Origin: an uncultured Verrucomicrobiae bacterium
Lineage (GTDB): Bacteria > Verrucomicrobiota > Verrucomicrobiia > Limisphaerales > JAFGQR01
Assembly: GCA_963788655.1 (NCBI GenBank)
Contig: CAWBHS010000060.1
Coordinates: 342,907 to 406,906 of the forward strand
Length of the DNA: 64,000 nucleotides
Reading direction: 5' to 3'
This document shows positions 1 to 64,000 of this stretch, one piece after another; positions within the stretch are counted from its first letter, which is position 1; the number at the start of each line of letters is the position of its first letter. The position numbers were made by a program, and so were the translations under genes. Under the pieces are notes generated by a model. That model was not told the DNA's origin, did not search any database, and saw nothing but the letters and a program-made list of their open reading frames with translations.

Positions 1-1017
1 CTGCTCTCCGACGGGTATCGGGCGTTCGCTTACGACGACGAAAACCAACTGATCGAGGTGCTGGTGACCAACGCCTGGAAAAGCGAGTTTGCCTACGACG
101 GCAAGCTACGCCGGCGGGTGCGGAAGGAGTATGCCTGGCAAAAAGGCGCGTGGGTGCAGACCAACGAAGTGCGCTACGTGTACGACGGCAACCTGGTCAT
201 CCAGGAACGGGACGGCAACAACGCGCCCGTGACGACCTACACGCGCGGTCTGGACCTGAGCGGCACGCTGCAAGGGGCCGGCGGCATCGGCGGCCTCTTG
301 GCGATGACGCATCCGCTGCCGGGTCTGCCGCCGAACTATTACTACCGGGCGGACCTCAACGGGAACATCGTGACGATGATCAACACCAACGAGTTGATCG
401 TGGCCAAGTACCTCTACGAGCCGTTCGGAAAAGTGATCGCGATGAACGGACCCATGGCGAGCGTGAACCGGTACCGTTTCTCCAGCAAGGAAGCGCACGA
501 GCCGTCGGGATTGGTGTATTACGGCTACCGGTATTACGAGCCGTGGTTGCAACGGTGGCCAAACAGAGACCCCATCAACGAACCGGGGTTCAAACTGCTC
601 ACTCGTAGCGGTGGAACAATCAACTGGGATGAGGAGAGGAATCTTTACGCCTTTCTTCGGAACAATTCCGTAAACAACGTTGATCCCTTGGGGCAATCTG
701 TTCTCGCACCAGTGGCAGGTTGGATTGGGACTGACTGTGCAGTTCCTGATCCAACCGATGCTGCGTGGCCGAAGTGGGCCGTGTATGGCATCGCCATCTG
801 TGCCGCAGCCGCAATCGACGCTTGTTTCACAACGCGCACCTATACCTGTCGGGTTTTTTGCCCCTTATTGCGACAGGTGGAAACAACAACGCTGAAGTGG
901 GAACAGTGCAGGCCACCGGAACAGGAAAACCTATGCTGAAGCTTGTCGAAACGCTGAAAGGGCTGCGCGGAACGCAGCTCCTCAGGAACACGAACGAAGC
1001 ATTGTCAATGGAGGTAA
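1..1017 (+). CDS. Rhs/YD-repeat polymorphic toxin, 3' part (starts before the window; toxin tip apparently frameshifted)
   Basis: The frame is open from base 1 (LLSDGYRAFAYDDENQL). It contains the Rhs core motifs YVYDGNLVIQERD, YYGYRYYEPWLQRWPNRDPI and NLYAF...NNVDPLG. The ORF track stops at 939, but correcting three homopolymer indels extends it to TAA at 1015-1017. Confidence 0.9.
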
Positions 1018-1020
1018 TAG

Positions 1021-1394
1021 ATGTCTAATGCATCCGTCGGCAGCAGCTTTGTTCGCACGAGAATATCGCGTGTGTGAAACTGTGTTTCTTGCACCGCTAA
1101 GAGTTGGGGAGTCGCACGCCCATTTTGAATTGAAGATTGAGGTCTATCGAGACGGTTTCCGGGTTGTTCTCGGCAGCAGTGTTCGCTCTGGAGTTTTTCA
1201 ATTTAGAGAATACGCCAGTGCCGCCCGTCAGCAACCAAGCCTCGATCAAGGGCGTTGTTCCGCTCTATGTCCTCGATGAGTTCTATGACACAACGACGAT
1301 CAGTGCTCGCTCGCAAGCGGAAGCATTACAAGCAGCCTTCCAGGTCATTCACGAAAAATTAACCCAGGCTGGCTGCGAGATTGAAGTGCTCTAG
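1021..1394 (+). CDS. Putative Rhs immunity protein (split by frameshifts)
   Basis: ATG at 1021 follows a GGAGG RBS directly after the toxin tip. ORFs 1028..1279 and 1137..1394 join into one ~120 aa protein (ETVFLAPLRV..FELKIEVYR..GLFSAAVFALEFFNL..SARSQAEALQAAF). GC is lower than in the Rhs core. Confidence 0.6.
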
Positions 1395-1966
1395 CCGCAG
1401 GGGCTTTGCCAATTCTGTTACAAAACCGATAAGTGAGCGGGCTGTCCCGCACAAACGGTGAGAAGGAATCTAGCGCGCCTCAGGCCGGCGCGATAGAAGG
1501 TCGGCCACCCGCGCCTGCCGCACAGCCCTCGCGCTCCCTCCTGCCGCTGCGGGTGCGGCATCCGGGCCACACCCTGCGCCCCCTTGCCCCCGCAGCGTGT
1601 GTCCCGGCTGCCGCTCCGCTACGTCGGTCGGCCAGGGCTGCTAGCGGCCCGCCGCCCCGAAAGACACCCCCGGCGGGCGCTCCGTGTCACGCTGGCTGCT
1701 AAAGGCAAAGGCAGCCTTCGCGCCACTCCGCGCAGGTGGCTGCACCAACGGCGGGCCAACCGGAATAGTGGCGCTCGCCGACTCGCGCCAGAGCTTCGCC
1801 AGTTCGGGCGTCGCGGTTGCAATCGTGGCGTCCTGGGTGTTCTGCGCGTTCCGGCCCTGCGTTCGCGAGTGAGCGCTCGCAACAGAATCGAATGCGCTGT
1901 CGATAAAGTGACAGGTTCAAAGTTGTTGACATGTTTTGCACCCTGATGCCAACCTCCCGCCACTCT

Positions 1967-2935
1967 ATGAGAATGGCACGGATCAAGATTCAAGGGCGCA
2001 GTGCGGTGTATCACTGCATGTCGCGGATTGTCGGGGGACAGGCTTTGTTGGATGACGTGGGGAAGGAGAAGTTGGTGGCCATCCTCGGGCAATTGGCTGC
2101 GTTTTGCGGCCTTGAAGTCATCACCTACTGCATGATGTCCAATCACTTTCATGTTCTCGTTCGCGTTCCGGAACAACAGAATCCCTCCGACCAGCAACTG
2201 ATCGAGCGCATGGAAGCCTTGTACAGCAAGAAAAGCGCCCTGGTGCAATTAGCCCGCAACACTTTGGTGCAGCACGGCCGGATCGATCACGATATTCGGC
2301 AATCCATGGTGGAGCGAATGGGGGATGTTTCCGCGTTCATGAAGGAACTCAAGCAGCGGTTCAGCCGTTGGTACAACCGACAATCGGGGCGCTTTGGCAC
2401 GCTCTGGGCCGAGCGGTTCAAGAGTGTATTGGTGGAGGATCAACCGGGAGCGGTTGAAACCCTCGCCGCGTACATTGATCTGAATCCAGTGCGCGCCGGT
2501 TTGGTGGACGATCCCAAAGAGTATCGTTTCTGTGGCTACGCTGCGGCGTTGGCCGGCAACAAAGCGGCCCGAGCGGGATTGCTAAGCTTCCAAAAGAGCA
2601 TCGACTGGAAGACCGGCGCTGCTGAATATCGAAAACGCTTGTTCGTGGGAGCGGGAGTCGCCGGAAGAAGCGATAAATTGGTTCTGGATCGCGAGCAGAT
2701 CAAACGCGTGTTGTCTCAAGGCGGTGAGCTGAGCCAGGCACAAATCCTGCGTTTGCGCCTCCGACATTTAACCGATGGAATTGTGCTGGGTTCGAAGGCC
2801 TTCGTGAACGAAATCTTTGCGTTGCACCGCGACAAATTCGGCGCCAAGCGACAATCGGGAGCCCGGCCGATTCGCGGCGTGCCGTTGCGGGAGCTGAGCG
2901 TTTTGCGGGATTTGCGCGTCTCCGCCGTTAGCTAA
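1967..2935 (+). CDS. Y1 HUH transposase, REP-associated tyrosine transposase (RAYT)-like
   Basis: Motifs YHCMSRIVG, HUH motif MSNHFHVLV, GTLWAERFKS and YIDLNPVRAGLV. TTGACA lies upstream at ~1926. Confidence 0.9.
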   Translation: MRMARIKIQGRSAVYHCMSRIVGGQALLDDVGKEKLVAILGQLAAFCGLEVITYCMMSNHFHVLVRVPEQQNPSDQQLIERMEALYSKKSALVQLARNTLVQHGRIDHDIRQSMVERMGDVSAFMKELKQRFSRWYNRQSGRFGTLWAERFKSVLVEDQPGAVETLAAYIDLNPVRAGLVDDPKEYRFCGYAAALAGNKAARAGLLSFQKSIDWKTGAAEYRKRLFVGAGVAGRSDKLVLDREQIKRVLSQGGELSQAQILRLRLRHLTDGIVLGSKAFVNEIFALHRDKFGAKRQSGARPIRGVPLRELSVLRDLRVSAVS

Positions 2936-2983
2936 GAGTTTACTGGGACCTTCCGTTTGAATCTTCGTTGCCTTTTTGAACCA

Positions 2984-4961
2984 GTAGAGTAGAGAGGAAA
3001 GCACGGAATGAAAGGCCCGAAAACCAATGACCGCCGCTTCCCTCTCCCTCGTCGAACCGGACATGGAGATTTCCCCCATCCGGCTCTCGCCAGTGTCGGC
3101 TCTTCCACAAAGCATTCACAACGCAACCAGTCCCAGATGGTCCAAGTGAGCATACAGGCTGACGCCCTCACGGGCTCGCCAACCCCGTTGGCTGCGACGT
3201 TGCAGATGCCGTCCCAACCGATACCGCACGAAGTGATTGAGCTGACGAAATGCCTTCCGCGGATAGCCCAACTTGAAGTAGTTGGACCAACCCCGCAGGT
3301 GACGGTTCACCCGTCCAATCAACTCCGGCATGGGCGTATGACTCTGATGCGGGTTGATCAACCCTCGCAACGCTTTCCGTTCCCGATCCATCGTTTTGCG
3401 CGACGGTTCCAGGTTCCAGTAACGCTGCGGCCGACCGTATTGATCGCGGTCATACCGAAAGGTGTAGCCCAGGAAATCCAGGCTCTGGCCCGATTGCTTC
3501 AAATCCACGATCCGAGTTTTATCCCGGTTGATTTGCAGGTCCAGCCAGCCTTCCAGTTTGCCCTCGATCCATTCCCGCAACTTCGGACTGATGTAGCGAG
3601 CCATGACCACGAAGTCGTCCGCGTAACGGATCAGCTTCGCTTTGGCCCATTGCGCCGGTCCATCTCCTCGTTGGAAGAGGTGGTCGAACCAGTGCAAATA
3701 GACATTGGCCAGCAAAGGCGAAAGCACTCCACCTTGGGGGGTGCCCCGGTCGTTGCGTCGCACCGTGGGTGGTTGTCCCCCTGGGGGCGGTTCCACCACC
3801 GGCGCCTTGAGCCATTGTCGGATCAGTCCCAGGACCGAACCGTCCACCACGCGCATCCGCACGCAAGCGATCAGCTTATCGTGGGGAATGCTGTCGAAGT
3901 AGCCAGCCAAATCCGCATCATACACCGCCGTTTGACCCTCCTTCAGGTGCTGTTGGATGGCGCGCAAGGCATCGTGCGCCGATCGTCCGGGCCGAAACCC
4001 GTGGGAGCAGTCTTCAAAGTCGGCTTCGAAGATCGGCTCCAGGATCAGCAACACCGCCGCTTGCACCACCCGGTCCCGCACCGTCGGAATGCCCAACGGC
4101 CGCAACTTGCCGTTGGCCTTCGAGATATACACCCGCCGCACCGCTTGGGCACGATAGGTTTTGTCCCTCAGGCTCCGTTCGATCTCGGACAGAAATGCCG
4201 CTTCGCTTTCCGGCGTCGTGGTGATCTGTTCGATGCTCACTCCGTCCACGCCCGGCGCACCGTCGTTGCGCCGCACCGCGGCCCAAGCCGCTTGCAGCAC
4301 GTCGGTTCGATACACCAAAGCGTAGAGACTGTAGAAGCGAAACCGCTTCTGTTGTTTGGCTTTCTGGCCCAGCTTCTGTCTCAGTTCCCGCAGGCTCGGC
4401 GGCAGGATCGCTTCCCGGAAGGAAAGTTCCTCCACCGCTTCTTCTGTTGTAGGAATGAACTCCATCCCAATCAGCTCCGGATTCCTCTGACTCGGCTTGA
4501 CTCTGGCCAGGGCTCCTTGGCTCCCTGCCAACTTGATCGGCAGATCGACGCTACTATGAGCCCATCCGACGCCGCGATTCGGCCCCACCAGCGGTTATGG
4601 CTTCCCGCCAGGGGTTGTCCTGCGTTACAGGCCAGGACTCCGAACCGGGCCTCCCAAGTTCCCAGTGGTTCTTTCTGCGCGCGCTGTCTCCTCTCACCCC
4701 GGGGAGTCCGGTCGGTGCATGGGATCGAATCTTCCCGACCGATGCGGGCTTCACCACATCCGGCAGGCTGGCCACTCCCAGTTTTGTGTAACGAGGCCGA
4801 ACCGAGTTCGCGGAACGCTACGGCTCGCGCATTGGCCTTCCCCAGCTTCAACGGGCAGGATCGCTCCCACCCGCTTAAGGGTCGGCTACATGACTCTCGA
4901 CCATTTATCATGGTTAACACGTTGCAGTTAACAAGAACCACCAAGCTTGCTTGGCGCTTTC
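2984..4961 (-). mobile_element. Group II intron (ribozyme plus RT/maturase)
   Basis: On the minus strand, domain V GAGCCGGATGGGGGAAATCTCCATGTCCGGTTC (~3075-3107) is followed by a domain VI hairpin and the 3' end CTACTCTAC (2984). The 5' end reads GAAAGCGCCAAGC (4961). It encloses an RT ORF. Confidence 0.92.
3116..4465 (-). CDS. ltrA: Group II intron reverse transcriptase/maturase, no C-terminal endonuclease domain
   Basis: Motifs [39 protein letters not shown] and RYADD, then maturase X domain LRGWSNYF. The protein ends without an HNH domain. The start at MEFIPT is inferred. Confidence 0.95.
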
Positions 4962-5052
4962 CGAATTGACACTAATTAATGGGATTTCCCAACCGGTGTC
5001 AAAACGCTACTCGGTACCTTGAATTCGTGGTAATTCGTGTAATTAGTGTCTT
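4962..5052. repeat. REP-like palindrome built from (A/C)CAC(G/T)AATT units; intron target
   Basis: gaattgacactaatt (4963-4977) is inverted relative to gaattcgtggtaattcgtgtaattagtgtc (5021-5050). Confidence 0.7.
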
Positions 5053-5110
5053 CACCTTCGTGTCTCAACTCTGCCTTTGCTTCCTGGCGGGAGCCTGCTA
5101 GACATTTCCC

Positions 5111-6478
5111 ATGCAAGCCGTCCTTGATTACCTGAAACAAAACGAGGCCCGATTCGTCCAGGAACTTTGCGAGTATGTGCGGTTTCCCAGCGTGTCCGCG
5201 CAACCGCAGCATCAGAAAGACATGGCCGCCTGCGCCCGCTGGCTGGTACAGCACTGCACTCGGATAGGATTGAAAGCCCGCCTGCAGCCGACTGCGGGAC
5301 ATCCCATCGTGATTGCCAAAACGCCCCGCGCCCGTTCGGCATCGCGTCCGCATTTCCTCGTTTATGGGCATTACGACGTGCAACCGCCGGAGCCGTTTGA
5401 GTTGTGGAAGACTCCGCCATTCGAACCGACCGTGGTGGGCCGCTCGCTTTTCGGCCGTGGCGCCAGCGACAACAAAGGCCAGCACCTGGCCCACTTGAAC
5501 GCCGTCGAAGCGCATCTGCAAACTGGCACTGAGCTGCCCTGCGATCTGACGTTTGTCATCGAGGGCGAAGAAGAAGTCGGCAGCAGTCACCTGGCGGATT
5601 TCTTGCGCCACAATCGAAAGGAGCTGAGTTGCGAAGCCGTGATCATCTCCGACAACGGCATTCCCAGCCGGAAATATCCGGCGTTGACCTACGGGCTGCG
5701 TGGGATCGCTGCCCTGGAAATCGAACTGCGCGGTCCGTCGCGTGATCTGCACTCCGGTATTTTCGGCGGCACGGTGGACAATCCGGCGATGGCGTTGTGT
5801 CAATTGCTGGCCCAGTTGCGCGACCAGAACGGGCGCATAGCCGTCCCCGGCTTTTATGACGACGTCAATCCGCTGGTGGCTTACGAGCGCAAACAGTTCG
5901 CCCGCCTGCCCCATAACGATGCGGCCTACCGCAAGTTCCTCGGCGTGCCGAAGTTGTTCGGCGAACGTGGCTACACCGCCATCGAGCAACGTTCGGCCCG
6001 ACCCACCATTGAGATCAATGGTTTGACGAGCGGCTACCAGGGCGAGGGCAGCAAGACCATCGTGCCCGCGTGGGCCCGGGCCAAACTGACGTTCCGCCTT
6101 GTCCCGAACCAGAAGCCGGACAAAATCCTCCGGTTGGTGCGCCAGCACTTGAAGCGGATTTGTCCCCCAACGGTGCGGATGTCGCTGCAATCAGGCCACG
6201 GCGGCGATCCGTATTTGGTGTCACCGACCAGTCCACATTCGCAGGCGGCGCTGCGGGCGTTGAAGTTTGCTTTCGGCTGCGAGCCAGTGCTGATGCGCGA
6301 AGGCGGTTCCATTCCCATCGTCAACGATTTCAAGCGCATCCTGGGCGCCGACACCTTGTTGCTCGGAATGGCCTTGCCCGATGACAATGCCCACTCGCCC
6401 AATGAAAAATTCGACCTCGATTGCTTCGCGTGTGGGATGCGGTTGGGGGCATGTTTGTGGGAGGAAATGGGGCGGTGA
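5111..6478 (+). CDS. M20/M25/M40 family dipeptidase (ArgE/DapE-like)
   Basis: Motifs YGHYDVQP, GRGASDNKG, EGEEEVGS, DLHSG and NAHSPNE. Confidence 0.93.
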   Translation: MQAVLDYLKQNEARFVQELCEYVRFPSVSAQPQHQKDMAACARWLVQHCTRIGLKARLQPTAGHPIVIAKTPRARSASRPHFLVYGHYDVQPPEPFELWKTPPFEPTVVGRSLFGRGASDNKGQHLAHLNAVEAHLQTGTELPCDLTFVIEGEEEVGSSHLADFLRHNRKELSCEAVIISDNGIPSRKYPALTYGLRGIAALEIELRGPSRDLHSGIFGGTVDNPAMALCQLLAQLRDQNGRIAVPGFYDDVNPLVAYERKQFARLPHNDAAYRKFLGVPKLFGERGYTAIEQRSARPTIEINGLTSGYQGEGSKTIVPAWARAKLTFRLVPNQKPDKILRLVRQHLKRICPPTVRMSLQSGHGGDPYLVSPTSPHSQAALRALKFAFGCEPVLMREGGSIPIVNDFKRILGADTLLLGMALPDDNAHSPNEKFDLDCFACGMRLGACLWEEMGR

Positions 6479-6690
6479 AGGGTTGAAGCGTTGAAGAGTT
6501 TAAGTGGGTGGACCGCCTGGTGTTAATCGCGAGGCATGGGGAGGACAGGCGCCTCGCCTGTCAACCGGTGCGCCTCGCACCGGCAGTGTTTGGAGGACGG
6601 CTCTCGATTCATTTAGCGCCCGGCGACATTCGAGTCAACGGCGGGGCGCCGTTGACAGCGCCCGGGGCGGGCGCGCTCCCCGGAAGCGAC
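6477..6690. repeat. Intergenic REP-like repeats between convergent genes
   Basis: gaagggttgaagcgttga recurs at ~14275. There is a hairpin ggacaggcgcctcgcctgtc. The segment gcgcccggggcgggcgcgctccc is the reverse complement of the motif at ~22527 and ~26817. Confidence 0.6.
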
Positions 6691-6696
6691 GAACCT

Positions 6697-7272
6697 TCAC
6701 CGCAATTCCCAGTTGGCGAGTTCTTCTTTGAGCCGTTCCATCGGCAAGCCGACCACGTTGGTGTAAGAGCCGTGAATGTTTTTCACGATTTCATCGCCTT
6801 CTTCCTGGATGCCATACGCCCCGGCTTTGTCGAGCGGGTTTACTTTGGCGAGATACCGGCGGATTTGATCCAGGTGCAAATGGCGGAAGGTGACCGTGGT
6901 GCTGACGGCGAACAGTTGCTGGCGATGTTTCCGCAAGTAAATGAGGCAAACGCCGGTGACAACTTCATGGGTGCGCCCCTGGAGTTTGGTTAGCATCTGC
7001 TGCGCCTCGTCCAGGTTTTTTGGTTTACCGAAGATCGTGCGGCCCAGGCAAACAATCGTGTCCGCGGCCAGCACCAGGGCATCCGGATGCTTTTTGGCGA
7101 CGGCCCGGCCTTTCCGGTAGGCGTTGATTTGAGCGGTTTCGTGCGGGGTGAGGTGCTCGGGTTGGACCTCTGTGACGCGCGTGGACAGCGTGGCAAACTC
7201 GAAGCCTGCCTCCCGCAACAAGTCCACCCTCCGGGGCGAAGCCGAAGCCAGCATTAATGGAGGCAAGTTCAT
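6697..7272 (-). CDS. maf: Maf family nucleotide pyrophosphatase
   Basis: Motifs LASASPRR, LAADTIV, FGKP, DKAGAYGIQ and YTNVVGLP. Confidence 0.95.
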   Translation of the reverse strand: MNLPPLMLASASPRRVDLLREAGFEFATLSTRVTEVQPEHLTPHETAQINAYRKGRAVAKKHPDALVLAADTIVCLGRTIFGKPKNLDEAQQMLTKLQGRTHEVVTGVCLIYLRKHRQQLFAVSTTVTFRHLHLDQIRRYLAKVNPLDKAGAYGIQEEGDEIVKNIHGSYTNVVGLPMERLKEELANWELR

Positions 7273-7558
7273 AACTGATTCCTTTTGGCCGGTGCCGCTG
7301 GTTTCATTTCGAGTCCGTTCGTTTGCATCCGTCATCAATTGTCAGTTCACGACTCCGCTGCCACCACCGTCACTTGCTGAATCAAAGGCTACCAGAAAGC
7401 GGGCGGGAAGTCGAGCCGCGCCCGCGGTTGCGCTCAAAGCTTGCCAGTGGGAGCCGCTTTGTTTAATTTCCGCGGCATTAATCATGTGGCGTGATGCAAC
7501 ACCAGAACTCTTTTGTCCGTTTTCCGGTTAAATCCTGAACCTCAATACCCTTCTTACC

Positions 7559-9103
7559 ATGAATACCGAAATGCGCGTGCGGTTGTCCCTGATGATGTTT
7601 CTGGAATACTTCATTTGGAGTGCCTGGTACGTCACCATGGGCCCTTACCTTGGCGGCACTCTCAATTTCAGCGGCACAGAAATCGGCTATGCCTACAGCG
7701 CCACCGCGCTGGCGGCGATGATCTCCCCGTTCTTTGTGGGCATGATTGCCGACCGGTTCTTTGCCACCGAAAAAGTGCTGGCGGTGCTGCACATTCTGGG
7801 CGGACTGCTGATCTTCGGGGCCGCCCAGGCCAAGACCTTTGGCGTCTTTTTCCCGTTCCTGATCGCCCATACCCTTTGTTACATGCCCACGCTGGCGTTG
7901 ACCAATTCGATCTCGTTCAACCAGATGACCAATACCGGCAAGGAGTTTCCCAGCATTCGCGTCCTGGGCACGATCAGTTGGATTTGCGCCGGCTTGACAG
8001 TTGGCCTGTTGGGCAACAAGGCCATCACTACGCCGATGCCATTCGTGATCGCCGCCGGGGTGTCCATTCTGATGGGCCTATACTGTTTAACCCTGCCCCA
8101 CACGCCGCCAAAAGCCACGGGCCGGGTCACCGCCCGCGATGTGCTCGGATTGGATACGTTGCAGTTGATGCGGGAACGCTCGTTCGCCATCTTCATCGTC
8201 AGCGCGTTTTTGATCTGCATTCCGCTCACGTTTTACTTCAGTTTCACACCGTCCTTCCTTGGCGACCAGAACGTGAGTAACATTCCCGGCAAGATGACCC
8301 TGGGGCAGGCTTCGGAAATCTTCTTCATGCTGGTGATGCCGTTCTTCTTTGCGCGCCTCGGCGTCAAATGGATGCTGATCGTCGGCATGCTCTCCTGGAG
8401 CGTGCGGTACACCCTGTTCATTCTGGGTTATAACGGCGCGCTGGTCTGGCCGTTGTATTTGGGCATCGTCCTGCACGGCGTGTGTTACGACTTCTTCTTT
8501 GTCACGGCCTATATTTATGTCGATCAGAAAGCCAGCGAAGCCATGCGCGCCAAGGCGCAGGGATTTATCGCGTTTGTCACGCTGGGCGCCGGCATGTTCG
8601 TGGGCGCCACGCTTTCCGGGTGGGTGGTGAATGCCTACAGCTTTCCGAACGTCACGCCAGACAAATACAAGACCGTGACCGACTCTGCCGAATGGACCGC
8701 CGGCAATTTCGCGAAATGGGAGGCCGCGAACCAACCGGTTTTGGGTCAGGTGGTCTATCTGGTGGCCCCGACCAACACGGCGAACACGGTTTGGGTGGCC
8801 CGGTCAAACGGCAAGCTCGAAGTAACCCTCGAAAAACCCGATACCACCCAGGCGGCGGAAGTGGACCTGAAGAAACTACTGTCCTTCCCCGAGCGACCCG
8901 CGGCTATTGTGGAGGCTTACCAGCAAGAAGGAGGAGTGTTTAAGCCGGCCGAGCAATTCGCGGGCAAACCCCTGACCGCCTTGAGCAAGCCCATGCCTTG
9001 GTGGAACTCCATTTGGATGATCCCGGCGATTGGCGCTTTTATCATCATGGTGTTGTTTGGCCTCTTCTTCCAATACCAGCATGTAAAACCAAATGCAGCT
9101 TAA
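7559..9103 (+). CDS. MFS nucleoside:H+ symporter (NupG/XapB family) with an extra soluble insert
   Basis: Motifs RLSLMMFLEYFIW, IADRFF, FPSIRVLGTISW, GQASEIFFML and LHGVCYDFFFV. Confidence 0.9.
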   Translation: MNTEMRVRLSLMMFLEYFIWSAWYVTMGPYLGGTLNFSGTEIGYAYSATALAAMISPFFVGMIADRFFATEKVLAVLHILGGLLIFGAAQAKTFGVFFPFLIAHTLCYMPTLALTNSISFNQMTNTGKEFPSIRVLGTISWICAGLTVGLLGNKAITTPMPFVIAAGVSILMGLYCLTLPHTPPKATGRVTARDVLGLDTLQLMRERSFAIFIVSAFLICIPLTFYFSFTPSFLGDQNVSNIPGKMTLGQASEIFFMLVMPFFFARLGVKWMLIVGMLSWSVRYTLFILGYNGALVWPLYLGIVLHGVCYDFFFVTAYIYVDQKASEAMRAKAQGFIAFVTLGAGMFVGATLSGWVVNAYSFPNVTPDKYKTVTDSAEWTAGNFAKWEAANQPVLGQVVYLVAPTNTANTVWVARSNGKLEVTLEKPDTTQAAEVDLKKLLSFPERPAAIVEAYQQEGGVFKPAEQFAGKPLTALSKPMPWWNSIWMIPAIGAFIIMVLFGLFFQYQHVKPNAA

Positions 9104-9162
9104 CTGTTCCGCCCGCAGCCCCGGATTGTCCCGGCGCTCGTTCTTGTCCGGGGGCTGATGGC

Positions 9163-9663
9163 TCAATTTGATCGCCGAAATTTCAGCCACAACCAACCAG
9201 TCAACAGTAGCATCAGCAGCGTATAGCCGCCGATGGCCACCCAAGACCACCCAGCCAGCCGGGGTTGTGCGTGCAGGTTCGCTTGCAGGGTCATCTGCAT
9301 GATCACGAACATCAAGGCGGTCGTCAGATGGCCGAGAACCAACAGGAACTCCCGGATGACTTCGTCGGTGTACGGGCGCATGGCGGGCGACAGCCAATAA
9401 TCCTTGTGCGGCAAATTGATCAACGACGTGGGCATGACAGGCACCAGCAGGTACAGACCGGGAAACAGGGCGGTCGGAAGCAAAACCGCAAGCGCATAAA
9501 CCCACAGGAACGCGCCTTTGGACGACCAACCATCCGCATTGCCCTGGGCGTTGAAGTGAGTAGCCACACGTTCGGGTAATTGCGGATAGCACACGGCGAT
9601 TTGGACAATAAAGGCGATCATCCAAAGCCCAAATGCCGCCAGAATCCAGTTGGAACGTTTCAT
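9163..9663 (-). CDS. DUF1648/SdpI-like membrane protein
   Basis: Motifs YPQLPERVATHFNAQGNADGW and INLPHKDYW, with four hydrophobic segments. Confidence 0.8.
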   Translation of the reverse strand: MKRSNWILAAFGLWMIAFIVQIAVCYPQLPERVATHFNAQGNADGWSSKGAFLWVYALAVLLPTALFPGLYLLVPVMPTSLINLPHKDYWLSPAMRPYTDEVIREFLLVLGHLTTALMFVIMQMTLQANLHAQPRLAGWSWVAIGGYTLLMLLLTGWLWLKFRRSN

Positions 9664-9672
9664 TGCGACCGC

Positions 9673-9876
9673 TCAGGAGTTCGTGTTGTCTGAATCTATC
9701 GCAGAATTGGCGGAATCATCATTCAAATTGGCATTCCGTTTCCGTTTCAAGACCGCCTGCTTGAGCACATACTCAATCTGGCCATTGACACTGCGGAGTT
9801 CGTCCTGCGCCCAGGCCTCGAGTTCGGCCCAGAGCGCCGGATCCATCCGCAACAGAAACGATTTGCGCTCCGCCAT
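9673..9876 (-). CDS. Arc-like ribbon-helix-helix DNA-binding protein
   Basis: [38 protein letters not shown]; this gene is a typical partner of SPFH genes. Confidence 0.85.
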
Positions 9877-9884
9877 GAGCTGCT

Positions 9885-10904
9885 TCAGTTGTAGAGCGTG
9901 CCGGCATTGACAATCGGATGCACTTCGGCTTCGCCGCACAACACCACCATCAGGTTGCTCACCATGGCGGCTTTGCGGTCTTCGTCCAATTGCACCACGT
10001 TCTTCTCCGCCATTTCGGTCAACGCCATGTCCACCATGCTCACCGCGCCATGGACGATCTTTTGCCGGGCCGCGATGATGGCTTCCGCCTGCTGCCGGCG
10101 CAACATGGCCTGGGCAATCTCCGGCGCATAAGCCAGGTGCGTCAGCCGGGCCTCTTCCACCACCACGCCCGCCTTGGCCAGTCGTTCGTGCAACTCTACG
10201 CTCAAGGCCTGGGAAACCTCCGTGACATGGCTGCGCAGCGTGTTTTCGTTGTCCTCGCCATGGTCGTAGGCATAGCAACTGGCCAAATGGCGCAAGGCCG
10301 ATTCGCTCTGGGTGTTGACGTATTCTTCAAAATCGTCCACGTCGAAAACCGCTTGGGCGGTGTCCTGCACGCGCCAGATGACGACCGCCGCAATCTCGAT
10401 GGGATTGCCGCGTTTGTCGTTCACTTTGAGCTTGTCCCCATTCATCGTCCGCGCCCGGAGTGAGACTTTGAACCGTGGCAGAGATTTTCGTTGCGACAAT
10501 ACCGCACCCGCTTTGGCCGCGGCAATCTGCCCCTGCATCTCGGCCATGCGCGCGGCGGGATTGCCTGATCGCGGGCCATTCGAGTAAAAGGGATTGCCCC
10601 AATGAAAACCGCTTTCGCGGACGGTGCCCTTGTACGCGCCGAACAGCACCAGCACTCGCGCCTCGTTCGGTTGGAGCGTGAATAAACCGGCGAGCATGAT
10701 GATGCCGGTGGTTTCCGTGAGGATGGACAACACAAACAACGGCCAGATCGGCGGTTCTCCGCGACTCACTCCTGCCGCGATGGAGTAAATGAACACCGCA
10801 ATACTGCCCAGCAACAAACCGAGCACCAGGGGCAACATCACCCAGCCGTTATGGACCTTTACGTCGTTCTCCCGATTCACGCTCATCAGTGGTGTCGCAT
10901 TCAT
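9885..10904 (-). CDS. SPFH/band 7 domain membrane protein
   Basis: Motifs [31 protein letters not shown] and [18 protein letters not shown]. Confidence 0.93.
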
Positions 10905-10920
10905 AGTTCAAGGATTTAGA

Positions 10921-10971
10921 TGGTTTCAAACTGTTATCGTGGTGATATCATACTGAAATCAAATGACAACG
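10921..10971. promoter_or_regulatory. Array of TGATATCA-like boxes, candidate Arc-protein operator
   Basis: TGGTTTCA (10921), TGTTATCG (10932), TGATATCA (10943) and TGAAATCA (10954) repeat with an 11-bp period, directly upstream of the SPFH start. Confidence 0.6.
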
Positions 10972-11262
10972 CAAGTTATTTCCACAATTGGCTGCATAAC
11001 GGAGCACGGCTTCCTTCATCCACGTTAAGAAAACTGATCTTGTTTGTCGCGGATAATGCAGTAAATAAAAAGATGCAAGATACACGCTACAAACAACTTC
11101 ACAACTATCTAAAGCCGCAGTGAACATGGTCGCGCGTGATCGACTTCATTTAATTGCTTGTTCTTTGCTGAGCCTAGTAGTATGTATGGCTAGGTATAGC
11201 AAATATAGTTTTGCAGATGCGGGCAAACCAACATCCTACCGTCCGCCGGTCTGCCGGCAACC

Positions 11263-11601
11263 ATGACTGATTTTTTCGACAACTGGACCGTGCAAGTGCG
11301 CAAAGGACTGCTGGAATATTGCGTCCTGAACGCGTTGGCCGAGAAAGAACGCTACGGTTACGACCTGGTCAAAACGCTGATGGCCGTCCCGGGACTTGGC
11401 GTGACGGAAGGCACGCTGTATCCCCTGCTGTCGCGGTTGCGCGTCCAGGGAATGGTGAGCGCGCGTTTGGAAGAATCCACGGAGGGTCCGGCGCGGAAAT
11501 ATTACACTCTGACCAAAGAAGGCCGGCGCATCCTGTTGACGATGGACGACTACCTGGAAACCCTGAACCAAGGCTCCCGCATGTTGCGGCAACGCTCCTG
11601 A
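11263..11601 (+). CDS. PadR family transcriptional regulator
   Basis: Motifs QVRKGLLEYCVL, YGYDL, EGTLYPLLSRL and PARKYYTLT. Confidence 0.95.
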   Translation: MTDFFDNWTVQVRKGLLEYCVLNALAEKERYGYDLVKTLMAVPGLGVTEGTLYPLLSRLRVQGMVSARLEESTEGPARKYYTLTKEGRRILLTMDDYLETLNQGSRMLRQRS

Positions 11602-11602
11602 C

Positions 11603-14284
11603 ATGACTACCTGGACCGACCCAGCTCGACAACGGCTCGACCGTTACTTTGAACAAACTCGCGCCGCGCTCCAAGCATCCGGCGCCGATCCGGAGGAAGT
11701 GTGTGAAGATCTCCGGCGGCACATCCAGGAAGAGGTCGCGCTGCGTAAATTAGCAGTGGTGACCGAAGAGGACATTCGCCAAATCCTCACGCGCATCGGC
11801 GCGCCGGAAGTGCCTGCTCCCAAGGCCAACCCGCCCCCTCCGGTTGCCGATGCCTCGGCACCTAAAAAAGCCGCCGGGGCCGGGAAAACGACCGGGCATT
11901 GGTGGTTGCTCATTTTCAGCGTCATTTTGCCCCTGGTCACGCTGGGGATTGAGTTGACCACTCGTATGTGTGCCGGCGTTTTCTTTGATCCCATCCCTTC
12001 GATTTGGCACGTGTTCATGGTTGCCGCGGTGCCGCTGAGCAACCTGTGGGCGTGGCGAGTGGTGCGCACAGGCGAATCCACGCTCAGTGCGGCGCTGAAG
12101 GTTGCGAACGGATATGCGATTGGTATTGCGGCTTTTTACACCCTCTTGTTCTTGCCAATCCTCCCGTTTGCGGTCATCGGCGTTTTTTATATAGGCTGGG
12201 GATTGCTGCCCATGGCGCCTTTGTTTGCCTTGATCGGGGCGCTGGTGCTACGCGGATATTTGAAGCGAATCTCCATGCCCGCAAAACCGTTTCCGGGGAT
12301 CTGGACCGGGCTCGGACTGGCGGCGTTGGCACTGGCATTGACGGTCCTGCCCATCACGGCCACCCGGTATTGGACCAGCCAGGCCGGGTCCGGTTCGCCC
12401 GCGCAAGCCACCCGCGCCGTGAAGTGGTTGCGCTGGCTCGGCAGTGACACCACCCTGCTCGGCGATTGTTATGGCTCCAGCAGTTGGATGCGGCAGTCAC
12501 CCATTGATCTGCATTTGTTCGGCGTGCCTGTCAGTCCTGAACGGGCCCGGGCTGTCTATTTCCGCGTCACTGGTCGTTCGTTCAACACCGTGCCGCCCCC
12601 GCAATTGAACTTCGCGCGCGGCGGTTGGAATCTGTTGGATGATTTCACCTGGGACCTCGACCAAGGTGGGAGCGCCGTGGGCAGCCGGGTGAAAGGTTTG
12701 TTCCTGACGACGTCGCGTTTCGATGGCTTGGTCGAATCGGACGCGGCCATTGGTTATTTGGAATGGACGCTGGAGTTTCGCAACGAATCGCGTCAAGCAC
12801 GGGAAGCCCGCGCCCAAATTGCCCTGCCATCGGGCGGAGTCGTCTCGCGGGTGACGCTGTGGATCGATGGTGAAGAACGGGAAGCGGCGTTTGCGGGCCG
12901 CGCCCAAGTGCGCGAGGCCTACAAGGAAGTAGCGGTTCGTCAGCGGCGCGATCCCGTGCTGGTCACCAGTGCCGGACCCGACCGGGTGCTGGTGCAGTGC
13001 TTCCCCGTTCCAGCGGCGGGCGGCACGATGAAGATTCGCCTCGGCATCACAGCCCCATTGACGATGGCTTCGCTGGAAACCGGGCGTCTGCAATGGCCGT
13101 GTTTCCTGGAACGTAATTTCAGTCTGCCGGAAGGTTTTTCGCACTCACTTTGGGTGGAGTCCAAAGCGGAACTAACCAGCCAAGTTCCCGAGTTGAAATC
13201 AGAGCCTTCCCCCAAAACAAAGTATGCCTTGCGCGGCCAACTGCCCGACTCGTTGCTCGATGCGCCTGGTTCGGCGTTGCAAGCGTTGCGCCCGAATGGG
13301 CCCAAAGTGGTTTGGACGGTGGACACGGCGAGCGAAAGCGGCAGCACAATTCGGCAAACCATGGGCGAAACTTCCATTCCCCCACCAACCCGCATCGTGC
13401 TGGTAGTGGATGGTTCCTATTCGATGCATGATTATTTGCCGGCGCTCGCCAAAGCGGTCGCTCAGTTGCCGGACGGAATCGAAGTCGCCGCGCTGGTTGC
13501 TTCCGACAGCACGGTGCCATTGCTCGACCAACCTCGAAAAACAGATTCAGCCCTCCGTGAAGAACTGGCCAACCGGTTATTGCACACCAAGGCAGCGGGC
13601 GGCCAGGACAACGTGCCAGCTTTGCTGCAAGGCTGGGATCTGGCCGGGGAAAGCCCGGCCGTGGTGGTCTGGATTCATGGACCCCAACCGGTCCTGTTGT
13701 CCGGGGCAGAGAAACTGGAGCAACGGTTGCTTTGGCGTGCCGGGCACACGCAACTCTACGATGTCCAAACCGTTGCTGGCCCCAATCGTATCCTGGAACA
13801 ATTGGATGGCATCATGACCATCAAACCCTTGCCACGTCAGGGCAAATTGCAGGCCGACTTGGAGCGGCTGTTCACCTCGTGGAACGGCAAAGGGCGGGCG
13901 GTCGAATTTGTTCGCGAACGAATGCCCCCGAGTTCTTTCTCGCCTTCTGCTTCTTCCGATCCGTTGCCGGCGGCTCATGAAGGCAAGGAAGTGTCCCAAC
14001 ATCTGGCTCGTCTCTGGGCGCTGGGAGAAGTCAAACGACTGGTGACGATGCGGCTGCGGGATGCCGCGGTGAAACTGGCCGGCAACTATCAGCTTGTTAC
14101 GCCAGTCAGCGGTGCGGTGGTGCTGGAAACCCGCCAGCAATACGAGCGGCACGGATTACAACCGGTGTCAGCCGAATCGGTGCCTTCCGTCCCGGAACCC
14201 GTCGGATTGTGGTGGCTGGCGGCCGGACTGTGCTTGGCGGTGGCTGGGTGGCGGAAACAGTGGGGGAGGAGTTTGAAGGGTTGA
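11603..14284 (+). CDS. HAAS-like N-terminus, membrane region, VIT and vWA-like domains, PEP-CTERM tail
   Basis: N-terminal helical EEVCEDLRRHIQEE..ILTRIGAPE; VIT motif EARAQIALPSGGVVSRVTLWIDGEEREAAF; vWA-like VVDGSYSM; C-terminal VPSVPEP followed by a TM segment and basic residues. Confidence 0.8.
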   Translation: MTTWTDPARQRLDRYFEQTRAALQASGADPEEVCEDLRRHIQEEVALRKLAVVTEEDIRQILTRIGAPEVPAPKANPPPPVADASAPKKAAGAGKTTGHWWLLIFSVILPLVTLGIELTTRMCAGVFFDPIPSIWHVFMVAAVPLSNLWAWRVVRTGESTLSAALKVANGYAIGIAAFYTLLFLPILPFAVIGVFYIGWGLLPMAPLFALIGALVLRGYLKRISMPAKPFPGIWTGLGLAALALALTVLPITATRYWTSQAGSGSPAQATRAVKWLRWLGSDTTLLGDCYGSSSWMRQSPIDLHLFGVPVSPERARAVYFRVTGRSFNTVPPPQLNFARGGWNLLDDFTWDLDQGGSAVGSRVKGLFLTTSRFDGLVESDAAIGYLEWTLEFRNESRQAREARAQIALPSGGVVSRVTLWIDGEEREAAFAGRAQVREAYKEVAVRQRRDPVLVTSAGPDRVLVQCFPVPAAGGTMKIRLGITAPLTMASLETGRLQWPCFLERNFSLPEGFSHSLWVESKAELTSQVPELKSEPSPKTKYALRGQLPDSLLDAPGSALQALRPNGPKVVWTVDTASESGSTIRQTMGETSIPPPTRIVLVVDGSYSMHDYLPALAKAVAQLPDGIEVAALVASDSTVPLLDQPRKTDSALREELANRLLHTKAAGGQDNVPALLQGWDLAGESPAVVVWIHGPQPVLLSGAEKLEQRLLWRAGHTQLYDVQTVAGPNRILEQLDGIMTIKPLPRQGKLQADLERLFTSWNGKGRAVEFVRERMPPSSFSPSASSDPLPAAHEGKEVSQHLARLWALGEVKRLVTMRLRDAAVKLAGNYQLVTPVSGAVVLETRQQYERHGLQPVSAESVPSVPEPVGLWWLAAGLCLAVAGWRKQWGRSLKG

Positions 14285-14359
14285 AGCGTTGAGGCGGCGG
14301 ATCTATTGTGCGATTAGCGAGCAGGTTGAGGGAATCATTCCGAGCGCGAATTGTGCGAG

Positions 14360-14412
14360 TTAAATCGGATTTCGGGTTTCTTTCGGAATTCGGCCTTTGG
14401 GCTTCGGACTTC
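14360..14412. repeat. TTCGG-rich REP-like repeat
   Basis: atcggatttcgggtttctttcggaattcggcctttgggcttcggactt; a related tract lies at 58441-58512. Confidence 0.55.
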
Positions 14413-14619
14413 AACCTCGCCTGTCTTTTCAACTCGTTGAAAATGAACTCGCACCCCGGTGGATTTGTGCTTAGGATTCTGCTGGTTTGATGCGTGACTC
14501 TTTGAATATTTCGTTGACTGTAAAACCAACCCCGACCACTGGGTTCACCGGGTGGCAGCGCAGTCCTTTGCCGGCTTTAGGATTGCTCCGGCATCTTTCT
14601 TGCGTCATTTTGCTCGAAT

Positions 14620-15886
14620 ATGTCTTGGGCTGACCTGAGAACAATTTGGCAACGCTTTAGCGCCGGGGCGATCCAGCAGGGTCGCCGGGCGGGCGCTATT
14701 GCCGGGCAGCTTGGCCGGCGGGCGGGTGCCGGAATTGTCACGGGCTGCTCAAAATCGGCCGAGGCTTTAAACACCGGCTTGCAAGCCATCCGGTCCCGGA
14801 TGCAAGGCGGCGCCGGTCACGACGAACGTCATATTGGACAGCCCCGGCGTAATTTGTTGTCCGGCTTCACGCCCGCCCATATTTCCGGCTCGTCAGCCGC
14901 CACGGCGGCGCTACCACAGCCCGGCTTCACCCGACACGTCTTGGACCGTCCCTTGGCCGTCGCCTTCATCCTCTCGATCCTGATACATTTGACGATCTAT
15001 GGCGGCTGGCGCTGGGGAAAGAACATGGGTTGGTGGGAACACCAAGCCACGTGGCTGCTGGAGTTGACCGCCAAGGCCAAAGAGCGGGCTTCGCTGACCC
15101 GGCTCAACCAAATGACTCCCCCCAAGCCCAGAGAAATCCCCCTCGACGTTTGTCGAGGTGGATCCGGCGCTGACGACTCAGGCTCCCAAAGATGCCAAGT
15201 ATTACGGCGCGCACAACAGCATTGCCGCCAATCCGAAGCCGTTGGAACAGGACCAACCGAAAGTTGCCGGCGAACAAACGAAGATTGTCCGGGTGGAGGA
15301 CAACCCCAAGCCCGGGCCTCAGCCCCTGCAACCCACCCTCACTCAACCCAAGCCCGAAGTTGTGGCGCCGCAGCCGAAACCGGCCGAAACGCAGCCCAAG
15401 GGCGACACCGTCCAAACCAAACCCGATGCCGCCACGGTCAGTGTGACCATGCCGGAACCCAAGGTGGAGGAACGTCCCCGAACCTTGCAAGAAGCACGGT
15501 TGCGGAAGGGAATGCTGGCCGGTGAAAAAATGCGGCAAAACGGCGGCGTGCGGCAGCGAGGACGGGTGTCGCTGAACGTGAAAGCCACCCCGTTCGGCGC
15601 CTACGATGCCGCGTTCATTGCGGCGGTGCAGCAGCGTTGGTATGAACTCATTGACAACACCCAGGTGCCCCAACGTTCGGGAAAAGTTGCGCTGGAATTT
15701 CGCTTGAATATTGACGGCAGCATTACGGATATGAAGGTGCGTGAAACGGAAGTGGGCGAAATGCTGGCCCTGCTGTGTCAACGGGCGGTCAAAGATCCGG
15801 CCCCCTATCTCCCGTGGCCGAGTGACATGCAACGCATGGTGGGCAAAACCTACCGGGAAGTACTGTTCACTTTCTATTACAATTGA
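14620..15886 (+). CDS. TonB/TolA-like energy transducer (one frameshift at ~15143; start uncertain)
   Basis: TM segment AFILSILIHL, then REIPLTFVEVDP after frame correction, a Pro-rich linker, and a TonB C-terminal domain PFGAYDAAFIAAVQQRWY..FTFYY. It lies next to exbB/exbD-like genes. Confidence 0.75.
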
Positions 15887-15927
15887 GATGCAACTCTGAC
15901 AGTCGGAAAAAAGTTTAATCGGTTTGT

Positions 15928-16561
15928 ATGGATATTTTTCTTTATTCTCGCCCTGCTGGTCACCTCAGTGATCGCGTTGACGTTCATCGTGGAACGCGGC
16001 TTCGCGCTGCGCTGGCAAAAAGTGGTGCCGTCGGCCGTGGAAAGCGCGATCAGCCATTACCATTCGCCCCGTGATTTGGCGCGCCTGCGCAACATCTGCG
16101 AACATCATCCCACCCCCATCGCCCGGTTGCTGCTGTTGGCGGCTGACCACGTGGACTGGTCCAAGAGCGAGAATATCAATCTGCTGGAAAAGCGCGCGCG
16201 CCACGAAGTCCTGAAACTCGAACGCGGCCTGGTGGTCTTGGAAATCATCGTCGGCATTTCGCCGCTCCTGGGCCTGGTGGGCACCATCTACGGTTTGATC
16301 ATTCTGTTCGGCAGCATGCATGAAGGCAACGCCGCCGACACCGCCCGGTTTGCCCAGGGCATCAGCCTGGCCTTGAACGCGACGCTGATGGGCTTGCTCA
16401 TCGCCATTCCCACGCTGGTCTTCTGGAGTTACTACAGCAAAAAGGTCGAAACCCTGACCATCGAAATGGAAACGCTCTGCGATGAATTCCTCCGCAAGCA
16501 CTACGGAAATCAGGAAGCAGTGGATCTGACGGACAAGGTCGTGCCCCATTCCTTCAAATAG
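15928..16561 (+). CDS. exbB: MotA/TolQ/ExbB proton channel protein (5' frameshift in a T-run)
   Basis: Motifs SPLLGLVGTIYGLI and GISLALNATLMGLLIAIP. The ATG at 15928 is out of frame by one base. Confidence 0.88.
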
Positions 16562-16564
16562 CGT

Positions 16565-16987
16565 ATGCACTTCACCTCGCACAAACGGGCCCGGGCGCCT
16601 TCGGTAATCATCGTCTCGCTCATCGACGTGCTGCTGGTGGTGCTGATTTTCTTGATGGTGTCCACGACCTTCAAGAAAGCCCAGGCCGTGCTGAAATTAA
16701 CCCTGCCGCAATCCAAGATCGCCCAGCCTGGCTCGCAGGACGCCAAACCGCTGATCATCACCATCGCCTCGAATACGCCCTATTTCTTTATGGCGGAACG
16801 TCCGGTCACCTACGACCGTTTGCAGGAGCAATTGACGGCCGCCGTCAAAAGTAATCCCCAACTCAAAGTCGCCATCCGCGCCGACCGCAATGCGCCGTTT
16901 GGCGAAGTAACCAAGGTTATTGATGCGGCCAAGTTGGCCCAGGTCGGGGCCTTGGATTTTTGGACCGACAAAGAACCGGCCCATTGA
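16565..16987 (+). CDS. exbD: ExbD/TolR biopolymer transport protein
   Basis: Motifs SLIDVLLVVLIFLMV and IRADRNAPFGEV. Confidence 0.92.
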   Translation: MHFTSHKRARAPSVIIVSLIDVLLVVLIFLMVSTTFKKAQAVLKLTLPQSKIAQPGSQDAKPLIITIASNTPYFFMAERPVTYDRLQEQLTAAVKSNPQLKVAIRADRNAPFGEVTKVIDAAKLAQVGALDFWTDKEPAH

Positions 16988-17014
16988 CGCCCGGGCTGGC
17001 CCACGAGCTTTAGC

Positions 17015-17568
17015 ATGAAAATCGAATCCTTGCACATCGGCATGAAAGTGCGGCACCCGCAGTACCGGGGCGGGGACCGTGATCAGCCTCAACGAACAAA
17101 CCGCCGACGTCCGTTTCGAGGTCGGGGAAACCCGCACCCTGGCCCCGGAAGCGAGTGGCCTCGAACGCGCCGAGCCGCAATTGGCCGTCACCGGGCTAAC
17201 TCAGCCGCTCCATGCAATTCGTCGAAGAAACCGTGGAAACCGTGGTGGACAAGCTCGGGCTGAGCAAGTCCGACACGCTGGTGGAGAACCTGGCCGCCAA
17301 ATGGCACCGCGGCAAATTGGTGCTCCATCCGTCCGACCCCACCCTGCAAACCAAAGAAGTCCCGCTGGAGGTGTTCTTTCACAAAATCGTCATGATGCGC
17401 AACAACCTCCGCGTGCTCGAACAAAAGATCAACGCCTACGCGAGCTTGAGCGAAGCCGATAAGATCGAGCTCCAGCAATACATCACGCGCAGCTACGGCT
17501 CGATGACGACGTTCAATGTGTTATTCAAGAGCAAGGAAGACCAGTTCAACAGCAGCCCGTCGAGTTAG
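17015..17568 (+). CDS. Conserved hypothetical protein (two frameshifts)
   Basis: Three overlapping ORFs join: [14 protein letters not shown] SH3 N-terminus, then [47 protein letters not shown]. Confidence 0.7.
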
Positions 17569-17654
17569 GGCGGGGCGGGACGCAAATCCGGCTTCCCCGG
17601 CGCCGCCAAAAACATCTGCCACGCGCCCGAGCCATTGAAACGAAGTGCAGCACT

Positions 17655-17987
17655 ATGATCCGCGACACCATTACCCAAATCGAAGCCCGGTTGAACAACT
17701 CGCGTTCGCTCAGCGAAACCGGCCGGCGCGAACTCCTGGAACTCCTGGACACGCTGCGAGGCGAGATTGCGGAGTTGTCCAAAACCGATGCCGACCAGGC
17801 CCAAAGCATCGAATCGTTTGCCCTTTCGTTCGCCCATGAAGCCACCCGCGAGAAACGGCAACCCGAATTGCTGGAGCACTCGATGGGCGGCCTGTCCGCC
17901 TCGGTGGCAGGATTCGAAACCACGCATCCGTCGCTGGTGCAACTCGTGAACCGGATTTGCACCACGCTGTCCAATATTGGGATCTAA
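17655..17987 (+). CDS. DUF4404-like helical protein
   Basis: C-terminal FETTHPSLVQLVNRICTTLSNIGI signature. Confidence 0.8.
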   Translation: MIRDTITQIEARLNNSRSLSETGRRELLELLDTLRGEIAELSKTDADQAQSIESFALSFAHEATREKRQPELLEHSMGGLSASVAGFETTHPSLVQLVNRICTTLSNIGI

Positions 17988-18091
17988 CGGAGAACCAGCC
18001 CAAACCAACGGTAGGTGCGTCCATCCAAGTGCAAGCCGTGAGGACCGCGACGATCACCAGCCTCAGGGTGCGCCGACTATGGCGGCCGTAT

Positions 18092-21000
18092 TCAAGGCGC
18101 CAGCAGGACGCGATAATAGCGGTGGGCTTCGGCGCCCGCGGTTAGATCCGTCGCGCTGCCGGTGGTGCTGGTGGCTGTCACGATGCCGGGCAGATCGGTC
18201 CATTCCGGATCGGTGACCGAGTTCTTGTATTGGACCCGATAGGCCCTTCCTGGCACGGCATACCACAGGATGGTCATGTGATCGCTGCCGGGCGAAGTAA
18301 TCGTTAACACCTGAAGCACCGAATCCCCATTGGTCGGGTCCGTGCCGGCGCGGAATTCCTCGGCATCGGTTTGTCCGTCGTGGTCGGAATCGGCGGTGCC
18401 GTCATGATCGAGATTATCGAAATAGGCCATCTCCCAATCATCATCCAGTCCGTCGCCATCGGTATCCATGCTTCCCAGGTGCAGTACGAACAAATCGGCA
18501 TGATCGTTGTAGTCGCCGGCCACCAGATCGCTGGCGGAGCTTTGGAAGACCAACGTTTTACCGTCGGCGGAGAACAGGGGGCGCTGCGAGCGGCTGTTGC
18601 CGATTTCGCCGCTCAAGTTGGCGCTCAAGAGCAGCGTGCGGTTGCGCAGGCGATCATACAGGTAAAGGTCCTGGGCCCATCGACGCAAGGACGTGGTAGC
18701 GCCCGCGGCCGGATAGTTCGTGAACGAATGCTGGGTGACGTAGTGCGCGCCCAGGAACGCCACAAACCGTCCCTCCGGGCTTACCCAGGGACTGGCAAAG
18801 CGCCAATCGGCGGATGGGTCGTTGGTCGGCAGGAGACTGGTGGCGATCATATTGGTCCAACCAGTTTGCAAATCCATCAGCAGGATGTTGGTGGCCCACG
18901 GGGCGTAGCACTTCAGTTTTTCGCAGGCGAGCCAGCGTCCATCAAAACTGAGCGACGGCGCCTGGCAGGCGACGGCCACGGCGCGATTGGTGACGGTTTC
19001 AAAATCATAGACAAAAATGCTCTCAGCATGATCGCATTGATACGCGGTGGACCAAGCCACATAGGCGACGTAACGTGAATCACCGCTCCAGGTGGCGTTC
19101 CCGGTGTAACGCTGGGAACTCATGCTCCAGGGGAACAAAGTGACCAAGCAGGTCCGCCCTGTCGGCAGGTCGCGGGCGAATAATGAAACCTCCCCGTAAA
19201 GGTGATTGGTCACTTCCTCGCTGTCTCCGCTGGCAAACAGCAGCCAGCGTCCGTCCGGGCTGAAGCCCTCGAACGACGAGCTCGAATGGGCTGTGTAGGG
19301 GGTCGTTCGCCATCGTGATATATTGAGCGCTTGGTTGGTGCCGGCCATCATGTCGCGCAGAAAGACGTCTGATCCCGTGTTGTCATCAGTAATGCCCGGC
19401 ACGAAGGTTTCCGCTGGCAACGAGCTTTGGAACGCGACGTATTGGCCGTTCGGGCTAAGGGCGAACACATCGATCGAACCAGTCATTATCCCATTCGTAT
19501 CGACATCGACCGGATGCCGTAACCCGCTTGCCCGGTCCACCCAGAAAACGTGGTTGCTGGAGTCCACGAAATCAGGACCCGGTCGCCGGGCAAAGACCGC
19601 GTATTGCCCGTTGCTGCTGAGCACCGCCTGGCTGGCCGCCGAATCGGATTCGAACATGCCGCTGGCGTCGGTGCTCAATGGGGCAATGGCTCCGGTGCTC
19701 AAATCCTGCACAAACACGTCGCTCCAGCCGTTGGTGTCGCCCGGCACCAGCAGGCTGTCATCGCTGGCAAACGCCACATACCGGCCATCGCTGCTGAGAC
19801 CATGTTCATCGGCTCGCGTGGCGGCAATGCCGGTTTGTTGCGGCCGAGTTGCGGTGCGTTCGGAAATCAACGTGGTTAAACCGGCCGCAACGTCGCGCAC
19901 GAAAACATCCGTCGCCCGGTTCAAATCATCCGCCACCAGATCATCGGCCCTGCTGGTGAACGCGACTTTCTTTGCGTCCGCGCAGAAGGCCAACATGGCC
20001 GCGCCATTGTCCGCGGCGCTGACGGTGCCGTCGGGTTGCACGGTGATCAGTTGGGTGGTCTGGGCCGTCAGGTCGCGGAGAAAGACTTGACCGGACCCAC
20101 CAGTTGCCGCGGCGCAGAGATCCGTTGCGGCGCTGATGAACACGACTTTGCTCCCATCGGGCGAAAGCACCGCGTCGTAAGCCGGGGCATTGCCCGGACC
20201 GGTGCCGGTCAGGTTAATGTTGACCAAAGTGGTGGTTGCGGTTTCGGCGTCCCACACATAGACATTCGTGCCGTCTTCGTAAGCCAGCCAGCGCCCGTCG
20301 CCGCTCAGCGAGGGCGAGATCTGATTAGGGAGGTTCGTGGCAACGAGAAACGTCGTCGGCAAATCGTTGGTCACGACATTGTAAAACAGCGAGAAAGGTC
20401 CCGTAAACCGTTGCAAATCGCCCCAGCCATCAAACCGCGCCTGGCCGACGAGAAAGACGATCCGTTCGCCATTGGTGCTCATCACCGGGTTCAAGCATCC
20501 CATGTCGGTTTGATTGGTCGGATAGTACGAGGGGAGCCAATAACTGACCCGGACATCCCGGCCATGCGGTGGAACGCGGCAATAAATTTCCATCAGGAAG
20601 CTGTTCCGGAATCATTCTCCAACAGGCGACTGGCCGCGCTGGCGAACAAAACAAAATGCCCGTCCGGGGTCATGCTGGCCTGCCGGGAACGACCATCACC
20701 CGGTTCGGCCGTGTTCGAGCCGTACCATCGGTCGTTGCTCACCAGCGTGGTCTGACCGGATGACACGTCGTACAGATAAACCTGGTTGGTGGCGACACCG
20801 GCGGAAGGTCTCGTTGGTTCACCACTTTCAAACAGCACCCAGCGACCGTCAGCGGAGAGTTGAGGATTCGATGCGGGACCGCGCACCGAAGGCAAAGGCG
20901 GAATGCCCTTGCCGGAAACACCCGCGCTCACCAACCGCGTCGTCCCGGCCACCAGGTCGCGTAGGAATATGTCGGCGCCGTTGTTCGTGTCGCCGGACGC

Positions 21001-21390
21001 CAGATTGTTCGCCGCACTGGCAAACGCCACGAATTGGCCATTGGCCGAAATCGAAGGGTAGCCCGCGTCCCCATTGCCGCCGCCGATGCCGTTGGTATTG
21101 ACGCTGACCAGGATAGTTTGTCCCGATTCCAGGTTGCGCACAAACACATCCAGGTAGGGCGCCAAGTCATCGTTGGTCACCAGGTTGGGCGCGTGGCTGA
21201 GAAACACGAGGAATCGGCCATCGGCGCTGAACTGCGGCATGAGCGAATTCCCGGACGCAGTTCGGCTCGAGGCCAGGATGCCGTTGGGAGCGATGACCTG
21301 GGGGGAATTCTGGGCCGCGCTGCACAAGCAGGTCGGACAACAGGCCAACGGGACTACTCCGAAAGCAAGGCATAGGAAAATCGTCCTCAT
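18092..21390 (-). CDS. Secreted TolB-like/PD40 beta-propeller protein with Ca-binding DTDGDG repeats (probable frameshift at 20593)
   Basis: Signal peptide, many S.DGR.VAF.S.A.NLV..D.N...DVF repeats, DTDGDGLDDDWE, and a verrucomicrobial-type C-terminus YRVQYK..W..RYYRV. The two ORFs abut as TGATG. Confidence 0.85.
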
Positions 21391-21404
21391 GGGAACTCGC
21401 TCTT

Positions 21405-22259
21405 TCAGTACAACGTTTTCAGAAAATGCAGCCCAGTCGCCTCCCGCCAACTGTGCGTCAGCACTTGCCGCAGTCCGGCGCTGGAAGTTGATTGCACCTC
21501 GCCGTCTTTAAGCAGGACGTTACCCACGGTGCCGTGGATGGCGGGAAGCCATTCGGTGTCGTACTCGGTGCCCGTCCAATCGACGCCGACTGCGGTCGTA
21601 ACGCCTGAGGCGCAATTGACATTGTAGCTGCCGAATTTCATGTTGCGGTCGCCCGCGAGCACGGCGCGCGGATATTCAGCGCGCGCGTGCAGGCCGAGGA
21701 AGTAACTGACGGAGTTACCACGATGGGTGCCATCCAAGAAGCCAATATCAGGCGAACGGCTGAAATCAACGGCCGGCTTTGCCGCCGGATCGGCCGGACA
21801 GGCCAGGGCGGATGCGTGGACCAGTTCGTTGGAGATCCACCCATATTGGAACCAGAGGTTATTCTGGTATCCCAGCCAGGGCGGAATCGGAACGGGGCTC
21901 GGGCAAAGTCGAATCCGCGTCCCCCCTTCGTTCACGCAAGTCCAGAAGGGCAATTCGCCCCCGTGATCGCTAGCCCACAATTGAAACGCCAGGCCGATCT
22001 GTCGCAGATTGTTCAAACACGCCGCCCGGTCGCCCTGCGATCTGGTGTTCCCCAGTGCTGAGATGGCGATACACCCCAACAGCGCCAGCGCGGCCAGCAC
22101 CGCTGCCAATTCGATGCGGGTGAAGGCGGATTGGCTGGGGGATGGCCGTGGATGCTGCGATGGGCTGTAGGCAACGGTCGGGAGCTTGGGAATACGGTTC
22201 TCTGGCGCGATGAGATAGCGCCGGGCCCGAGGCAAAGGAATTAACTTTCCAAACGGCAT
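21405..22259 (-). CDS. Prepilin-type N-terminal cleavage / H-X9-DG domain protein
   Basis: Motifs AFTRIELAAVLAALALL, CLNNLRQIGLAF, LACPAD and HGTVGNVLLKDG. Confidence 0.85.
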   Translation of the reverse strand: MPFGKLIPLPRARRYLIAPENRIPKLPTVAYSPSQHPRPSPSQSAFTRIELAAVLAALALLGCIAISALGNTRSQGDRAACLNNLRQIGLAFQLWASDHGGELPFWTCVNEGGTRIRLCPSPVPIPPWLGYQNNLWFQYGWISNELVHASALACPADPAAKPAVDFSRSPDIGFLDGTHRGNSVSYFLGLHARAEYPRAVLAGDRNMKFGSYNVNCASGVTTAVGVDWTGTEYDTEWLPAIHGTVGNVLLKDGEVQSTSSAGLRQVLTHSWREATGLHFLKTLY

Positions 22260-22353
22260 GGGTATCTTCGTATCACAAACCCTTGGCTTCGGCAAGCGCG
22301 AATTCAGACTTCCGGTACGTGATTAGCGCCCAGATGGGAACGGGACGTGATCG

Positions 22354-22580
22354 GTCGCGCCAGCGTTTGGAGTGCGCCCGGCTTGCCGGGGCTGTCGGGT
22401 GGGCAGCGACCGTCGAATCGTTTTGCGTGCTGCTTTGGTCTGGGCGCGTCCGGCTGGAACCAAAGCGGGAGCAAGCGCCACGCACTCCCGACGCTTCGCG
22501 AATCACGGAAACCTTCAGTTGGAAAGGGGAGCGCGCCCGCCCCGGGCGCGGTGGTTGGCGCCTCGCCAACCACTCCGGAG
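22354..22580. repeat. Composite REP-like element
   Basis: gtcgcgccagcgtttggagtgcg...cgcactcccgacgcttcgcga is followed by the gggagcgcgcccgccccgggcgc motif. Copies lie at 26644-26870 and 29233-29381. Confidence 0.75.
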
Positions 22581-22791
22581 AACGCGAATCCCACTCATCA
22601 GTGACAGCTCGGTCGCCGGGGTAATGCCGCACGCCCAGCCGATTTCGCAGAATTTCATGGATTTTCGACCTTCCGCACGTCTACCGAAGGCAAACAGAAC
22701 AACCCGACACACCACGCGCAAAACCGAGCGAGCGGGCGAAGGGGCCGGCAATCGGTTCTGCTGGCCAAGAACCAGCCCAAGCCAGCGGTAG

Positions 22792-22937
22792 CACTACAGC
22801 GACACTTCCGAAGAACGGAGCGCCGCCCTTAGGCCGCTTCAAGCAGCAATGACCTGCCAGCGGCTTATCGAATAGGACGGTGAAGCGGCATAAACGCCGC
22901 GCTCCATCCGCGATTTGCGGAAAGTGTTGCTGTAGTG
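22792..22937. mobile_element. 146-bp MITE with terminal inverted repeats and a 4-bp target duplication
   Basis: TIRs are CACTACAGC(G/A)ACACTT(T)CCG. GTAG flanks both sides (22788-91 and 22938-41). The paralogous empty site has a single GTAG at 18011-14. Confidence 0.85.
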
Positions 22938-23020
22938 GTAGTTGGCGTCCATCCAAGAGTAGGCCGTGAGGACCCGCGACGATCGCCAGCCTCAGGGTGC
23001 GCCGACTATGGCGGCCGGAT

Positions 23021-23572
23021 TCAAGGCGCCAGCAGGACGCGATAATAACGGTGGGCTTCGGCGCCCGCGGTTAGATCTGTCGCGCTGCCGGTAGTGCTGG
23101 TGGCTGTCACGATGCTGGGCAGATCGGTCCATTCCGGATCGGTGACGGAGTTCTTGTATTGCACCCGATAGGCCCTTCCTGGCACGGCATACCACAGGAT
23201 TGTCGTTTGATCGCTGCGGGGCGAAGTAATCGTTAACACCTGAAGCACCGAATCCCCATTGGTCGGGTCCGTACCGGCGCGGAATTCCTCGGCATCGGTT
23301 TGGGTGTCGTAGTCGGTGTCGGCGGTGCCGTCATGATCGAGATTATCGAAATAGGCCATCTCCCAATCATCATCCAGTCCGTCGCCATCGGTATCCATGC
23401 TTCCCAGGTGCAGTACGAACAAATCGGCACGATCGTTGTAGTCGCCGGCCACCAGATCGCTGGCGGAGCTTTGGAAGACCAACGTTTTACCGTCGGCGGA
23501 GAACAGGGGGCGCTGCGAGCGGCTGTTGCCGATTTCGCCGCTCAAGCTGGCGCTTGCGAGCAGCGTGCGGTT
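23021..23572 (-). pseudogene. Duplicated 3' end of the beta-propeller gene
   Basis: Near-identical to 18092-18643. Homology stops abruptly after gcagcgtgcggtt. Confidence 0.9.
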
Positions 23573-23618
23573 CAGGCTTCCACGGTGGCGACCACTCGAG
23601 CGTTACGACTCCTGAGAA

Positions 23619-24935
23619 TTATTTCATGAACTTAACTGGCCTACGTTGGCCTCTCATCGTCGCGTCGTTTGTTCGGTTGCCGTTGGGGTACGTATTGTCC
23701 AGTGTTCTTCTCGGTGATTGATCTGGCAGCGTTAGCGGGATGTTTATCGGTGGAGGATGGTTCCAAAGCGCCTTGTTGTCGAAATACAGCGATTTCACTT
23801 GGCCCGCAGCCAAGTCAACCTCGGCTTCCACTTTGAACACGAGGTCCGTTTTGTCCACGTTCTCCTTGTGCCATGCGAGGAACAGCCGCGGTATGTTCGT
23901 CGCTGCTGGTCTTAACACCTGTGGGGCGAAGTCCATTTGCAGCAGATTGGTTGGGTAGTTCAGCCGTTCCAGGGTTTTCTTGACCAGATTTATTGCGTCG
24001 GCTTCCGTCAGCTTTGGCTGGCCTGCGAAATCCTTTATTCGGATTGCTCGGTTATCGCTGTTGAAGAAGTTGTCCGGTGCGTAGTAGCCGTTGACGCCGC
24101 TGTTCCTGTAAATGAACCGCCAGCCATTGGTTAGCTCTAGCTCAGCGTGGGGCCAGCCGCCGTTGTCAGCTAGCGACAGCACGGCGACATTGTTTGTTGT
24201 GAGGGGGGCGGGCAGTGGCAGCCCCAGTTTTTTCCCGTAATCGTTAATGGCTTTGAGTGCCAACGGTGCCAGCCGCACGGCATATTCTGGGTTGCAGGGC
24301 AGCCAGCTTGGTGGGCCGGGAATGGCGGGCGGCGCCACCGCCACTTTTGGCGACGGCTTCTCCAAGCTCCGATTGACCAGCTTTATACGCGTGACGGTTT
24401 TGTTTTCCGCGTCAACATGCACCGAGGTATTGGCAAAGCCGGAGCGAGGGTCCGGCCATTCGATTCGGTATTGGGGCACGGTGTTCGTGCCAATGCGTTC
24501 CGGCCCGGTAATGCGAGGCTCTTGCTCGGCGAACACGTCCTCAAGCGGGATTCCTAATTTGCGGATAGAATCCCGCGCCAGTTTCACTGCGTCTGCCCGG
24601 GTCATCCGGAGTTGGCCGAAGTATTTTGGAATCCGCTCCGGGTCTTGCTCCGCGTAGTAGTCGTGCGGGCCTTGCACGATGTTTACGTAGCCCTGGTTGA
24701 ACGCGAAGTGCCAGTTGCCGTTCGTTCCATGCAAACCCACTTCCACCGCCATAACGCGTTTTGGGACGATGTTGCAGGATGCCACCGTCGGCGGTTGTGG
24801 CAAGGGCAAGTCGAGCTTGTGTGCCACATCGCTGACATATGGCATGACAGCTACCAGCACTGCGTTGGAGTATTCCGCCGTTACGCGAATCCACTCCGAC
24901 GATGCTGATAGCGTTTGGCCCAATTGCAATATCAT
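23619..24935 (-). CDS. Hypothetical protein with an internally duplicated domain
   Basis: 438 aa. The two halves start VSDVAHKLDLPLPQPPT and INDYGKKLGLPLPAPLT, and both later contain T.ADA..L....I/L..L. Confidence 0.75.
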   Translation of the reverse strand: MILQLGQTLSASSEWIRVTAEYSNAVLVAVMPYVSDVAHKLDLPLPQPPTVASCNIVPKRVMAVEVGLHGTNGNWHFAFNQGYVNIVQGPHDYYAEQDPERIPKYFGQLRMTRADAVKLARDSIRKLGIPLEDVFAEQEPRITGPERIGTNTVPQYRIEWPDPRSGFANTSVHVDAENKTVTRIKLVNRSLEKPSPKVAVAPPAIPGPPSWLPCNPEYAVRLAPLALKAINDYGKKLGLPLPAPLTTNNVAVLSLADNGGWPHAELELTNGWRFIYRNSGVNGYYAPDNFFNSDNRAIRIKDFAGQPKLTEADAINLVKKTLERLNYPTNLLQMDFAPQVLRPAATNIPRLFLAWHKENVDKTDLVFKVEAEVDLAAGQVKSLYFDNKALWNHPPPINIPLTLPDQSPRRTLDNTYPNGNRTNDATMRGQRRPVKFMK

Positions 24936-24938
24936 GGG

Positions 24939-25890
24939 TCACGGCCCCGGCCAGTTTTTCTGTTGGTTGGACCGATTCATGCGAAGGTCATTGTATCCAT
25001 AGACCCGAATGGCTGCCCAGAATTGACCGGACGGTATCCAGTTCGAATTGTTGCGCCCGGTTTCCAGCGCGTCCAACAGCGTCATTGTACCTCAATTGGT
25101 ACTGCCATTGGAACATCCATTCCGTGCGGCAGTTCATGAAGCCCTGCAACGTCCCCCAGCCCAGCCCTCCGATGTTCTGATTCCACCCAATAAATGCTGA
25201 CGGTCGTTTGTGGCTGGGGTTGTTTACGCTATTCGTGTAATACGCGAGACTGTTCGTGGCCTTGTTGATTCCGAATGCATCGGGCCAGTCACTATTTGCA
25301 GTCGAGCAACCGTCCAGCCAGACAAGTCGATAAGGCCGTGCACCGGCGTATTTGTTGTACGTGATTTGGTCCCTGACTTCTTTTGCAGTCAGTAGGGCTT
25401 TTGAGGGGCGGTAGTTCATGCCTCCTGTTACCGCTCCATTCGTTCCGTACGTATGGCGGTCGCCTCCAATGCCAGTGGCCCAGCCGTGTCCGTAGTAGTA
25501 GAGATTTCGGGAAGCCGGTGAGAACATGTAGGCTTTGAGCGTAGCCCAGCTAACATCCCGTTGCGCTTGAGTGTAAGAGTTCGTCCCGAACTTGAGCGGG
25601 ATTGTCAAAGCGGGAATCCCTCGGAGCGCAGGGCCGCCAGCGAGCGATGACATCGCGTTGGTGTAGATGGTCCCCGCTTGTGTGCCCGGCTCGTAGAAAG
25701 TGTCGAGGAACGTGAATATCCAGCGCCCTACCGACGGGTATGAGTGCATCGCGATTGGAGTCGCACGCTGGGTCTAGGCAGTCAGTGGCTGCGGCCCATT
25801 GCCGACCTTGGCCGATGCCTCATCAAATGTGATGTATGGGTCGAAGTAAGGATCGTCTTCAAGCGTATCGCGCAGATACCCCTGCCAGTC
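24939..25890 (-). pseudogene. C-terminal fragment of a large protein with a clan CD (caspase/gingipain-like) peptidase-type domain
   Basis: Dyad-like motifs YYYGHG and VWLDGCST. The 5' end is missing. In-frame stops occur at 25774-76 and 25092-94, with a frameshift near 25097. Confidence 0.6.
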
Positions 25891-26577
25891 GTCCAGTTGA
25901 TGCCACACGCAGTGGTGACCACCCTGGGAGCAATGAACGTTGCTTTCATTGCATTTCAGATTGCGGTCGCCCGAAAGTACAGCCTGCGGATAGCCAGGGT
26001 GCGCGTGCAGGCCGAGAAAATAGCTCACGGCGTTTCCGCGGTGGGCGCCACTGAGGAAGCCGATGTCCGGTGAGCGACTGAAGTCAAGAGCCAGATTTGC
26101 TGCCGGATCGGCAGGACACGTCAGAACGGATGCGTGGACGAGTTCATTGGAGATCCAATCATATTGAAACCAGAGGTTATTCTGCATCCCAAACCAAGTC
26201 GGTGGCGGATTAGGGGTAGGGCAAGGATAAAAACGCGTTCCCCCTTCGCTTGCGCAGGTCCAGAACGGCAATTCACCGCCGTGATCGCTGGCCCACAATT
26301 GAAACGACAGGCCGATCTGCCGGAGGTTGTTGAGGCACGCTGCCCGGTCGCCCAGCGATTTGGTATTTGCCAGCGCCGAGATGGCGACACACCCCAACAG
26401 TGCTAGCGCGGCCAGCACCGCCACCAGTTCGACACGGGTGAAGGCGGATTGTCTGTGGGGTGGCCGTGAATGCTGCGATTGGCTGAAGGCAATGGTCTGG
26501 AGCTTGGGAACACGGTTCTCCGGCGCGATGAGACAGCGCCGGGTCCAAGGCAATGGAATTAACTTTCCAAACGGCAT
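25890..26577 (-). pseudogene. Second, 3'-truncated prepilin paralog
   Basis: AFTRVELVAVL..CLNNLRQIG. It aligns with 21405..22259 up to VTTACGINWT and then loses the H-X9-DG tail. Confidence 0.85.
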
Positions 26578-26957
26578 GGGTATTTTCGTATCACAAACCC
26601 TTGGCTTCGGCAAGCGCGAATTCAGACTTCCGGTACGTGATTGGTCGCGCCAGCGTTTGGAGTGCGCCCGGCTTGCCGGCGCTGTCGGGTGGGCAGCGAC
26701 CGTCGAATCGTTTTGCGTGCTGCTTTGGTCTTGGCGCATCGGGCTGGAACCAAAGCGGGAGCAAGCTCCACGCACTCCAGACGCTTCGCGAATCACGGAA
26801 GCCTTCAGTTGGAAAGGGGAGCGCGCCCGCCCCGGGCGCTGGGGTTGGCGCCTCGCCAACCACTCCGGAGAACGCGAATCGCTCACCAATCAGTGACTGC
26901 TCAGTCGCCGGGTCAACCGGCGAGGGCGCCGGTTGGTTGGTGCTTCTCAGCCACTTC

Positions 26958-27044
26958 GTAGCAGCCGACGTGAGGAGGCTCATTACTTTTGGGGAGCAGT
27001 GCGGTTGTTCGCGAAAGAATGAGCCTCCTCACGTCGGCTGCTAC
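26958..27044. repeat. GTAG-type REP inverted repeat
   Basis: gtagcagccgacgtgaggaggctcatt...aatgagcctcctcacgtcggctgctac is a perfect IR. A second copy lies at ~46746-46833. Confidence 0.85.
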
Positions 27045-27084
27045 GATTCGTTAAACCACATCCACCGGCGCAAACGAAAGCCGA

Positions 27085-29082
27085 TCAGCCCTGCCCTTTG
27101 GCGACGTATTCGCGCAGCTCGGCCAGTTCCATTTCGAAGCCACCGGAGAGAATCGGCCAGCGGCACCAGGTTTTCGGGTCCAGATTTTCGTCGTCCAAAT
27201 GAAACGAGGGCGCATAGCGCTCCCGTTTCCATTGGTTGCGGCACCATAGCCGGAAGAACCGTTCCACCCACGCGCCCAATTGCGGTGGCGTGTAATCCGG
27301 GAATTGCACGCGCATGAGTTGGTACACCTCGAGCGGAGCATGCTTGTCGCGAATGGCCGCCCGCTCGATGGCGTCCAGCAACGGATACGGCATCAAGTCG
27401 TCTTCGTCGGTTTGCTTGTGCTCCGCCGGACGCAACTCAGCGGTCGGGGCTTGCCGGGTCACCGCCGCTAAAGCGGGCAGCGGATACAATCCCATCGGTC
27501 CGGTGGTCTCCAACCAACGTAGCCAATGCCGCAGCCAGGCCTTGTCGATGCCCGCCAACGGACTGAGTCCGCCACTGGTGTCGCCGTCCATGGTGGCGTA
27601 GCCGACGGCGGCTTCGGAGCGATTGCTGGTCGAGAGCAGCAACGCGCTTTTCAAGTTGGCTAGCATCCAGACACTCGGTGATCGCACGCGCGCTTGAATG
27701 TTTTGCAGCGCCAGATCGTGATCCTGCCAATTCAGTTGATAGCCCACCGCCTGCTCGATGGTGGCCGCGTAATCGCGCACCAACTTGCCGATGGCAAATT
27801 CGTAATGCTGCGAACCCACCGCGTCGGCTACCGCCCGGGCCGCCTCGCGCGTGACCGAGCCGCTGTTGTCGCTGGCCTGATAAACCGTCGTCAGCAATCG
27901 GCTGGTGATTCTTTTGACATCGGTCTCGCCCGCCAGTTCCGAGATGTAGCCGAGTTTGGCAGCGAAATCCTTCGCGCCCAAATCCTGAACCGCAAAGGCG
28001 ACCATGAGATGCACCAGGCATGAAATCGCCGACGAATCCGCGCCGCCGCTTAGCGACACGACAAATCCGCGCGACCGGCTGCGGCGCAGGTAATCGAACA
28101 ATCCCAATGCCTCGGCCCGCGCGAATTCTTCTTCCTTGTGATGCGGACTATTCTCCCATTCGCACGTCTCCGACTTGGGGGCCTTCAACGTGACCGGCGG
28201 GAAATCAAAGGCAACGCGAACCTTGTTTTTGTCGTCATTGGCGAAGTCGGGATTGTAACCGGAGGTGCGGGACTGGCTCAGGCGTGTGGCTTCCACGTCG
28301 ATCACCGCGCTGGTTACGTGAAACTCGTGAAACCCAAAGCGGGGGCCTTCTTCCAGGAGTTTGCCGGCGGAGGCAATGAGCGCACCGCCGTCGTAAATCG
28401 CCCGGCCGGCCTCGTTGCCCAGCAGGTTGGCATAAACGTAATTGGTGTTGAATGCCCGCGAACCTTCCAACACGAAGCGTTTGCGGACCTCGATTTTCCC
28501 GAACGCAAAATGACTGGCGCTGGGATTCAAAATCAGGTCCACCCCATTGCGCGCGAGCGCGGTGCCTGGACGATTGGCCACCCACGCATCCTCGCAAATC
28601 TCGAATCCGATCTGCACCCCGCCGCAGTCAAAGTGCAAGTCACCTATGGGAAAAGTCCCACCCGCCAGCGTGACTTCGCTGCGCAATCCCGCCGGCCAGG
28701 CCTTGAACCACCGGGGCTCATAATGGATTCCTTCGCCGGCCAAAAAACGTTTCGCCACAAAACCCGCAATCCGGCCATCCACCGCCAGGCAAGCGCAATC
28801 AAACAAGCCGTTCCGGTACAGCACGGGCAAGCCGAACGAGACAATCATGCCGCGCGTAACTGGCACCAACTCCTGGAGAATGCGCTCGGTCATGCGCATC
28901 GTGTTCGGTGACTGAAAGGCGTCTTCGCACCCATAGCCGGTGAGACACAGTTCCGGCAGGCACAGAATGCTGGCGTGTTGCGCCCGCGCCTGTTCGATGG
29001 CGGCGGCGATGCGCGCCTGATTGCCGGCCCAATCGAGAGGCGTTTGATTCAAAACTGCTGCGGCGACTTTAATGAGTTTCAT
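27085..29082 (-). CDS. nadE: Glutamine-dependent NAD+ synthetase
   Basis: Nitrilase domain (LPELCLTGY, EICED) plus synthetase motifs SLSGGADS, QNIQARVR, GYATMDGD and PTAELRP. Confidence 0.97.
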   Translation of the reverse strand: MKLIKVAAAVLNQTPLDWAGNQARIAAAIEQARAQHASILCLPELCLTGYGCEDAFQSPNTMRMTERILQELVPVTRGMIVSFGLPVLYRNGLFDCACLAVDGRIAGFVAKRFLAGEGIHYEPRWFKAWPAGLRSEVTLAGGTFPIGDLHFDCGGVQIGFEICEDAWVANRPGTALARNGVDLILNPSASHFAFGKIEVRKRFVLEGSRAFNTNYVYANLLGNEAGRAIYDGGALIASAGKLLEEGPRFGFHEFHVTSAVIDVEATRLSQSRTSGYNPDFANDDKNKVRVAFDFPPVTLKAPKSETCEWENSPHHKEEEFARAEALGLFDYLRRSRSRGFVVSLSGGADSSAISCLVHLMVAFAVQDLGAKDFAAKLGYISELAGETDVKRITSRLLTTVYQASDNSGSVTREAARAVADAVGSQHYEFAIGKLVRDYAATIEQAVGYQLNWQDHDLALQNIQARVRSPSVWMLANLKSALLLSTSNRSEAAVGYATMDGDTSGGLSPLAGIDKAWLRHWLRWLETTGPMGLYPLPALAAVTRQAPTAELRPAEHKQTDEDDLMPYPLLDAIERAAIRDKHAPLEVYQLMRVQFPDYTPPQLGAWVERFFRLWCRNQWKRERYAPSFHLDDENLDPKTWCRWPILSGGFEMELAELREYVAKGQG

Positions 29083-29147
29083 GTTGATTCAGCGTTGACG
29101 CTACCGACATCACGGAGCATGGCCGGAATTCGCCAGTTCTGCAATTA

Positions 29148-29565
29148 CGTAGGACAGGCGTCCCGCCGGTCCCGGATGCATAGAAACCGTTCGCATTTAT
29201 GTCTGCGTCCAACGGCCAGTGCCCCTTCCGATGTCGCGCCAGCGTTTGGAGTGCGTGGAGCTTGCTCCCGCTTTGGATCAAAAGCGCACGCCCAAAGTCA
29301 TCACAGCACAACGAGAAACAGGCTGTTGCGATCCAGCCGAAAGCGCCGGCAAGCCGGACGCACTCCAAACGCTGGCGCGACTTATTATGTTCCATTTGAG
29401 AACGGTCGTCGTCTCCCTCTACCGGGATGGTTGGCTCGTGTACACTCGTAGGACAGGCGTCCCGCCTGTTCCCAAGTTACCAAAGCACGCCGGCGTTTCG
29501 CTAAACTGACTTCGACGTTTCGCGTTTCACTGGTTATTCGGGACAGCCGGGACGGCTGTCCTACA
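29148..29565. repeat. Cluster of REP-like palindromes
   Basis: gtaggacaggcgtcccgcc occurs at ~29149 and ~29448. An inverted partner ggacagccgggacggctgtcctac lies at ~29540. A long IR spans 29233-29381. Confidence 0.75.
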
Positions 29566-29632
29566 GCAGTAACACCGTGCGAATTGGATCCGGCCTTGAT
29601 TTTCGGCTCGGAAAAGCGGTTCACTCTAATAC

Positions 29633-30082
29633 ATGCAATTCACGATTCAACGAGCCTGGCTTCTTTGCTTGATCACGTTCACAGCCAGTCTGGGCAGCGC
29701 GTTGCCTAGCCCGATCCGGGCGCGCGGCGAAGAATCCATTCCGCATTTGCGCCGTCAGGGCCAGTTGACCCAACTCATCGTGGATGGCCAGCCGTTCATC
29801 ATGCTGGCCGGCGAGGTTCACAATTCCAGTTCCTCGGGCTTGGATTACCTGGCCCGCATCTGGCCCAAGTTGAAACAGTTGAACCTGAACACCGTGCTCG
29901 CGCCGTTCGGCATTGAAAGCGTCGAAGCCGATTATCCGTTGGCGGAGAGTTACGCCCTCTTGCAACAACTCATTCCCCAAATCAGCGCCGCCGCGGTCAG
30001 CAATCGGTTGGCGGCGGTGTATCAGCAGGACGAAGCGGAGGACCAAACCGCGCATCCTGCGAGTGCGTGTGTACCGGCATGA
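29633..30082 (+). pseudogene. Internally deleted GH35/DUF5597-type beta-galactosidase remnant
   Basis: Signal peptide plus QLIVDGQPFIMLAGEVHNSSSS..NTVLAP, joined directly to PFGIES..LAESYALL (a motif normally far downstream), then truncated. Confidence 0.7.
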
Positions 30083-30090
30083 CTAAATTT

Positions 30091-31996
30091 ATGAAAACCT
30101 CATTTCCCGTTGCGATTCCGTCCGCACTATTGCTCCTCTTCGGCCTTTGCGGACCTGCTCCAGCGGCCGAGCCCGCCCGCCGGCCCAACATCCTTTGGAT
30201 TACCACCGAGGACATGAGTCCGAACCTGGGCTGTTACGGCGATCCATACGCGCGCACTCCACACCTGGACGCCTTCGCCCGCGAAAGCGTCCGCTACACA
30301 CGCGCCTTTGCCACGGCGCCGGTGTGTTCGCCGGCGCGCTCGTGTCTCATCACCGGCATGTATGCGACGTCCCTCGGCACGCAACGGCTGCGGTCGCAGT
30401 TCCCGGTGCCCAAGAACGTGCGGGGCTTCGCCGCGTTGCTGCGCGCGGCCGGTTATTACACGTCCAATAACGTAAAGACGGATTACAACCTGCGGAACGA
30501 ACCAGCCTTCATACGCGATTGCTGGAACGATTGTTCGACTAAAGCACATTGGCGCGGTCACCGTCCGGGGCAGCCCTTTTTTGCGGTGTTCAACTTCATG
30601 ACCACGCACCAATCGCGCGCCAGCGTGTGGTCGCGAGAACAATTCGAAAAGGAAGTCGGCAGCCAGCTTGCGCCCGCAGAACGTCATGATCCCGCCAAGG
30701 CTCCGTTGCCGCCCTATTATCCGGACACGCTCGAAGCGCACCAGGCCTGGGCACGTTACTACGACTGCATTACGGTCATGGACAAGCAGGTGGGTGAACT
30801 GCTTGGTCAACTGGCGGCGGATGGGCTGGCCAACGATACGATCGTCTTCTTTTACGGCGACGGCGGGATGGGAATGCCGCGCGGAAAACGTTGTCTGTGG
30901 GACACGGGTCTGCAGGTGCCGTTGTTGGTGCGCTTCCCGAAGGCGTTTCAGGAATTCGCTCCAAAGGCACCGGGAACCACCACGGACCGGTTGGTGAGCT
31001 TCGTCGATTTCGCGCCCACGGGTACCTAGTTTGTGTGGCATCCAGGCGCCCACCTACATGCAAGGAACTGCGTTCCTAGGGCCAGCCGCCGGCCAACCGC
31101 GTGAATTTGTGTTTGGCGCCCGCGACCGGGTGGATGAAGTCTTCGATTTGTCGCGCTCCGTCCGCGATCAGCGTTTCCTATACATTCGCAACTTCATGCC
31201 ACACCTCTCGTGGATGCCGCCGGAATGCTTCTCGGATGGGTCGCCGTTCCGACGCGAATTCAAACGCCTGGCGGCCGAAAACAAACTCACCGCCGGGCCG
31301 CTGACTTACGCCGCTCCGCGCAAAGCGCTCGAAGAGCTGTACGACACCGATGCCGATCCACAGCAAATGCACAACCTCGCTGCTTCGCCCACGCACCAAG
31401 CCACGCTCGAGAAAATGCGGAGCGCATTGCGCGCTTGGATGATGGAAACGCGCGACGCCGGCTTGCTCACGGAGCCGCAGGTTTGGGATCGGATTGGCGC
31501 GACGGGCACGCCGTTCGAACTGGCGCACGACGACGCAAAATACCCGCTGGCTCGATTGTTGGCGGCGGCGGACTTGGTGGGGCGCAGCGAAGCGGTACCG
31601 AAGCAGACCAAGCTTTTGCGCGACGCCGACGATGGCGTGCGTTACTGGGCCGCCGTGGGTTTGCACGCCGCCGGCCCCAATGCCGAATCCGCGCGTCCGG
31701 CGTTGCGCGAGGCGTTGAAGGATGCGTCGGCAGTGGTGCGGATCGAAGCTGCCGCCGCGCTGGTCGAGTTGGGCGAAACCGCCGAACCGCTCCGCGTTCT
31801 CGAACAGGAATTGCGCTCCAAGCGCCGTGACGCTGCGCTGCACGCGGCCCGCGCCTTGCAATTGCTGGGCAACCGCGCCCGACCAGCATGGCCGGTTATG
31901 CGGCAAGTGCGCGCGCAAGCGCGCCGAGACGAAAAAACGGTCGGTGATCCAGCGATGTTCCTCCGGTTCAGCCTCGAATCCGCGTTGGCCCAATGA
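30091..31996 (+). CDS. Sulfatase with C-terminal HEAT repeats (frameshift at ~31025)
   Basis: PNILWITTED and the CSPARS (CxPxR) motif; VSFVDFAPT continues in the second ORF with ARDRVDE and EELYD..DP.Q; HEAT repeats follow. Confidence 0.9.
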
Positions 31997-32017
31997 TCCG
32001 TTTCAGCGGCCCGAGTT

Positions 32018-32404
32018 TTATACCGGTTGTCGTCGCCGTGCCCGGCACTGCCGCCGCCGAGGGTGCCCACCGCAGCAGCCCGGCAAACAAAAGCGATGAT
32101 CATTCAGTTTGCCCTCGAAGAAGGCCCGCAAGACTTCTTCGACGTTACCGCAGCGTCGGGCCAAGACGGAGATCCCCGAAGCGATCAGCAGCTTTTCCAG
32201 CGACCGCGTTACGGCGCCGCATATCAGGATTTCAATGTCGAATTGCGCCAACTGCTCCACGCGATGTGCTGGCAGGAGTTCGGTGAACCTAACCAGTTGC
32301 CGGTTTAACTCGTGGGTACGGTCGCCGTCCACCAGGAGCACATTTGCCGCGCAGTCAAAGACCGGGGAAATGTGCTGGTTCCAGATGGAAATAGCCAGGC
32401 GCAT
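32018..32404 (-). CDS. NifB/NifX (dinitrogenase FeMo-cofactor-binding-like) protein
   Basis: Motifs ISPVFDCA, LICGAVT and G.VEEVL.AF, with a LPGCC Arg-rich tail. Confidence 0.85.
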   Translation of the reverse strand: MRLAISIWNQHISPVFDCAANVLLVDGDRTHELNRQLVRFTELLPAHRVEQLAQFDIEILICGAVTRSLEKLLIASGISVLARRCGNVEEVLRAFFEGKLNDHRFCLPGCCGGHPRRRQCRARRRQPV

Positions 32405-32409
32405 GGGGA

Positions 32410-32829
32410 TCACAAGCCCTTGAGCAGGCGCCGCAGTTCCCGGGCATGACCGGCTTCGTCGGCGGCCATTTCTTCGAGTTTCATTTTGAGTTCGGGCAGC
32501 TTCAACGTCTCGGCAAGTTGCGCGTGGGCCAGGTAATGTTCAACGTCCTGCTCCTCCATTGCCATGTTCAAGGCCAACATGCCTTCGAGGTCGTCGGGCT
32601 TGTCGAATGGTTTGGGCGTGGTGGTCGGTTCGCCGCCCAGATCAAGAATCACATCGGTGAGGAAGGCAGCGTGCCCCAATTCGTCCTGGGCGTCTTTGCG
32701 CAATAGTCCGCGCACCTCCACGCCGAGCGGCCCGTAGCACTTGCCCGCCTGGTAGGTGTACCGGATGACGGTACCCAATTCGGCGCTGAGATCGTCATTG
32801 AGTCCTTTAATCAAGTCGTTGGTGTTCAT
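32410..32829 (-). CDS. Ferritin-like (bacterioferritin-type) protein
   Basis: Di-iron ExxH motifs DELGHA and DEAGHA, plus LGGEPT. Confidence 0.85.
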   Translation of the reverse strand: MNTNDLIKGLNDDLSAELGTVIRYTYQAGKCYGPLGVEVRGLLRKDAQDELGHAAFLTDVILDLGGEPTTTPKPFDKPDDLEGMLALNMAMEEQDVEHYLAHAQLAETLKLPELKMKLEEMAADEAGHARELRRLLKGL

Positions 32830-32906
32830 GTGAGTTGTCAGTTTTGGTTTCTGTCCTTGCGAGCGGGAGCGGATTCCGCCCACCGGCGCAACTGCCTCCA
32901 ATATCC

Positions 32907-32922
32907 CGCAAGTGGCATGCCA
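32907..32922 (-). promoter_or_regulatory. Sigma54 -24/-12 promoter for the ferritin/NifX genes
   Basis: TGGCATGCCACTTGCG on the minus strand matches TGGCAC-N5-TTGC. Confidence 0.75.
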
Positions 32923-33088
32923 GATCTGCCATTGAGCTTTATCGGTTGAAACGCCAGCCAATGCGCACCGGTGGGCAGACCTTTGGAAGGCGAATGGTCA
33001 TTGGCTTATGGCAAAATGAAACGGCGCGCGAGCCTGACTATCGCGAAATGGAAGAGCAAACCGCCGAATCCCCATCGAACTCAACGTT

Positions 33089-33742
33089 TCAACGCTGGCG
33101 GCGGGCGACGATCAATTCCTGATGGCAGCCGACCCGGTGCCGCAGCTCGAATCCCGAGGCTCGCAAACGAACGCGCCAATGCGCGAAAAGGCTGGGTGGG
33201 TAGGGATGGCGTTTGCCTTCGTTGCGATGGATGGCGTCCATTAACCGGAAGCCACTGGGGGCAAAGTCCGCCAGCACCAGCTTGCCACCGGGCTTCAAGA
33301 CGCGCAGCATTTCAGCGAACACTCGTTCCGGATTATCCAGATGGTGAAACACATTCCATGAAGTCACCGCGTCAAAATGCGCCGCGGGCCAAGGCAGGAA
33401 TCGCGCGTCCTGAATTCGAAATTCAAGGCGGTCCGCCACCCCGGCATAATCCGCTTCCAACCGGGCACAGCGTTGCTCCGCCGGATTGACATCGATCGTG
33501 GTCACCCGGGAAACATGCCGGGCCAGCGGTATCACAAAACGTCCTTTGCCGGTGCCCACGTCGAGCACGTGTCCCGGCAATGGCAGCGCATTTGCCAACA
33601 CAAAATTCACCCCGGCCTCCGGATCGTATCCGAAACGTCGGTGCTGCGCGTTACGGTCGGTCAATTGCCGATGGTTCTCCAGCATTTCGGCTTGGCTGGA
33701 TTGCGAGATCAATTTTGGTTTCGGATTCGTCTTCATTTTCAT
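33089..33742 (-). CDS. Class I SAM-dependent methyltransferase
   Basis: Motifs VLDVGTGKG, FDAV..NVFHH and RVLKPGG. Confidence 0.88.
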   Translation of the reverse strand: MKMKTNPKPKLISQSSQAEMLENHRQLTDRNAQHRRFGYDPEAGVNFVLANALPLPGHVLDVGTGKGRFVIPLARHVSRVTTIDVNPAEQRCARLEADYAGVADRLEFRIQDARFLPWPAAHFDAVTSWNVFHHLDNPERVFAEMLRVLKPGGKLVLADFAPSGFRLMDAIHRNEGKRHPYPPSLFAHWRVRLRASGFELRHRVGCHQELIVARRQR

Positions 33743-33870
33743 CAGGTTCAATAAATACGATGGCCAATCGCGTTGGCTTGAGTCTCTCACTTTCGGGACG
33801 CGGCTGTAGTGACGAATGGAGGTGCTGCGGCTGGCCGGCGATTCAACCGCGCTCCGGCGAGAAACGAGCG

Positions 33871-34093
33871 TTAGAGTTCGGACGGGGCGCGCGGCGCGGA
33901 GAACGGTTCGTTGTGATTTGCGTCCATACACTCGCGCATACGCACGGCAGAATGGGCAAGCGTTGCTCTCGACACGATTCACCAGCCAATAGGCGAGTCC
34001 CGCTTGCCGTTTTCGAGCGTGCCGGCAAACGGGACAATTCCGACAAACACTGGCCAGGGCCAGGTCCGATTTGGAAGGAGGATTGGTTTTCAC
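33871..34093 (-). CDS. Small Cys-rich protein (separate gene; the ORF track fuses it to the MTase through a +1 indel)
   Basis: CRNCPVCRHARK..CPFCRAYARVYGRKS. Removing one A gives HEPFSAPRAPSEL followed by a stop at 33871. Confidence 0.65.
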
Positions 34094-34105
34094 CGTTCGT
34101 GACTT

Positions 34106-35407
34106 TCAAGGGAGCGTTTTCAATTTGCGGAACAACGTACTGGCGCTGATGCCCAATTCACGAGCGGCCCGCGTGCGATTGCCATCGTGACGGCGCAAGG
34201 CGTCGGTAAGCAACAGCTTTTCCATCGCCTGTAAGGTCATGCCCGGCCGCCAGGCCAACCGTGCGGAACCCGGCCCACACAACAAATGCGGCGGCAGGTG
34301 CGAGCGTTCGATCAAGCCGCCCCGGCACAAAACAAAAGCGTGTTCGATGATGTTTTCCAATTCGCGCACGTTGCCGGGATAGTCATGATTCATCAGGCAG
34401 GCCAGCACTTCGTCGGACACGCCGGCAATGTCTTTGCCCTTGAGCCGATTGAACCGCGCGATAAAAAAATCGAGCAACAACGGAATGTCCTCGCGCCGGT
34501 CGCACAACGCGGGCAATTCCAACCGCACGACATGAATCCGGTAAAACAAATCCTCGCGAAACGCGCCCTTCTCGACTTGCTGGCGCAAAGGCTTGTTGGT
34601 CGCCGCGAGGAGACGCACGTCCGTTTTCACCGGTTCAACACTGCCGAGCGGTTCATACACCCGCTCTTGGAGCACGCGCAACAACCGCGACTGCATGGCG
34701 GGCGAAATGTCCGCAATCTCATCTAAAAACAGTGTTCCTCGATGCGCGAGGGCAAAGCGTCCGGGCTTGTCCCGCCGGGCATCCGTAAAGGCGCCGGCTT
34801 TGTAACCAAACAGCTCGGATTCCAACAGCGTGTCGGGTAGCGCCCCGCAGTTCACCGCCACAAACCGTCTTTCCCGCCGGTGCGACAGCGTATGAATGGC
34901 GCGGGCGAACAATTCCTTGCCCGTGCCGCTGGCGCCTTCGATGAGCACCGTCCTGTCACTTTCGGCAATGGGCGGCAGGAGATCAAAGATTGCCCGCATG
35001 CCCGCACTGCGCCCGATGATGTCGGCAAAGGAATCCTGTTGCTGCACCGCTCGCTGTAATTCGTCCACCAACCGCAAATCGCGAAAGCTTTCCACGCCGC
35101 CCAACACCCGTCCGCGCGGACCTTTCAGAACTGCGGTGGAGATGCTGATAGGTATCTTCTGGCCCCGCGCATTAACGATGTACACCACTTGGTTCATGAC
35201 GGGCCGGCCAGTCGCGAGCGTTTGCTTCAACGCGCAGGCATGCTCACAGATGCTGGCGCGAAACACCTCACAACATCGGTGGCCGATCGCTTCCCCGCGC
35301 TGAATGCCGGTGATTTGTTCGGCCGCGCGATTGAAAGCGGTAATGCGCCAGTCGGAGTCCACCGTAAAGACTCCGTCCGGCACATAATCCAGCAGGTTAT
35401 CGAACAT
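34106..35407 (-). CDS. PAS-domain sigma54 enhancer-binding protein (OrpR-like)
   Basis: PAS domain with CCEVFRASICEHAC, then GASGTGKE, GAFTDA, LFLDEI, PGNVRELEN and a Fis HTH. Confidence 0.92.
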   Translation of the reverse strand: MFDNLLDYVPDGVFTVDSDWRITAFNRAAEQITGIQRGEAIGHRCCEVFRASICEHACALKQTLATGRPVMNQVVYIVNARGQKIPISISTAVLKGPRGRVLGGVESFRDLRLVDELQRAVQQQDSFADIIGRSAGMRAIFDLLPPIAESDRTVLIEGASGTGKELFARAIHTLSHRRERRFVAVNCGALPDTLLESELFGYKAGAFTDARRDKPGRFALAHRGTLFLDEIADISPAMQSRLLRVLQERVYEPLGSVEPVKTDVRLLAATNKPLRQQVEKGAFREDLFYRIHVVRLELPALCDRREDIPLLLDFFIARFNRLKGKDIAGVSDEVLACLMNHDYPGNVRELENIIEHAFVLCRGGLIERSHLPPHLLCGPGSARLAWRPGMTLQAMEKLLLTDALRRHDGNRTRAARELGISASTLFRKLKTLP

Positions 35408-35652
35408 AGCTGGCAACCTAGCAAAATCCGATTCGGCGAACCAGCGAGATTCCGGTGCGATTGCCCAGACTCCCGATTCGGTAGCGCAAATTGAAACGGT
35501 TCGCCCGGCCAGCTATCGCAAGATGCCATGGTGAACTGGTTCCGGCATCGTTTCCCAAAAGAGGGCGACAGAGAATTCAGAAACCAATTACCGAGCGCAC
35601 GCCAACACTTCTGCGGCGTGCGACGAGGCTTGAGCCGCAGGCGTTCCGTCAC

Positions 35653-35668
35653 TGGCGTGCGTCTTGCT
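35653..35668 (+). promoter_or_regulatory. Sigma54 -24/-12 promoter
   Basis: TGGCGTGCGTCTTGCT, ~110 bp upstream of the NifX-like gene. Confidence 0.7.
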
Positions 35669-35777
35669 CAAGACCAAGCGTGGTCCATGAAATTAAGCTG
35701 CAACGACTCAAAGCGTGACAGCGTGGAAAGACGTTTTCACTGCGCGCACGTTGGCGGGCAGGGATCAGATTAACACG

Positions 35778-36188
35778 ATGAGAATTTGCATACCAACCAT
35801 TGAAGACAACGGGCTGAACAGCCTTCCCTACGACCATTTTGGTTCGGCCCGATGTTTTATCCTGCACGACACCGAAACCGACAAGACGCAAGTCCTACAA
35901 AACCAAAACGAACATCACGAACACGGCGCATGTCATCCGTTGTCAGCTTTGGAAGGACAACAGGTGGACGCCATTTTGGTGGGGGGAATTGGCGCGCGAG
36001 CTCTTGCCAAGCTGCGCGCCGCGGGCATACGAATCTTCCAGGCCACCGCGGGAACCGTGCGGGAAAATGTCGAAGCCTTCCAACGAGGCCAATTGAATGA
36101 GTTCACCCCTGAAACCGCTTGTCGCGGACATGCGCACGGGCATGGGCATGGGCACGGACATGAGCACGGGCACGAGCAGGGATTTTGA
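35778..36188 (+). CDS. NifB/NifX family protein with His-rich tail
   Basis: Motifs HFGSARCF and GGIGARA; C-terminal HAHGHGHGHGHEHGH. Confidence 0.88.
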   Translation: MRICIPTIEDNGLNSLPYDHFGSARCFILHDTETDKTQVLQNQNEHHEHGACHPLSALEGQQVDAILVGGIGARALAKLRAAGIRIFQATAGTVRENVEAFQRGQLNEFTPETACRGHAHGHGHGHGHEHGHEQGF

Positions 36189-36357
36189 ACCTGGTGTCCG
36201 GCAATCCAAGCAACCATACGAGCAGCCCGCCAGGTTTGGCAGTGCGGCAGCCCAGCCGCAGACCGATTGCTAATGCGTCGCGAACACCGGAATAACGATC
36301 ATAAAATTCTTTGACCTGGCTTTCCAATTGGCGCCAAATCAGAAGGTGAAACTCGAT

Positions 36358-37632
36358 ATGATTACGACCTCTTCCCAAGCTGATCTCCGTCCCGGCTGGC
36401 CCTGGCGCCACCCTGGGGCAACCCTCACCCTGACACTGGCCGCCTTGCTCCTCCTCGCTCCTCCTTCCGCCACTCGTGCGGCAGAAAGCCGCGGACGTTC
36501 CGGGCAACGAACGGAGGCGGTAAAACATTTGTGCGAACGGCTCGGTATTGGCAAAGGCAAGGTCGTCGCCGACATCGGCTGTGGTCGCGGCGGGGACACC
36601 ATGACCTTCGCGGAGATCGTCGGACCACAAGGGACCGTGCTGGCCGAAGAAATCAGCAAGGACAATCTGGAGACGGTGTTGAATGTTTCCCAGGAGCGCC
36701 ATCTCGGCCAGGTGGTGCCGATCCTGGGGCACACTGAAGATCCGCGGCTGCCCAATGGATTGGCCGACTTGGAATACATGCACTTCGTCTTTCATCATTT
36801 CGCCGAACCTCGCCAGATGCTCGAACACCTATGGTACGACCTGAAACCCGGCGGCGCCATGGTGATCATTGACCAGAAGAAAGGTCCGCTGCGCGATTGG
36901 GTCGAAACTGAGGAACGGGAAAGTCATCATCATTGGACCGGTGAGACGACCGTGGTGCGCCTGGCCCGCGAAGCCGGTTTCCGGTTTGACGGCGTGGCGG
37001 AGGACGGGTGGTTTGAAACAGATCCGTTTGTGCTGGTTTTCCGCAAACCCAACGACCTGGCCCAACCGGCCGGCGATCCTGATTTGCCGTTGCCGTTGGA
37101 CGCTGCCGCGTGCGTGGACGCTTTGCCGCTGCCGGCGGTGGACCCGGCGCGCATTGCGTTCATCGGCCTGGATCGTGGCCGGGCTTTGCTGCCGGTTTTG
37201 CAGAACCGCCAAAAGCCTGCGGTCCGGATCACCGAGGTCGTCCTGGAAGAATGGGCGATCACGAAAGAGGAAATCCTCCAAGCCGATGCGGGCGCAGTCC
37301 AGCAAGTGTTGCGCACCGTCAACGGGGATCTGCCCACGCTCACCAACCGGACCTTCAATGCGGTGATCTTTGCCGATGCCTACGATCGGCTCTGGGAACC
37401 AGACAAACTCCTCGCACGGCTGCGTCAGGCACTGGTGCCGGATGGTTTCGTAGCGGTGATTGACCGCACCGGACCAGCGGATGAGTCGCGCCGTTTGGCC
37501 GGACACCATCGGCGGATTTCACCGAAGCAGGTCCGGGACGACATGAAGGAAGCGGGCTTCAAGGAAGTGCAGGAATTGAAACCGCCGGCCAAGGATCGCT
37601 GCTTCCTGATCTTCCGTGACCGTGACACCTGA
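36358..37632 (+). CDS. Probably exported protein with two methyltransferase-like domains
   Basis: Hydrophobic leader; VADIGCGRG..FHHF..LKPGG; a second degenerate MTase-like domain (ALVPDGFVAVID). The start is uncertain. Confidence 0.75.
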   Translation: MITTSSQADLRPGWPWRHPGATLTLTLAALLLLAPPSATRAAESRGRSGQRTEAVKHLCERLGIGKGKVVADIGCGRGGDTMTFAEIVGPQGTVLAEEISKDNLETVLNVSQERHLGQVVPILGHTEDPRLPNGLADLEYMHFVFHHFAEPRQMLEHLWYDLKPGGAMVIIDQKKGPLRDWVETEERESHHHWTGETTVVRLAREAGFRFDGVAEDGWFETDPFVLVFRKPNDLAQPAGDPDLPLPLDAAACVDALPLPAVDPARIAFIGLDRGRALLPVLQNRQKPAVRITEVVLEEWAITKEEILQADAGAVQQVLRTVNGDLPTLTNRTFNAVIFADAYDRLWEPDKLLARLRQALVPDGFVAVIDRTGPADESRRLAGHHRRISPKQVRDDMKEAGFKEVQELKPPAKDRCFLIFRDRDT

Positions 37633-37640
37633 TCTGGTTT

Positions 37641-38099
37641 TTGAACGATTCAATGAGCGCTTTCCTCAACCCAAGCAGCAGTGAACGGCAACTGCAATCC
37701 CTACGATCCGAAGCGCATCCCTTCTGCCTCGTGTGCAGTCAGGCGAATCCGCTGGGATTGGGCTTGGAATTCGATTTGAATGAAGACGGCAGCGTCAGCA
37801 GCACCTTCCATGGGCATAGCGCCCTCGAAGGCTTTTCCGGATTGCTGCACGGTGGCGTCATTGCCTCGTTGCTGGATGGAGCCATGACCAACTGCTTGTT
37901 CGCCCATGGTCACGCAGCAGTCACGGCAGAGTTGAATGTGCGCTATCATCATCCGGTGGTCATTGGTAATCCAATCACGGTGCGGGCCTGGATTCAAAAG
38001 TCGCACGCCCGCCTCCGGCTCCATCTGCTGGAAGCCGAATTGTCGCAGGACGATCAGGTCAAAGCCCAGGCGCGCGCGAAGTTTATGGACCGCTCATGA
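37641..38099 (+). CDS. PaaI family hotdog thioesterase
   Basis: Motifs CLVCSQANPLGL, LHGGVIASLLD and TAELNVRY. Confidence 0.88.
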   Translation: MNDSMSAFLNPSSSERQLQSLRSEAHPFCLVCSQANPLGLGLEFDLNEDGSVSSTFHGHSALEGFSGLLHGGVIASLLDGAMTNCLFAHGHAAVTAELNVRYHHPVVIGNPITVRAWIQKSHARLRLHLLEAELSQDDQVKAQARAKFMDRS

Positions 38100-38165
38100 G
38101 CGCCGCCATTTCGGTAACGGTACTGATCGAGGACACGGCCAATCAACGTGGCCTCCAAGCGGGGC
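38096..38165 (+). pseudogene. Probable 5' stub of an MBL-fold hydrolase gene
   Basis: ATGA-coupled start MSAAISVTVLIEDTANQRGL resembles MBL N-termini, but the expected EHG motif is missing and the frame runs into the antisense strand of the kinase gene. Confidence 0.45.
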
Positions 38166-38209
38166 AGGTGGGAAACCTGATTCACGAAGCGCCGCGTGAA
38201 CTGTCGATC

Positions 38210-40543
38210 TCAACTGAACGGAAGGACGAAGTAGAATTCGCTTCCCTTGCCGGGGTCGCTCTTGAGGTTCATCACGCCTCGGTGCGCGCGAACGAATTCC
38301 CGCGCAATGGATAATCCCAGCCCGGCGCCGCGTTGGGGACTGTCGGGCACGCGAAAGAATTTATCAAAGATCCGCGAGTGATATTCCTGGGGCACGCCCG
38401 GACCCTGATCCACCACGCTGATCCGAATATTGTGCTCATCTTCCAAGCCGGTCCGCACTTTGACCTCCGCTCCCGGCGGAGAATATTTGATCGCATTGGT
38501 CAAGAGATTGGTCAGCACGTGAATCATCCGCTCGCGGTCCACTTTGAGCGGCGGCAACTCTGATTGCATATCCGTGTGAATCTTCACCCCGGCGACTTCG
38601 GCCTGGGCCTGAACTTCTGCCAACGCTGCATGCACCAATTGTTCAACGGGCGTTATTTCCGGAGCGATGCCGACCGCGTCATTCTCAAAACGCGTCAGGT
38701 CGAGCAAGGTATTCAAGGTGCGCAATAATCGCTCCGTTTCATCGCGGGCAATCATCATCATCTCCAGTTGCGAGCTGTTCAGCGAGCCAATCCGTTGTTC
38801 CAGTAATAGCAACAAGGCCGTGCGCAGACTGGTAATCGGCGTTTTGAGCTCATGGCTGACCGTCGAGATCAAGTTGGTCTTCACTTCGTCCAGCAGCCGA
38901 AACTCGGTCACGTCCTGCAATGTTACGACCGCCCCAAAAACCTGTTGCTCCGGCGTACGCATAGCGACAATTCGGCTGAGGTAAAAGCGGTCTTCCTGGC
39001 CGATCTCAAATCGATGCACCGTTTTGAAACCGGTCGGCAGATGATGCTCGCCGGTCTGCAACACCTGGTTCAACTCCCGTTGAATGGGTGCCGGCAAAGT
39101 ATGCTCGAATTCCACGACTCGGGCAAACCGTCGGGCGGCTGGATTTTGGAAATCAATCTGACCGTCGATGCGCGTGACAAAGACCACGTCGGGGATGGCC
39201 TCCAGAATGGAATACAAGGTATCGTTAATCTGCACATGCCGCGCTTCGGCCCGTTTCTGATCCGCGATGTTGGTGCTGGTGCCATACCAACGGACCACGC
39301 GTCCTTGCGCATTGCGCACCGGCACGGCGCGCGATAAAAACCACTGGTAGGCGCCGGTCTTGGCTTCGCGAAACCGACGTTCCATTTGAAAGACGCGGCC
39401 GGACTTGACCGCTTTGCGCCAGCGATTCAGGCACCGGCGATAATCGTCGGGATGCACCACCGCTTTCCAGGCTTTGATGCCCACCTGTCCCGGCGGCAAA
39501 CCCGTGAATTTATACCAGCGTTCATTGAAATAATCGATCTCGCCATCGGGCAGTGCCGTCCAGGCGATCTGGGGCATGGCCTCAGCGAGCCGGCGGTAGC
39601 GGGCTTCGCTTTCCCGTAATGCCGCTTCGGCTTGCTGGCGCCCGGTAATGTCAATGATGGACGCCAGCACGTGAGGACGATTGCCAACCTGCAACGGGTT
39701 CAATCCGATTTCCAACGGCACTTCGACCCCGTCCTTGCGCCGACCAAACAGCTCGCGGCCCGCGCGCATCGGCCGCACAGACGGTTCCTTGAGAAAATCG
39801 GCGCGCAGCCCTGGATATTTGGCGCCGTAGCGCTCCGGCAGGAGCATTTCCACCGGCTGGCCCATCAATTCCTCACGACCGTAACCGAAAAGTTTTTCCA
39901 CCTCCTCATTGACCAAGGTGATCTTTCCGGCATCGTCCACCATCAGCAGGGCGCTGGGCGCCGCGTCCACCACCAGGCGGAACCGCGCTTCACTTTCGCG
40001 TAGTTGCTTCTCCGCGCGGCATCGCACGATAAATTGCCCGATTTGATGACCGATCGTTTCTCCCACGCGCATCAGTTCCGGTTCCGGCTCGCGGATTTCC
40101 CGGCTGAAGAACTCCATCACGCCCAAAACCTGCTCGGCCAATCGAATGGGGAAAGCGACGGCAGCGTGCAATCCAGCCTGGGCCGCTTCCGAACTCCGGA
40201 CAAAGCCGCGATCCAGTGTCACATCCGCAATCCACTCGGGGTGTCCCCTGGCCCAAACGCGTCCGGGCAGGCCGATGCCGGGTTGGAAACGTCGTTCCTG
40301 CGTTGCGATTTCGAATGCCGGCAGCCGGAACTCGGGCGATTGCCAGCTCACCAGCGAATACAACTCGCCGCGTTCCGCATCCACTGCCCAAAGACCTCCG
40401 ATTAGCCAGCCGGTGTGGCGGCAGATGGCTTCCAGGATTTGGGGCGCGGCCTCTCGCAAGGTGGCTGACTCCGCCAACAACCGGCTGACCGCGTAGTGCG
40501 CCTCCCGACGCCGGGACGAATGGGTTGAATGGGACGTATCCAT
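38210..40543 (-). CDS. Cytoplasmic GAF-PAS-PAS-PAS histidine kinase
   Basis: GAF (GLPGRVW), PAS/PAC repeats, H-box SHELKTP, N-box NLLTNAIKY and GAGLGL. No TM segment is seen. Confidence 0.93.
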   Translation of the reverse strand: MDTSHSTHSSRRREAHYAVSRLLAESATLREAAPQILEAICRHTGWLIGGLWAVDAERGELYSLVSWQSPEFRLPAFEIATQERRFQPGIGLPGRVWARGHPEWIADVTLDRGFVRSSEAAQAGLHAAVAFPIRLAEQVLGVMEFFSREIREPEPELMRVGETIGHQIGQFIVRCRAEKQLRESEARFRLVVDAAPSALLMVDDAGKITLVNEEVEKLFGYGREELMGQPVEMLLPERYGAKYPGLRADFLKEPSVRPMRAGRELFGRRKDGVEVPLEIGLNPLQVGNRPHVLASIIDITGRQQAEAALRESEARYRRLAEAMPQIAWTALPDGEIDYFNERWYKFTGLPPGQVGIKAWKAVVHPDDYRRCLNRWRKAVKSGRVFQMERRFREAKTGAYQWFLSRAVPVRNAQGRVVRWYGTSTNIADQKRAEARHVQINDTLYSILEAIPDVVFVTRIDGQIDFQNPAARRFARVVEFEHTLPAPIQRELNQVLQTGEHHLPTGFKTVHRFEIGQEDRFYLSRIVAMRTPEQQVFGAVVTLQDVTEFRLLDEVKTNLISTVSHELKTPITSLRTALLLLLEQRIGSLNSSQLEMMMIARDETERLLRTLNTLLDLTRFENDAVGIAPEITPVEQLVHAALAEVQAQAEVAGVKIHTDMQSELPPLKVDRERMIHVLTNLLTNAIKYSPPGAEVKVRTGLEDEHNIRISVVDQGPGVPQEYHSRIFDKFFRVPDSPQRGAGLGLSIAREFVRAHRGVMNLKSDPGKGSEFYFVLPFS

Positions 40544-40626
40544 AAAATCGTCGGGTTACATACAGGTCTGCCCTCCCATTGCATCTCGCATACCGAGCGG
40601 GAAACGGAGCGATGGCCGGGAGCGGA

Positions 40627-41970
40627 CTACAATCCAAGCTTCTTGCGCTTGCGGTATAGTGTCGCCGGGTCGATGCCCAGCGTCTTGGCCGCGTCCTCCA
40701 TCGAGGTGGATCGCGTCAAGACGCGCCGGATATGTTCGACCTCCAATTCCTCGAGGCTCACTTCGGCCCCGACCTGGATTCCCGGGGTGGCTTCAGCCCC
40801 ATCCCGCTGGCACAGCTTGTCCGGCAGGTCGCAAGTTTCGATGCTTTCGCCGCCCGCCAAAATCACGGCCCGTTCCACCACATTGCGCAATTCGCGCAAG
40901 TTGCCGGGCCAGCCATAACGTCGCATTGCCTGCTCCGCCGCCGGCGCAAATCCGCGCAGCGGCTTGCCGGATTGGCTGGTGAAAAACTGGAGATACGCGG
41001 ACGCGATGGCCATCAAGTCCGCCATCCGTTCCCGCAAGGGGGGCAAGGAGACGGCAATGACGTTCAAGCGGTAAAATAGATCCTCGCGGAACCGGCCCTC
41101 GGCGACGGATTGTTCCAGATCGCGATTGGTCGCGGTGAGTACTCGCACGTTGGCGCGGCGCACTTTGTTTTCACCCAAGCGCTCGTACTCTTTTTCTTGC
41201 AACAATCGCAAGAGCTTGGGCTGGATCTCCAGCGGCATCTCGCCAATTTCATCGAGGAACAGCGTGCCGCCGTCGGCGATGGCTACTTTGCCCCAGGTAT
41301 CGCCCACCGCGCCGGTGAACGATCCTTTGACATGGCCGAACAGTTCGCTTTCCAGCAGTTCGCGCGACAAGCTGGGACAACTGACCGTGACGAATGGTTG
41401 GGCTTTCTGCGCGCTACGCTCGTGGATGAAACGAGCGAGGACCGTCTTGCCCGTGCCGCTTTCACCGAGGAGGAGTATGGTGGCGGCCGAGGCCGCCGCC
41501 TTGAGGGCGGTATCGTAAACGCCTTGCAGCGCGGGTTCGGCGGTGGTGAGATTCAATGGCGGCGCGTCGGAAGAAATGCGCGATTCCAAATCCGCCACGC
41601 GGTCCTGCAACTTGCGGGTTTTGGCAATTTTTCCCAATACCAGTCGGATCTGGTCCGGAGTGAAGGGTTTGGTGACATAATCGATCGCCCCGCATTGCAT
41701 CGCTTTGACGGCGGATTCGATGGAGGCATACGCCGTAAAGACAACAATCTCCAATCGCGGATCGCGGTGCAACAACTTGGGCAACAATTCCAGTCCGCTT
41801 TGGTCCTCAAGCCGGAGATCCAGAAACACCACCTCGAACTCCTGCTCGTGAAGCTGTTTCAAGGCCGCCGCGCCATTTTCCACCCCCAACGTTTCGTGCC
41901 CCATTTCCGTCAACACGGCAGCCGTTGTGGTCCGGATGTTCTTCTCGTCGTCAACAATCAGAATTCGCAT
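40627..41970 (-). CDS. Sigma54-dependent response regulator (NtrC/AlgB-like)
   Basis: Receiver domain, GESGTGKT, GSFTGA, LFLDEI, WPGNLRELRN and HTH LGIDPATLYRK. Confidence 0.95.
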   Translation of the reverse strand: MRILIVDDEKNIRTTTAAVLTEMGHETLGVENGAAALKQLHEQEFEVVFLDLRLEDQSGLELLPKLLHRDPRLEIVVFTAYASIESAVKAMQCGAIDYVTKPFTPDQIRLVLGKIAKTRKLQDRVADLESRISSDAPPLNLTTAEPALQGVYDTALKAAASAATILLLGESGTGKTVLARFIHERSAQKAQPFVTVSCPSLSRELLESELFGHVKGSFTGAVGDTWGKVAIADGGTLFLDEIGEMPLEIQPKLLRLLQEKEYERLGENKVRRANVRVLTATNRDLEQSVAEGRFREDLFYRLNVIAVSLPPLRERMADLMAIASAYLQFFTSQSGKPLRGFAPAAEQAMRRYGWPGNLRELRNVVERAVILAGGESIETCDLPDKLCQRDGAEATPGIQVGAEVSLEELEVEHIRRVLTRSTSMEDAAKTLGIDPATLYRKRKKLGL

Positions 41971-42112
41971 AAATGCTTTCCGCGATCGCGGTAAAGCCTA
42001 CGTGGGAAATGCGGCTGCGACCAGTTAAATTATGAGGCAGATTAGTGCGACGCGTTGACTCAAATTAAAAGACACCGAGGAAGGCATTCGCCGGGAAAAC
42101 AGCGATGTCCTC

Positions 42113-42155
42113 CTGCATTCTGCAAGGTTCTCCCGGCTGAGGTTGCATCGTGCAA
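42113..42155. promoter_or_regulatory. Paired TTGCA-N3-TGCAA enhancer sites
   Basis: ctgcattctgcaa (42113) and ttgcatcgtgcaa (42143), 30 bp apart. Confidence 0.7.
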
Positions 42156-42336
42156 GGCTTCCGGCCTGATCCGTTAGTTTTGCCAGGCAAACCGCGCCCC
42201 GCAGCTCAAAGGAATGGCGCTGGAGCTTGGCGGCACCACAAACACTGCCGGCGCGGCGCCAAGTTCTGGCCGCCGGCATTCGAATGTCCGCATCGTTTGG
42301 CGCCGCCGGCCTTTGCCGAATTGGAGGCCCGCCGTA

Positions 42337-42352
42337 TGGCACCCTCAGTGCT
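42337..42352 (+). promoter_or_regulatory. Sigma54 -24/-12 promoter of the degenerate regulator
   Basis: TGGCACCCTCAGTGCT. Confidence 0.7.
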
Positions 42353-42445
42353 TGAGGGGAAGTGTTGCCACGGCTCCAGCGAGGCAAACGTTTGAGTAGA
42401 TCACTGATTCATTACCGCCGAAAATTCAGAGTTAAACGCGCTCCC

Positions 42446-43558
42446 ATGCAGATCCTGATCATCGATGACGAAGCCAATATCCGGCGCACCACGGCGGTGG
42501 CGTTGGAAGGCATGGGGCACGAGGCCGTGGGCGCTCAGAATAGCAGCGAAGCCCTGCAGCAACTCGACAAATCCAATTTCGACGTGGCGTTTCTGGATCT
42601 CAAACTGGGTGAAGAGCAGGGATTGAATTTGCTGCCGCAATTGCTCGAACACGATCCGGCCTTGGACGTGGTGGTGTTCACGGCTTACGCGTCAATTGAC
42701 TCGGCGGTGGAAGCGATGCGGCGAGGCGCGTTTGACTACATCCCCAAACCGTTCACGCCGGACCAGATTCAAAACGTTCTGGAGCGCGTCGCGCACAGTC
42801 TGGCGGCGGCGCCAGAGCCGGTTTGGGAGAACAGCTATGAACTGGCCAGCCGGGCCGCCGCCGGCGCGCAGCCGGTATTGCTGCTGGGCGAACGGGGCAC
42901 GGGCAAAACCGCAATGGCGCGTTTCATCCATCAGAACAGTTCGCGCGCCGCCAAGCCGCTGGTGCGCGTTTGCTGTCCGCGGCTGCGCCCCGATCGGGTG
43001 GAGAGCGCCCTGTTCGGCGATCCGGCCGAACCAGGCGACGCCCCAGGCACTGTGGCTCCTGGCAAGCTGTTCCGGGCGGAAGGCGGCACGCTGTTTCTAC
43101 AGGAAATCAGCCTCGTGCCTTTGGCAGCGCAAGCAAAGCTGCTCCGGGTTTTGAACGAGGGACAATATCAACGGCGGGGAGAAAACATACCCCGGCAGGC
43201 CAACGTACGCCTGATCGGCGCGTCGCACCATAACTTGGAGAATGCCGTGAACGCGGGCCGTTTCCACCCCGAGCTATTCGCTTGCCTGGAAAAACGAATC
43301 ATTCATTTACCCCCGCTGCGTGAGCGCCGCGAGGAACTGCTGAAGACGGCGCACAGTTCACTCGAGTTATTTGCGGCCCAACTGGGGAAGCCGGTCAAGG
43401 GATTCTCCGCGGAGGTGGAGCAGGCACTGCGGCGTTACCGTTGGCCGGGTAATTTGCGGGAGCTGCAAAACGTTATCAAAGGCGCCGTGCAAGTGGCCGA
43501 GGGCTCCCAGATCGAGTCGGCGCATCTGCCGGACAAATTGCGGAGGCCGCCTCGCTGA
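42446..43558 (+). CDS. Degenerate sigma54 response-regulator paralog
   Basis: The receiver closely resembles that of 40627..41970. The AAA+ domain lacks GAFTGA, Walker B reads LFLQEI, and there is no HTH. Confidence 0.88.
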   Translation: MQILIIDDEANIRRTTAVALEGMGHEAVGAQNSSEALQQLDKSNFDVAFLDLKLGEEQGLNLLPQLLEHDPALDVVVFTAYASIDSAVEAMRRGAFDYIPKPFTPDQIQNVLERVAHSLAAAPEPVWENSYELASRAAAGAQPVLLLGERGTGKTAMARFIHQNSSRAAKPLVRVCCPRLRPDRVESALFGDPAEPGDAPGTVAPGKLFRAEGGTLFLQEISLVPLAAQAKLLRVLNEGQYQRRGENIPRQANVRLIGASHHNLENAVNAGRFHPELFACLEKRIIHLPPLRERREELLKTAHSSLELFAAQLGKPVKGFSAEVEQALRRYRWPGNLRELQNVIKGAVQVAEGSQIESAHLPDKLRRPPR

Positions 43559-43672
43559 TCGCTGACCTTTCGCGCGGCACCGAGCTGCGGTGAGGTCCGT
43601 GTTTCGCATGGTGGCAACTTGGTCCGAAAGCGGCGCTCAAGCGCACGCAGGCCAGACGCCCTGCGCAATCCG

Positions 43673-44143
43673 TCAGTTCCCATCCAACTGGGCGTCGCCT
43701 TGCGGTTTGCGCTCGATTTGCAGGGTGGAGATGACTTGCTTGACTCCCTCAACCGATCGCGCAATGGATACCGCACGTTCCTTTTCCGCGCCGGATTGGA
43801 CTTTGCCGGATAAGGTGACCAAGCCATCCGTGGTGTCCACATCAATCCTCAAGGCCGACAACGTGTCGGCCGCAGCCAGTTTAGCTTTGATCCGGGTGCT
43901 GATCAACGCGTCTGAAGAAACCTCCTTAACTGCCCGGCCGGCGTCCCGCAACTCCTGCTTGAGGCCTTCGGTGTCGATGGAGTCAGCGGCGTCTGCTATT
44001 TTGTCCTTCGCCTCGCGCGCGCCGTCTTCGATCTTATTGCCGGCGGATTCGAGACGCTGCTTGGTTTCGGTCGGATGCGAAAGCGCCCAAACGGCGAGGA
44101 CCGCTACGAGGATGCCCACTAAAAAGCTAATCACGATTTTCAT
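43673..44143 (-). CDS. BON domain (OsmY-like) protein
   Basis: DALISTRIKAKL..IDVDTTDGLVTLSG..ARSVEGVKQV. Confidence 0.9.
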   Translation of the reverse strand: MKIVISFLVGILVAVLAVWALSHPTETKQRLESAGNKIEDGAREAKDKIADAADSIDTEGLKQELRDAGRAVKEVSSDALISTRIKAKLAAADTLSALRIDVDTTDGLVTLSGKVQSGAEKERAVSIARSVEGVKQVISTLQIERKPQGDAQLDGN

Positions 44144-44227
44144 AAAAGGGGTTTGGTTGAGATTGTAGATTTAAGGCCGCCGATTGTTGCCAATCGGCGA
44201 CCCTCGGGGGAAAACAACCGGCAACTG

Positions 44228-45346
44228 CTACCGGTTTTGCGGTTCCTGTTTTTTATCGAGCTCTTTCTGGAAGGTCGAACCTTGCTCATCCCGGTTGCGA
44301 ACCGGTTGCCGCGCGTCCGAACTCCAGAAGACGGTTTCATTGAAGCGACGATAAACGTTGGCAACCCACACCGGATCGCTCAGCTCAGCCCACTCCTCGT
44401 CTTTGATGGTGGTGGTTTGATCCAACTTGTTCTTCGACAGTCGCAGCGTCGCCTGATCCAGGTTCTTCCCGTAGTCGATTTGCCGTGGCGGAATGGCGTG
44501 CAACGTTTCACCGACTCCCAGAACGCCGCCCGAAGAAACGACGGCAAACAAGATATGTCCGGAGTTGAGGTCAATCAGGAAGTTTTCAATTTCGCCGACC
44601 TTGGCGTTTTGATTGTCGCGGACGGTCTTGTCCAGCAGTTGACTCGCTTTGGCCAATCGCAGGCCGGGCTGCGTCATGGTTTCCTGGGAGCCGGAATCCT
44701 TCGCCCGCTCGGCAGCGGGTGGCGGCGCCGACTCAGTGTCCGGATTCCGCGCTTTTTGGCCGACGGTGTCTTCACTGTGCCAATATGCCGATTGCCCAAA
44801 ATGACGGTAGGCCACCAGCATTTGAGTGCTTTCGTCCTTTAGGTTCCAATCAAACACCGGCACTTTCTCGAATTGCTTCACGCTCATGTCGAGTCCCAAT
44901 TGACGCTCGGGGTTTTCGGCATTCTCTCCCGACTTCACGAAGCGGGCGTAGGTGAGGCTCTGCGGCGGGATGGCGCGCAATCGTTCGCCCACGCCCAACA
45001 GTCCACCCCGGGTGGCCACGATGGCGACGACCCGTCCATTGCGGGCGTCAACGGCCAAATCACTCACCGTGGCCAGTTCCGCACCGTCTTTGCCTTTGAT
45101 TTCCCGCCCAATCAAGTCGCTGGCCTTGGCGGCCAGGAATGATTTTCCCATTACGGCGATGGACGTGCGGCGCACTCCTTTCAATGGTTCTTGATTCTGC
45201 TGCTCCTTCGTTTGCGGCGCGTTTTGATTGGGCGCTTCGTTGTTCCTGGTTTCGGGAGCTGGTTTCTCCCCGCTCACCGCATTGCCTGCCGTCAGCACGA
45301 AGATGCCTCCCAGCGCCACTGCGATTAATTTCGTTTTCTTTGTCAT
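44228..45346 (-). CDS. Exported tandem PRC-barrel protein
   Basis: Signal peptide and two KAS.L....V/I repeats, each followed by GG.LGVGE...AIP. Confidence 0.88.
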   Translation of the reverse strand: MTKKTKLIAVALGGIFVLTAGNAVSGEKPAPETRNNEAPNQNAPQTKEQQNQEPLKGVRRTSIAVMGKSFLAAKASDLIGREIKGKDGAELATVSDLAVDARNGRVVAIVATRGGLLGVGERLRAIPPQSLTYARFVKSGENAENPERQLGLDMSVKQFEKVPVFDWNLKDESTQMLVAYRHFGQSAYWHSEDTVGQKARNPDTESAPPPAAERAKDSGSQETMTQPGLRLAKASQLLDKTVRDNQNAKVGEIENFLIDLNSGHILFAVVSSGGVLGVGETLHAIPPRQIDYGKNLDQATLRLSKNKLDQTTTIKDEEWAELSDPVWVANVYRRFNETVFWSSDARQPVRNRDEQGSTFQKELDKKQEPQNR

Positions 45347-45467
45347 AGCCGAATCCTTTCTGTCGTTTGATTGTTGGTGTCTCAGTTTGGGTTTATTCAT
45401 TTGCATGGGCATTCTGTTCATTACAAAGGCCTCCGCCAATACGCGCATCGGCCTTGGCAGAAAGATA

Positions 45468-45606
45468 AGCTACAGGAATGCCAACGACCAGTCGGAGTCC
45501 TTAAACCGCAGTGTCTCAAGCACTTCAACAACCAGGTGGAAAAACGCGGGCCCCGTCCGGCGATTGCAGTTTGCAATGGCGATCAAGCACGTGTCGCAGG
45601 ATGCAA
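45468..45606 (-). promoter_or_regulatory. Sigma54 promoter plus enhancer pair for the PRC-barrel/BON genes
   Basis: TGGCATTCCTGTAGCT (45483-45468, minus strand); ttgcagtttgcaa (45564) and tcgcaggatgcaa (45594). Confidence 0.65.
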
Positions 45607-45744
45607 TCCGGGAGTACGCCAGCGAAAATAATGCAGTGTATCCTGAAGTCGGTTAACGGCATCCGGCATCGCCTGGTGATGCGGCGGGCGGTTCTGGTCG
45701 CCCATGCTTCAGCATACTGGGGGGAAGTGGAACCGGCCGAACGG

Positions 45745-46632
45745 CTATTCCGGTACCACAAACGTGAATTTCCGTTCCTTGCCGTCGCGGCGAACGACAA
45801 TCGTGACGCTATGCCCGATCGATGCCTCCAGCAGTTTCCGCAAAGCGATGAAATCCGGTGGTAAAGGGGCTGCGGCTGGCAACTCAGATTCCAGAACCAA
45901 TTCACGGCCGGCCAGCGTCTCCGAAGCGACCGCGTCCATGTCACTAGGCAGCGCATTGGCCCAAGGCACGACTGGTCGGGACGGATCTAACTCCGAAAGG
46001 AGATGAACTGGCACGGCGAAATTCAGATTTTGCGCCCCCCGTTTGCTCCAAGAGGCCACGCCGACAACGGCGCCTGCGGCGTTGAGCAACGGTCCGCCGC
46101 TGTTGCCGGTCGAGAATGGGCAGCTCACTTGATACTGCGGATAGCCGTCCAGGTTTTGGATTTGGCTTAACAAACCTTCGGCAATGCTGAAACCATAACC
46201 CTTCGGCGCTCCCATAATGTAAAGTCGGGATCCAATGCGCGGTGTTGCCGTCGCCAACTTCAGCAGCGGCTGGTCCTCGTTCTTCAACTGGATCAAGGCC
46301 AGGTCGTGTTGCTCGTTTTTATCGACCCATCCCAGAACCGGTTGCTTGCGCCCATCCGCAAAGATCGCCATGACATTCGTCGCATCGTAGATGACATGCC
46401 AGGCAGTCACGGCGATGTCTTGGGCCACCGCCAGGAACGCCGATCCGGTAAACCGTTCGCCCGCCGCATTCTGAACCTTCAGGGTCAGAACCGATGGCTG
46501 AATCAGGGTGTAAATATCCTCCGGCGGCAGGGGCTCCGCTCGCAACGGCGTTATAAACAAACTCGCCAATCCAAACCCGAAAAGAGCGAGAACTTTGAAT
46601 TTCAAATGGTTACACATCGAAGACTCAAACAT
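45745..46632 (-). CDS. Trypsin-like (S1C) serine protease
   Basis: Catalytic triad motifs TAWHV, DLALI and GNSGGPL; signal peptide. Confidence 0.9.
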   Translation of the reverse strand: MFESSMCNHLKFKVLALFGFGLASLFITPLRAEPLPPEDIYTLIQPSVLTLKVQNAAGERFTGSAFLAVAQDIAVTAWHVIYDATNVMAIFADGRKQPVLGWVDKNEQHDLALIQLKNEDQPLLKLATATPRIGSRLYIMGAPKGYGFSIAEGLLSQIQNLDGYPQYQVSCPFSTGNSGGPLLNAAGAVVGVASWSKRGAQNLNFAVPVHLLSELDPSRPVVPWANALPSDMDAVASETLAGRELVLESELPAAAPLPPDFIALRKLLEASIGHSVTIVVRRDGKERKFTFVVPE

Positions 46633-46745
46633 ACTGATCTCAATCTAAGCATAATGCTGGCCTGAATATAGGCGAAATCCCTACCTGTCTCAATCGCAAA
46701 TCCGAAACCCAACTGCTAAGAGCCTGTTTTAAACTCCAGCCGATC

Positions 46746-46833
46746 CGTAACAGCCGACGTAAGGAGGCTCATTTTTCCTCGGAAAACTGCGGTGCGTCCG
46801 AGATGAATGAGCCTCCTTACGTCGGACTGCTAC
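46746..46833. repeat. REP inverted repeat (same family as 26958)
   Basis: gtaacagccgacgtaaggaggctcatt...aatgagcctccttacgtcggactgctac. Confidence 0.8.
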
Positions 46834-47034
46834 GATGGAGGTTCACGACAACGGCATGGGTTTGTCCCGGCCACTCCCCGCTGGAAGAGGCATCGGCGTC
46901 GAAACCATGGCCAGTCGGGCGCGCGTCATTGGCGCCCAACTCCACTTGGATTCGCAACCGAACTGCGGCACCCACGTGACATGCAAGCTTCCCCTTTTCC
47001 AGAGGTCGTAGCGTCAACGCATCTGAGTCGGCAC

Positions 47035-47172
47035 ATGCAAAGTGCAATTATTCAGGGGGTTATCATGCACAATGCCAAGCGGATTTCCTGCGCGGCCGGC
47101 CCCAAACAATGCACAACTCATTTCGATTGAGCAAGTTCCGGGAAACTGCCGGAAACTGGCATAGTTCTGGCA
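47035..47172 (+). promoter_or_regulatory. Enhancer pair plus sigma54 promoter
   Basis: atgcaaagtgcaa (47035), atgcacaatgcca (47065) and TGGCATAGTTCTGGCA (47157). Confidence 0.65.
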
Positions 47173-47335
47173 AGTATAGTTGGTAGCTTATGCAAACAGT
47201 GTTCAACCACAGTTGGAAGTATCACAGCGCACTGGCCGGTCGCCAGCGCCTTCCTCGTTCCCGACATCGGGATCCAGAACCTTTGATCGACTCCTCTTTC
47301 CAGCTAAGCGAAACCAACACCAGAAAGGAATTTAA

Positions 47336-47878
47336 ATGGCTACGTTAACCGTATTCGGAATCGCCCGTTCCAAGCCACACGCCGACGCCATCATCCTGCA
47401 ACTGATGCGCGCGGATTTTGGTCCGTACGCACTCTCGGCGCTGCAAGCGGCGGAGAACCTCCCTGAGGACAGGCGTAGGCAGGAACCCGCACCCCGGACA
47501 TCCGCCGACATTCCAGGCAATGGCAAACCACCGGTGGAAGGCGCCTTGGGCTTGTTGCCCGGACTGCGAATCTTGACTGGTACCGATGGGATACCACTCG
47601 TGGCCAGCGGTACGTTTGCCGACAATCTTGAAGGCCTTGCGAGCAGGGGCCTGGTTGAGGGACTGCTACGCCTGGGGATGACCGATTACGAAGCCAGACG
47701 ATTTGAACACCAGGTCAAGGAGGGGGACATCCTCATCTGCGCGCGCGCCGAAACGGCGGAGGATACCGTGCGGGCGACAGAGATCTTCGAGCAGGCGGGG
47801 GTATGGGATGTCATCATTGACGACGACACCCCGATTATGCCCTTCGTGCGCGAGGAGCCGCAGACAACGGTCACTTGA
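47336..47878 (+). CDS. General stress protein 17M/YflT-like
   Basis: GL..LGMTDYEARRFEHQVKEGDILI..RATEIFEQAG; preceded by an AAGGA RBS. Confidence 0.65.
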   Translation: MATLTVFGIARSKPHADAIILQLMRADFGPYALSALQAAENLPEDRRRQEPAPRTSADIPGNGKPPVEGALGLLPGLRILTGTDGIPLVASGTFADNLEGLASRGLVEGLLRLGMTDYEARRFEHQVKEGDILICARAETAEDTVRATEIFEQAGVWDVIIDDDTPIMPFVREEPQTTVT

Positions 47879-48033
47879 GGCTGGATGATTCCCCCATGCA
47901 GGCGACTCCGGCGTTCCCTTAAGCACCAGGCATTTTCCTGAGTGCCGGACTGGAGCCCGCCCCATTCATGAATTCCGTTTCCAGACGATACTGTCAGCAA
48001 ATTAATAAACAACCAACACACGAAAGGAAATAT

Positions 48034-48198
48034 ATGTTAAGCTGGGCTGTCACCTTTTTAGTCATTGCCCTCATCGCCGGTGTCCTGGGTTTTGGAGACA
48101 TCGCTGGCGCCGCGGTGGGTATCGCCAAGATTCTGTTTGTGGTCTTCCTGGTTCTGTTTGTGATCTTCTTGATTATGGGACGGCGCCCCCCCGCCTAA
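48034..48198 (+). CDS. DUF1328 (UPF0391/YtjA) small membrane protein
   Basis: [35 protein letters not shown]. Confidence 0.92.
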
Positions 48199-48269
48199 TT
48201 CAGCGGAGGCATTACTATGTTAGCGACTGAATCGCGGCAATAAAACCCAAATACGAAAGGTAATAAATT

Positions 48270-48521
48270 ATGAAACTCATACCCCACCTCAACACGGCAA
48301 CTCGAATTGGGTCGTTCAAAATTGTTTTGCTCGCGCTCATGAGCGGAATGCTCCTCACCGGTTGCCATACGAAAGAAGGAATCGAACAAGACGCGGAATC
48401 AGCCGGCGAAGCCGTCAAAGACGCGGCCGATGACGCGGGGGACGCCGTGAAAGACGCGGTCGATGACGCCGGCGACACCGTGAAAGACGCGGCCGATGAT
48501 GTGGATGACAGCATCAAGTAG
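48270..48521 (+). CDS. Entericidin-like lipoprotein with 11-residue repeats
   Basis: Lipobox LTGC, then HTKEGIEQDAESAGEAV and repeated VKDAADDAGD. Confidence 0.7.
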   Translation: MKLIPHLNTATRIGSFKIVLLALMSGMLLTGCHTKEGIEQDAESAGEAVKDAADDAGDAVKDAVDDAGDTVKDAADDVDDSIK

Positions 48522-48666
48522 GATGGAGGACTGTGCAGTGCAAAACGGCGATTGGCTCGTCGTTGCTCATTCGCAAATCATCCCTGCAACGCCGGCGATT
48601 GTATTCCGGGACGGAGCGCAGTCCGTGCGGGCCGGATAATCCACAGCGCTTGCCGGTGAACTGCCC

Positions 48667-49279
48667 ATGAGTGACTCAACCATCGGGTGCCCGAGTTGTG
48701 GTTTGCTCCAGCGTCTTGAACCGCTGGCTCCGGGGATGACGGCTGATTGTTCGCGGTGCGGTTCGCAGGTCGCCAAAGCCAAACGGGACAGTCTGGGGCG
48801 CACGGCGGCGCTTTCGCTGGCGGCCCTCCTGCTCTACGTGCCGGCGAACATTTATCCGATCATGCGCATGGAGTTTCATGGGGTGTTCACCGAAAGCACC
48901 GTGTGGGATGGTTGCGTGCGCCTCTTTCAAGATGGCCAATGGCTGGTGGCCGTGATTGTGTTCCTGGCCAGCCTGCTCGTTCCACTGCTCAAGTTGCTGG
49001 GGCTTTTCTTCCTGGTCATCACCACCAAGCTGAGTTCGCCGCGCGCGCGGCCGCTCCGAACGCGCATTCATCAACTCATCGAGGTGATCGGTCCGTGGGC
49101 GATGCTCGATGTATTCCTGTTGGCGATCCTGGTTGCCCTGGTGAAGCTGGGACGCATCGCGACGGTCACGCCCGGGCCGGGTTTGCTGGCGTTTACTTCG
49201 GTCGTAGGACCTGACAATCCTGGCTTCCGCCAGCTTCGATCCCCGACAGATTTGGGAAGGAGAGAATCAAAACTCATGA
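48667..49279 (+). CDS. pqiA: PqiA family membrane protein (frameshift at ~49207 fuses it to the next gene in the ORF track)
   Basis: CPSCG..CSRCG, PANIYP and GPWAMLDVFL; the corrected end reads LTILASASFDPRQIW. Confidence 0.88.
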
Positions 49280-50235
49280 GCAAGGAAACTCCCCATTCCC
49301 GCGGCGACCTGCCCCAAGCCAAAACGAAAAAGCGCCGATGGAAACTATCGCCGGTCTGGGCTGTCCCAGCGGTGGCGGCGTTGCTGGCGGGCTACCTGGT
49401 TTACCAGCGTGTCCTCGAATACGGTTCGACCATCACCATCCAGTTTCGGGAGGCAAGCGGGGTGAATCCGGGCCAAACACCCGTCAAATATCGCGGAGTG
49501 GATATTGGGCAAGTGGGATCCATTCGGTTAAGCGAGGACCAGCAATACGCGACCTTGGAAGTTAAACTAAAGCGGCAGGCGTCCTCGGTAGCTCGGGAAG
49601 ATTCCGTCTTTTGGATTGTTCGACCGCAACTGGGCATGGGAAACTTTACCGGCCTGGGGACGATAATTACCGGTCCCTACATCGAGGTCTTGCCGGGCGA
49701 GGGAGAAGCCGCTTCCGAATTTATTGGCGCGGAGCAGTCACCCAAGATTCTTGATCCGGACGGATTGAATCTGATTCTGCTTTCACCGCACAGTGCCTCC
49801 TTACGGGCGGGTGTCCCGATCTATTATCGCGGCATTGCCGTGGGCGCCGTGCGCGAGGCTCGACTCACCACCAATGCCAACGCGGTGGCAATCCAGGGGG
49901 TCATCCGACCGCGCTACGCGCCCCTGGTCCGAACCGATTCAAAGTTCTGGAACGTTACTGGCATGGATGTGCGGGTGGGATTGTTTAGCGGGGCCGAAGT
50001 GGACGTCGAATCTCTCAAGTCACTATTCATCGGCGGCATTGCTTTTGCCACGCCGGACGATTCAAATCCCCGGCCGGTGCCAGACGGCATGGTATTCCGC
50101 TTGCACGACCAGGCCAAACCGGAGTGGCGGGAATGGTCACCTCCGATCTCCATACCGATTGAGTCCGACGGGGCCGAACAGGCTGAGATTAGAACGCCCC
50201 GTGACTTGCCTTTCCCGCAACGTAATCCGCCTTAA
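49276..50235 (+). CDS. pqiB: PqiB/MCE (MlaD) domain protein
   Basis: Motifs W.VP, TPVKYRGVDIGQV, FWIVRP, FWNVTG and GGIAFATP. Confidence 0.88.
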   Translation: MSKETPHSRGDLPQAKTKKRRWKLSPVWAVPAVAALLAGYLVYQRVLEYGSTITIQFREASGVNPGQTPVKYRGVDIGQVGSIRLSEDQQYATLEVKLKRQASSVAREDSVFWIVRPQLGMGNFTGLGTIITGPYIEVLPGEGEAASEFIGAEQSPKILDPDGLNLILLSPHSASLRAGVPIYYRGIAVGAVREARLTTNANAVAIQGVIRPRYAPLVRTDSKFWNVTGMDVRVGLFSGAEVDVESLKSLFIGGIAFATPDDSNPRPVPDGMVFRLHDQAKPEWREWSPPISIPIESDGAEQAEIRTPRDLPFPQRNPP

Positions 50236-50238
50236 GTG

Positions 50239-50495
50239 TATGAACGTGTCTTTGCTCACTCTCCTGCTTGGCATTGTTTAGCGCCGCCATCGCCCTCGCT
50301 GCATTAACCGGCTGTGCCCGCCTCCAAGAGCAACGTAGTTCACGGAGCACCGGGGAATATATCGACGATAGAACGATCACCGCGAGGGGGAAGAACGCCT
50401 TGGCCAATCGTGGGCAACCCGAATTCGGGGAGGTCATAATCTTAACCGGTCGCGGCCGCGTGCAGCTCAGTGGATCCGTTAAAAACTCAAGCTAA
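50239..50495 (+). pseudogene. Truncated BON-domain lipoprotein
   Basis: LTGC..RSTGEYIDDRTITA..GRVQLSG, followed by a premature stop. Confidence 0.65.
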
Positions 50496-50569
50496 ATGTT
50501 CCAACCAAGTGAATCGAAGCGTGATTGCGCAAAGCGACCGATAAACCAAAGGAAAGGAACCATACCGCC

Positions 50570-50845
50570 ATGCCGCTCATCTTTGCCGTGCTCGCCCTCT
50601 TCGTGCCTCGAGTTATCATGCTGCTGCTCTGGCTGCTGACGAACTGGTTTCAGGGTGTCTATGCCACCGTGCTCTGGCCGGTGTTGGGATTTGTTATTAT
50701 GCCCACCACCACCCTCTGGTATTCGGCCGTGCAAAACTGGTTTCACGGCGAATGGGGACTCATTCCCGTCATCGGATTGGTGTTCAGCGTTCTGCTCGAT
50801 GTCTCGCCGTCCGGTTATCGCCAACGTCGGGTGCAATCCGCGTGA
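50570..50845 (+). CDS. Small hypothetical membrane protein
   Basis: MPLIFAVLALFVPRV..WPVLGFVIMPTTTLWY; preceded by a GGAAAGGA RBS. Confidence 0.75.
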   Translation: MPLIFAVLALFVPRVIMLLLWLLTNWFQGVYATVLWPVLGFVIMPTTTLWYSAVQNWFHGEWGLIPVIGLVFSVLLDVSPSGYRQRRVQSA

Positions 50846-51034
50846 TGTTCGCGTCCCTGTCCAGATCGGAATTGTCGAAATCGATGTTCATCATGTGGCT
50901 GCTGTCCGGCGAACCCTTTGTGGTGGACAGTCAAATTGGATTGTTGACGTCCAACTTTCCTTTTCAAGGGTTGCCTGGAGCGAGGGGCAGCGCCGGGTGA
51001 CACTTTAATGGTCTGACGATCCCGATGGCGATGG

Positions 51035-51468
51035 TTGCTCCAACCACGAGGAATACCCGGCCGGCGGAATCCTCACGTTCACCACAGCCGTTTTGCCCTC
51101 ACCATTGCCCGAGGGTACCGGAACGAAACGCAGGGCGCATTCGCCTGGATTACGAATGCCATTTTGCCCGGCGTGAAACGGGGTTCCGTGGCATGGGGCG
51201 ATTATATCTCCCAGGGTTACCGGAACGACCGGCCTGGCCCCTCCCGCTCGAGCGCTCCGAAATCCATTGCCTCACGGGTCAACCTGGTTCGCCGATCCTT
51301 CTGGAATGTGGCGGCTCGCCCGGGATGACCTACACGATCCAGACCTCGACCAATCTGGTGGACTGGACGGATTGCGCCGAGCGCCAGGCCGACCACGAAG
51401 GCCAATTCCAATACAGCGAAACGCCCGCCCCGATTCGAGCGATCTTCTACCGGCTGCGGTGGCCGTAA
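51035..51468 (+). pseudogene. C-terminal remnant of a secreted protein
   Basis: GSVAWGDY (FG-GAP-like) and YTIQTSTNLVDW..FYRLRWP occur in different frames. Confidence 0.55.
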
Positions 51469-51561
51469 CCAGCGCCTGGTGAACGGGCAACTTGGCTGAG
51501 CCCTGCGGTTTGGCTGGCTTGGTGCGGTTGACACCCGGACACCTTATGGCAGGCTTACGCT

Positions 51562-52512
51562 GTGGTTATCCAGAGCTTGAGCGCGAGTTCCATCCTGTGG
51601 TTGGCGGCCACTATCGTGACCGCGCAACCGGTGCCGGATTTCAGTCTGCCGGATGTGAATGCCAACTCACCGCGGTTCAACCAGACGGTTTCGCCGCGCG
51701 ACTACCGGCTGCAGGTTTCCGGTTATTATTTCGCCGATGCGGACTGTAGCTACTGCCGCAGCCAGTTTGGCTACCTCAACACCGTGGCCACCCAACTCCA
51801 GGCAAGCAATCCCGCCGTGCATATCGAAATCCTGGGGGTGAATTGGACGGAATATACCAATGCCAACTTCTTGATGACGGCCGGTCGGCAGTTGCCCTGG
51901 TTGCAGCCTGCTGCCACCAATACCGTTCACGATCTCTGGTCGGCAACGGAACGCGACGTGCGAATTCTGGATCCGCAGAATCGTTTGTTTGCCGTTTACA
52001 ACCTGACGACCCACAGCCTGGCGTTTCTCGACAATGTTACCGCCCTTAAGCAGCTTTTCCTCGACGCCGCGCAGTTTGTGGATACGGACGGCGATCACCT
52101 TCTCGACGATTGGGAGCTGCTTTATTTTGGCAATCTCAGCCCGAATCCCGCCGACGATCCGGATGGTGACCACCAGGACAACTTTACGGAATACGCCTTC
52201 GGCACGGACCCAAACGATGCCGTCTCCAAAACGTCCTTCCAACCAATTTGGATCGGCACCGTGCCCGACCAGTATTGTTCGCTGACGTTTCGCCGGCGCG
52301 CTGGATCAGCGGTGGAATACTTCGTGGAGCATTCGATCCAATGTGTCCCTTGGAATTCTTCGGGTGCGACCATCGAAGTGACCCAACCCTTTGTGAACTT
52401 GTTCGAGGGGACGGGGACTGGATGGACCACTTACCAGTTGAACGTGCCGCTACAGAATCAACCCAGCGGCTTTCTGCGGGTGCGGGCGACGCCGTTCGGT
52501 CAAGCACCATAG
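51562..52512 (+). CDS. Secreted thioredoxin-like (CxxC) protein with DTDGD repeats
   Basis: Motifs VPDFSLPDVN, CSYC, ILGVN and DTDGDHLLDDWE; C-terminal FLRV. Confidence 0.75.
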   Translation: MVIQSLSASSILWLAATIVTAQPVPDFSLPDVNANSPRFNQTVSPRDYRLQVSGYYFADADCSYCRSQFGYLNTVATQLQASNPAVHIEILGVNWTEYTNANFLMTAGRQLPWLQPAATNTVHDLWSATERDVRILDPQNRLFAVYNLTTHSLAFLDNVTALKQLFLDAAQFVDTDGDHLLDDWELLYFGNLSPNPADDPDGDHQDNFTEYAFGTDPNDAVSKTSFQPIWIGTVPDQYCSLTFRRRAGSAVEYFVEHSIQCVPWNSSGATIEVTQPFVNLFEGTGTGWTTYQLNVPLQNQPSGFLRVRATPFGQAP

Positions 52513-52620
52513 GACCAGGAGGGAATCGGCAAGCACAGTTTGGCCGGTTGTACCGCTACGGGCCCAATCGCGGATGTCCCCGTGGCAATCGACTTGATGC
52601 AGATTCTTTTCCGCACCCGC

Positions 52621-54054
52621 TTACCAGAATCGATCCCGCAACGCGGCTTCGGCGGCGTGAACGCCGCACAATCCATGAACGCCGCCGCCGGGCGGGGTGC
52701 TGGCCGAACAGAGATAGACTCCCGGCAACGGCGTGCGGTAAGGTGTGGGGCTAAGGATTGGGCGCGCCAGGAATTGCCACAGATTGGCCGCGCCGCCATT
52801 GATGTCGCCGCCAACGAGGTTCGCATTTTGGGCTTCCAGTTGGGCGCAATTGCATGGTGTGCCGGGCCAGGACTTGATCCCGGAAGCCGGGCGCAAACCG
52901 TTCGAGCTGGTCTTCAATGCGCTGGGTCATGTCAAAGCTGGATCCGTTCGGCACGTGGCAATAAGCCCAGGCGGTGTGTTGACCGGCTGGCGCGCGCGTG
53001 TCATCGAAGACGCTCGGCTGCGTAACGAGCACAAACGGTCGCTCCGGCAATAAGCCTTCGGCAACTGCGCGCTCGGCGGTTGCAACTTCATCCAGGGTGC
53101 CGCCCAGATGCACTGTTCCAGCGCGGGCGCACGCTTCGGCTCGCCAGGGAATCGGGCCGTGCAGGGCGTAGTCGATTTTGAACACCCCGGGGCCATAACG
53201 GTAATGTTCCAAGCGGCGGCGGTACGAACCCGTCAACCGATCCCCCGCCAGACGGAGCAATTGTCGCGGGGTGACATCCAACAAGACCACCCGTGCCGAA
53301 GGCAATTGGTCAAGATGCCCACGCGGACCCCGGTCCTGATCACACCCCCCAGGGCCTGCAAATGCGCGGCCAACGCATTGGCAATTCGCTGCGCGCCGCC
53401 CCGCGGTAAGGGCCAGCCAACGGCATGCGCCATCATCCCGAGCACGAGGCCAAAAGCGGCTGAGGGAATTTCTTCCAAGGGCAGAAACGAGTGCGCCGCC
53501 ATGCCGGCAAACAGGGCGCGCGCGGGCTCCGTAGCAAAGTGCCGACGCGCCAGACCAGCCGCCGACTGGAGGCCCCGCCAGCCAAAGGCCGCCAAATGCA
53601 GCGGATGCCGCGGCCAGTGCAACAGTGGTTGGAGCAATTCTGCCGCGATGGTTTCCCAATGCGCAACCATCGGCGACAGCAGCCGCCCGTAAGGCTTTTC
53701 GTCCGGGTCCAACCCTTCCGCAGTTTCGCTCACCGACTGGCACACCACGGCGGCGGTGCCATCGGCTAACGGATGCGCCAGCGGCAGGTCGGGTTGAATC
53801 CAGTCCAATCCATGCTCGGCCAATGGCAATTGCCGGAAGTAGGGCGACGCGACCGCAAGCGGGTGAATGGCCGAACAGACATCATGGACAAAACCGGGCC
53901 GGGTAAGTTCGGCCGAACGGGTTCCCCCACCGACGGTTTCACGGGCCTCCAGCACGAGCACTGACCGACCGTCCTGCGCCAGGCGGATGGCGGCGGCCAA
54001 TCCGTTCGGTCCAGAGCCAACCACAACCGCATCATACAAAGGTTTATTCGTCAC
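52621..54054 (-). CDS. Phytoene dehydrogenase-like FAD oxidoreductase (two frameshifts)
   Basis: [28 protein letters not shown] and [13 protein letters not shown], spread over three frames. Confidence 0.9.
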
Positions 54055-54172
54055 AGGATTTAACCGCGTCCAATGATTGTCTGGCACACCCTTTCCGATT
54101 CCAAGCACGTTTGGAAACGGATGTCGAAAACCATCGGAGCCGGGAGTAAACAGGGCCCTAAACCGTCAGCTT

Positions 54173-55189
54173 GGGGTCAGTCCCGCTAATTGGTAGTCAC
54201 CGGTTTTCTTGGGCACTACGCAAGCAATAGGTCACCATGCTGGTACTGCCCATGGCCAGCCGCTGTGCGATCCAACTCAACGTCATCGTGGTTTCCCGGC
54301 GCAGCCGCAGCGCCATCGCCACTTTTCCCACATCGCCTTTGCGCCGGATCGTCAATTCAGCTTCATCCCATCCTAATCGCTGCAATTCCCCCTGTACGAT
54401 GCGCTCCGCGATGACCACCGCCGATTCCTGACGTTCCTCTCCTCCGTGATGCGCGCCCAAGCCACCGGCCATTTGCGCCAACAATTCCTCCCGAAACTGC
54501 GAATCCCCAAGGCACCATCCGTGCCGCACTTCATTGAATTCTGCCCCGGATTCCGTCGCGCGTCGTGACTCCAACGCTTGTTCGAGCCGACGCCGGCCAG
54601 CAGCGCTATCCTGCGGAATCCGATACTCGCCAAGCAAACGATCCACTCGCAGCCACGGCCATCGTCGTGAGGGCGGTTTCAAGTATTCCGGCCAACTGCT
54701 CCAGCCATACGTCCGCTAACGCCTGCTCCGGCTTCACCAGACTTGGCCCGCGCCGGATTCAAATGCACGTAGTCACAAACCGTCTTCAAATACCCGTTGC
54801 CGCTTCCGTCCACGATCAACGCCTTGTAACGGCCGCTGAACAAATGCCCGAAAACTTTGTGCCGCCGGTTGAACCGCCCCGTGTAGGTTCCCAGAAACCA
54901 TTTCATCCCCGCCACCAAGTCGCCGTCGCGGCGTCTCCACCACCAGATGAAAATGATTGGGCATCAGACAAAGCGCATGCACTTGCCAGCCCGCCTTGCG
55001 CGCAGGCCTCACCCAGCGTGCTCACGAACCGCTGCCGGTCCTCATCATCCTTGACGATCGGCTCGCGCCGATCGCCCCGATTCATCACATGATAAATCGC
55101 CCCGGGATATTCCACTCTGAGCTTGCGTGCCATGATGGGTGGCAGGATGTCGCAATCCAATTGTATTGTCAATTACCGGGACTGACCCC
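54173..55189 (-). mobile_element. RAYT/Y1 transposase element bounded by 20-bp inverted repeats
   Basis: ggggtcagtcccgctaattg (54173-92) matches the reverse complement of 55170-89 at 19/20 positions. TTGACA overlaps the upstream IR. Confidence 0.8.
54197..55133 (-). CDS. RAYT-like Y1 transposase with C-terminal HTH (several frameshifts)
   Basis: Motifs MARKLRVEYPGAIYHVMNRG, MPNHFHLVVETP, GHLFSGRYK, YVHLNP and LRRETTMTLSWIAQRLAMG. Confidence 0.85.
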
Positions 55190-57176
55190 CTGGATGCGGC
55201 CGAATTTCTTTTCGAGTTCGCGGTAGCTCATTTCGATGAGGGTGGGACGACCGTGCGGGCAGGTGTAAGGCATGGCGCAGCAGCGGAGGTCGTGGAGCAG
55301 TTGTTCGAGTTCGGGGCCGGCCATCGGGTCGTTGGCTTTGATGGCGTGGCGGCAAACGGTCTTGGCAATGGTGTCTTCGCCCAATCGATGGGAGTGTGAC
55401 TTCCTGGCCGGCGGCTTTGAGACCATCGACTAACTCGAGCACGAATTGCCGGGGCTGGGAGACCTTTACAAACGGAGGCAGCGCGTCGAGCAGGAACGTG
55501 CGTTCGCCGAACTCGTTCAAACCCACGCCCAAGCGCGTCAAGGACGGCAAAAGCTCACGCACAAATTGGGCGTCGCGCACTGATAGCTCGACTGTTTCCG
55601 GCAACAGCAAGCGCTGCGACGGCGCCTGTCCTTGGGCCATTCGGTCGAGCATTTGTTCGAACAAAACGCGTTCGTGAGCGGCGTGTTGATCCATGAGCAC
55701 CAGGCCGCGATCCGATTCCAACACCACATACAATCTGCCGATCACGCCCACCAGACGGAGAGGGACTTTGAGCAACGGGGTGGGTTCGGCAGGGGCGAGA
55801 GCTGGGGCAGGTTGGGCGATCGGTGGGCGAGCGTTGGCGCAGGTGTTGCCGGCGCATTCGAAAACTCAATGCCAGGTCGTGCTTCCGGAGCCGAAGCATT
55901 TTGTTCGGTTGGTGCCGGTGAAGGCGGCACACGGTCGATGCGGTGATGCTGGAGGCATCGCCAGCGGCGCGCCGGTCAATTCGGTGAAGTTGGGGAATTC
56001 ACGCGGCACTGCGGTGGGGGATTCGTCCACTTTGGTGGGAGCCGCCGTCGGAGCGCTGCTGGCTGGCGCGGCGTTTGTGACCGAATCCGTGCCGGAATGA
56101 AAGTCCAGCAAGGTTCGGCGCACTGCGTCGCTGACGAACTGGCGCACGACCCGGTCGTTGTGGAATTTCACTTCGCGCTTGGCCGGATGCACGTTCACAT
56201 CCACCAGCGCGGGATCCATTTCCAAAAACAGACAACACACCGGATACCGGCCTTTCATCAGCGCGGTGTGGTAGCCCTCGAGCAAGGCATAATTCAGCGT
56301 GCGGCTCTCGACCGGGCGGCGGTTCACGAACACGTATTGGTCCTCCCGCGTGGCGCGCGACACGCCGGGCTGGCCCAGACAACCCCACAACCGAATCGAC
56401 GACGGCGGATGAGCGGATCGTGTTTCCGCCTCGGCCGCTTCGGAATCGATCACCGCTTCCAGTTGGGCCGTGTGATCAACGGCGAGCAACTGTTGTTCGT
56501 TCCCGAACAATGCGCGCAACCGCTCGCGCAACGCCTGCAGCCGAGCCGCATTGGTGGGTTCGTGTTTGACTGCCGGTAACTGCCAGACCTGACGTCCGTC
56601 CCGGATCAGGTTGAACGCCACGTGCGGATGCGCGAGCGCGGCCAAGGTTAAATAATGATGAATGTGGGCGTATTCGGTTTCTTTGCTCCGAAGAAACTTC
56701 CGGCGGGCCGGCAGGTTGAAGAAAAGTTGGCGCACTTCCAGGCACGTGCCCGCGGGGCTGCCGGCGGCTTTGACATCAAGGATTTTGCCGCCGTTGATGA
56801 TGATCCGCGTGGCTTCCTCCGCCTCTTCGCGCTCGCGGGTGGTCAAGGTCAGGCGGCTGACGCTCGCAATGCTGGGCAAGGCTTCACCGCGAAATCCCAT
56901 CGTGGCGATGGCCTGCAAATCTTCGGCGCGCTGAATCTTGCTGGTGGCGTGACGTTCCAGACTCAGCAACGCGTCATCGCGGCTCATGCCCGCGCCGTCG
57001 TCGGTCACGCGAATGAGGCTGCGTCCGCCCGCCTGGATTTCCACCGTGATGCGGTCGGCTCCGGCATCGAGCGCATTCTCGACCAGTTCCTTGACGACGC
57101 TGGCCGGACGTTCCACCACTTCGCCGGCGGCAATCTGGTTGGCAACGTGATCGGGGAGCAGGCGAATCCGGTTCAT
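55169..57176 (-). CDS. mutL: DNA mismatch repair protein MutL (two frameshifts)
   Basis: Motifs NQIAAGEVVERP, GFRGEAL, DVNVHPAK, the endonuclease motif DQHAAHER and CPHGRP. Confidence 0.95.
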
Positions 57177-57253
57177 CGAAATGACGGTGCGGGAACAATC
57201 AACTCGTTGGGGCGATCAGCATTCATGAACACAGGCCGAACCTACGAGGGAGG

Positions 57254-58357
57254 TCAGTGCTTTGCCAGTGGCAACGTAAACGCAAAAACCGCCCCCCCGC
57301 CGGGTCGATTGGAGGCGCGGATTTGGCCGCCATGTTCTTCGATGATCTTCTTGATGATCGAAAGCCCCAGGCCGGTTCCCTTGGGTTTGCCGAAGGTAAC
57401 AAAGGCCTCGAAGAGTCGGTCAGCCACCTCGGGAGGAATGCCCGGGCCGGTGTCTTCAACCTCCGTGGTGATTTCCCGGTCGTTGGTTTGGAACCGCAGT
57501 TTCACGGTCCCGCCATTGGGCATCATATCCACGGCGTTGCCGAACAGGTTGCAAAAGACGCGGCTCACCCGTTTCAGATTGAGCGGCACTTTGACGGTCG
57601 GCGGCTCCTGCTCCAGTTCCACTGTGACCGACTTGAGCAGCATCTCCGGCTGATAGTCGTCCAGGATCGAATGCATAAACGCGGCATAATCGACGAGGGC
57701 GAACGTTTGCGTGCCCGTGCCTCCGCGCGTGAACTCGAGAATGTCGTTCACCATGTTGGTGATGCGTTCGACCTGTTTGGCCACCCGTTTCTTGGCGGTG
57801 CAACGCTCATCCATCGTCGCCTCCGGATCGGCCATCAGGTCCGCGGCCAATCCGATGATGCAAAGCGGATTCTTCAGGTCGTGAACAATGGAACTGGCAA
57901 ACCGCCCCACCAGCGCCATGCGCTCGGCCTGCACTACTTCGCGAATGTGCTGTTGGTTGAATTCCCGCAGTCGCTGGCTGATTTCCTGGACCAGTTTCAT
58001 GGACAATTCCGGCGACTGCCGCAATAAATCCATCATGCTTTCCCGCGGCACAAAATAGACGCTTGTCGCCGCCTGGGCGGTGGCCGTGGCGGAACGTGGC
58101 TGATGGTCCACCAGGGTCATTTCACCAAACACATCGCCCGGCAGCACTTCGCCCAAACCCAGCGGTTCACCCGCACCGGCCGGAGCGGAAATCTTCACCG
58201 CGCCGTCCCGGACCACATAAACGCCATCGCCCGGGTCGCCCAGTTTGAAGATCTCCTGACCGGCGGCAAAACTCAACTCGCGGGTAGCTTCCCTGAGCTT
58301 CGTCAATTCCGCTTTCGGGAGTTGGTTGAACAGTTTGCTGGTTTCCAGCGTAACCAT
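57254..58357 (-). CDS. Cyclic-nucleotide-binding domain histidine kinase
   Basis: Motifs FGEM..PRSATA, HDLKNPL and GTGLGL. Confidence 0.9.
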   Translation of the reverse strand: MVTLETSKLFNQLPKAELTKLREATRELSFAAGQEIFKLGDPGDGVYVVRDGAVKISAPAGAGEPLGLGEVLPGDVFGEMTLVDHQPRSATATAQAATSVYFVPRESMMDLLRQSPELSMKLVQEISQRLREFNQQHIREVVQAERMALVGRFASSIVHDLKNPLCIIGLAADLMADPEATMDERCTAKKRVAKQVERITNMVNDILEFTRGGTGTQTFALVDYAAFMHSILDDYQPEMLLKSVTVELEQEPPTVKVPLNLKRVSRVFCNLFGNAVDMMPNGGTVKLRFQTNDREITTEVEDTGPGIPPEVADRLFEAFVTFGKPKGTGLGLSIIKKIIEEHGGQIRASNRPGGGAVFAFTLPLAKH

Positions 58358-58564
58358 GGGAGGCACTCTACCGGAATCGAAAGCGCCGTAAAGATCAGAT
58401 TGTCCGAAAGCGCGATGAGCCTTTGGGCGGGGCGGCAACATCTCGGATTTCGGGCTTCGATCTTCGACCTTCCGATTTCTTTCGGGTTTCGGATTTCGGC
58501 CATCGGGTTTCTTTGACCTTTCTCCCTGACAATATTGTTAACCGACGCTAGCCTGACTCACATC

Positions 58565-59542
58565 ATGAATGATCGATCAGAATTCTCCCGCCGACAATTT
58601 CTAAAAACCACTGCCGCCGCAGCCATCGTCTCCGGCCTCGCCACCACCGAAAACCAAGGTGCGCCCGCGGCCACACGACGGCCCATGACGGTGACCTGTC
58701 GGGATGCGTATTTGAAAATGACCGGCCAACCTGATTGCTGGTCCGCAATGAAGGAACTGGGCGTGGACGGGGTGGAAGTAGTGGTCGATGAAGCCATGCT
58801 CTGCCCCGGTCTTTATCAGCGTGCCGGCCAATACCATCTGGCCACGCCGGACGATGCCCGGAAGCTCAAAGACGATTTTGCCAGTCACGGCATGACTCTT
58901 ACGGCGCTTTGCATGAGCAACCGGTTTGATGAGCGCCTGCCGGAGGAGATCGCCTGGACCAGCAAAGTGGTCCAAGCCGCTGATCAGCTTGGCGTAAGGG
59001 CCGTTCGCATTGACGTGGTGCCGCGCAAGCTTGCGGTGGACGCATTTCTTCCCTTCGCCATCAAGGCCTGCCAGCAGATTTGTGAAGTGGCCGCCGGCAC
59101 CGCCGTCCGTTTCGGCATCGAGAATCACGGCCGGATCACCAACGACCCGGCGTTTCTGGAAAAGCTGTTCGCCGGCGTGAATTCTTCGCGGCTGGGCCTG
59201 ACGCTCGATGTCATGAATTTCTACTGGTTTGGGCACCCGCTGAACAACGTGTATCCGATCTGCGAAACGTTTGCCGCGCGGGTTGTCCACACGCACTGCA
59301 AGAACCTGCGTTATCCGGACGACAAAAAGAATGTGCGCCGCCCGATGGGCTGGGAATATGGAAAGTACGCCGCCCCGGTTTACGCTGGGGACATCGACTA
59401 TTCTCGCGTGGTGAGCATTCTGCGAAAGGCCGGCTACCACGGTGACCTTTGCCTGGAGAACGAATGCCTGGGCCACTTCCCCAAAGACCAGCACGTTGCG
59501 GTGCTGAAGAAGGAAATCGCCCGGTTGCGAAGTCTGGCCTGA
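58565..59542 (+). CDS. Tat-exported sugar phosphate isomerase/epimerase (xylose-isomerase-like TIM barrel)
   Basis: SRRQFLK leader; motifs GIENHG, HTHCK and LCLENE. Confidence 0.85.
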   Translation: MNDRSEFSRRQFLKTTAAAAIVSGLATTENQGAPAATRRPMTVTCRDAYLKMTGQPDCWSAMKELGVDGVEVVVDEAMLCPGLYQRAGQYHLATPDDARKLKDDFASHGMTLTALCMSNRFDERLPEEIAWTSKVVQAADQLGVRAVRIDVVPRKLAVDAFLPFAIKACQQICEVAAGTAVRFGIENHGRITNDPAFLEKLFAGVNSSRLGLTLDVMNFYWFGHPLNNVYPICETFAARVVHTHCKNLRYPDDKKNVRRPMGWEYGKYAAPVYAGDIDYSRVVSILRKAGYHGDLCLENECLGHFPKDQHVAVLKKEIARLRSLA

Positions 59543-59716
59543 CCTCTCAACATGGCCGGGCAAGAGCATCGGTTTGAAAATTTTCGCGGGGTAGTCGTTC
59601 TAGAGAATTTGCGTGCAATGGCCGCCCAAATGCATCAGGCTTCGCATCTTTGAGATTACCAATGAGCAAAACAATCTGAAGCATGAACTCGGTCGGCCTG
59701 CAAGAATCAACGGGAG

Positions 59717-60085
59717 GTGAATAGAATGTCCAAATCCAAAATGAAGGTGCCAGGACAAACGTGGCCAGGAATGATTGAAAGTGTGCTGAAAACTGCCATG
59801 TATAAAGGGAAGTTGTTTCCCATACTCTTTTCTGGAGTAATGGGCTTGTTCATCTATAAAATGCCCCCTGAAGATCTGGGATCTTTGGCAGGAGAGATTT
59901 ACCAGGACATAAAGTCGCATCAGATTTTGGGCTACGTTTTAGCTTGCATTACGTTGCTGGCGTGGTTCATTCACCTACGGTTGCAACGAAGAGTTTTTAC
60001 TGCTGAAATGAAGCGTGCCACGGAAGAAAAAACCCGATGGCAGAAAGCGAATTTGGGTGATCAAATAGAGTCCAGTCGCACATGA
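59717..60085 (+). CDS. Hypothetical two-TM protein (low GC)
   Basis: GGAGG RBS region and two hydrophobic segments; the start is uncertain. Confidence 0.65.
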   Translation: MNRMSKSKMKVPGQTWPGMIESVLKTAMYKGKLFPILFSGVMGLFIYKMPPEDLGSLAGEIYQDIKSHQILGYVLACITLLAWFIHLRLQRRVFTAEMKRATEEKTRWQKANLGDQIESSRT

Positions 60086-60594
60086 AAACGCTGCTTTATG
60101 TATTCGTCCTGTTTTTCGTAATTCACTTCGTTTACGAGATTATCATCTTACCTACCATTCGAGTAAGTCTGAGGTTTCGCTTCTTCGCTCTCAGAGATCG
60201 TCTTCGGTGGTTAAAGCAACAGCATCCCGAGATGGAAGATGATATTTATAAGCTGTTTCAAAACTCAATTAATACCAGCATTAAGATGCTTTCCCGAATC
60301 GACATGCAGACGTTGAATGCTGTGCAGGCGGCCGTCAGGAGCGACGAAAGCTTTCGCAAACGGATTCAACGCCGGATTGAACTGATTGATGGTTGTGAAT
60401 TGGAGGAAGTGCGAAAGCTGGATCGGGTGCTGTATGCCACAACTTGCAAAGCAGTATTCGCGAACAGCGCCATGTTCTTCATCTATTTGGTTCCGTTTCT
60501 CACTTTGTATGGGCTGAAGGAAGCATTACGCAGTTTTCTGGCGACCCCTGAACCAGAGATTAGCAAGTTTATTCCAGACGCGTCGCCGGCTTAA
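60082..60594 (+). CDS. Hypothetical membrane protein (low GC)
   Basis: ATGA overlap with the previous gene; N- and C-terminal TM segments. Confidence 0.7.
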   Translation: MKTLLYVFVLFFVIHFVYEIIILPTIRVSLRFRFFALRDRLRWLKQQHPEMEDDIYKLFQNSINTSIKMLSRIDMQTLNAVQAAVRSDESFRKRIQRRIELIDGCELEEVRKLDRVLYATTCKAVFANSAMFFIYLVPFLTLYGLKEALRSFLATPEPEISKFIPDASPA

Positions 60595-60826
60595 GAACTT
60601 CGCCACTGTTCCACCCTCACTTTCCGACGATGATTCTGTGCGCTTTTGTTGGTGTCCATTGAAATTGCGCTTCTTGCGCTTGAAAGTGGGAAGCCACACA
60701 TTGCGCGGCAAAGCGCACAAGCCGCTTGAATATTCCTCTTGCCCAACCTCCTGAACTAACGCCGTCTCCAGCCAATTCAAGAAAACCTCACAAGATCACC
60801 GACGGGGCTCAAACCTCGTTTTTGTT

Positions 60827-60913
60827 TGGTACCGATGGAGGGGCTCGAACCCCCACTCCCTCGCGGGAACCAGATTTTCAGTCTAGCGCGTCTGCCAATT
60901 CCGCCACATCGGC
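60827..60913 (-). tRNA. Class II tRNA with Leu-type body; anticodon reads GAA (Phe)
   Basis: Acceptor stem GCCGATG/CATCGGT plus ACCA; D-arm GGCGGAATTGGCAGACGCG; anticodon arm CTAGA-CTGAAAA-TCTGG; long variable arm; T-loop TTCGAGC. Confidence 0.93.
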
Positions 60914-61039
60914 TTGCTGGTCGTCAGCAACTTGTGAACTAAAGCCAACTGTTGATTCACGTTTGCGACCGCGTTGCCTTGCGAAATGCAAAGTGACTTT
61001 GCGCACGTCGCATGGGCAATCTGGCAGCGGCTCCAGTTC

Positions 61040-61270
61040 ACGGCGCAATTATTACCACAAGACTCTCGACAACCGCAAGCATCCAATTCGCGGTTTGTGG
61101 AATGGTGGGATGGTGGAAAGGCCACGGCAAATTCATCGCCCGCATCACACCGGAAAACAATACGGGACCAGGGAATTCGGACGGGGGCCGCTGGCAGCAA
61201 CCACGTGACTCAAGCCGTGGCGGGTGGGGAAATTCAAACGCAATGACATGAAACGCATACAGACTTCCAC
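61040..61270 (+). pseudogene. Probable N-terminal remnant of a tyrosine integrase
   Basis: YHKTLDNRKHPIRGLW..GKFIARIT resembles, from memory, the arm domain of verrucomicrobial integrases. It is next to a tRNA and cut by the IS21 end. Confidence 0.45.
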
Positions 61271-61449
61271 CAACAACGTTAGCGCTCACGAGAACTGACC
61301 CGGGTGTGCTCATGAGAAGTGACCCACCTGGATGGAAGGCGGAGGGATTCCCTTTCCAAGGAGGAAGGCGGAGGAAAGGAAAAACCCTTGTCCCACCTCG
61401 ACAGCCCGGGGGCCGTTCTGGTAGGACAAGGGCGCTTTAACCAACTTCA

Positions 61450-62019
61450 GTGTACATAGCGAGAGCCTCGCTTTTTTGCAACGGAGATCGCGGCGCGATT
61501 TCGATTCGAACCGAGATGGTATCGGGCTGAAGCGGTCGCGCCGCTGGTGGGTTCGTATTACGTCGAGTGCGATCGGTGTTGCGGAACAAGCCGTGGCTGC
61601 GGAAGTGCCAGGCCCGATGCCGGCACTGCGGAATCTTCTTTCTGACGGACCGGCGCAATGCCGGGCGGGAGGATTTGGGCTGTCCGTTTGGCTGTAGTCG
61701 GGAACATCGGCGGCGGGAGTCGACGCGGCGCAGCGTGGCGTATTACCGGGAGCCGGAGGGTAAGGTAAAGAAGCAAGCCCTCAACGCGCGGCGGCCGTCA
61801 CGGGGGAGGAAAGCGCCGCCGGCTCGGATCGATCCGGCTCCGCCGGGCCGGCGGGCGATGCTGGCGTATCTGTGCGTGTTGGTCGGGCTGATCGAAGGGC
61901 GGCGGGTCGAGCGCTGGGAGGTGATCGGGATGCTGGCGCGGACGCGGAGACAACACCGCATGGTGCGCAGGCGCCGATTGGATCAGGGTGTGGCCTGGTT
62001 CCATGAACGACCGCCCTGA
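61450..62019 (+). CDS. Hypothetical Cys-rich protein inside the IS (5' part frameshifted or uncertain)
   Basis: CQARCRHCGIFFLTD.RNAGREDLGCPFGC. Confidence 0.6.
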
Positions 62020-62938
62020 ACCTCCCGAAGGCCGTTCGAGCGCCACCGCACTGGTGGAAGTGGCCCAGTTGGATCTTCGGTACGAGGGCTGCCGGCTCAA
62101 AGCGCCGGCGGCCGAGGCCCGGCTGTTGTCGGCGATCGCGGCGGGCGGCATCCAGGAGCCGTTGCAGGGGGTGGAGGTCGCGGGCGTGCGAATCCTGCTC
62201 AACGGCTTCAAGCGCCTGCGCTGCGCCCAGAAGCTGCATCTGGCCACGGTGCCGTTCGTGGCGCTGGCCGCGGACGAAACGGCCGGCATCGTGTGTTTGT
62301 TGCGCGCGGCCAATGATCACGCGTTGTCGTTGCTCGAACAGGCCCGGTTCCTCGATGAGCTCAAGGGCATGGGCGGCCTGAGCCTGGCCGAGATCGCCCA
62401 GCAGGTCGGGCGCAGCCCGGCCTGGGTGAGTTTGCGTCTGGGCGTGCTGGCCGAACTGAGTCCGCTGGTGCGCGGGGCGCTTTTCGACGGAACCTTTCCG
62501 GTTTACTCCTACCTCTACACCCTGCGGCCGTTTAGGCGTCTAAACGGCGCGGCGGCCCTCGACGAGTTCGTGGCGGCGTTGCGCGGCAAAAAACTCAGTG
62601 CCCGGCAAATCGAGCAGTTGGCGCACGGTTTTTTCCGCGGCCCGGAGTCGTTGCGGGAGCAGATCCGCCAAGGGCATCTGACCTTGCCGCTGCAACAGCT
62701 CAAGGAGTTGCCCGAGGATCCGGACGGGTGCAGCGAGTTTGAACGCCGGGTGGTCGCGGATCTGGAGCAGGCCCAGAGGATCCTGGTCCGCCTCATGACC
62801 AAAAGCACCGATCCCAGCCGACTCTCCAGCCGTCCGTTTCGCGCCCAAGCCCATTTGCTGTGCGCCGGGTTGCTGTCCCGGTTGCCGGCCTTCACTAAAA
62901 CCATCCAAAAACTCCATGATCACTGCGGACAAACGTAA
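62003..62938 (+). CDS. ParB/Srx-like N-terminal domain plus HTH protein
   Basis: LLSAIAAGGIQEPL..LLNGFKRL; HTH LAEIAQQVGRSPAWVSLRL. Confidence 0.8.
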   Translation: MNDRPEPPEGRSSATALVEVAQLDLRYEGCRLKAPAAEARLLSAIAAGGIQEPLQGVEVAGVRILLNGFKRLRCAQKLHLATVPFVALAADETAGIVCLLRAANDHALSLLEQARFLDELKGMGGLSLAEIAQQVGRSPAWVSLRLGVLAELSPLVRGALFDGTFPVYSYLYTLRPFRRLNGAAALDEFVAALRGKKLSARQIEQLAHGFFRGPESLREQIRQGHLTLPLQQLKELPEDPDGCSEFERRVVADLEQAQRILVRLMTKSTDPSRLSSRPFRAQAHLLCAGLLSRLPAFTKTIQKLHDHCGQT

Positions 62939-64000
62939 AGCGGTCTTCCTGTTGCATCAGGAAGGCGTCCCCAAGCGGGCCATTGCCCGTCAACTTCGAC
63001 TCAGTCGCAACGCGGTGCGGCGGATTATCACCCAGTCCGGGCAGATGCCCCCGCCCATTCGCCCGCCGCGAGTGGTGTTGGATGGCGACCTGTTGCGCCA
63101 ACTGCACCAGGAGTGTGAGGGCTACGCCCAGCGCATGACCGAAAAGCTGCGGGAAGAACACGGCATCACGGTCAAATACTCGACCCTGACGCGGCATCTG
63201 CGGGACCTGGGCATCACCGGCCCGAGTCCGGCGCGCTGTCAAAAAGTGCCCGACGAACCCGGAGCGGAGATGCAGCATGATACCAGCCCGTTCACAGTGT
63301 GGGTGGGCCCGCAGCGGCTGCGGCTGCAGGCCAGCCTGCTTTATCTGCGGTATTCCAAGCGGCGGGATCTGCAGTTCTACCCCGTCTTCGATCGCTTTCA
63401 CCTGAAGTGCTTCCTGCATCTGGCCTTGATGCATTGGGGTTATGCGCCGCGGGTCTGCGTCATCGACAACACCAATCTGGCCCGTTGGCGCGGGTTGGGC
63501 GCTCGCGCGGTGATGGTCCCGGAGATGGAAGTCTTCGCGCGCGGCTACGGCTTCAAGTTCCTGTGCCATGCGCCCAAGCATGCGGATCGGAAAGCAGGCG
63601 AGGAACGCAGCTTCCTGACCGTCGAAACCAACTTCATTCCGGGCCGCACGTTTACCAGTCGGAGGATCTCAACCACCAAGCTCTGGCGTGGTCCACCGTG
63701 CGGATGGAACAGCGACCGCAGGGCAAGGCCGGCCTCATTCCCGCGCAGGCCTTCGAATACGAACGCCAGTTCCTGACGCCACTGCCCCGGCATCTCCCGG
63801 CCCCTTACCAACTGTTGGATCGTTCCATCGACGAATACGGCTTCGTCGCCGTCGAGGGCAATTACTACGAAATGCCCGGCACCGGCCGGGGACAGGTCCA
63901 GGCGTTGCGCTACCTCCATCACGTGGTTCTTGGCCAGGATCGTCGCGCGGTGATCCAATACGCCCTGCCACCCTGGGGCGTGAAGAACCAGATCGTGCGC
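62916..64000 (+). CDS. istA: IS21 family transposase (frameshift at ~63660; runs off the window)
   Basis: HTH RAIARQLRLSRNAVRR; DDE motifs PGAEMQHD, VIDN and KAGEER. Confidence 0.9.

Follow-up and report, generated by a model that had tools for sequence, protein, structure and literature searches.

In the 64-kb window, as we call the whole stretch of DNA that was analysed, the minus strand carries a complete group II intron of 1978 nt (4961..2984). At its 5' end, between positions 4962 and 4961, the strand reads ...gtcaattcg^GAAAGCGCCAAG..., and at its 3' end, between 2984 and 2983, it reads ...CTCTACTCTAC^tggttc (here and below, ^ marks a junction). Excision of 2984-4961 rejoins the exons as aattcg^tggt, a sequence complementary to the accacgaatt unit found at 5031-5022. 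The boundaries and the exon rejoining proposed in a preliminary description of this DNA were thus borne out, and the other copies of the intron agree with them. A self-match search found this intron as the sole copy within the window. The coordinates of the features are collected in Table 1.

Table 1. Features of the intron and of its surroundings in the 64-kb window
Feature	Position	Strand	Evidence or remark
RAYT-like Y1 transposase gene; stops 49 nt from the intron 3' end, on the opposite strand	1931..2935	+	Pfam Y1_Tnp, 1.1e-11
3' exon start TGGTTC; +1 to +3 = YGG	2978..2983	-	3' junction comparison
Domain VI, long; bulged A at 2990, the 7th nt from the 3' end; end ..UAC	2984..3050	-	MFE fold, RNAalifold
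Domain V, 33 nt; AGC triad in the lower helix, 2-nt bulge, 5-nt loop GAAAU	3054..3086	-	Rfam, fold and alignment fold
RT/maturase ORF, 450 aa; YADD present, no En domain	3116..4468	-	Pfam, NCBIfam
Domain I core (group-II-D1D4-6)	4687..4923	-	Rfam
alpha' UCGAUC, in the large terminal loop of the DId3 stem-loop	4723..4728	-	helix count in alignment A1
EBS1 loop CGGAU	4758..4762	-	A1 columns 218-222
EBS2 ACAC	4786..4789	-	A1 columns 190-193
alpha GGUCGA	4897..4902	-	pairs with alpha' in 97.4% of cells
Non-canonical 5' terminus GAAAGCG; relatives GUGCG	4955..4961	-	25/27 5' rows; 25/26 rows of alignment A1
IBS1 ATTCG, last 5 nt of the 5' exon	4962..4966	-	5 contiguous bp with EBS1, one G.U
IBS2 GTGT	4969..4972	-	pairs with EBS2 ACAC
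Proximal units AATTAGTG and AATTCG(^TG), the last completed by 2983-2982	4962..4977	-	
Three inverted units CACTAATT, CACGAATT, CACGAATT, 39 nt upstream of the proximal units	5022..5050	-	

Two Rfam models matched the RNA on the minus strand: Intron_gpII (RF00029; DV-DVI) at 3088-2984, with 47.2 bits against a cut-off of 40, and group-II-D1D4-6 (RF02005) at 4923-4687, with 59.8 bits against 49 (E = 1e-15). The latter match came from a more sensitive Rfam mode and was absent from the whole-window gathering run. The only domains in the RT/maturase (X) ORF, which occupies domain IV, were RVT_1 (1.2e-32) and GIIM (1.2e-13), and the protein scored 381.9 bits on TIGR04416 (cut-off 300). Just 20 aa follow GIIM, without an HNH match, which indicates that the D/En domain is lacking. 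The RNA outside the ORF amounts to 625 nt (1978 - 1353). The domain V pair 20-30, which was GC in seven cases, CG in two and UG in one, favours the register with the 5-nt loop, and the stem that bears alpha' in DId3 is CGGUCGG/CCGACCG. Furthermore, A2990 was unpaired with 3 bp below it both in the MFE fold and in RNAalifold, and the intron end agrees with the AY boundary of group II introns. Every group II feature tested was found except the 5' GUGYG boundary, and the intron is therefore filed as a variant.

The RT scan of genome contigs gave 78 loci, mostly from Verrucomicrobiota MAGs. The GAAAGCG start was present in 26 copies (the window and 25 loci) from 15 assemblies, all with different flanks, which bears out the unusual 5' end noted in the preliminary description. 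In the 5' comparison, 25/27 rows begin GAAAGCGCC (GAAAGCGCCAAG) and the sequence upstream diverges exactly at the first G; on both counts, GAAAGCG is not to be put down to an error of sequencing. The two remaining rows, L015 and L055, read ...cttctg^GTGCGCC. At the opposite end, 26/27 locus rows and the window terminate in CTACTCTAC. After the removal of L024, which has low-complexity sequence at a contig end, YGG follows the intron at 25/27 usable 3' junctions (26 locus rows and the window), the exceptions being L016 (cgt) and L068 (tcc). Among the 21 copies with both ends, 19 measure 1965-1978 nt, and L016 and L051 are shorter; L011, L032, L055, L051, and L016 are truncated relatives. Some genomes hold several copies, four in OY760937 and seven in JAOSKK, with near-identical introns in differing flanks, and on this evidence the lineage has apparently been mobile recently. 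A blastn search of the 5' 520 nt against plasmids returned no match.

The pairing of EBS1 with the 5' exon, which the preliminary description had listed as a check, was found in the window, where it comprises 5 bp with ATTCG, and it was also recovered in the comparison of the copies. Contiguous base pairs of EBS1 averaged 4.84 for the intron's own exon versus 2.91 for mismatched intron-exon pairs, and those of EBS2 were 3.84 versus 3.24; the observed pairing total was reached by 0/2000 permutations. A total of 14 guide types occur among 25 copies. Across alignment A1, IBS1 and EBS1 were paired in 92.3%, with three pairs changed on both sides, and the value dropped to 28-46% when the partner was slid. 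EBS2 covaries across the copies in two registers 1 nt apart. Speaking against this picture, EBS2 requires both registers and was paired in only 57.9% in the one register that was counted, and in L001 and L049 an A.C mismatch at EBS1 position 3 leaves just 2 contiguous bp. Judging from this covariation, the target site is read by EBS2/EBS1 pairing.

What the sites have in common is linear: IBS2 is separated by 1-2 nt from IBS1^YGG, and this motif closes a series of 2-3 tandem repeat units of 9-10 nt, the intron being inserted after the last unit. The consensus of the occupied sites consists of three units, TYYGYG at about -24, TYYG.G at about -14, and ATCYG^CGGT. As there is a third unit beyond IBS2, the periodicity is a property of the host and does not reflect merely the footprint of intron recognition. 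The sequence of the array unit varies by genome, and both EBS1 and EBS2 of the intron follow it. Arrays of two units were found 34 times in the 575,086 nt of the loci, versus 3.5 times (maximum 6) in shuffled sequences, an approximately 10-fold excess, and they are also present in the Lentisphaerota and Cloacimonadota loci. Pairs of arrays were seen in divergent, convergent, and direct orientation. The window itself holds one repeat cluster only, with four CACGAATT matches (at most one mismatch) at 4970-5048, and over its whole length CACGAATT is not enriched (58 matches with at most one mismatch versus 62 expected); it is thus the other genomes that justify the term dispersed repeat. In scans for terminators and promoters, the counts did not exceed those of the shuffles. 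At L035, one terminator-like site adjoins an antisense array. The ORF context at 21 insertion sites was noisy, in high-GC DNA.

The arrays could be true REPs of the adjacent RAYT-like transposase, the intron homing strictly to REPs, but we consider this unlikely. The closeness of the target to the gene agrees with such a reading, since the 49 nt between them separate the intron from a protein that scores 59.4 bits on the NCBIfam REP-associated tyrosine transposase model; this score, however, falls below the 80-bit cut-off. Insertion at REPs has precedents in print, as the table in PMC1525189 lists, besides IS elements, a few group II introns located there. A tblastn search with the Y1_Tnp protein against the 78 loci detected no homologue within the flanks, a result that is not decisive because REPs are dispersed and RAYT genes single-copy. 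The organisation of the repeats is less compatible with REPs: the units lie on the 3' side of the gene only, with none on its other side, so that the RAYT-style flanking by inverted REPs is absent, they are tandem 9-10-mers and not single palindromes of 20-40 nt, and they form one cluster in 64 kb.

It is still less probable that, in the manner of class C introns, a DNA hairpin (a REP or terminator-like stem-loop) is what the intron recognises, and that the palindrome in the window serves as its homing signal. In the rejoined site of the window (z = -2.1 over 30 shuffles), a 12-bp stem (5051-5040 with 4979-4968) is predicted whose end is 6 nt short of the insertion point. For L016, placed within a long inverted array, z was -2.2; pairs of divergent arrays are found in L001, L006, L019, and L067 as well, and the more distant relatives from Thermodesulfobacteriota are located after terminator-like hairpins in 5/7 copies. 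On the other side, 17/20 rejoined sites do not fold unusually, the arrays neighbouring L001 and L004 are direct and not inverted, and the covariation of EBS1 and EBS2 accounts for the choice of the site. Only 3/20 rejoined sites had z <= -2, and the hairpin of L010 lies far upstream of the site; given this proportion, hairpin recognition is not the rule of the family. The REP-like palindrome of the preliminary description therefore stands as a modest inverted repeat in the window (arms 4968-4989 and 5029-5050, 22 nt, 77% complementary, one of 130 inverted pairs in 4 kb), but not as a supported target of the family. Homing to hairpins or REPs found no support as a general principle in the form proposed, considering also that no Y1_Tnp homologue was detected in the flanks of the 78 loci and that what the sites share is linear. 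The inverted arrangement beside the RAYT-like gene is a local feature.

As regards the 5' terminus, canonical relatives open with GUGCGCC or GUGCGUC, immediately followed by the first stem. From the splice site to the first stem of domain I there are 7 nt, versus 5 nt in the nearest relatives. When G-U-GCGCC is aligned to G-AAA-GCGCC, G1 is kept and U2 is replaced, with a net gain of 2 nt. The preliminary description had placed AAGCG at the canonical position after a 2-nt GA extension: the two extra nucleotides were confirmed, and that exact alignment is just one of two equally allowed. We prefer the alignment in which AAA replaces U, because position 1 stays G.

The assignment of GA to the intron relies on three observations. 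First, the search of the loci for empty sites gave 17 candidates reading ATYYG^YGG (...ATYYG^YGGTT), none of them with GA. One of these, in L067 (minus strand, 5974), is identical in 20/20 nt of the 3' flank to the occupied L031 site of that genome, and its 5' flank matches too, save for one extra repeat unit; another, in L021 (+1827), resembles the occupied L021 site. Second, the repeat unit continues after ATYYG with YG and not with GA. Third, the EBS1 register abuts the first G: the 5'-most C of EBS1 pairs with the G at exon position -1, immediately before GAAAGCG, just as the same EBS1 position in the canonical L015 pairs with the G immediately before GUGCG. Against this, one extra G is present at the junction in L014, and the register is shifted there by 1. 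The comparison with other copies and paralogous empty sites, suggested in the preliminary description, thus fixed the boundaries and found the empty sites free of GA.

An intron that starts with AAGCG in the canonical register, with every target happening to bear an exonic GA, would align well, since MAFFT places AAGCG column for column with the GUGCG of L015. Moreover, GA is invariant, and therefore the divergence of the flanks alone cannot assign it to exon or intron. Nevertheless, we regard an exonic GA as very improbable, in view of the 17 empty candidates without GA (two of them paralogues of occupied sites), the YG that follows ATYYG in the repeat unit, and the bases located 5' of EBS1, which are (U/C)G-C/U and not the UC required to pair with an exonic GA. 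That the odd 5' end is damage in a decaying or mis-assembled intron is hardly credible: although the window holds a single copy and truncated relatives do exist, the ORF is intact, the intron is of full length, the same 5' end recurs in 15 assemblies, and there are several near-identical copies per genome.

We then considered the 5' ends, typed by inspection in the relatives, in the light of the RT phylogeny. The GAAAGCG rows fall in one RT clade, with SH-aLRT supports of 96% and 97% in two trees, whose sisters all start with GUGCG; in the first tree, rows L022, L031, L033, L034, and L060 are disregarded, their ORFs having been wrongly extracted. The clade also holds four 5'-truncated copies and the canonical L015, which is nested within it on a long branch with 83-92% support. 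Because of this position of L015, the change of the 5' end may either have reverted there or have arisen twice. Constraining the GAAAGCG rows to one clade cost 1.63 lnL (p-AU 0.465), and a single origin of GAAAGCG within this well-supported RT clade is thus not rejected, which is not the same as being proven by that value.

GUGCGCC or GUGCGUC starts were found in Thermodesulfobacteriota L041-47, L018/L039, L027, L052/53, and L069. The canonical sisters (L015/L055, L017/L018/L039, L027, L052/53, and L041-47) share with the GAAAGCG introns an RT identity of 56-77%, the 3' end CTCTACTCTAC, the first stem, and 5' exons of the GYG..NTYYG type, and differ from them in starting with GUGCGCC or GUGCGUC. 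A Lentisphaerota branch starts with GUUAAG, GUUACG, or GUUAUG, at the usual 5 nt before the stem. The Cloacimonadales copies had been considered as a second case of a 2-nt extension (GG + GUGCG); their EBS1 CCCAGA pairs with TCTGGG, which makes them canonical. A search for empty sites of the Cloacimonadales copies yielded nothing usable.

As for the class of the intron, the preliminary description had favoured E/F over C. The exclusion of class C holds on the basis of the AGC triad and of the covarying EBS2, and the domain V loop, alpha', and domain VI are of the E/F type. The domain V triad of IIC introns is CGC. Class C introns, which insert at terminators and attC sites, resemble the intron studied here in lacking En and in inserting into intergenic DNA near repeated or structured motifs; they differ in the domain V triad, in that EBS2 covaries here, and in that hairpins occur here at 3/20 sites. 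A 4-bp EBS1 and no EBS2 are reported for IIC in PMC4024640.

According to PMC3753933, the peculiarities of IIE and IIF introns include alpha' at the end of the DId3 stem-loop, a 5-nt domain V loop, a small RNA (450-700 nt), and, for IIF, long domain VI stems. Coherently with this source, our intron has no En, 625 nt of RNA outside the ORF, both EBS1 and EBS2, a 5-nt domain V loop, alpha' in the terminal loop of DId3, and, as in IIF, a long domain VI with a bulged A. It differs in having GAAAGCG and not GUGYG at its 5' end, and the likeness itself is known from RNA features and from the absence of En. By its RNA features the intron would thus fit the class E/F-like (IIB-like, En-less) group, bearing in mind that class F is described in PMC3552965 as poorly defined and of disputed definition, with some new varieties that have no predicted boundaries.

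Displaced 5' splice sites have been described before: 8 nt upstream of GUGYG in C.te.I1 of Clostridium tetani, and 1-33 nt upstream in fungal mitochondrial rRNA introns (PMC4024640 and PMC4424553; Li et al. 2011 as cited there). As these sources present them, those introns too have a splice site that precedes the usual register, with IBS1-EBS1 determining its place; in contrast, they keep GUGYG, are not retromobile, and no longer have EBS2, the branch A, or the RT ORF. Here, the shift is of 2 nt and GU itself is changed, whereas EBS2, the branch A, and the RT are retained and the intron is multi-copy. Other known departures are CL1 introns with 5' insertions and class B introns with 3' extensions (PMC4028801). 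In the open-access literature searched, to which our claim of novelty is limited, neither a GAAAGCG start nor such a repeat target was described.

Starting from the boundaries, their conservation, the covariation of the guides, and the multi-copy spread, all of which are observed, we consider it quite likely that the intron belongs to a retromobile, En-less, IIB-like (class E/F-like) clade of Verrucomicrobiota in which the 5' junction has been changed to G-AAA-GCG within a splicing and retrohoming cycle. We infer splicing at the GAAAGCG junction and the lariat from the DNA boundaries alone, and branching and the priming route are likewise proposed. With the help of the RT/maturase, the RNA would splice through branching at the bulged A in domain VI. 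Then, the lariat RNP would reverse-splice into DNA that pairs with EBS2 (exon positions -11..-7, GYGY-type) and EBS1 (exon positions -5..-1, ATYYG), with YGG next, the target sites being the ends of series of 2-3 tandem repeats, each of 9-10 nt, dispersed across intergenic DNA. As the protein has no En domain, we propose, by analogy with other introns that lack En, that the cDNA is probably primed at replication forks, from nascent strands.

A wider reading, which we advance only tentatively, joins the intron and its targets. A retromobile clade would have remodelled its 5' junction to G-AAA-GCG, thereby increasing by 2 nt the distance of the scissile phosphate from the epsilon/lambda nucleotides, while still branching and retrohoming. 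Its guide loops would track the species-specific variants of one class of tandem 9-10-nt intergenic arrays, ending in ATYYG-YGGTT, in Verrucomicrobiota, Lentisphaerota, and Cloacimonadota loci; these arrays, of which we found no published description, may be the REP equivalents of RAYT-like transposases.

Overall, the comparative data point to a class E/F-like lineage that is apparently active, has a remodelled 5' junction, and homes to the ends of tandem arrays by base pairing. The exceptions to GUGYG documented in the sources cited are ORF-less, degenerate introns, not retromobile and no longer in possession of the branch site, whereas the GAAAGCG lineage keeps the RT, EBS2, and the branch A, and its 7-nt start is found in many copies as a result of spread. 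The lineage thus offers a natural test of the tolerance of the catalytic core for what lies between the splice site and the epsilon/lambda contacts. GUGYG is treated as a near-universal 5' end and is used by boundary-finding pipelines (PMC4028801; PMC4424553), and searches based on this consensus would presumably misplace the 5' ends of GAAAGCG introns by 2 nt. Lastly, the covarying guide loops and the host-specific arrays offer a ready-made system for the study of intron/target co-evolution.

The 5' ends of the introns found with the RT of the window's group II intron, itself beginning with GAAAGCG, were compared across the scanned loci. The Lentisphaerota relatives (L030, L033-L038, and L040) begin with GUUAAG, GUUACG, or GUUAUG rather than GUGYG, and their first stem is preceded by the usual 5 nt. 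The wider clade therefore contains another non-canonical 5' end besides GAAAGCG. The Thermodesulfobacteriota copies (L041-L047, around 3390-3420 of each locus) carry a GC-rich terminator-like hairpin about 10 nt upstream in five cases out of seven, a placement similar to that of class C introns for an intron whose 5' end is the canonical GUGCG.

Uninterrupted tandem arrays of 9-10-nt repeats were identified in loci of Lentisphaerota, Cloacimonadota, and Verrucomicrobiota. These arrays terminate in ATYYG-YGGTT, the kind of end at which the intron family inserts, and an A-run often comes next. In L035, one array is immediately preceded by a terminator-like hairpin that belongs to the other strand.

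Coordinates of the features in the window and in the relatives' loci (locus-internal for L-numbered loci)
Feature	Position	Strand	Remark
RHS repeat-associated core protein, C-terminal part	window 1-939	+	extends past window start
Y1 (IS200-like) transposase, 334 aa	window 1931-2935	+	NCBIfam REP-associated tyrosine transposase match, below threshold
Second Y1_Tnp-like gene	window ~54200-55135	minus	different subfamily from the 1931-2935 gene
tRNA-Phe(GAA), 87 nt	window 60827-60913	minus	ARAGORN call
5' ends of Lentisphaerota relatives (L030, L033-L038, L040)	near 3424, 2923, 787, 464		
Uninterrupted tandem 9-10-nt arrays	L035 690-790 and 2680-2730; L065 ~3350; L006 1670-1930; L016 2850-3420		

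Shortened intron copies also occur: locus L051 harbors two of them (3843-5415 and ~6237-7745), with about 0.8 kb between them. In the window, TGGTTC, the first hexamer of the 3' exon (2978-2983, minus strand), is repeated inside the intron at 4935-4940 (minus strand; intron nt 22-27), immediately past the first stem, and this internal hexamer is conserved in most intron copies. The match may be due to chance.

The stop codon of the Y1 transposase gene is 49 nt away from the intron. The second Y1_Tnp-like gene is broken up over at least two frames and is therefore probably a pseudogene. Small ORFs were observed downstream of the RHS core protein fragment.

Despite its Phe label, the tRNA of the window has a class-II body with a long variable arm; A73 is present, CCA is encoded, and the D arm looks Leu-like. 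A Phe anticodon on such a long-arm tRNA might reflect a dual identity or an altered decoding of UUY codons.

Follow-up and report, generated by a model that had tools for sequence, protein, structure and literature searches.

The window analysed here, a stretch of 64,000 nucleotides from an uncultured Verrucomicrobiae bacterium (contig CAWBHS010000060.1), carries an algB-kinB-type locus, and sequence and comparison make it probable that AlgB (40627-41970), together with sigma54, runs a general stress regulon of about 14 transcription units genome-wide. Likewise, it is likely that AlgB and sigma54, and not a dedicated stress sigma factor, switch the general stress response in this organism and in many of its relatives. 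An earlier note had proposed an undescribed sigma54-dependent stress regulon run by an AlgB-like activator and marked by identically spaced enhancer pairs. The core of that proposal is upheld by the AlgB motif, the genome-wide pairs, their co-occurrence with AlgB and the AlgB-bound, RpoN-dependent promoters of Pseudomonas aeruginosa, whereas neither the novelty of motif and regulator nor the exact spacing of 30 bp stands.

The algB locus and its paired boxes

The features of the locus are as follows.

38210-40543, minus strand: soluble kinase, GAF-PAS-PAS-(PAS)-HisKA-HATPase with a KinB-type transmitter (HELKTP), from a domain scan
40627-41970, minus strand: AlgB-clade activator, REC-AAA+(GSFTGA)-HTH, from motifs and tree
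42113-42155, no strand: AlgB box pair 1, exact cores, spacing 30 bp
42336-42352, plus strand: predicted sigma54 promoter P1, 182 bp from pair 1
42446-43558, plus strand: dead AlgB copy, candidate decoy; receiver intact, ATPase dead, HTH absent
43673-44143, minus strand: BON/OsmY-like protein, second gene of the P2 unit
44228-45346, minus strand: secreted double PRC-barrel protein, likely start 45346, SD AGAAAGGA
45468-45484, minus strand: predicted sigma54 promoter P2, 81 bp from pair 2
45564-45606, no strand: AlgB box pair 2, one core mismatch, spacing 30 bp
45745-46632, minus strand: trypsin-like protease, sigma70-like promoter at 46693
47035-47077, no strand: AlgB box pair 3, one core mismatch, spacing 30 bp
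47156-47172, plus strand: predicted sigma54 promoter P3, 80 bp from pair 3
47336-47878, plus strand: 180-aa protein, weak YflT/GSP17M lead, no Pfam match
48034-48198, plus strand: DUF1328 small membrane protein, of a family shared with the gene divergent from Pseudomonas algB
48270-48521, plus strand: small lipoprotein (LLTGC lipobox), weak entericidin/YtxH matches below cut-off
48667-50235, plus strand: pqiA-pqiB, apparent fusion
50268-50495, plus strand: broken BON lipoprotein fragment (second BON), frameshifted
50570-50845, plus strand: 91-aa hydrophobic protein, no Pfam family

The activator has retained its catalytic motifs (GSFTGA, FLDEI, ATNRDL, FREDLFYRL), the variant GSFTGA loop being found in 13 of 119 close homologs, and is 48-49% identical to two Pseudomonas AlgBs. 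In a quick tree, it shares one 39-row clade with Pseudomonas AlgB, and other enhancer-binding proteins fall outside it (SH-aLRT 98); the Pseudomonas AlgB on this tree adjoins a gene with a KinB_sensor domain, and the recognition helices of the two activators are nearly identical. Besides, the target box in the genome matches the AlgB motif TGCA-N3-TGCA, known for P. aeruginosa as the dimeric SELEX motif ATCGTGCANNNTGCACGAT (PMC8041468 supplement). The activator is AlgB-like by clade and by its predicted box, and neither regulator nor motif is undescribed. Its kinase contains no transmembrane or hydrophobic segment and no KinB sensor domain, and its transmitter shares 44-46% identity with the membrane kinases that accompany algB in relatives, and 29% with Pseudomonas KinB. 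A soluble GAF/PAS kinase, as previously described, thus holds for this locus but not as a rule, 24 of 29 relative loci having a membrane KinB-type kinase. For a BphP phytochrome, no PHY match was found in the genome, which is 86% complete and 5.6% contaminated and contains frameshifts.

The six sites lie where they had been reported, with 30 bp within each pair, but the palindrome TTGCA-N3-TGCAA is exact at only two of them, 42143 and 45564 (two matches in the window against a shuffle mean of 0.14; 0 of 100 shuffles reached two); the sites at 42113, 45594 and 47035 have one mismatch each and that at 47065 has two. A genome-wide scan put pairing far above chance: the 85 exact TGCA-N3-TGCA cores in the 8.96-Mb genome form eight pairs at 30-32 bp where 0.003 are expected, and control spacers (N0-N2 and N4-N8) gave no pairs at 30-32 bp in the same genome. 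In a scan with models built from other genomes alone, 4 of 57 spacings accounted for 14 of the 32 strong pairs, these spacings being 30 bp (n=3, those of the window), 31 bp (n=4), 32 bp (n=6) and 33 bp (n=1). The genome-wide element is therefore TGCA-N3-TGCA paired at 30-33 bp, and the uniform 30 bp of the window is a local coincidence.

As had been claimed, elements of the form TGGCA-N8-GC are present at 45483 (minus) and 47157 (plus), the former 81 bp and the latter 80 bp away from its pair core, and TGGCAC-N5-GTGC at 42337, where the gap to pair 1 is 182 bp, larger than that of every other strong pair's candidate promoter. A canonical TTGC at -12 is absent from all three window elements (P1, P2, P3). 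Most pairs outside the window likewise have a -24/-12 element: TGGCA-N8-GC lies 60-115 bp away (a distance range chosen post hoc) in seven of nine such pairs with at most one core mismatch, against a background of 1.3%, and most of the seven adjoin stress genes. The arrangement is that of a sigma54 regulon: downstream of the enhancers, GG and GC stand at the -24/-12 spacing, and rpoN is present in one copy.

Among the genes behind the window promoters, the calls of PRC, BON, DUF1328, PqiA and MlaD were confirmed, while the 17M-like assignment is only a lead (YflT cluster, Atlas score 0.88, share 30%), the entericidin-like one scores well short of the thresholds (19 and 17.5 bits against 86 and 94), and the second BON survives as a broken piece. 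The apparent pqiA-pqiB fusion is due to a frameshift near 49205. The trypsin-like protease is probably outside the regulon, judging from its own predicted promoter; a trypsin-pair-PRC module was found again on another contig (C72) and in a further genome (G085). Genome-wide, pairs adjoin genes for DUF892 (twice), PRC, PRC-BON, BON and GH15 trehalase, SDR with topoisomerase IB, P450, a TPP enzyme with PfpI, and PqiA/B, and a CsbD gene is preceded by a pair with 20-bp spacing. Typical targets of RpoS, SigB and EcfG responses are OsmY/BON, CsbD, DUF892/YciF, DUF883/ElaB, Ku-LigD, PfpI, trehalase and DUF1328. General stress markers are present in the regulon (with no random-gene control), and its target families overlap those of the RpoS, SigB and EcfG-PhyR-NepR responses. 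Unlike in those responses, no dedicated stress sigma factor was found above cut-off, the predicted control being a two-component enhancer-binding protein with sigma54; the separate searches of the genome, which returned nothing above cut-off, were for RpoS, SigB and NepR. No pair lies within 700 bp of DUF892 on C81 and C79, the two DUF3185 genes, DUF883, BON on C74 and C42, or Ku. As several stress-marker genes lack a nearby pair, the regulon is not the whole stress response.

Relatives and known systems

Conservation agrees with this assignment, since exact pairs track AlgB across the order sample of 400 relatives (39 of 95 AlgB-positive vs 5 of 305 AlgB-negative genomes, kin being non-independent) and by family (21/33 vs 2/53), and a pair lies within 8 kb of algB in at least 22 genomes of that sample. 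Four of the five pair-positive, AlgB-negative exceptions carry an OrpR-like protein. An exact pair is absent from 56 of the 95 AlgB-positive relatives, and a genome of the same genus (G001) has neither regulator nor pair. The strict -24/-12 rule is satisfied by 22 of 63 relative pairs, and stress markers adjoin 20 of 60 relative loci (no control rate).

In a P. aeruginosa-like genome (G406), published AlgB DAP-seq summits fall inside four of five pairs. The four summit genes and DUF1328 all belong to the RpoN primary regulon of P. aeruginosa (5/5, without base-rate control), being down by 2.5-6.2 in rpoN mutants and changed by -0.6 to +1.2 in rpoS mutants (log2, the unit being inferred; PMC4362757 supplement), and induction of dimA depends on algB. 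On these published data, the P. aeruginosa counterparts require RpoN, not RpoS, and joining the three published datasets shows dimA, two DUF3509 genes, BON-CsbD and DUF1328 to be direct AlgB-sigma54 targets. In the texts consulted, Pseudomonas AlgB is presented as a regulator of alginate, virulence and light responses rather than a sigma54 general-stress activator. The present locus resembles KinB-AlgB(-BphP) of that species (PMC6932827; PMC8041468; PMC8599809; bioRxiv 10.1101/2025.04.28.651061) in activator clade, box and algB-kinase order, and in the DUF1328 and BON genes that adjoin algB; its pair-plus-promoter layout recurs in Pseudomonas before dimA, DUF3509, BON-CsbD and DUF1328 genes. 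It differs in phylum, in its soluble GAF/PAS kinase, in that no phytochrome was found, in a larger regulon that includes cytoplasmic protectants, in a pair-to-promoter gap of 66-182 bp (fixed at 64-67 bp in Pseudomonas) and in its AlgB copies, three intact paralogs plus a dead one.

Other candidate binders and the dead copy

Outside the coordinates of the earlier note, 2.8 kb from the kinase, lies a gene for an activator resembling DVU2106, also known as OrpR.

34106-35416, minus strand: OrpR/DVU2106-like activator, GAFTDA, HTH LGISASTLFRK, N-terminal PAS predicted from sequence
35485-35527, no strand: degenerate box pair, CGCA-type, 2+2 mismatches, spacing 32 bp
35652-35668, plus strand: -24/-12 element CTGGCGTGCGTCTTGCT before the NifB/NifX-family gene at 35715-36188

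The degenerate pair is likely the enhancer of the OrpR-like gene itself. In Desulfovibrio, DVU2106 has GAFTDA and the palindrome GGGCGCATTTTGCGCCC, and a sigma54 promoter is preceded there by two such sites at a spacing of 31 bp (PMC4641369). Its regulon thus shares a related palindrome, and an ortholog-like gene, with the window, while DVU2106, unlike AlgB here, is a one-component activator of NifB/X-family operons. The Desulfovibrio Kdp regulator DVU3334, likewise a sigma54 activator of REC-AAA-HTH build, whose kinase is split and whose target is the kdp operon (PMC3333781; PMC4641369), has a box (GTTACATTTTGTAAC, sites 21 bp apart) unlike the one described here, and no kdp gene was found among the window proteins scanned.

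Three further proteins could bind the box, namely the OrpR-like activator and the AlgB paralogs on C39 and C81, in which the AlgB helix is kept and the receivers are altered. The boxes and promoters might therefore be real and yet be served by these proteins, alone or with 40627-41970, so that several inputs are integrated. Relatives of the OrpR-like protein (58-67% identical) adjoin exact pairs upstream of NifB/X operons, its HTH helix is similar to that of AlgB, the DVU2106 sites are of a related kind and spacing, and the two paralogs, with their AlgB helix, are located in stress islands beside CsbD and Ku-LigD. Still, we consider this quite unlikely: the OrpR-like gene of the window has a pair and promoter of its own, and, among the candidates, only 40627-41970 combines a canonical receiver with a partner kinase. 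DVU2106/OrpR was rejected as the regulator behind the three stress promoters, since none of the 39 AlgB-positive, motif-positive genomes carries an OrpR-like protein, whereas four of the five AlgB-negative ones do. A narrower envelope or osmotic response as in Pseudomonas, with an ECF sigma factor or some other regulator running the wider response, is unlikely too; the window and Pseudomonas targets are indeed mostly envelope proteins (periplasmic BON/PRC, lipoproteins, PqiAB, DUF1328) and several cytoplasmic stress genes lack pairs, but cytoplasmic protectants (DUF892, Mn catalase, Ku, trehalase, the PfpI unit, a pyridoxamine-oxidase-like protein, CsbD, DUF883) also stand beside pairs and the kinase has no membrane segment. 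Chance or composition as the source of the pairs, to which the inexact palindromes (exact at two of six sites) and the resemblance of -24 and -12 elements to half-sites might point, has a negligible probability and is refuted by the counts of exact pairs, the AlgB co-occurrence and the promoter enrichment.

The first gene after P1, unnamed in the earlier note, is a degenerate second AlgB that has lost the GAFTGA loop, the Walker B Asp, sensor I, both arginine fingers and the HTH. It has no close homolog (best 53%), and a second ATPase-dead, HTH-less AlgB of similar design exists (P0253). Lacking sigma54 contact, catalysis and DNA binding, yet keeping its receiver, the copy fits an inhibitor or phosphate sink, and it is likely a feedback decoy. 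The hetero-oligomeric paralogs HrpR/HrpS, FleQ/FleT, RedR1/RedR2 and VnfA1/VnfA3 are co-activators, and vnfA3 is transcribed from a VnfA1-dependent sigma54 promoter (PMC9542535); the dead copy could similarly mix with the main activator, but differs from these co-activators in its lost functions and intact receiver. Less probably, though as a possibility to be taken seriously, it is a decaying duplicate with no role, pair 1 serving algB autoregulation instead: it is a singleton, other broken genes occur in the genome, and pair 1 lies 143 bp from the algB start as opposed to 182 bp from P1. However, 42 of 43 invariant residues persist in the receiver, whereas the AAA+ core has kept only 49 of 84, the 370-codon frame remains open with normal GC3 although synonymous sites are near saturation (pS 0.71-0.74), and P0253 is a protein of comparable design.

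A fourth general-stress switch?

AlgB likely binds the paired boxes, which lie about three helical turns apart, and the soluble kinase, its HELKTP kept, may sense a cytoplasmic signal, e.g. redox, energy or crowding, and, acting as kinase or phosphatase, set how far AlgB is phosphorylated. A pair occupied by two phospho-AlgB dimers would seed an AAA+ ring, and this ring would open sigma54-RNA polymerase at a distance of 65-135 bp. The dead copy, itself a predicted product of the regulon, might draw phosphate from the kinase or disable AlgB rings, and thereby end the response. Tentatively, AlgB-sigma54 could represent a fourth general-stress switch beside RpoS, SigB and EcfG, the principal switch in many Verrucomicrobiota, persisting in Pseudomonas as a small module independent of RpoS, and here with a cytoplasmic sensor, a self-induced decoy and an enhancer code common with an OrpR-type activator.

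The ATPase-dead, receiver-intact copy would, if confirmed in this role, be an unusual limit on a sigma54 activator. For Pseudomonas, the AlgB-sigma54 targets reframe AlgB by giving its GAFTGA motif a job, and suggest how light sensing may lead to protection against water stress. For the many, mostly uncultured Verrucomicrobiota, of which the present genome yielded no RpoS, SigB or NepR, the locus offers a concrete, testable general-stress regulator, with the paired box as a DNA signature by which its regulon may be read from genomes alone.

Box pairs and predicted promoters in the genome

The six boxes lie where the earlier note placed them, in three pairs of sites 30 bp apart, and all three associated -24/-12 elements are present:

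34106-35416, OrpR-like activator
38210-40543, soluble GAF/PAS kinase
40627-41970, AlgB
42113/42143, box pair 1
42337 (+), predicted sigma54 promoter P1, 182 bp from pair 1
42446-43558, degenerate AlgB copy
45483 (-), predicted sigma54 promoter P2, 81 bp from pair 2
45564/45594, box pair 2
47035/47065, box pair 3
47157 (+), predicted sigma54 promoter P3, 80 bp from pair 3

Transcription from P1, P2 and P3 is predicted to begin close to 42363 (+), 45457 (-) and 47183 (+), respectively.

The palindrome TTGCA-N3-TGCAA, which had been read at every site, is exact at two of the six, with one mismatch in three and two in one. The exact 13-mer was dropped as the element; its recurring part is an 11-bp core, TGCA-N3-TGCA, throughout this genome (8.96 Mb, 59.6% GC, 86% complete; the window is 342907-406906 of its contig C60). 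To judge by the names of its homologs, the genome belongs to the Verrucomicrobiota. The 85 exact cores yielded eight pairs at 30-32 bp where 0.003 were expected, far beyond chance, and eight other spacer lengths, used as a control, yielded none. Of 32 strong pairs found over spacings of 14-70 bp by box and promoter models trained solely on other genomes, 14 lay at 30-33 bp, the window's three included; a spacing of exactly 30 bp, proposed as the defining rule, was given up in favor of this range. The genome-wide scan for pairs with a -24/-12 element, suggested as a check, found TGGCA-N8-GC at 60-115 bp (a range picked after an initial look at the data) from seven of the nine out-of-window pairs with at most one core mismatch, versus 1.3% of random positions. 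A sigma70 and terminator scan gave counts no higher than in shuffles.

Genes adjoining pairs in this genome encode DUF892 (twice), PRC, PRC-BON, BON with a second pqiA/B, GH15 trehalase, a short-chain dehydrogenase (SDR) with topoisomerase IB, P450, an AI-2E transporter, a TPP enzyme with PfpI, DUF748/DUF6655, a beta-barrel and a lipoprotein, families that we take to be general-stress markers. Among the markers found by BLAST, no pair stood within 700 bp of DUF892 on contigs C81 and C79, both DUF3185, DUF883, BON on C74 and C42, Ku or Mn catalase. Two of these pairless genes have a single exact box; as a group they count against completeness of the regulon. As to gene calls, pqiA-pqiB is present as proposed, albeit as an apparent fusion from a frameshift, while the second BON gene is broken, and the labels "17M-like" and "entericidin-like" are weak leads. 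The SDR and topoisomerase IB share one ORF (contig C57, fetched locus L001, 4143-6263), which a frameshift may have created artificially, as for pqiA-pqiB. Besides, a module of trypsin gene, box pair and PRC gene occurs twice in this genome and once in another, G085:

Window, 45745-46632
L003, 4955-7506
L192, 2366-4757

The regulator, its kinase and their distribution

The box itself cannot be called undescribed, as it is the already published HT-SELEX motif of P. aeruginosa AlgB, the dimeric ATCGTGCANNNTGCACGAT (reported in PMC8041468). With two Pseudomonas AlgBs the window AlgB shares 48-49% identity, one 39-row clade (SH-aLRT 98 in a quick 63-row tree) and a recognition helix that is almost the same. 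Pseudomonas algB is preceded by BON and DUF1328 genes and followed by a KinB_sensor kinase. This gene neighbourhood makes the window a homologous locus. Whereas a membrane kinase follows algB in 24 of the 29 top relative loci (one being the query's own and one matching only from residue 139), the window kinase, with GAF and PAS domains, has no hydrophobic segment and is soluble. Its transmitter is 44-46% identical to kinases beside algB in relatives and keeps HELKTP, presumably the motif that KinB uses for phosphatase activity. A phosphatase role of KinB is on record (in PMC6932827). The first PAS domain is FixL-like, with Tyr at the position of the heme His, so that it may or may not sense heme. 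A search of the genome (86% complete) found no phytochrome as a possible input to the window AlgB; RpoS, SigB and NepR had no match above cut-off there, and rpoN is present in one copy. Soluble KinB variants recur: five further compared proteins (P0122, P0123, P0125, P0126, P0129) are soluble PAS-rich kinases with KinB-type transmitters 58-63% identical, P0122 sharing a 19,124-bp contig with the AlgB P0008.

Conservation in relatives was another suggested check. A sample of 400 genomes from the order showed exact pairs in 39 of the 95 that carry an AlgB-like gene (called at E <= 1e-115) versus five of the 305 that do not, while a reversed-pattern control matched in 2/95 and 11/305; counted by family, the figures were 21/33 and 2/53, kin not being independent in such comparisons. 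A pair lay within 8 kb of algB in 22 of 25 genomes with coordinates compared. Loci fetched around listed pairs numbered 60; a strict promoter rule held for 22 of their 63 pairs, and 20 loci (a raw share, without a random control) adjoined DUF892, CsbD, PRC, BON, DUF883, DUF1328, Ku, Mn catalase, DUF4142 or similar genes. The regulator and the pair are both missing from G001, of the same genus.

Scanning species genomes for a pair together with a promoter returned at least 123 stretches. Among the matches listed, 66 of 80 fetched loci were gammaproteobacterial, nearly all of them from Pseudomonas or its close kin; their spacing is 31-32, their gap 64-67, and BON, DUF2383, DUF1328 and DUF3509 genes lie downstream. 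A conserved Pseudomonas membrane microprotein of 75-81 aa, without a Pfam family, is a frequent target there (L027, L029, L035 and similar loci) and is possibly DimA-like. Non-Pseudomonas matches before NifB/X operons adjoin activators 58-67% identical to the window's OrpR-like activator, a possible alternative owner of the boxes. The latter carries a GAFTDA variant, as does Desulfovibrio DVU2106, for which PMC4641369 describes sites that follow a related palindrome and include two at a distance of 31 bp. A promoter and a degenerate pair of its own accompany the window's activator. In the stretch around it (32018-36188), the box pair is spaced 32 bp, the -24/-12 element is strong, NifB/X-family genes flank the activator on both sides, and a ferritin-like gene and a methyltransferase are also found. 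An OrpR-like activator was absent from all 39 AlgB-positive motif-positive relatives and present in four of the five AlgB-negative ones (G143 being the exception), and the two activators met only in the window's genome among 45 motif-positive genomes of the order. Since co-occurrence separates AlgB from the OrpR-like activator, we assign the stress pairs to AlgB; cross-talk between the two is possible in this genome. The box of the Desulfovibrio Kdp regulator DVU3334 is unlike that of AlgB (as described in PMC3333781 and PMC4641369).

Two orphan AlgB paralogs (contigs C39 and C81) share the AlgB helix and have an intact ATPase and altered receivers. They stand directly upstream of csbD (L295, 2045-4521) and ku-ligD (L294, 3024-7361), csbD being preceded by a 20-bp-spaced pair with a -24/-12 element.

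Published data from Pseudomonas aeruginosa

PA14 data were read onto G406, a P. aeruginosa-like genome whose gene lengths are those of PA14. It contains five pairs with a spacing of 31 and two mismatches or fewer, and in four of them a published AlgB DAP-seq summit (PMC8599809) lies inside the pair, with ranks of 10, 13, 16 and 50 among the matches listed:

dimA/PA14_20480
PA14_28600
PA14_62690
PA14_36560

The fifth pair is intragenic and had no matching summit among those listed. A weaker pair faces a DUF1328 gene (PA14_72370), with the rank-11 summit 10-20 bp away (PMC8599809). The four pair genes and PA14_72370 are all listed in the RpoN primary regulon (five of five, a raw share; ChIP, RNA and motif; PMC4362757); there, their values drop by 2.5-6.2 in rpoN mutants and shift by -0.6 to +1.2 when rpoS is mutated, in a unit inferred to be log2. 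Table S2 of that paper has them rising by 1.8-3.6 when rpoH is overexpressed and by 1.7-3.9 in mutants of sigX, which hints at the signal. A preprint (bioRxiv 10.1101/2025.04.28.651061) reports that induction of dimA under far-red light requires algB and bphP, not algU; its main text does not mention RpoN, and PMC4362757 has dimA as an RpoN target. In G406, dimA carries an exact AlgB pair with a -24/-12 element 64 bp off (L229, 1080-1542). As far as these sources go, published data validate the pair-plus-promoter layout in Pseudomonas.

The degenerate AlgB copy and the overall reading

P1 is directed at 42446-43558, an AlgB copy with 50% identity. In its receiver 42 of 43 invariant residues remain, compared with 49 of 84 for the AAA+ core; lost are the GAFTGA loop, the Walker B aspartate, sensor I, both arginine fingers and the HTH. 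Its frame is open although synonymous sites are near saturation. Sequencing error was rejected as the cause, GAFTGA being absent in the other frames and no HTH remnant following the stop. Homolog searches returned no close homolog or ortholog, and P0253 is a second protein of this design. The residue pattern suggests selection on the receiver alone, which is why AlgB would likely induce in this copy its own phosphate sink or ring poison; this decoy role is the least certain step. Known activator paralog pairs described in PMC9542535 are co-activators. P0253, P0272, P0280, P0282 and P0313 are AlgB-like proteins likewise without GAFTGA and catalytic motifs; the HTH is missing in P0253 and kept in the other four, which may be repressors.

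Separate records already exist for the regulator, for its box and for the dependence of its Pseudomonas targets on RpoN. Our literature search found no AlgB-sigma54 paired-box stress regulon, nor any verrucomicrobial one, and nothing on AlgB, CsbD and RpoN jointly; Leech 2008, Damron 2012 and Chand 2012 may anticipate part. In their accessible portions, a 2023 review has AlgB among RpoN activators without such stress targets (PMC10418997), a comparative sigma54 study has it only in the alginate context (PMC3162934), and P. syringae work connecting water-stress genes with BphP1 leaves AlgB unnamed (PMC10515139). On balance, we consider it fairly probable that the window harbors a new variant of the AlgB-KinB system, which would work like a general stress response outside the RpoS, SigB and EcfG kinds.

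Follow-up and report, generated by a model that had tools for sequence, protein, structure and literature searches.

The exchange of C34 for G in a leucine tRNA is reported as a natural allele of human tRNA-Leu-CAA-3-1 (rs1032415115), for which leucine was found at phenylalanine codons by mass spectrometry, and a tRNA-Leu(GAA) engineered in yeast is reported to have lowered growth to 45% of the control (PMC11028032). The change from CAA to GAA is identical to the one read in the gene described here, and in either setting the synthetase is one that ignores the anticodon. The human variant is, however, a rare eukaryotic allele of one copy among many isodecoders, whereas the present change would have struck a bacterium in its single Leu(CAA) gene. 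The nematode nev-tRNAs, in which a class-II leucine-type body carries another anticodon, are reported to be leucylated in vitro (PMC3333845, PMC4300185); they are described as conserved across nematodes and as having Gly or Ile anticodons, whereas the present change was seen in one genome only. In bacteria, a disagreement between body identity and anticodon that leads to encoded mistranslation is reported for tRNAProX of Streptomyces and Kitasatospora (PMC11415595). It is presented there as lineage-conserved extra copies, whereas the change described here affects the only housekeeping gene and is absent from the relatives.

The leucine identity set of E. coli is given as A73 (crucial), A14, A15–U48, G18G19, A20a and a 3-bp D-stem, and neither the anticodon nor the long arm is said to matter to LeuRS; G34, A35, A36 and A73 are listed as the four universally conserved determinants of PheRS (all from PMC9976931). 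The present gene has the locus, the body, the type-II architecture, A73, A14, A15–U48, G18G19, A20a and A37–A38 in common with bacterial tRNA-Leu(CAA) (leuX-type, UUG-specific), and differs from it at position 34, where this assembly has G instead of C. With canonical tRNA-Phe(GAA) it shares the GAA anticodon, the CU-GAA-AA loop and A73; the latter differs from the 87-nt tRNA in its length of 76 nt, its short variable loop, U20 and U59.

The gene is located in the window, i.e. the whole stretch of 64,000 nt that was analysed, and the features at the locus are as follows:

60827 to 60913, minus strand: type-II tRNA gene of 87 nt, ortholog of tRNA-Leu(CAA) that reads GAA here (ARAGORN, Rfam, orthologs)
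60877 to 60879, minus strand: anticodon GAA (plus-strand ttc); the disputed base G34 is the plus-strand c at 60879 (C60:403785), and relatives have C34
60830, minus strand: discriminator A73 (plus-strand t)
60827 to 60829, minus strand: encoded 3′ CCA (from the sequence)
61068 to 61094, minus strand: conserved block common to the congener, about 155–180 nt upstream of the tRNA (alignment columns 19–45; tblastx, blastn)

The gene at 60827–60913 (minus strand) was the sole tRNA called by ARAGORN in the 64-kb window, where it was labelled Phe(gaa) with the anticodon at position 35. The Rfam model RF00005 matched 60830–60913 on the minus strand over model positions 1–71 of 71 (53.3 bits against a gathering score of 29, E 1.2e-8). 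The anticodon loop reads CU-GAA-AA, and the variable region of 15 nt forms a 4-bp stem with a tetraloop. In our own numbering, the D-arm reads G10-C11-G12, followed by G13 A14 A15 U16 U17 G18 G19 C20 A20a G21, and U48 precedes the T-stem. Judged by these letters, the D-loop and A15–U48 are an E. coli-type leucine D-loop and Levitt pair; the whole D-arm is identical to those of the Leu(CAG) and Leu(GAG) genes of the same genome. No mismatches were found in the acceptor, anticodon and T stems by a position-based check in the same numbering (this check mis-registers tRNAs that have no encoded CCA, and those were examined by eye). The folding energy of the tRNA alone was not distinctive (z −0.84), as is usual for tRNAs; the case for a tRNA rests on the covariance-model match and on the orthologs.

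All leucine features that were looked for are present (A73, A14, A15–U48, G18G19, A20a, the 3-bp D-stem, the long variable arm and orthology with leucine tRNAs), with the exception of the anticodon, which, being GAA, lies outside the leucine set (NAG or YAA). On the phenylalanine side, G34, A35, A36 and A73 are present, whereas a class-I body with U20 and U59 is not: the tRNA has the 15-nt variable region, C20 and G59. The preliminary description had listed a length of 87 nt, a long variable arm, A73, a Leu-type D-loop and a CT-GAA-AA loop, and each of these agrees with the sequence, ARAGORN and Rfam; the leucine-type body that it had proposed is upheld by the identity elements and by the tRNA-Leu(CAA) orthologs. 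The PheRS determinants of the tRNA (GAA and A73) had been overlooked in it.

Orthologs were searched for in 41 genomes (the own genome, one congener and 39 from other families of the same order), and a match to the tRNA was present in 40 of them, the own genome included. From 29 fetched loci of relatives (L002–L030), ARAGORN called 28 genes, all of them full-length Leu(CAA); the remaining locus (L018), which is cut by a contig end, likewise reads CAA, so that CAA stands in 29 of 29 loci. The earlier statement that the anticodon is one substitution away from Leu(CAA) thus holds. The Leu(CAA) gene of the congener is identical in 85 of 87 bases, the differences being position 34 (C against G) and one base of the variable loop. 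For the other ortholog pairs of tRNAs from these two genomes, 0–8 base differences were counted, and those in tRNA-Asn, which were inspected, are compensated in the stems. On the downstream side, homology with the congener goes on for 13 nt past the tRNA, and on the upstream side for about 180 nt, where it takes in the conserved block at 61068–61094 (alignment, tblastx, blastn). This block shows the locus to be orthologous through the 5′ side of the tRNA, and because homology continues in both directions the locus is taken to be ancestral on both sides. By these alignments, the 87-nt tRNA is an ortholog of tRNA-Leu(CAA). In a sample of the phylum (401 genomes), 334 genomes matched a pattern of D-arm and anticodon loop that allows C or G at position 34; C34 was present in all 150 matches listed, besides which there are 189 further matches. 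No locus with the G form was titled as belonging to this phylum in a scan of 185,579 species genomes (titles as the records give them).

The assembly amounts to 8.96 Mb in 115 contigs and is 86% complete with 5.6% contamination. ARAGORN made 50 tRNA calls in it, 44 of which were kept, in agreement with the Rfam count of 44; the other six were rejected as false positives. The rejected calls and the tRNA-Phe of the genome are collated below:

C22:119393, C22:150864, C60:285908, C89:46610, C91:15149 and C91:27562: false-positive tRNA calls (poor stems, no Rfam match)
C78:76102–76177: canonical tRNA-Phe(GAA), 76 nt, with short variable loop, U20 and U59

The tRNA-Phe, for which a short variable loop had been assumed beforehand, has such a loop in this genome. 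The leucine genes elsewhere in the assembly have the anticodons CAG, GAG, UAG and UAA, and no Leu(CAA) gene other than 60827–60913 was found by ARAGORN in this 86% complete draft. The Leu(UAA) gene, on contig C58, is a second reader of UUG; the preliminary description had made its reading depend on the presence of another such tRNA, and one is thus available. According to a count over 1,892 long ORFs, some of them possibly spurious, UUG makes up 26.6% of the leucine codons (24.8 per 1000) and is the second commonest of them, UUA makes up 2.1%, and phenylalanine codons occur 39 times per 1000. Loss of Leu(CAA) is expected to be costly because UUG is so heavily used. A real C34G change would be doubly costly, as it would starve UUG decoding and would also hit about 4% of all codons.

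The rarity of such tRNAs was determined with a pattern of a Leu-type D-arm followed by a CUGAAAA loop, which was run over the 185,579 species genomes and a metagenome collection. It gave 19 loci in the genomes and 28 in the metagenomes. Most of these are tRNA-like but degenerate, or are 5′ pieces of a truncated tRNA-Leu, or match by chance within coding sequence. Only two of the 19 genome loci (L039 and L046, both in MAGs) are full-length tRNAs that reach 50 bits or more. At a threshold of at least 47 bits over the pattern, full-length tRNAs comprise these two from genomes and four from metagenomes (L054, L057, L065 and L076), L058 being the same contig as L046. Their positions (47–61 bits) are:

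L039, 1484–1569: full-length Leu-type GAA tRNA
L046, 1458–1541: full-length Leu-type GAA tRNA
L054, 170–256: full-length Leu-type GAA tRNA
L057, 1458–1540: full-length Leu-type GAA tRNA
L065, 1484–1566: full-length Leu-type GAA tRNA
L076, 330–414: full-length Leu-type GAA tRNA

Full-length Leu-type tRNAs with GAA are thus of the order of 1e-5 per genome. The consulted part of the tRNAscan-SE 2.0 paper (PMC8450103) holds no usable rate of mismatches between body and anticodon in bacteria. The full-length sequences come from unrelated assemblies (a Lachnospiraceae MAG, an Absconditabacterales MAG and four metagenome contigs) and represent the same candidate oddity.

Two further kinds of sequence were encountered with the pattern. 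In marine Flavobacteriaceae, a Leu-type D-arm with a CUGAAAA loop is situated inside tRNA clusters, beside genes for tRNA-Phe, tRNA-His and tRNA-Gln:

L034, L035, L042 and L047 (Tenacibaculum), L040 (Aquimarina) and L060 (metagenome), pattern at about 1501–1524: Flavobacteriaceae-type loci

Their acceptor stems are unpaired or the span is 147–150 nt, and Rfam gave only 29–37 bits; judged by sequence, this appears to be a tRNA-like element that is conserved but degenerate or interrupted. At L038/L070, L059, L063/L067, L064, L066 and L068/L075, tRNA-Leu is truncated to a 5′ half that breaks off just past the CUGAAAA loop. In two cases, L068 and L075, an intact tRNA-Leu(CAA) follows some 70 nt downstream of the fragment. 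These halves are possibly scars of elements that recombined at the anticodon loop.

The preliminary description had cautioned that the assembly is error-prone, mostly through indels, and this was confirmed in rpoB, rpoC, synthetase genes, mutL and the IS21 transposase gene. The Rpb2_6 domain of rpoB is split across two frames, and class-I aaRS genes are split across several; since these genes are essential, the breaks in rpoB, rpoC and the synthetase genes are ascribed to the assembly and not to biology. When C45:50113–56703 (rpoB/rpoC) was aligned with four relatives, 12 private indels of 1–2 nt (10 insertions and 2 deletions, none in homopolymers) were counted in C45:53915–56164 (the 3′ part of rpoB and the 5′ part of rpoC), against 0 in C45:50977–53900. 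The errors thus cluster in bad stretches, at about 5 per kb. Within the window, mutL (55173–57215, minus strand, 4–5 kb from the tRNA) has intact N-terminal domains and a linker that is out of frame with a stop; its MutL_C domain breaks off at position 117 of the 142 in the profile, and an Arg/Pro-rich out-of-frame tail follows. The breaks resemble the indels of rpoB/rpoC and are probably assembly errors; if they were real, the strain would be a mutator. The tRNA is thus flanked by indel errors, at −5 kb on one side and at +0.65 kb and +2.8 kb on the other, although the region at 57.2–59.5 kb appears intact.

A gene for a PD40/WD40-like beta-propeller (18092–22680, minus strand) is present as four overlapping ORFs in different frames, probably through three more frameshift errors. 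Many other contig ends overlap at 95–99% identity (e.g. C18, C19 and C41 over 7.3 kb), which points to repeats or strain variants as what breaks the assembly.

Substitution errors were assessed on the same rpoBC alignment. In the clean part, 40 private substitutions were counted for the own genome and 45 for the congener; in the indel-ridden part, the counts were 22 and 40. Private non-synonymous changes at otherwise invariant residues numbered 10 in the own genome, all conservative, and 18 in the congener. No substitution errors were hence detectable in rpoBC relative to the congener and the other relatives. Five copies of a group II intron (1,984 nt each) differ by three singleton substitutions (two synonymous, one E-to-D) and by no indel. 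The other 43 genuine tRNAs score like those of the congener (53–74.5 bits). Besides G34, just one base in the set of 44 tRNAs is suspicious: tRNA-Asp (C26:37530–37606) has an uncompensated C6·A67 in its acceptor stem, where the congener has U6–A67. No rRNA genes that could have served as a yardstick for substitutions were found in either the own genome or the congener. A systematic error at a methylation motif (GAGTC of the relatives read as CAGTC) was rejected, GAGTC occurring 8,523 times with an observed/expected ratio of 0.79 and CAGTC having a ratio of 0.93. On C81, a match to a class-I aaRS contains an in-frame TGA that was considered as a candidate substitution error, but its frames are too scrambled to tell. 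Altogether, substitution errors were undetectable in the roughly 16 kb tested (public contigs, introns, rpoBC); the local substitution error is estimated at between 1e-5 and 1e-3 per base.

Public sequencing data were searched for the same organism. The search gave 21 runs, the best of which shares 0.11 of the sampled words, and four runs were mapped to the window. None of these four covered 60827–60913 with reads of the same organism; the depth over the tRNA consists of 31–48-nt pieces of Leu tRNAs of other organisms, with 1–4 differences. The same or a very near strain is present in two public runs at a depth of 2–3. In the interval from 61345 to 62312, some 724 unique bases could be compared with four same-strain public contigs; 0 substitutions and a single insertion, of a C, were seen:

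Behind 61567, plus strand: extra C in a public contig of 323 nt that is independent of the assembly and agrees with it at every other base; the site is 650 nt away from the tRNA

By this comparison, the site at 61567 is probably a 1-nt deletion error of the assembly.

The following features were identified around the tRNA:

60082 to 60594, plus strand: ORF in a phage-associated family (phrog_24550, E 4.8e-25), 232 nt beyond the 3′ end of the tRNA
61925 to 62938, plus strand: weak ParB/KorB-like ORF (Pfam KorB and HTH_ParB below the cut-off; PHROG ParB-like 7.6e-5; TIGR00180 30.8 bits, below the cut-off)
62799 to 63997, plus strand: IS21-family transposase gene in two frames, in a repeat that ends the contig (NF033546, profile positions 3–251 and 242–294)

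The ORF at 60082–60594 had neither a Pfam nor an NCBIfam match. The contig end lies inside the IS21-family element (62424–64000, C60:405330–406906), which also starts two other contigs (C65:1–1575 and C66:1–1320) at 99.1% identity. Among these three copies, a 1-nt deletion at about 63660, by which the transposase gene is split, is private to the copy in the window. The window copy has 2 private substitutions in 1,320 nt, and the three copies differ at 11 substitution sites, which are clustered with indels; these differences may be due to copy divergence or to error, and, as differences between IS21 copies and at contig ends mix the two, the counts are a hint and not an error rate. No integrase was found near the tRNA by Pfam, PHROG and NCBIfam profile searches, and no displaced tRNA fragment was found in the assembly, the matches within the own genome being other Leu tRNAs only. 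The "integration hotspot" proposed for this site in the preliminary description thus applies only loosely: a weak ParB-like ORF and an IS21 transposase are present 1–3 kb upstream at the contig end and a phage-family ORF downstream, but neither an integrase nor a tRNA fragment was found with them.

The most probable explanation of G34 (plus-strand C at 60879) is an erroneous consensus base in a draft of low quality, i.e. the base itself is inferred to be wrong. The true anticodon would then be CAA, and the gene would be an ordinary tRNA-Leu(CAA), the single dedicated UUG reader of the organism; in the most probable reading, the mismatched tRNA is not a real feature. A consensus error is favoured because the orthologs all have CAA, the difference is confined to a single base, the assembly is poor, UUG decoding would suffer and such tRNAs are rare. 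It is ranked before a real variant since the base rate of real variants is no higher than the chance of this specific error and their likelihood is lowered further by the cost. Against an error, it counts that no read in the mapped public runs shows the alternative base, that substitution errors were undetectable wherever they were measured (rpoBC, public contigs, introns), and that no specific mechanism could be demonstrated for a G-to-C transversion at a non-repetitive site; the per-base rate of substitution errors may therefore not exceed the very low rate at which such variants occur in nature. A recent C34G change, fixed or at high frequency, by which the only tRNA-Leu(CAA) gene was turned into tRNA-Leu(GAA), is a serious if rather doubtful alternative. 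The gene is otherwise flawless (0 stem mismatches, all leucine identity elements, encoded CCA) and hence not a decaying pseudogene, substitution errors escaped detection in about 16 kb, and with a second UUG reader and a normal tRNA-Phe at hand the change need not be lethal. The same change occurs naturally in human tRNA-Leu-CAA-3-1, as reported in PMC11028032, and a few full-length Leu-type GAA tRNAs exist in other assemblies (L039, L046, L054, L057, L065, L076). However, the G is absent from 29 of 29 loci of relatives and from the phylum matches listed, UUG is the second commonest leucine codon, the draft has many errors within 1–3 kb of the gene, and tRNA-Leu(GAA) is reported to have cut yeast growth to 45% (PMC11028032). 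The broken appearance of mutL speaks for a real base insofar as a real defect would raise the mutation rate, but the breaks resemble the indel errors in rpoB and rpoC. Loss of mismatch repair favours transitions and indels and not a C-to-G transversion, which also counts against a real base.

If the base were real, LeuRS would be expected to leucylate tRNA-Leu(GAA), the leucine determinants all being present and the anticodon irrelevant; G34 would then read UUC/UUU and insert leucine at phenylalanine codons in competition with the normal tRNA-Phe, with tRNA-Leu(UAA) as the remaining reader of UUG. Through G34, A35, A36 and A73, PheRS might charge some of these tRNAs with phenylalanine and so blunt the effect; U20 and U59 are absent. 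The working natural missense suppressor proposed in the preliminary description is not supported by the results. A tRNA of this kind would in all likelihood be a deleterious or short-lived variant and not an evolved system; lineage conservation of the mismatched anticodon, as expected of an evolved mistranslator, was seen in 0 of 29 loci of relatives. It is considered unlikely that the G is real and that the only UUG-specific tRNA is now an expressed, leucylated tRNA-Leu(GAA), with phenylalanine positions partly occupied by leucine or with a tRNA shared by LeuRS and PheRS, a defect of mismatch repair having perhaps promoted the change. It is very improbable that an element integrated at the anticodon loop, brought along an imperfect tRNA half with G34 and so produced a hybrid tRNA. 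Such a hybrid would suit the IS21 transposase and the weak ParB-like ORF 1–3 kb upstream, the phage-family ORF downstream and the 5′ tRNA-Leu fragments that end just past the CUGAAAA loop on other metagenome contigs. Both halves of the tRNA nevertheless match the congener, with homology running upstream through 61068–61094 and over 13 nt downstream, no displaced fragment is present in the assembly, and the neighbourhood yielded no integrase. The integration-made hybrid was rejected on account of the congener homology past both ends of the tRNA and of the missing second fragment; none of the marks of a tRNA rebuilt by an element (partial tRNA copy, integrase, homology that ends inside the tRNA) was found. 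Least credible of all is the reading as a true tRNA-Phe, charged by PheRS and unusual in its long variable arm. GAA and A73 do supply the four conserved determinants of PMC9976931, but the gene is 98% identical to the Leu(CAA) of a relative and unlike the 76-nt tRNA-Phe of its own genome, it is devoid of the U20 and U59 found in the latter, and no such gene occurs in the relatives examined.

If the base is an error, a single wrong letter in a draft metagenome genome suffices to mimic a code-altering tRNA, and in assemblies of low quality a mismatch between anticodon and body should be backed by reads before any interpretation. If the base were real, the gene would add a bacterial case to a type of variant that is already known and would be a natural counterpart of the human C34G mistranslating allele. 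It would also be a rare bacterial tRNA in which leucine identity is set against a phenylalanine anticodon, would affect some 4% of the codons of a bacterium with a heavy reliance on UUG, and would bear on how much mistranslation is tolerated by wild bacteria and on the onset of sense-codon reassignment. The scan of 185,579 species genomes provides a useful base rate for such cases, namely two full-length tRNAs of at least 50 bits with the pattern.

Some further sequences of the window and the assembly were recorded. The conserved block at 61068–61094 may, from its position and conservation, be a promoter or regulatory element. The group II intron, which contains an RT/maturase ORF, is present in five copies that are 99.9% alike:

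2979 to 4962 of the window: group II intron copy
C60:18458–20441: group II intron copy
C39:88432–90415: group II intron copy
C107:1378–3361: group II intron copy
C68:5252–7235: group II intron copy

A related group II intron family is found on C14, C85 and C87. The region at 61300–62800, which includes the weak ParB-like ORF, has 90–97% identical contigs in wetland and freshwater metagenomes of other studies, and the element located there appears, from these matches, to be widespread.
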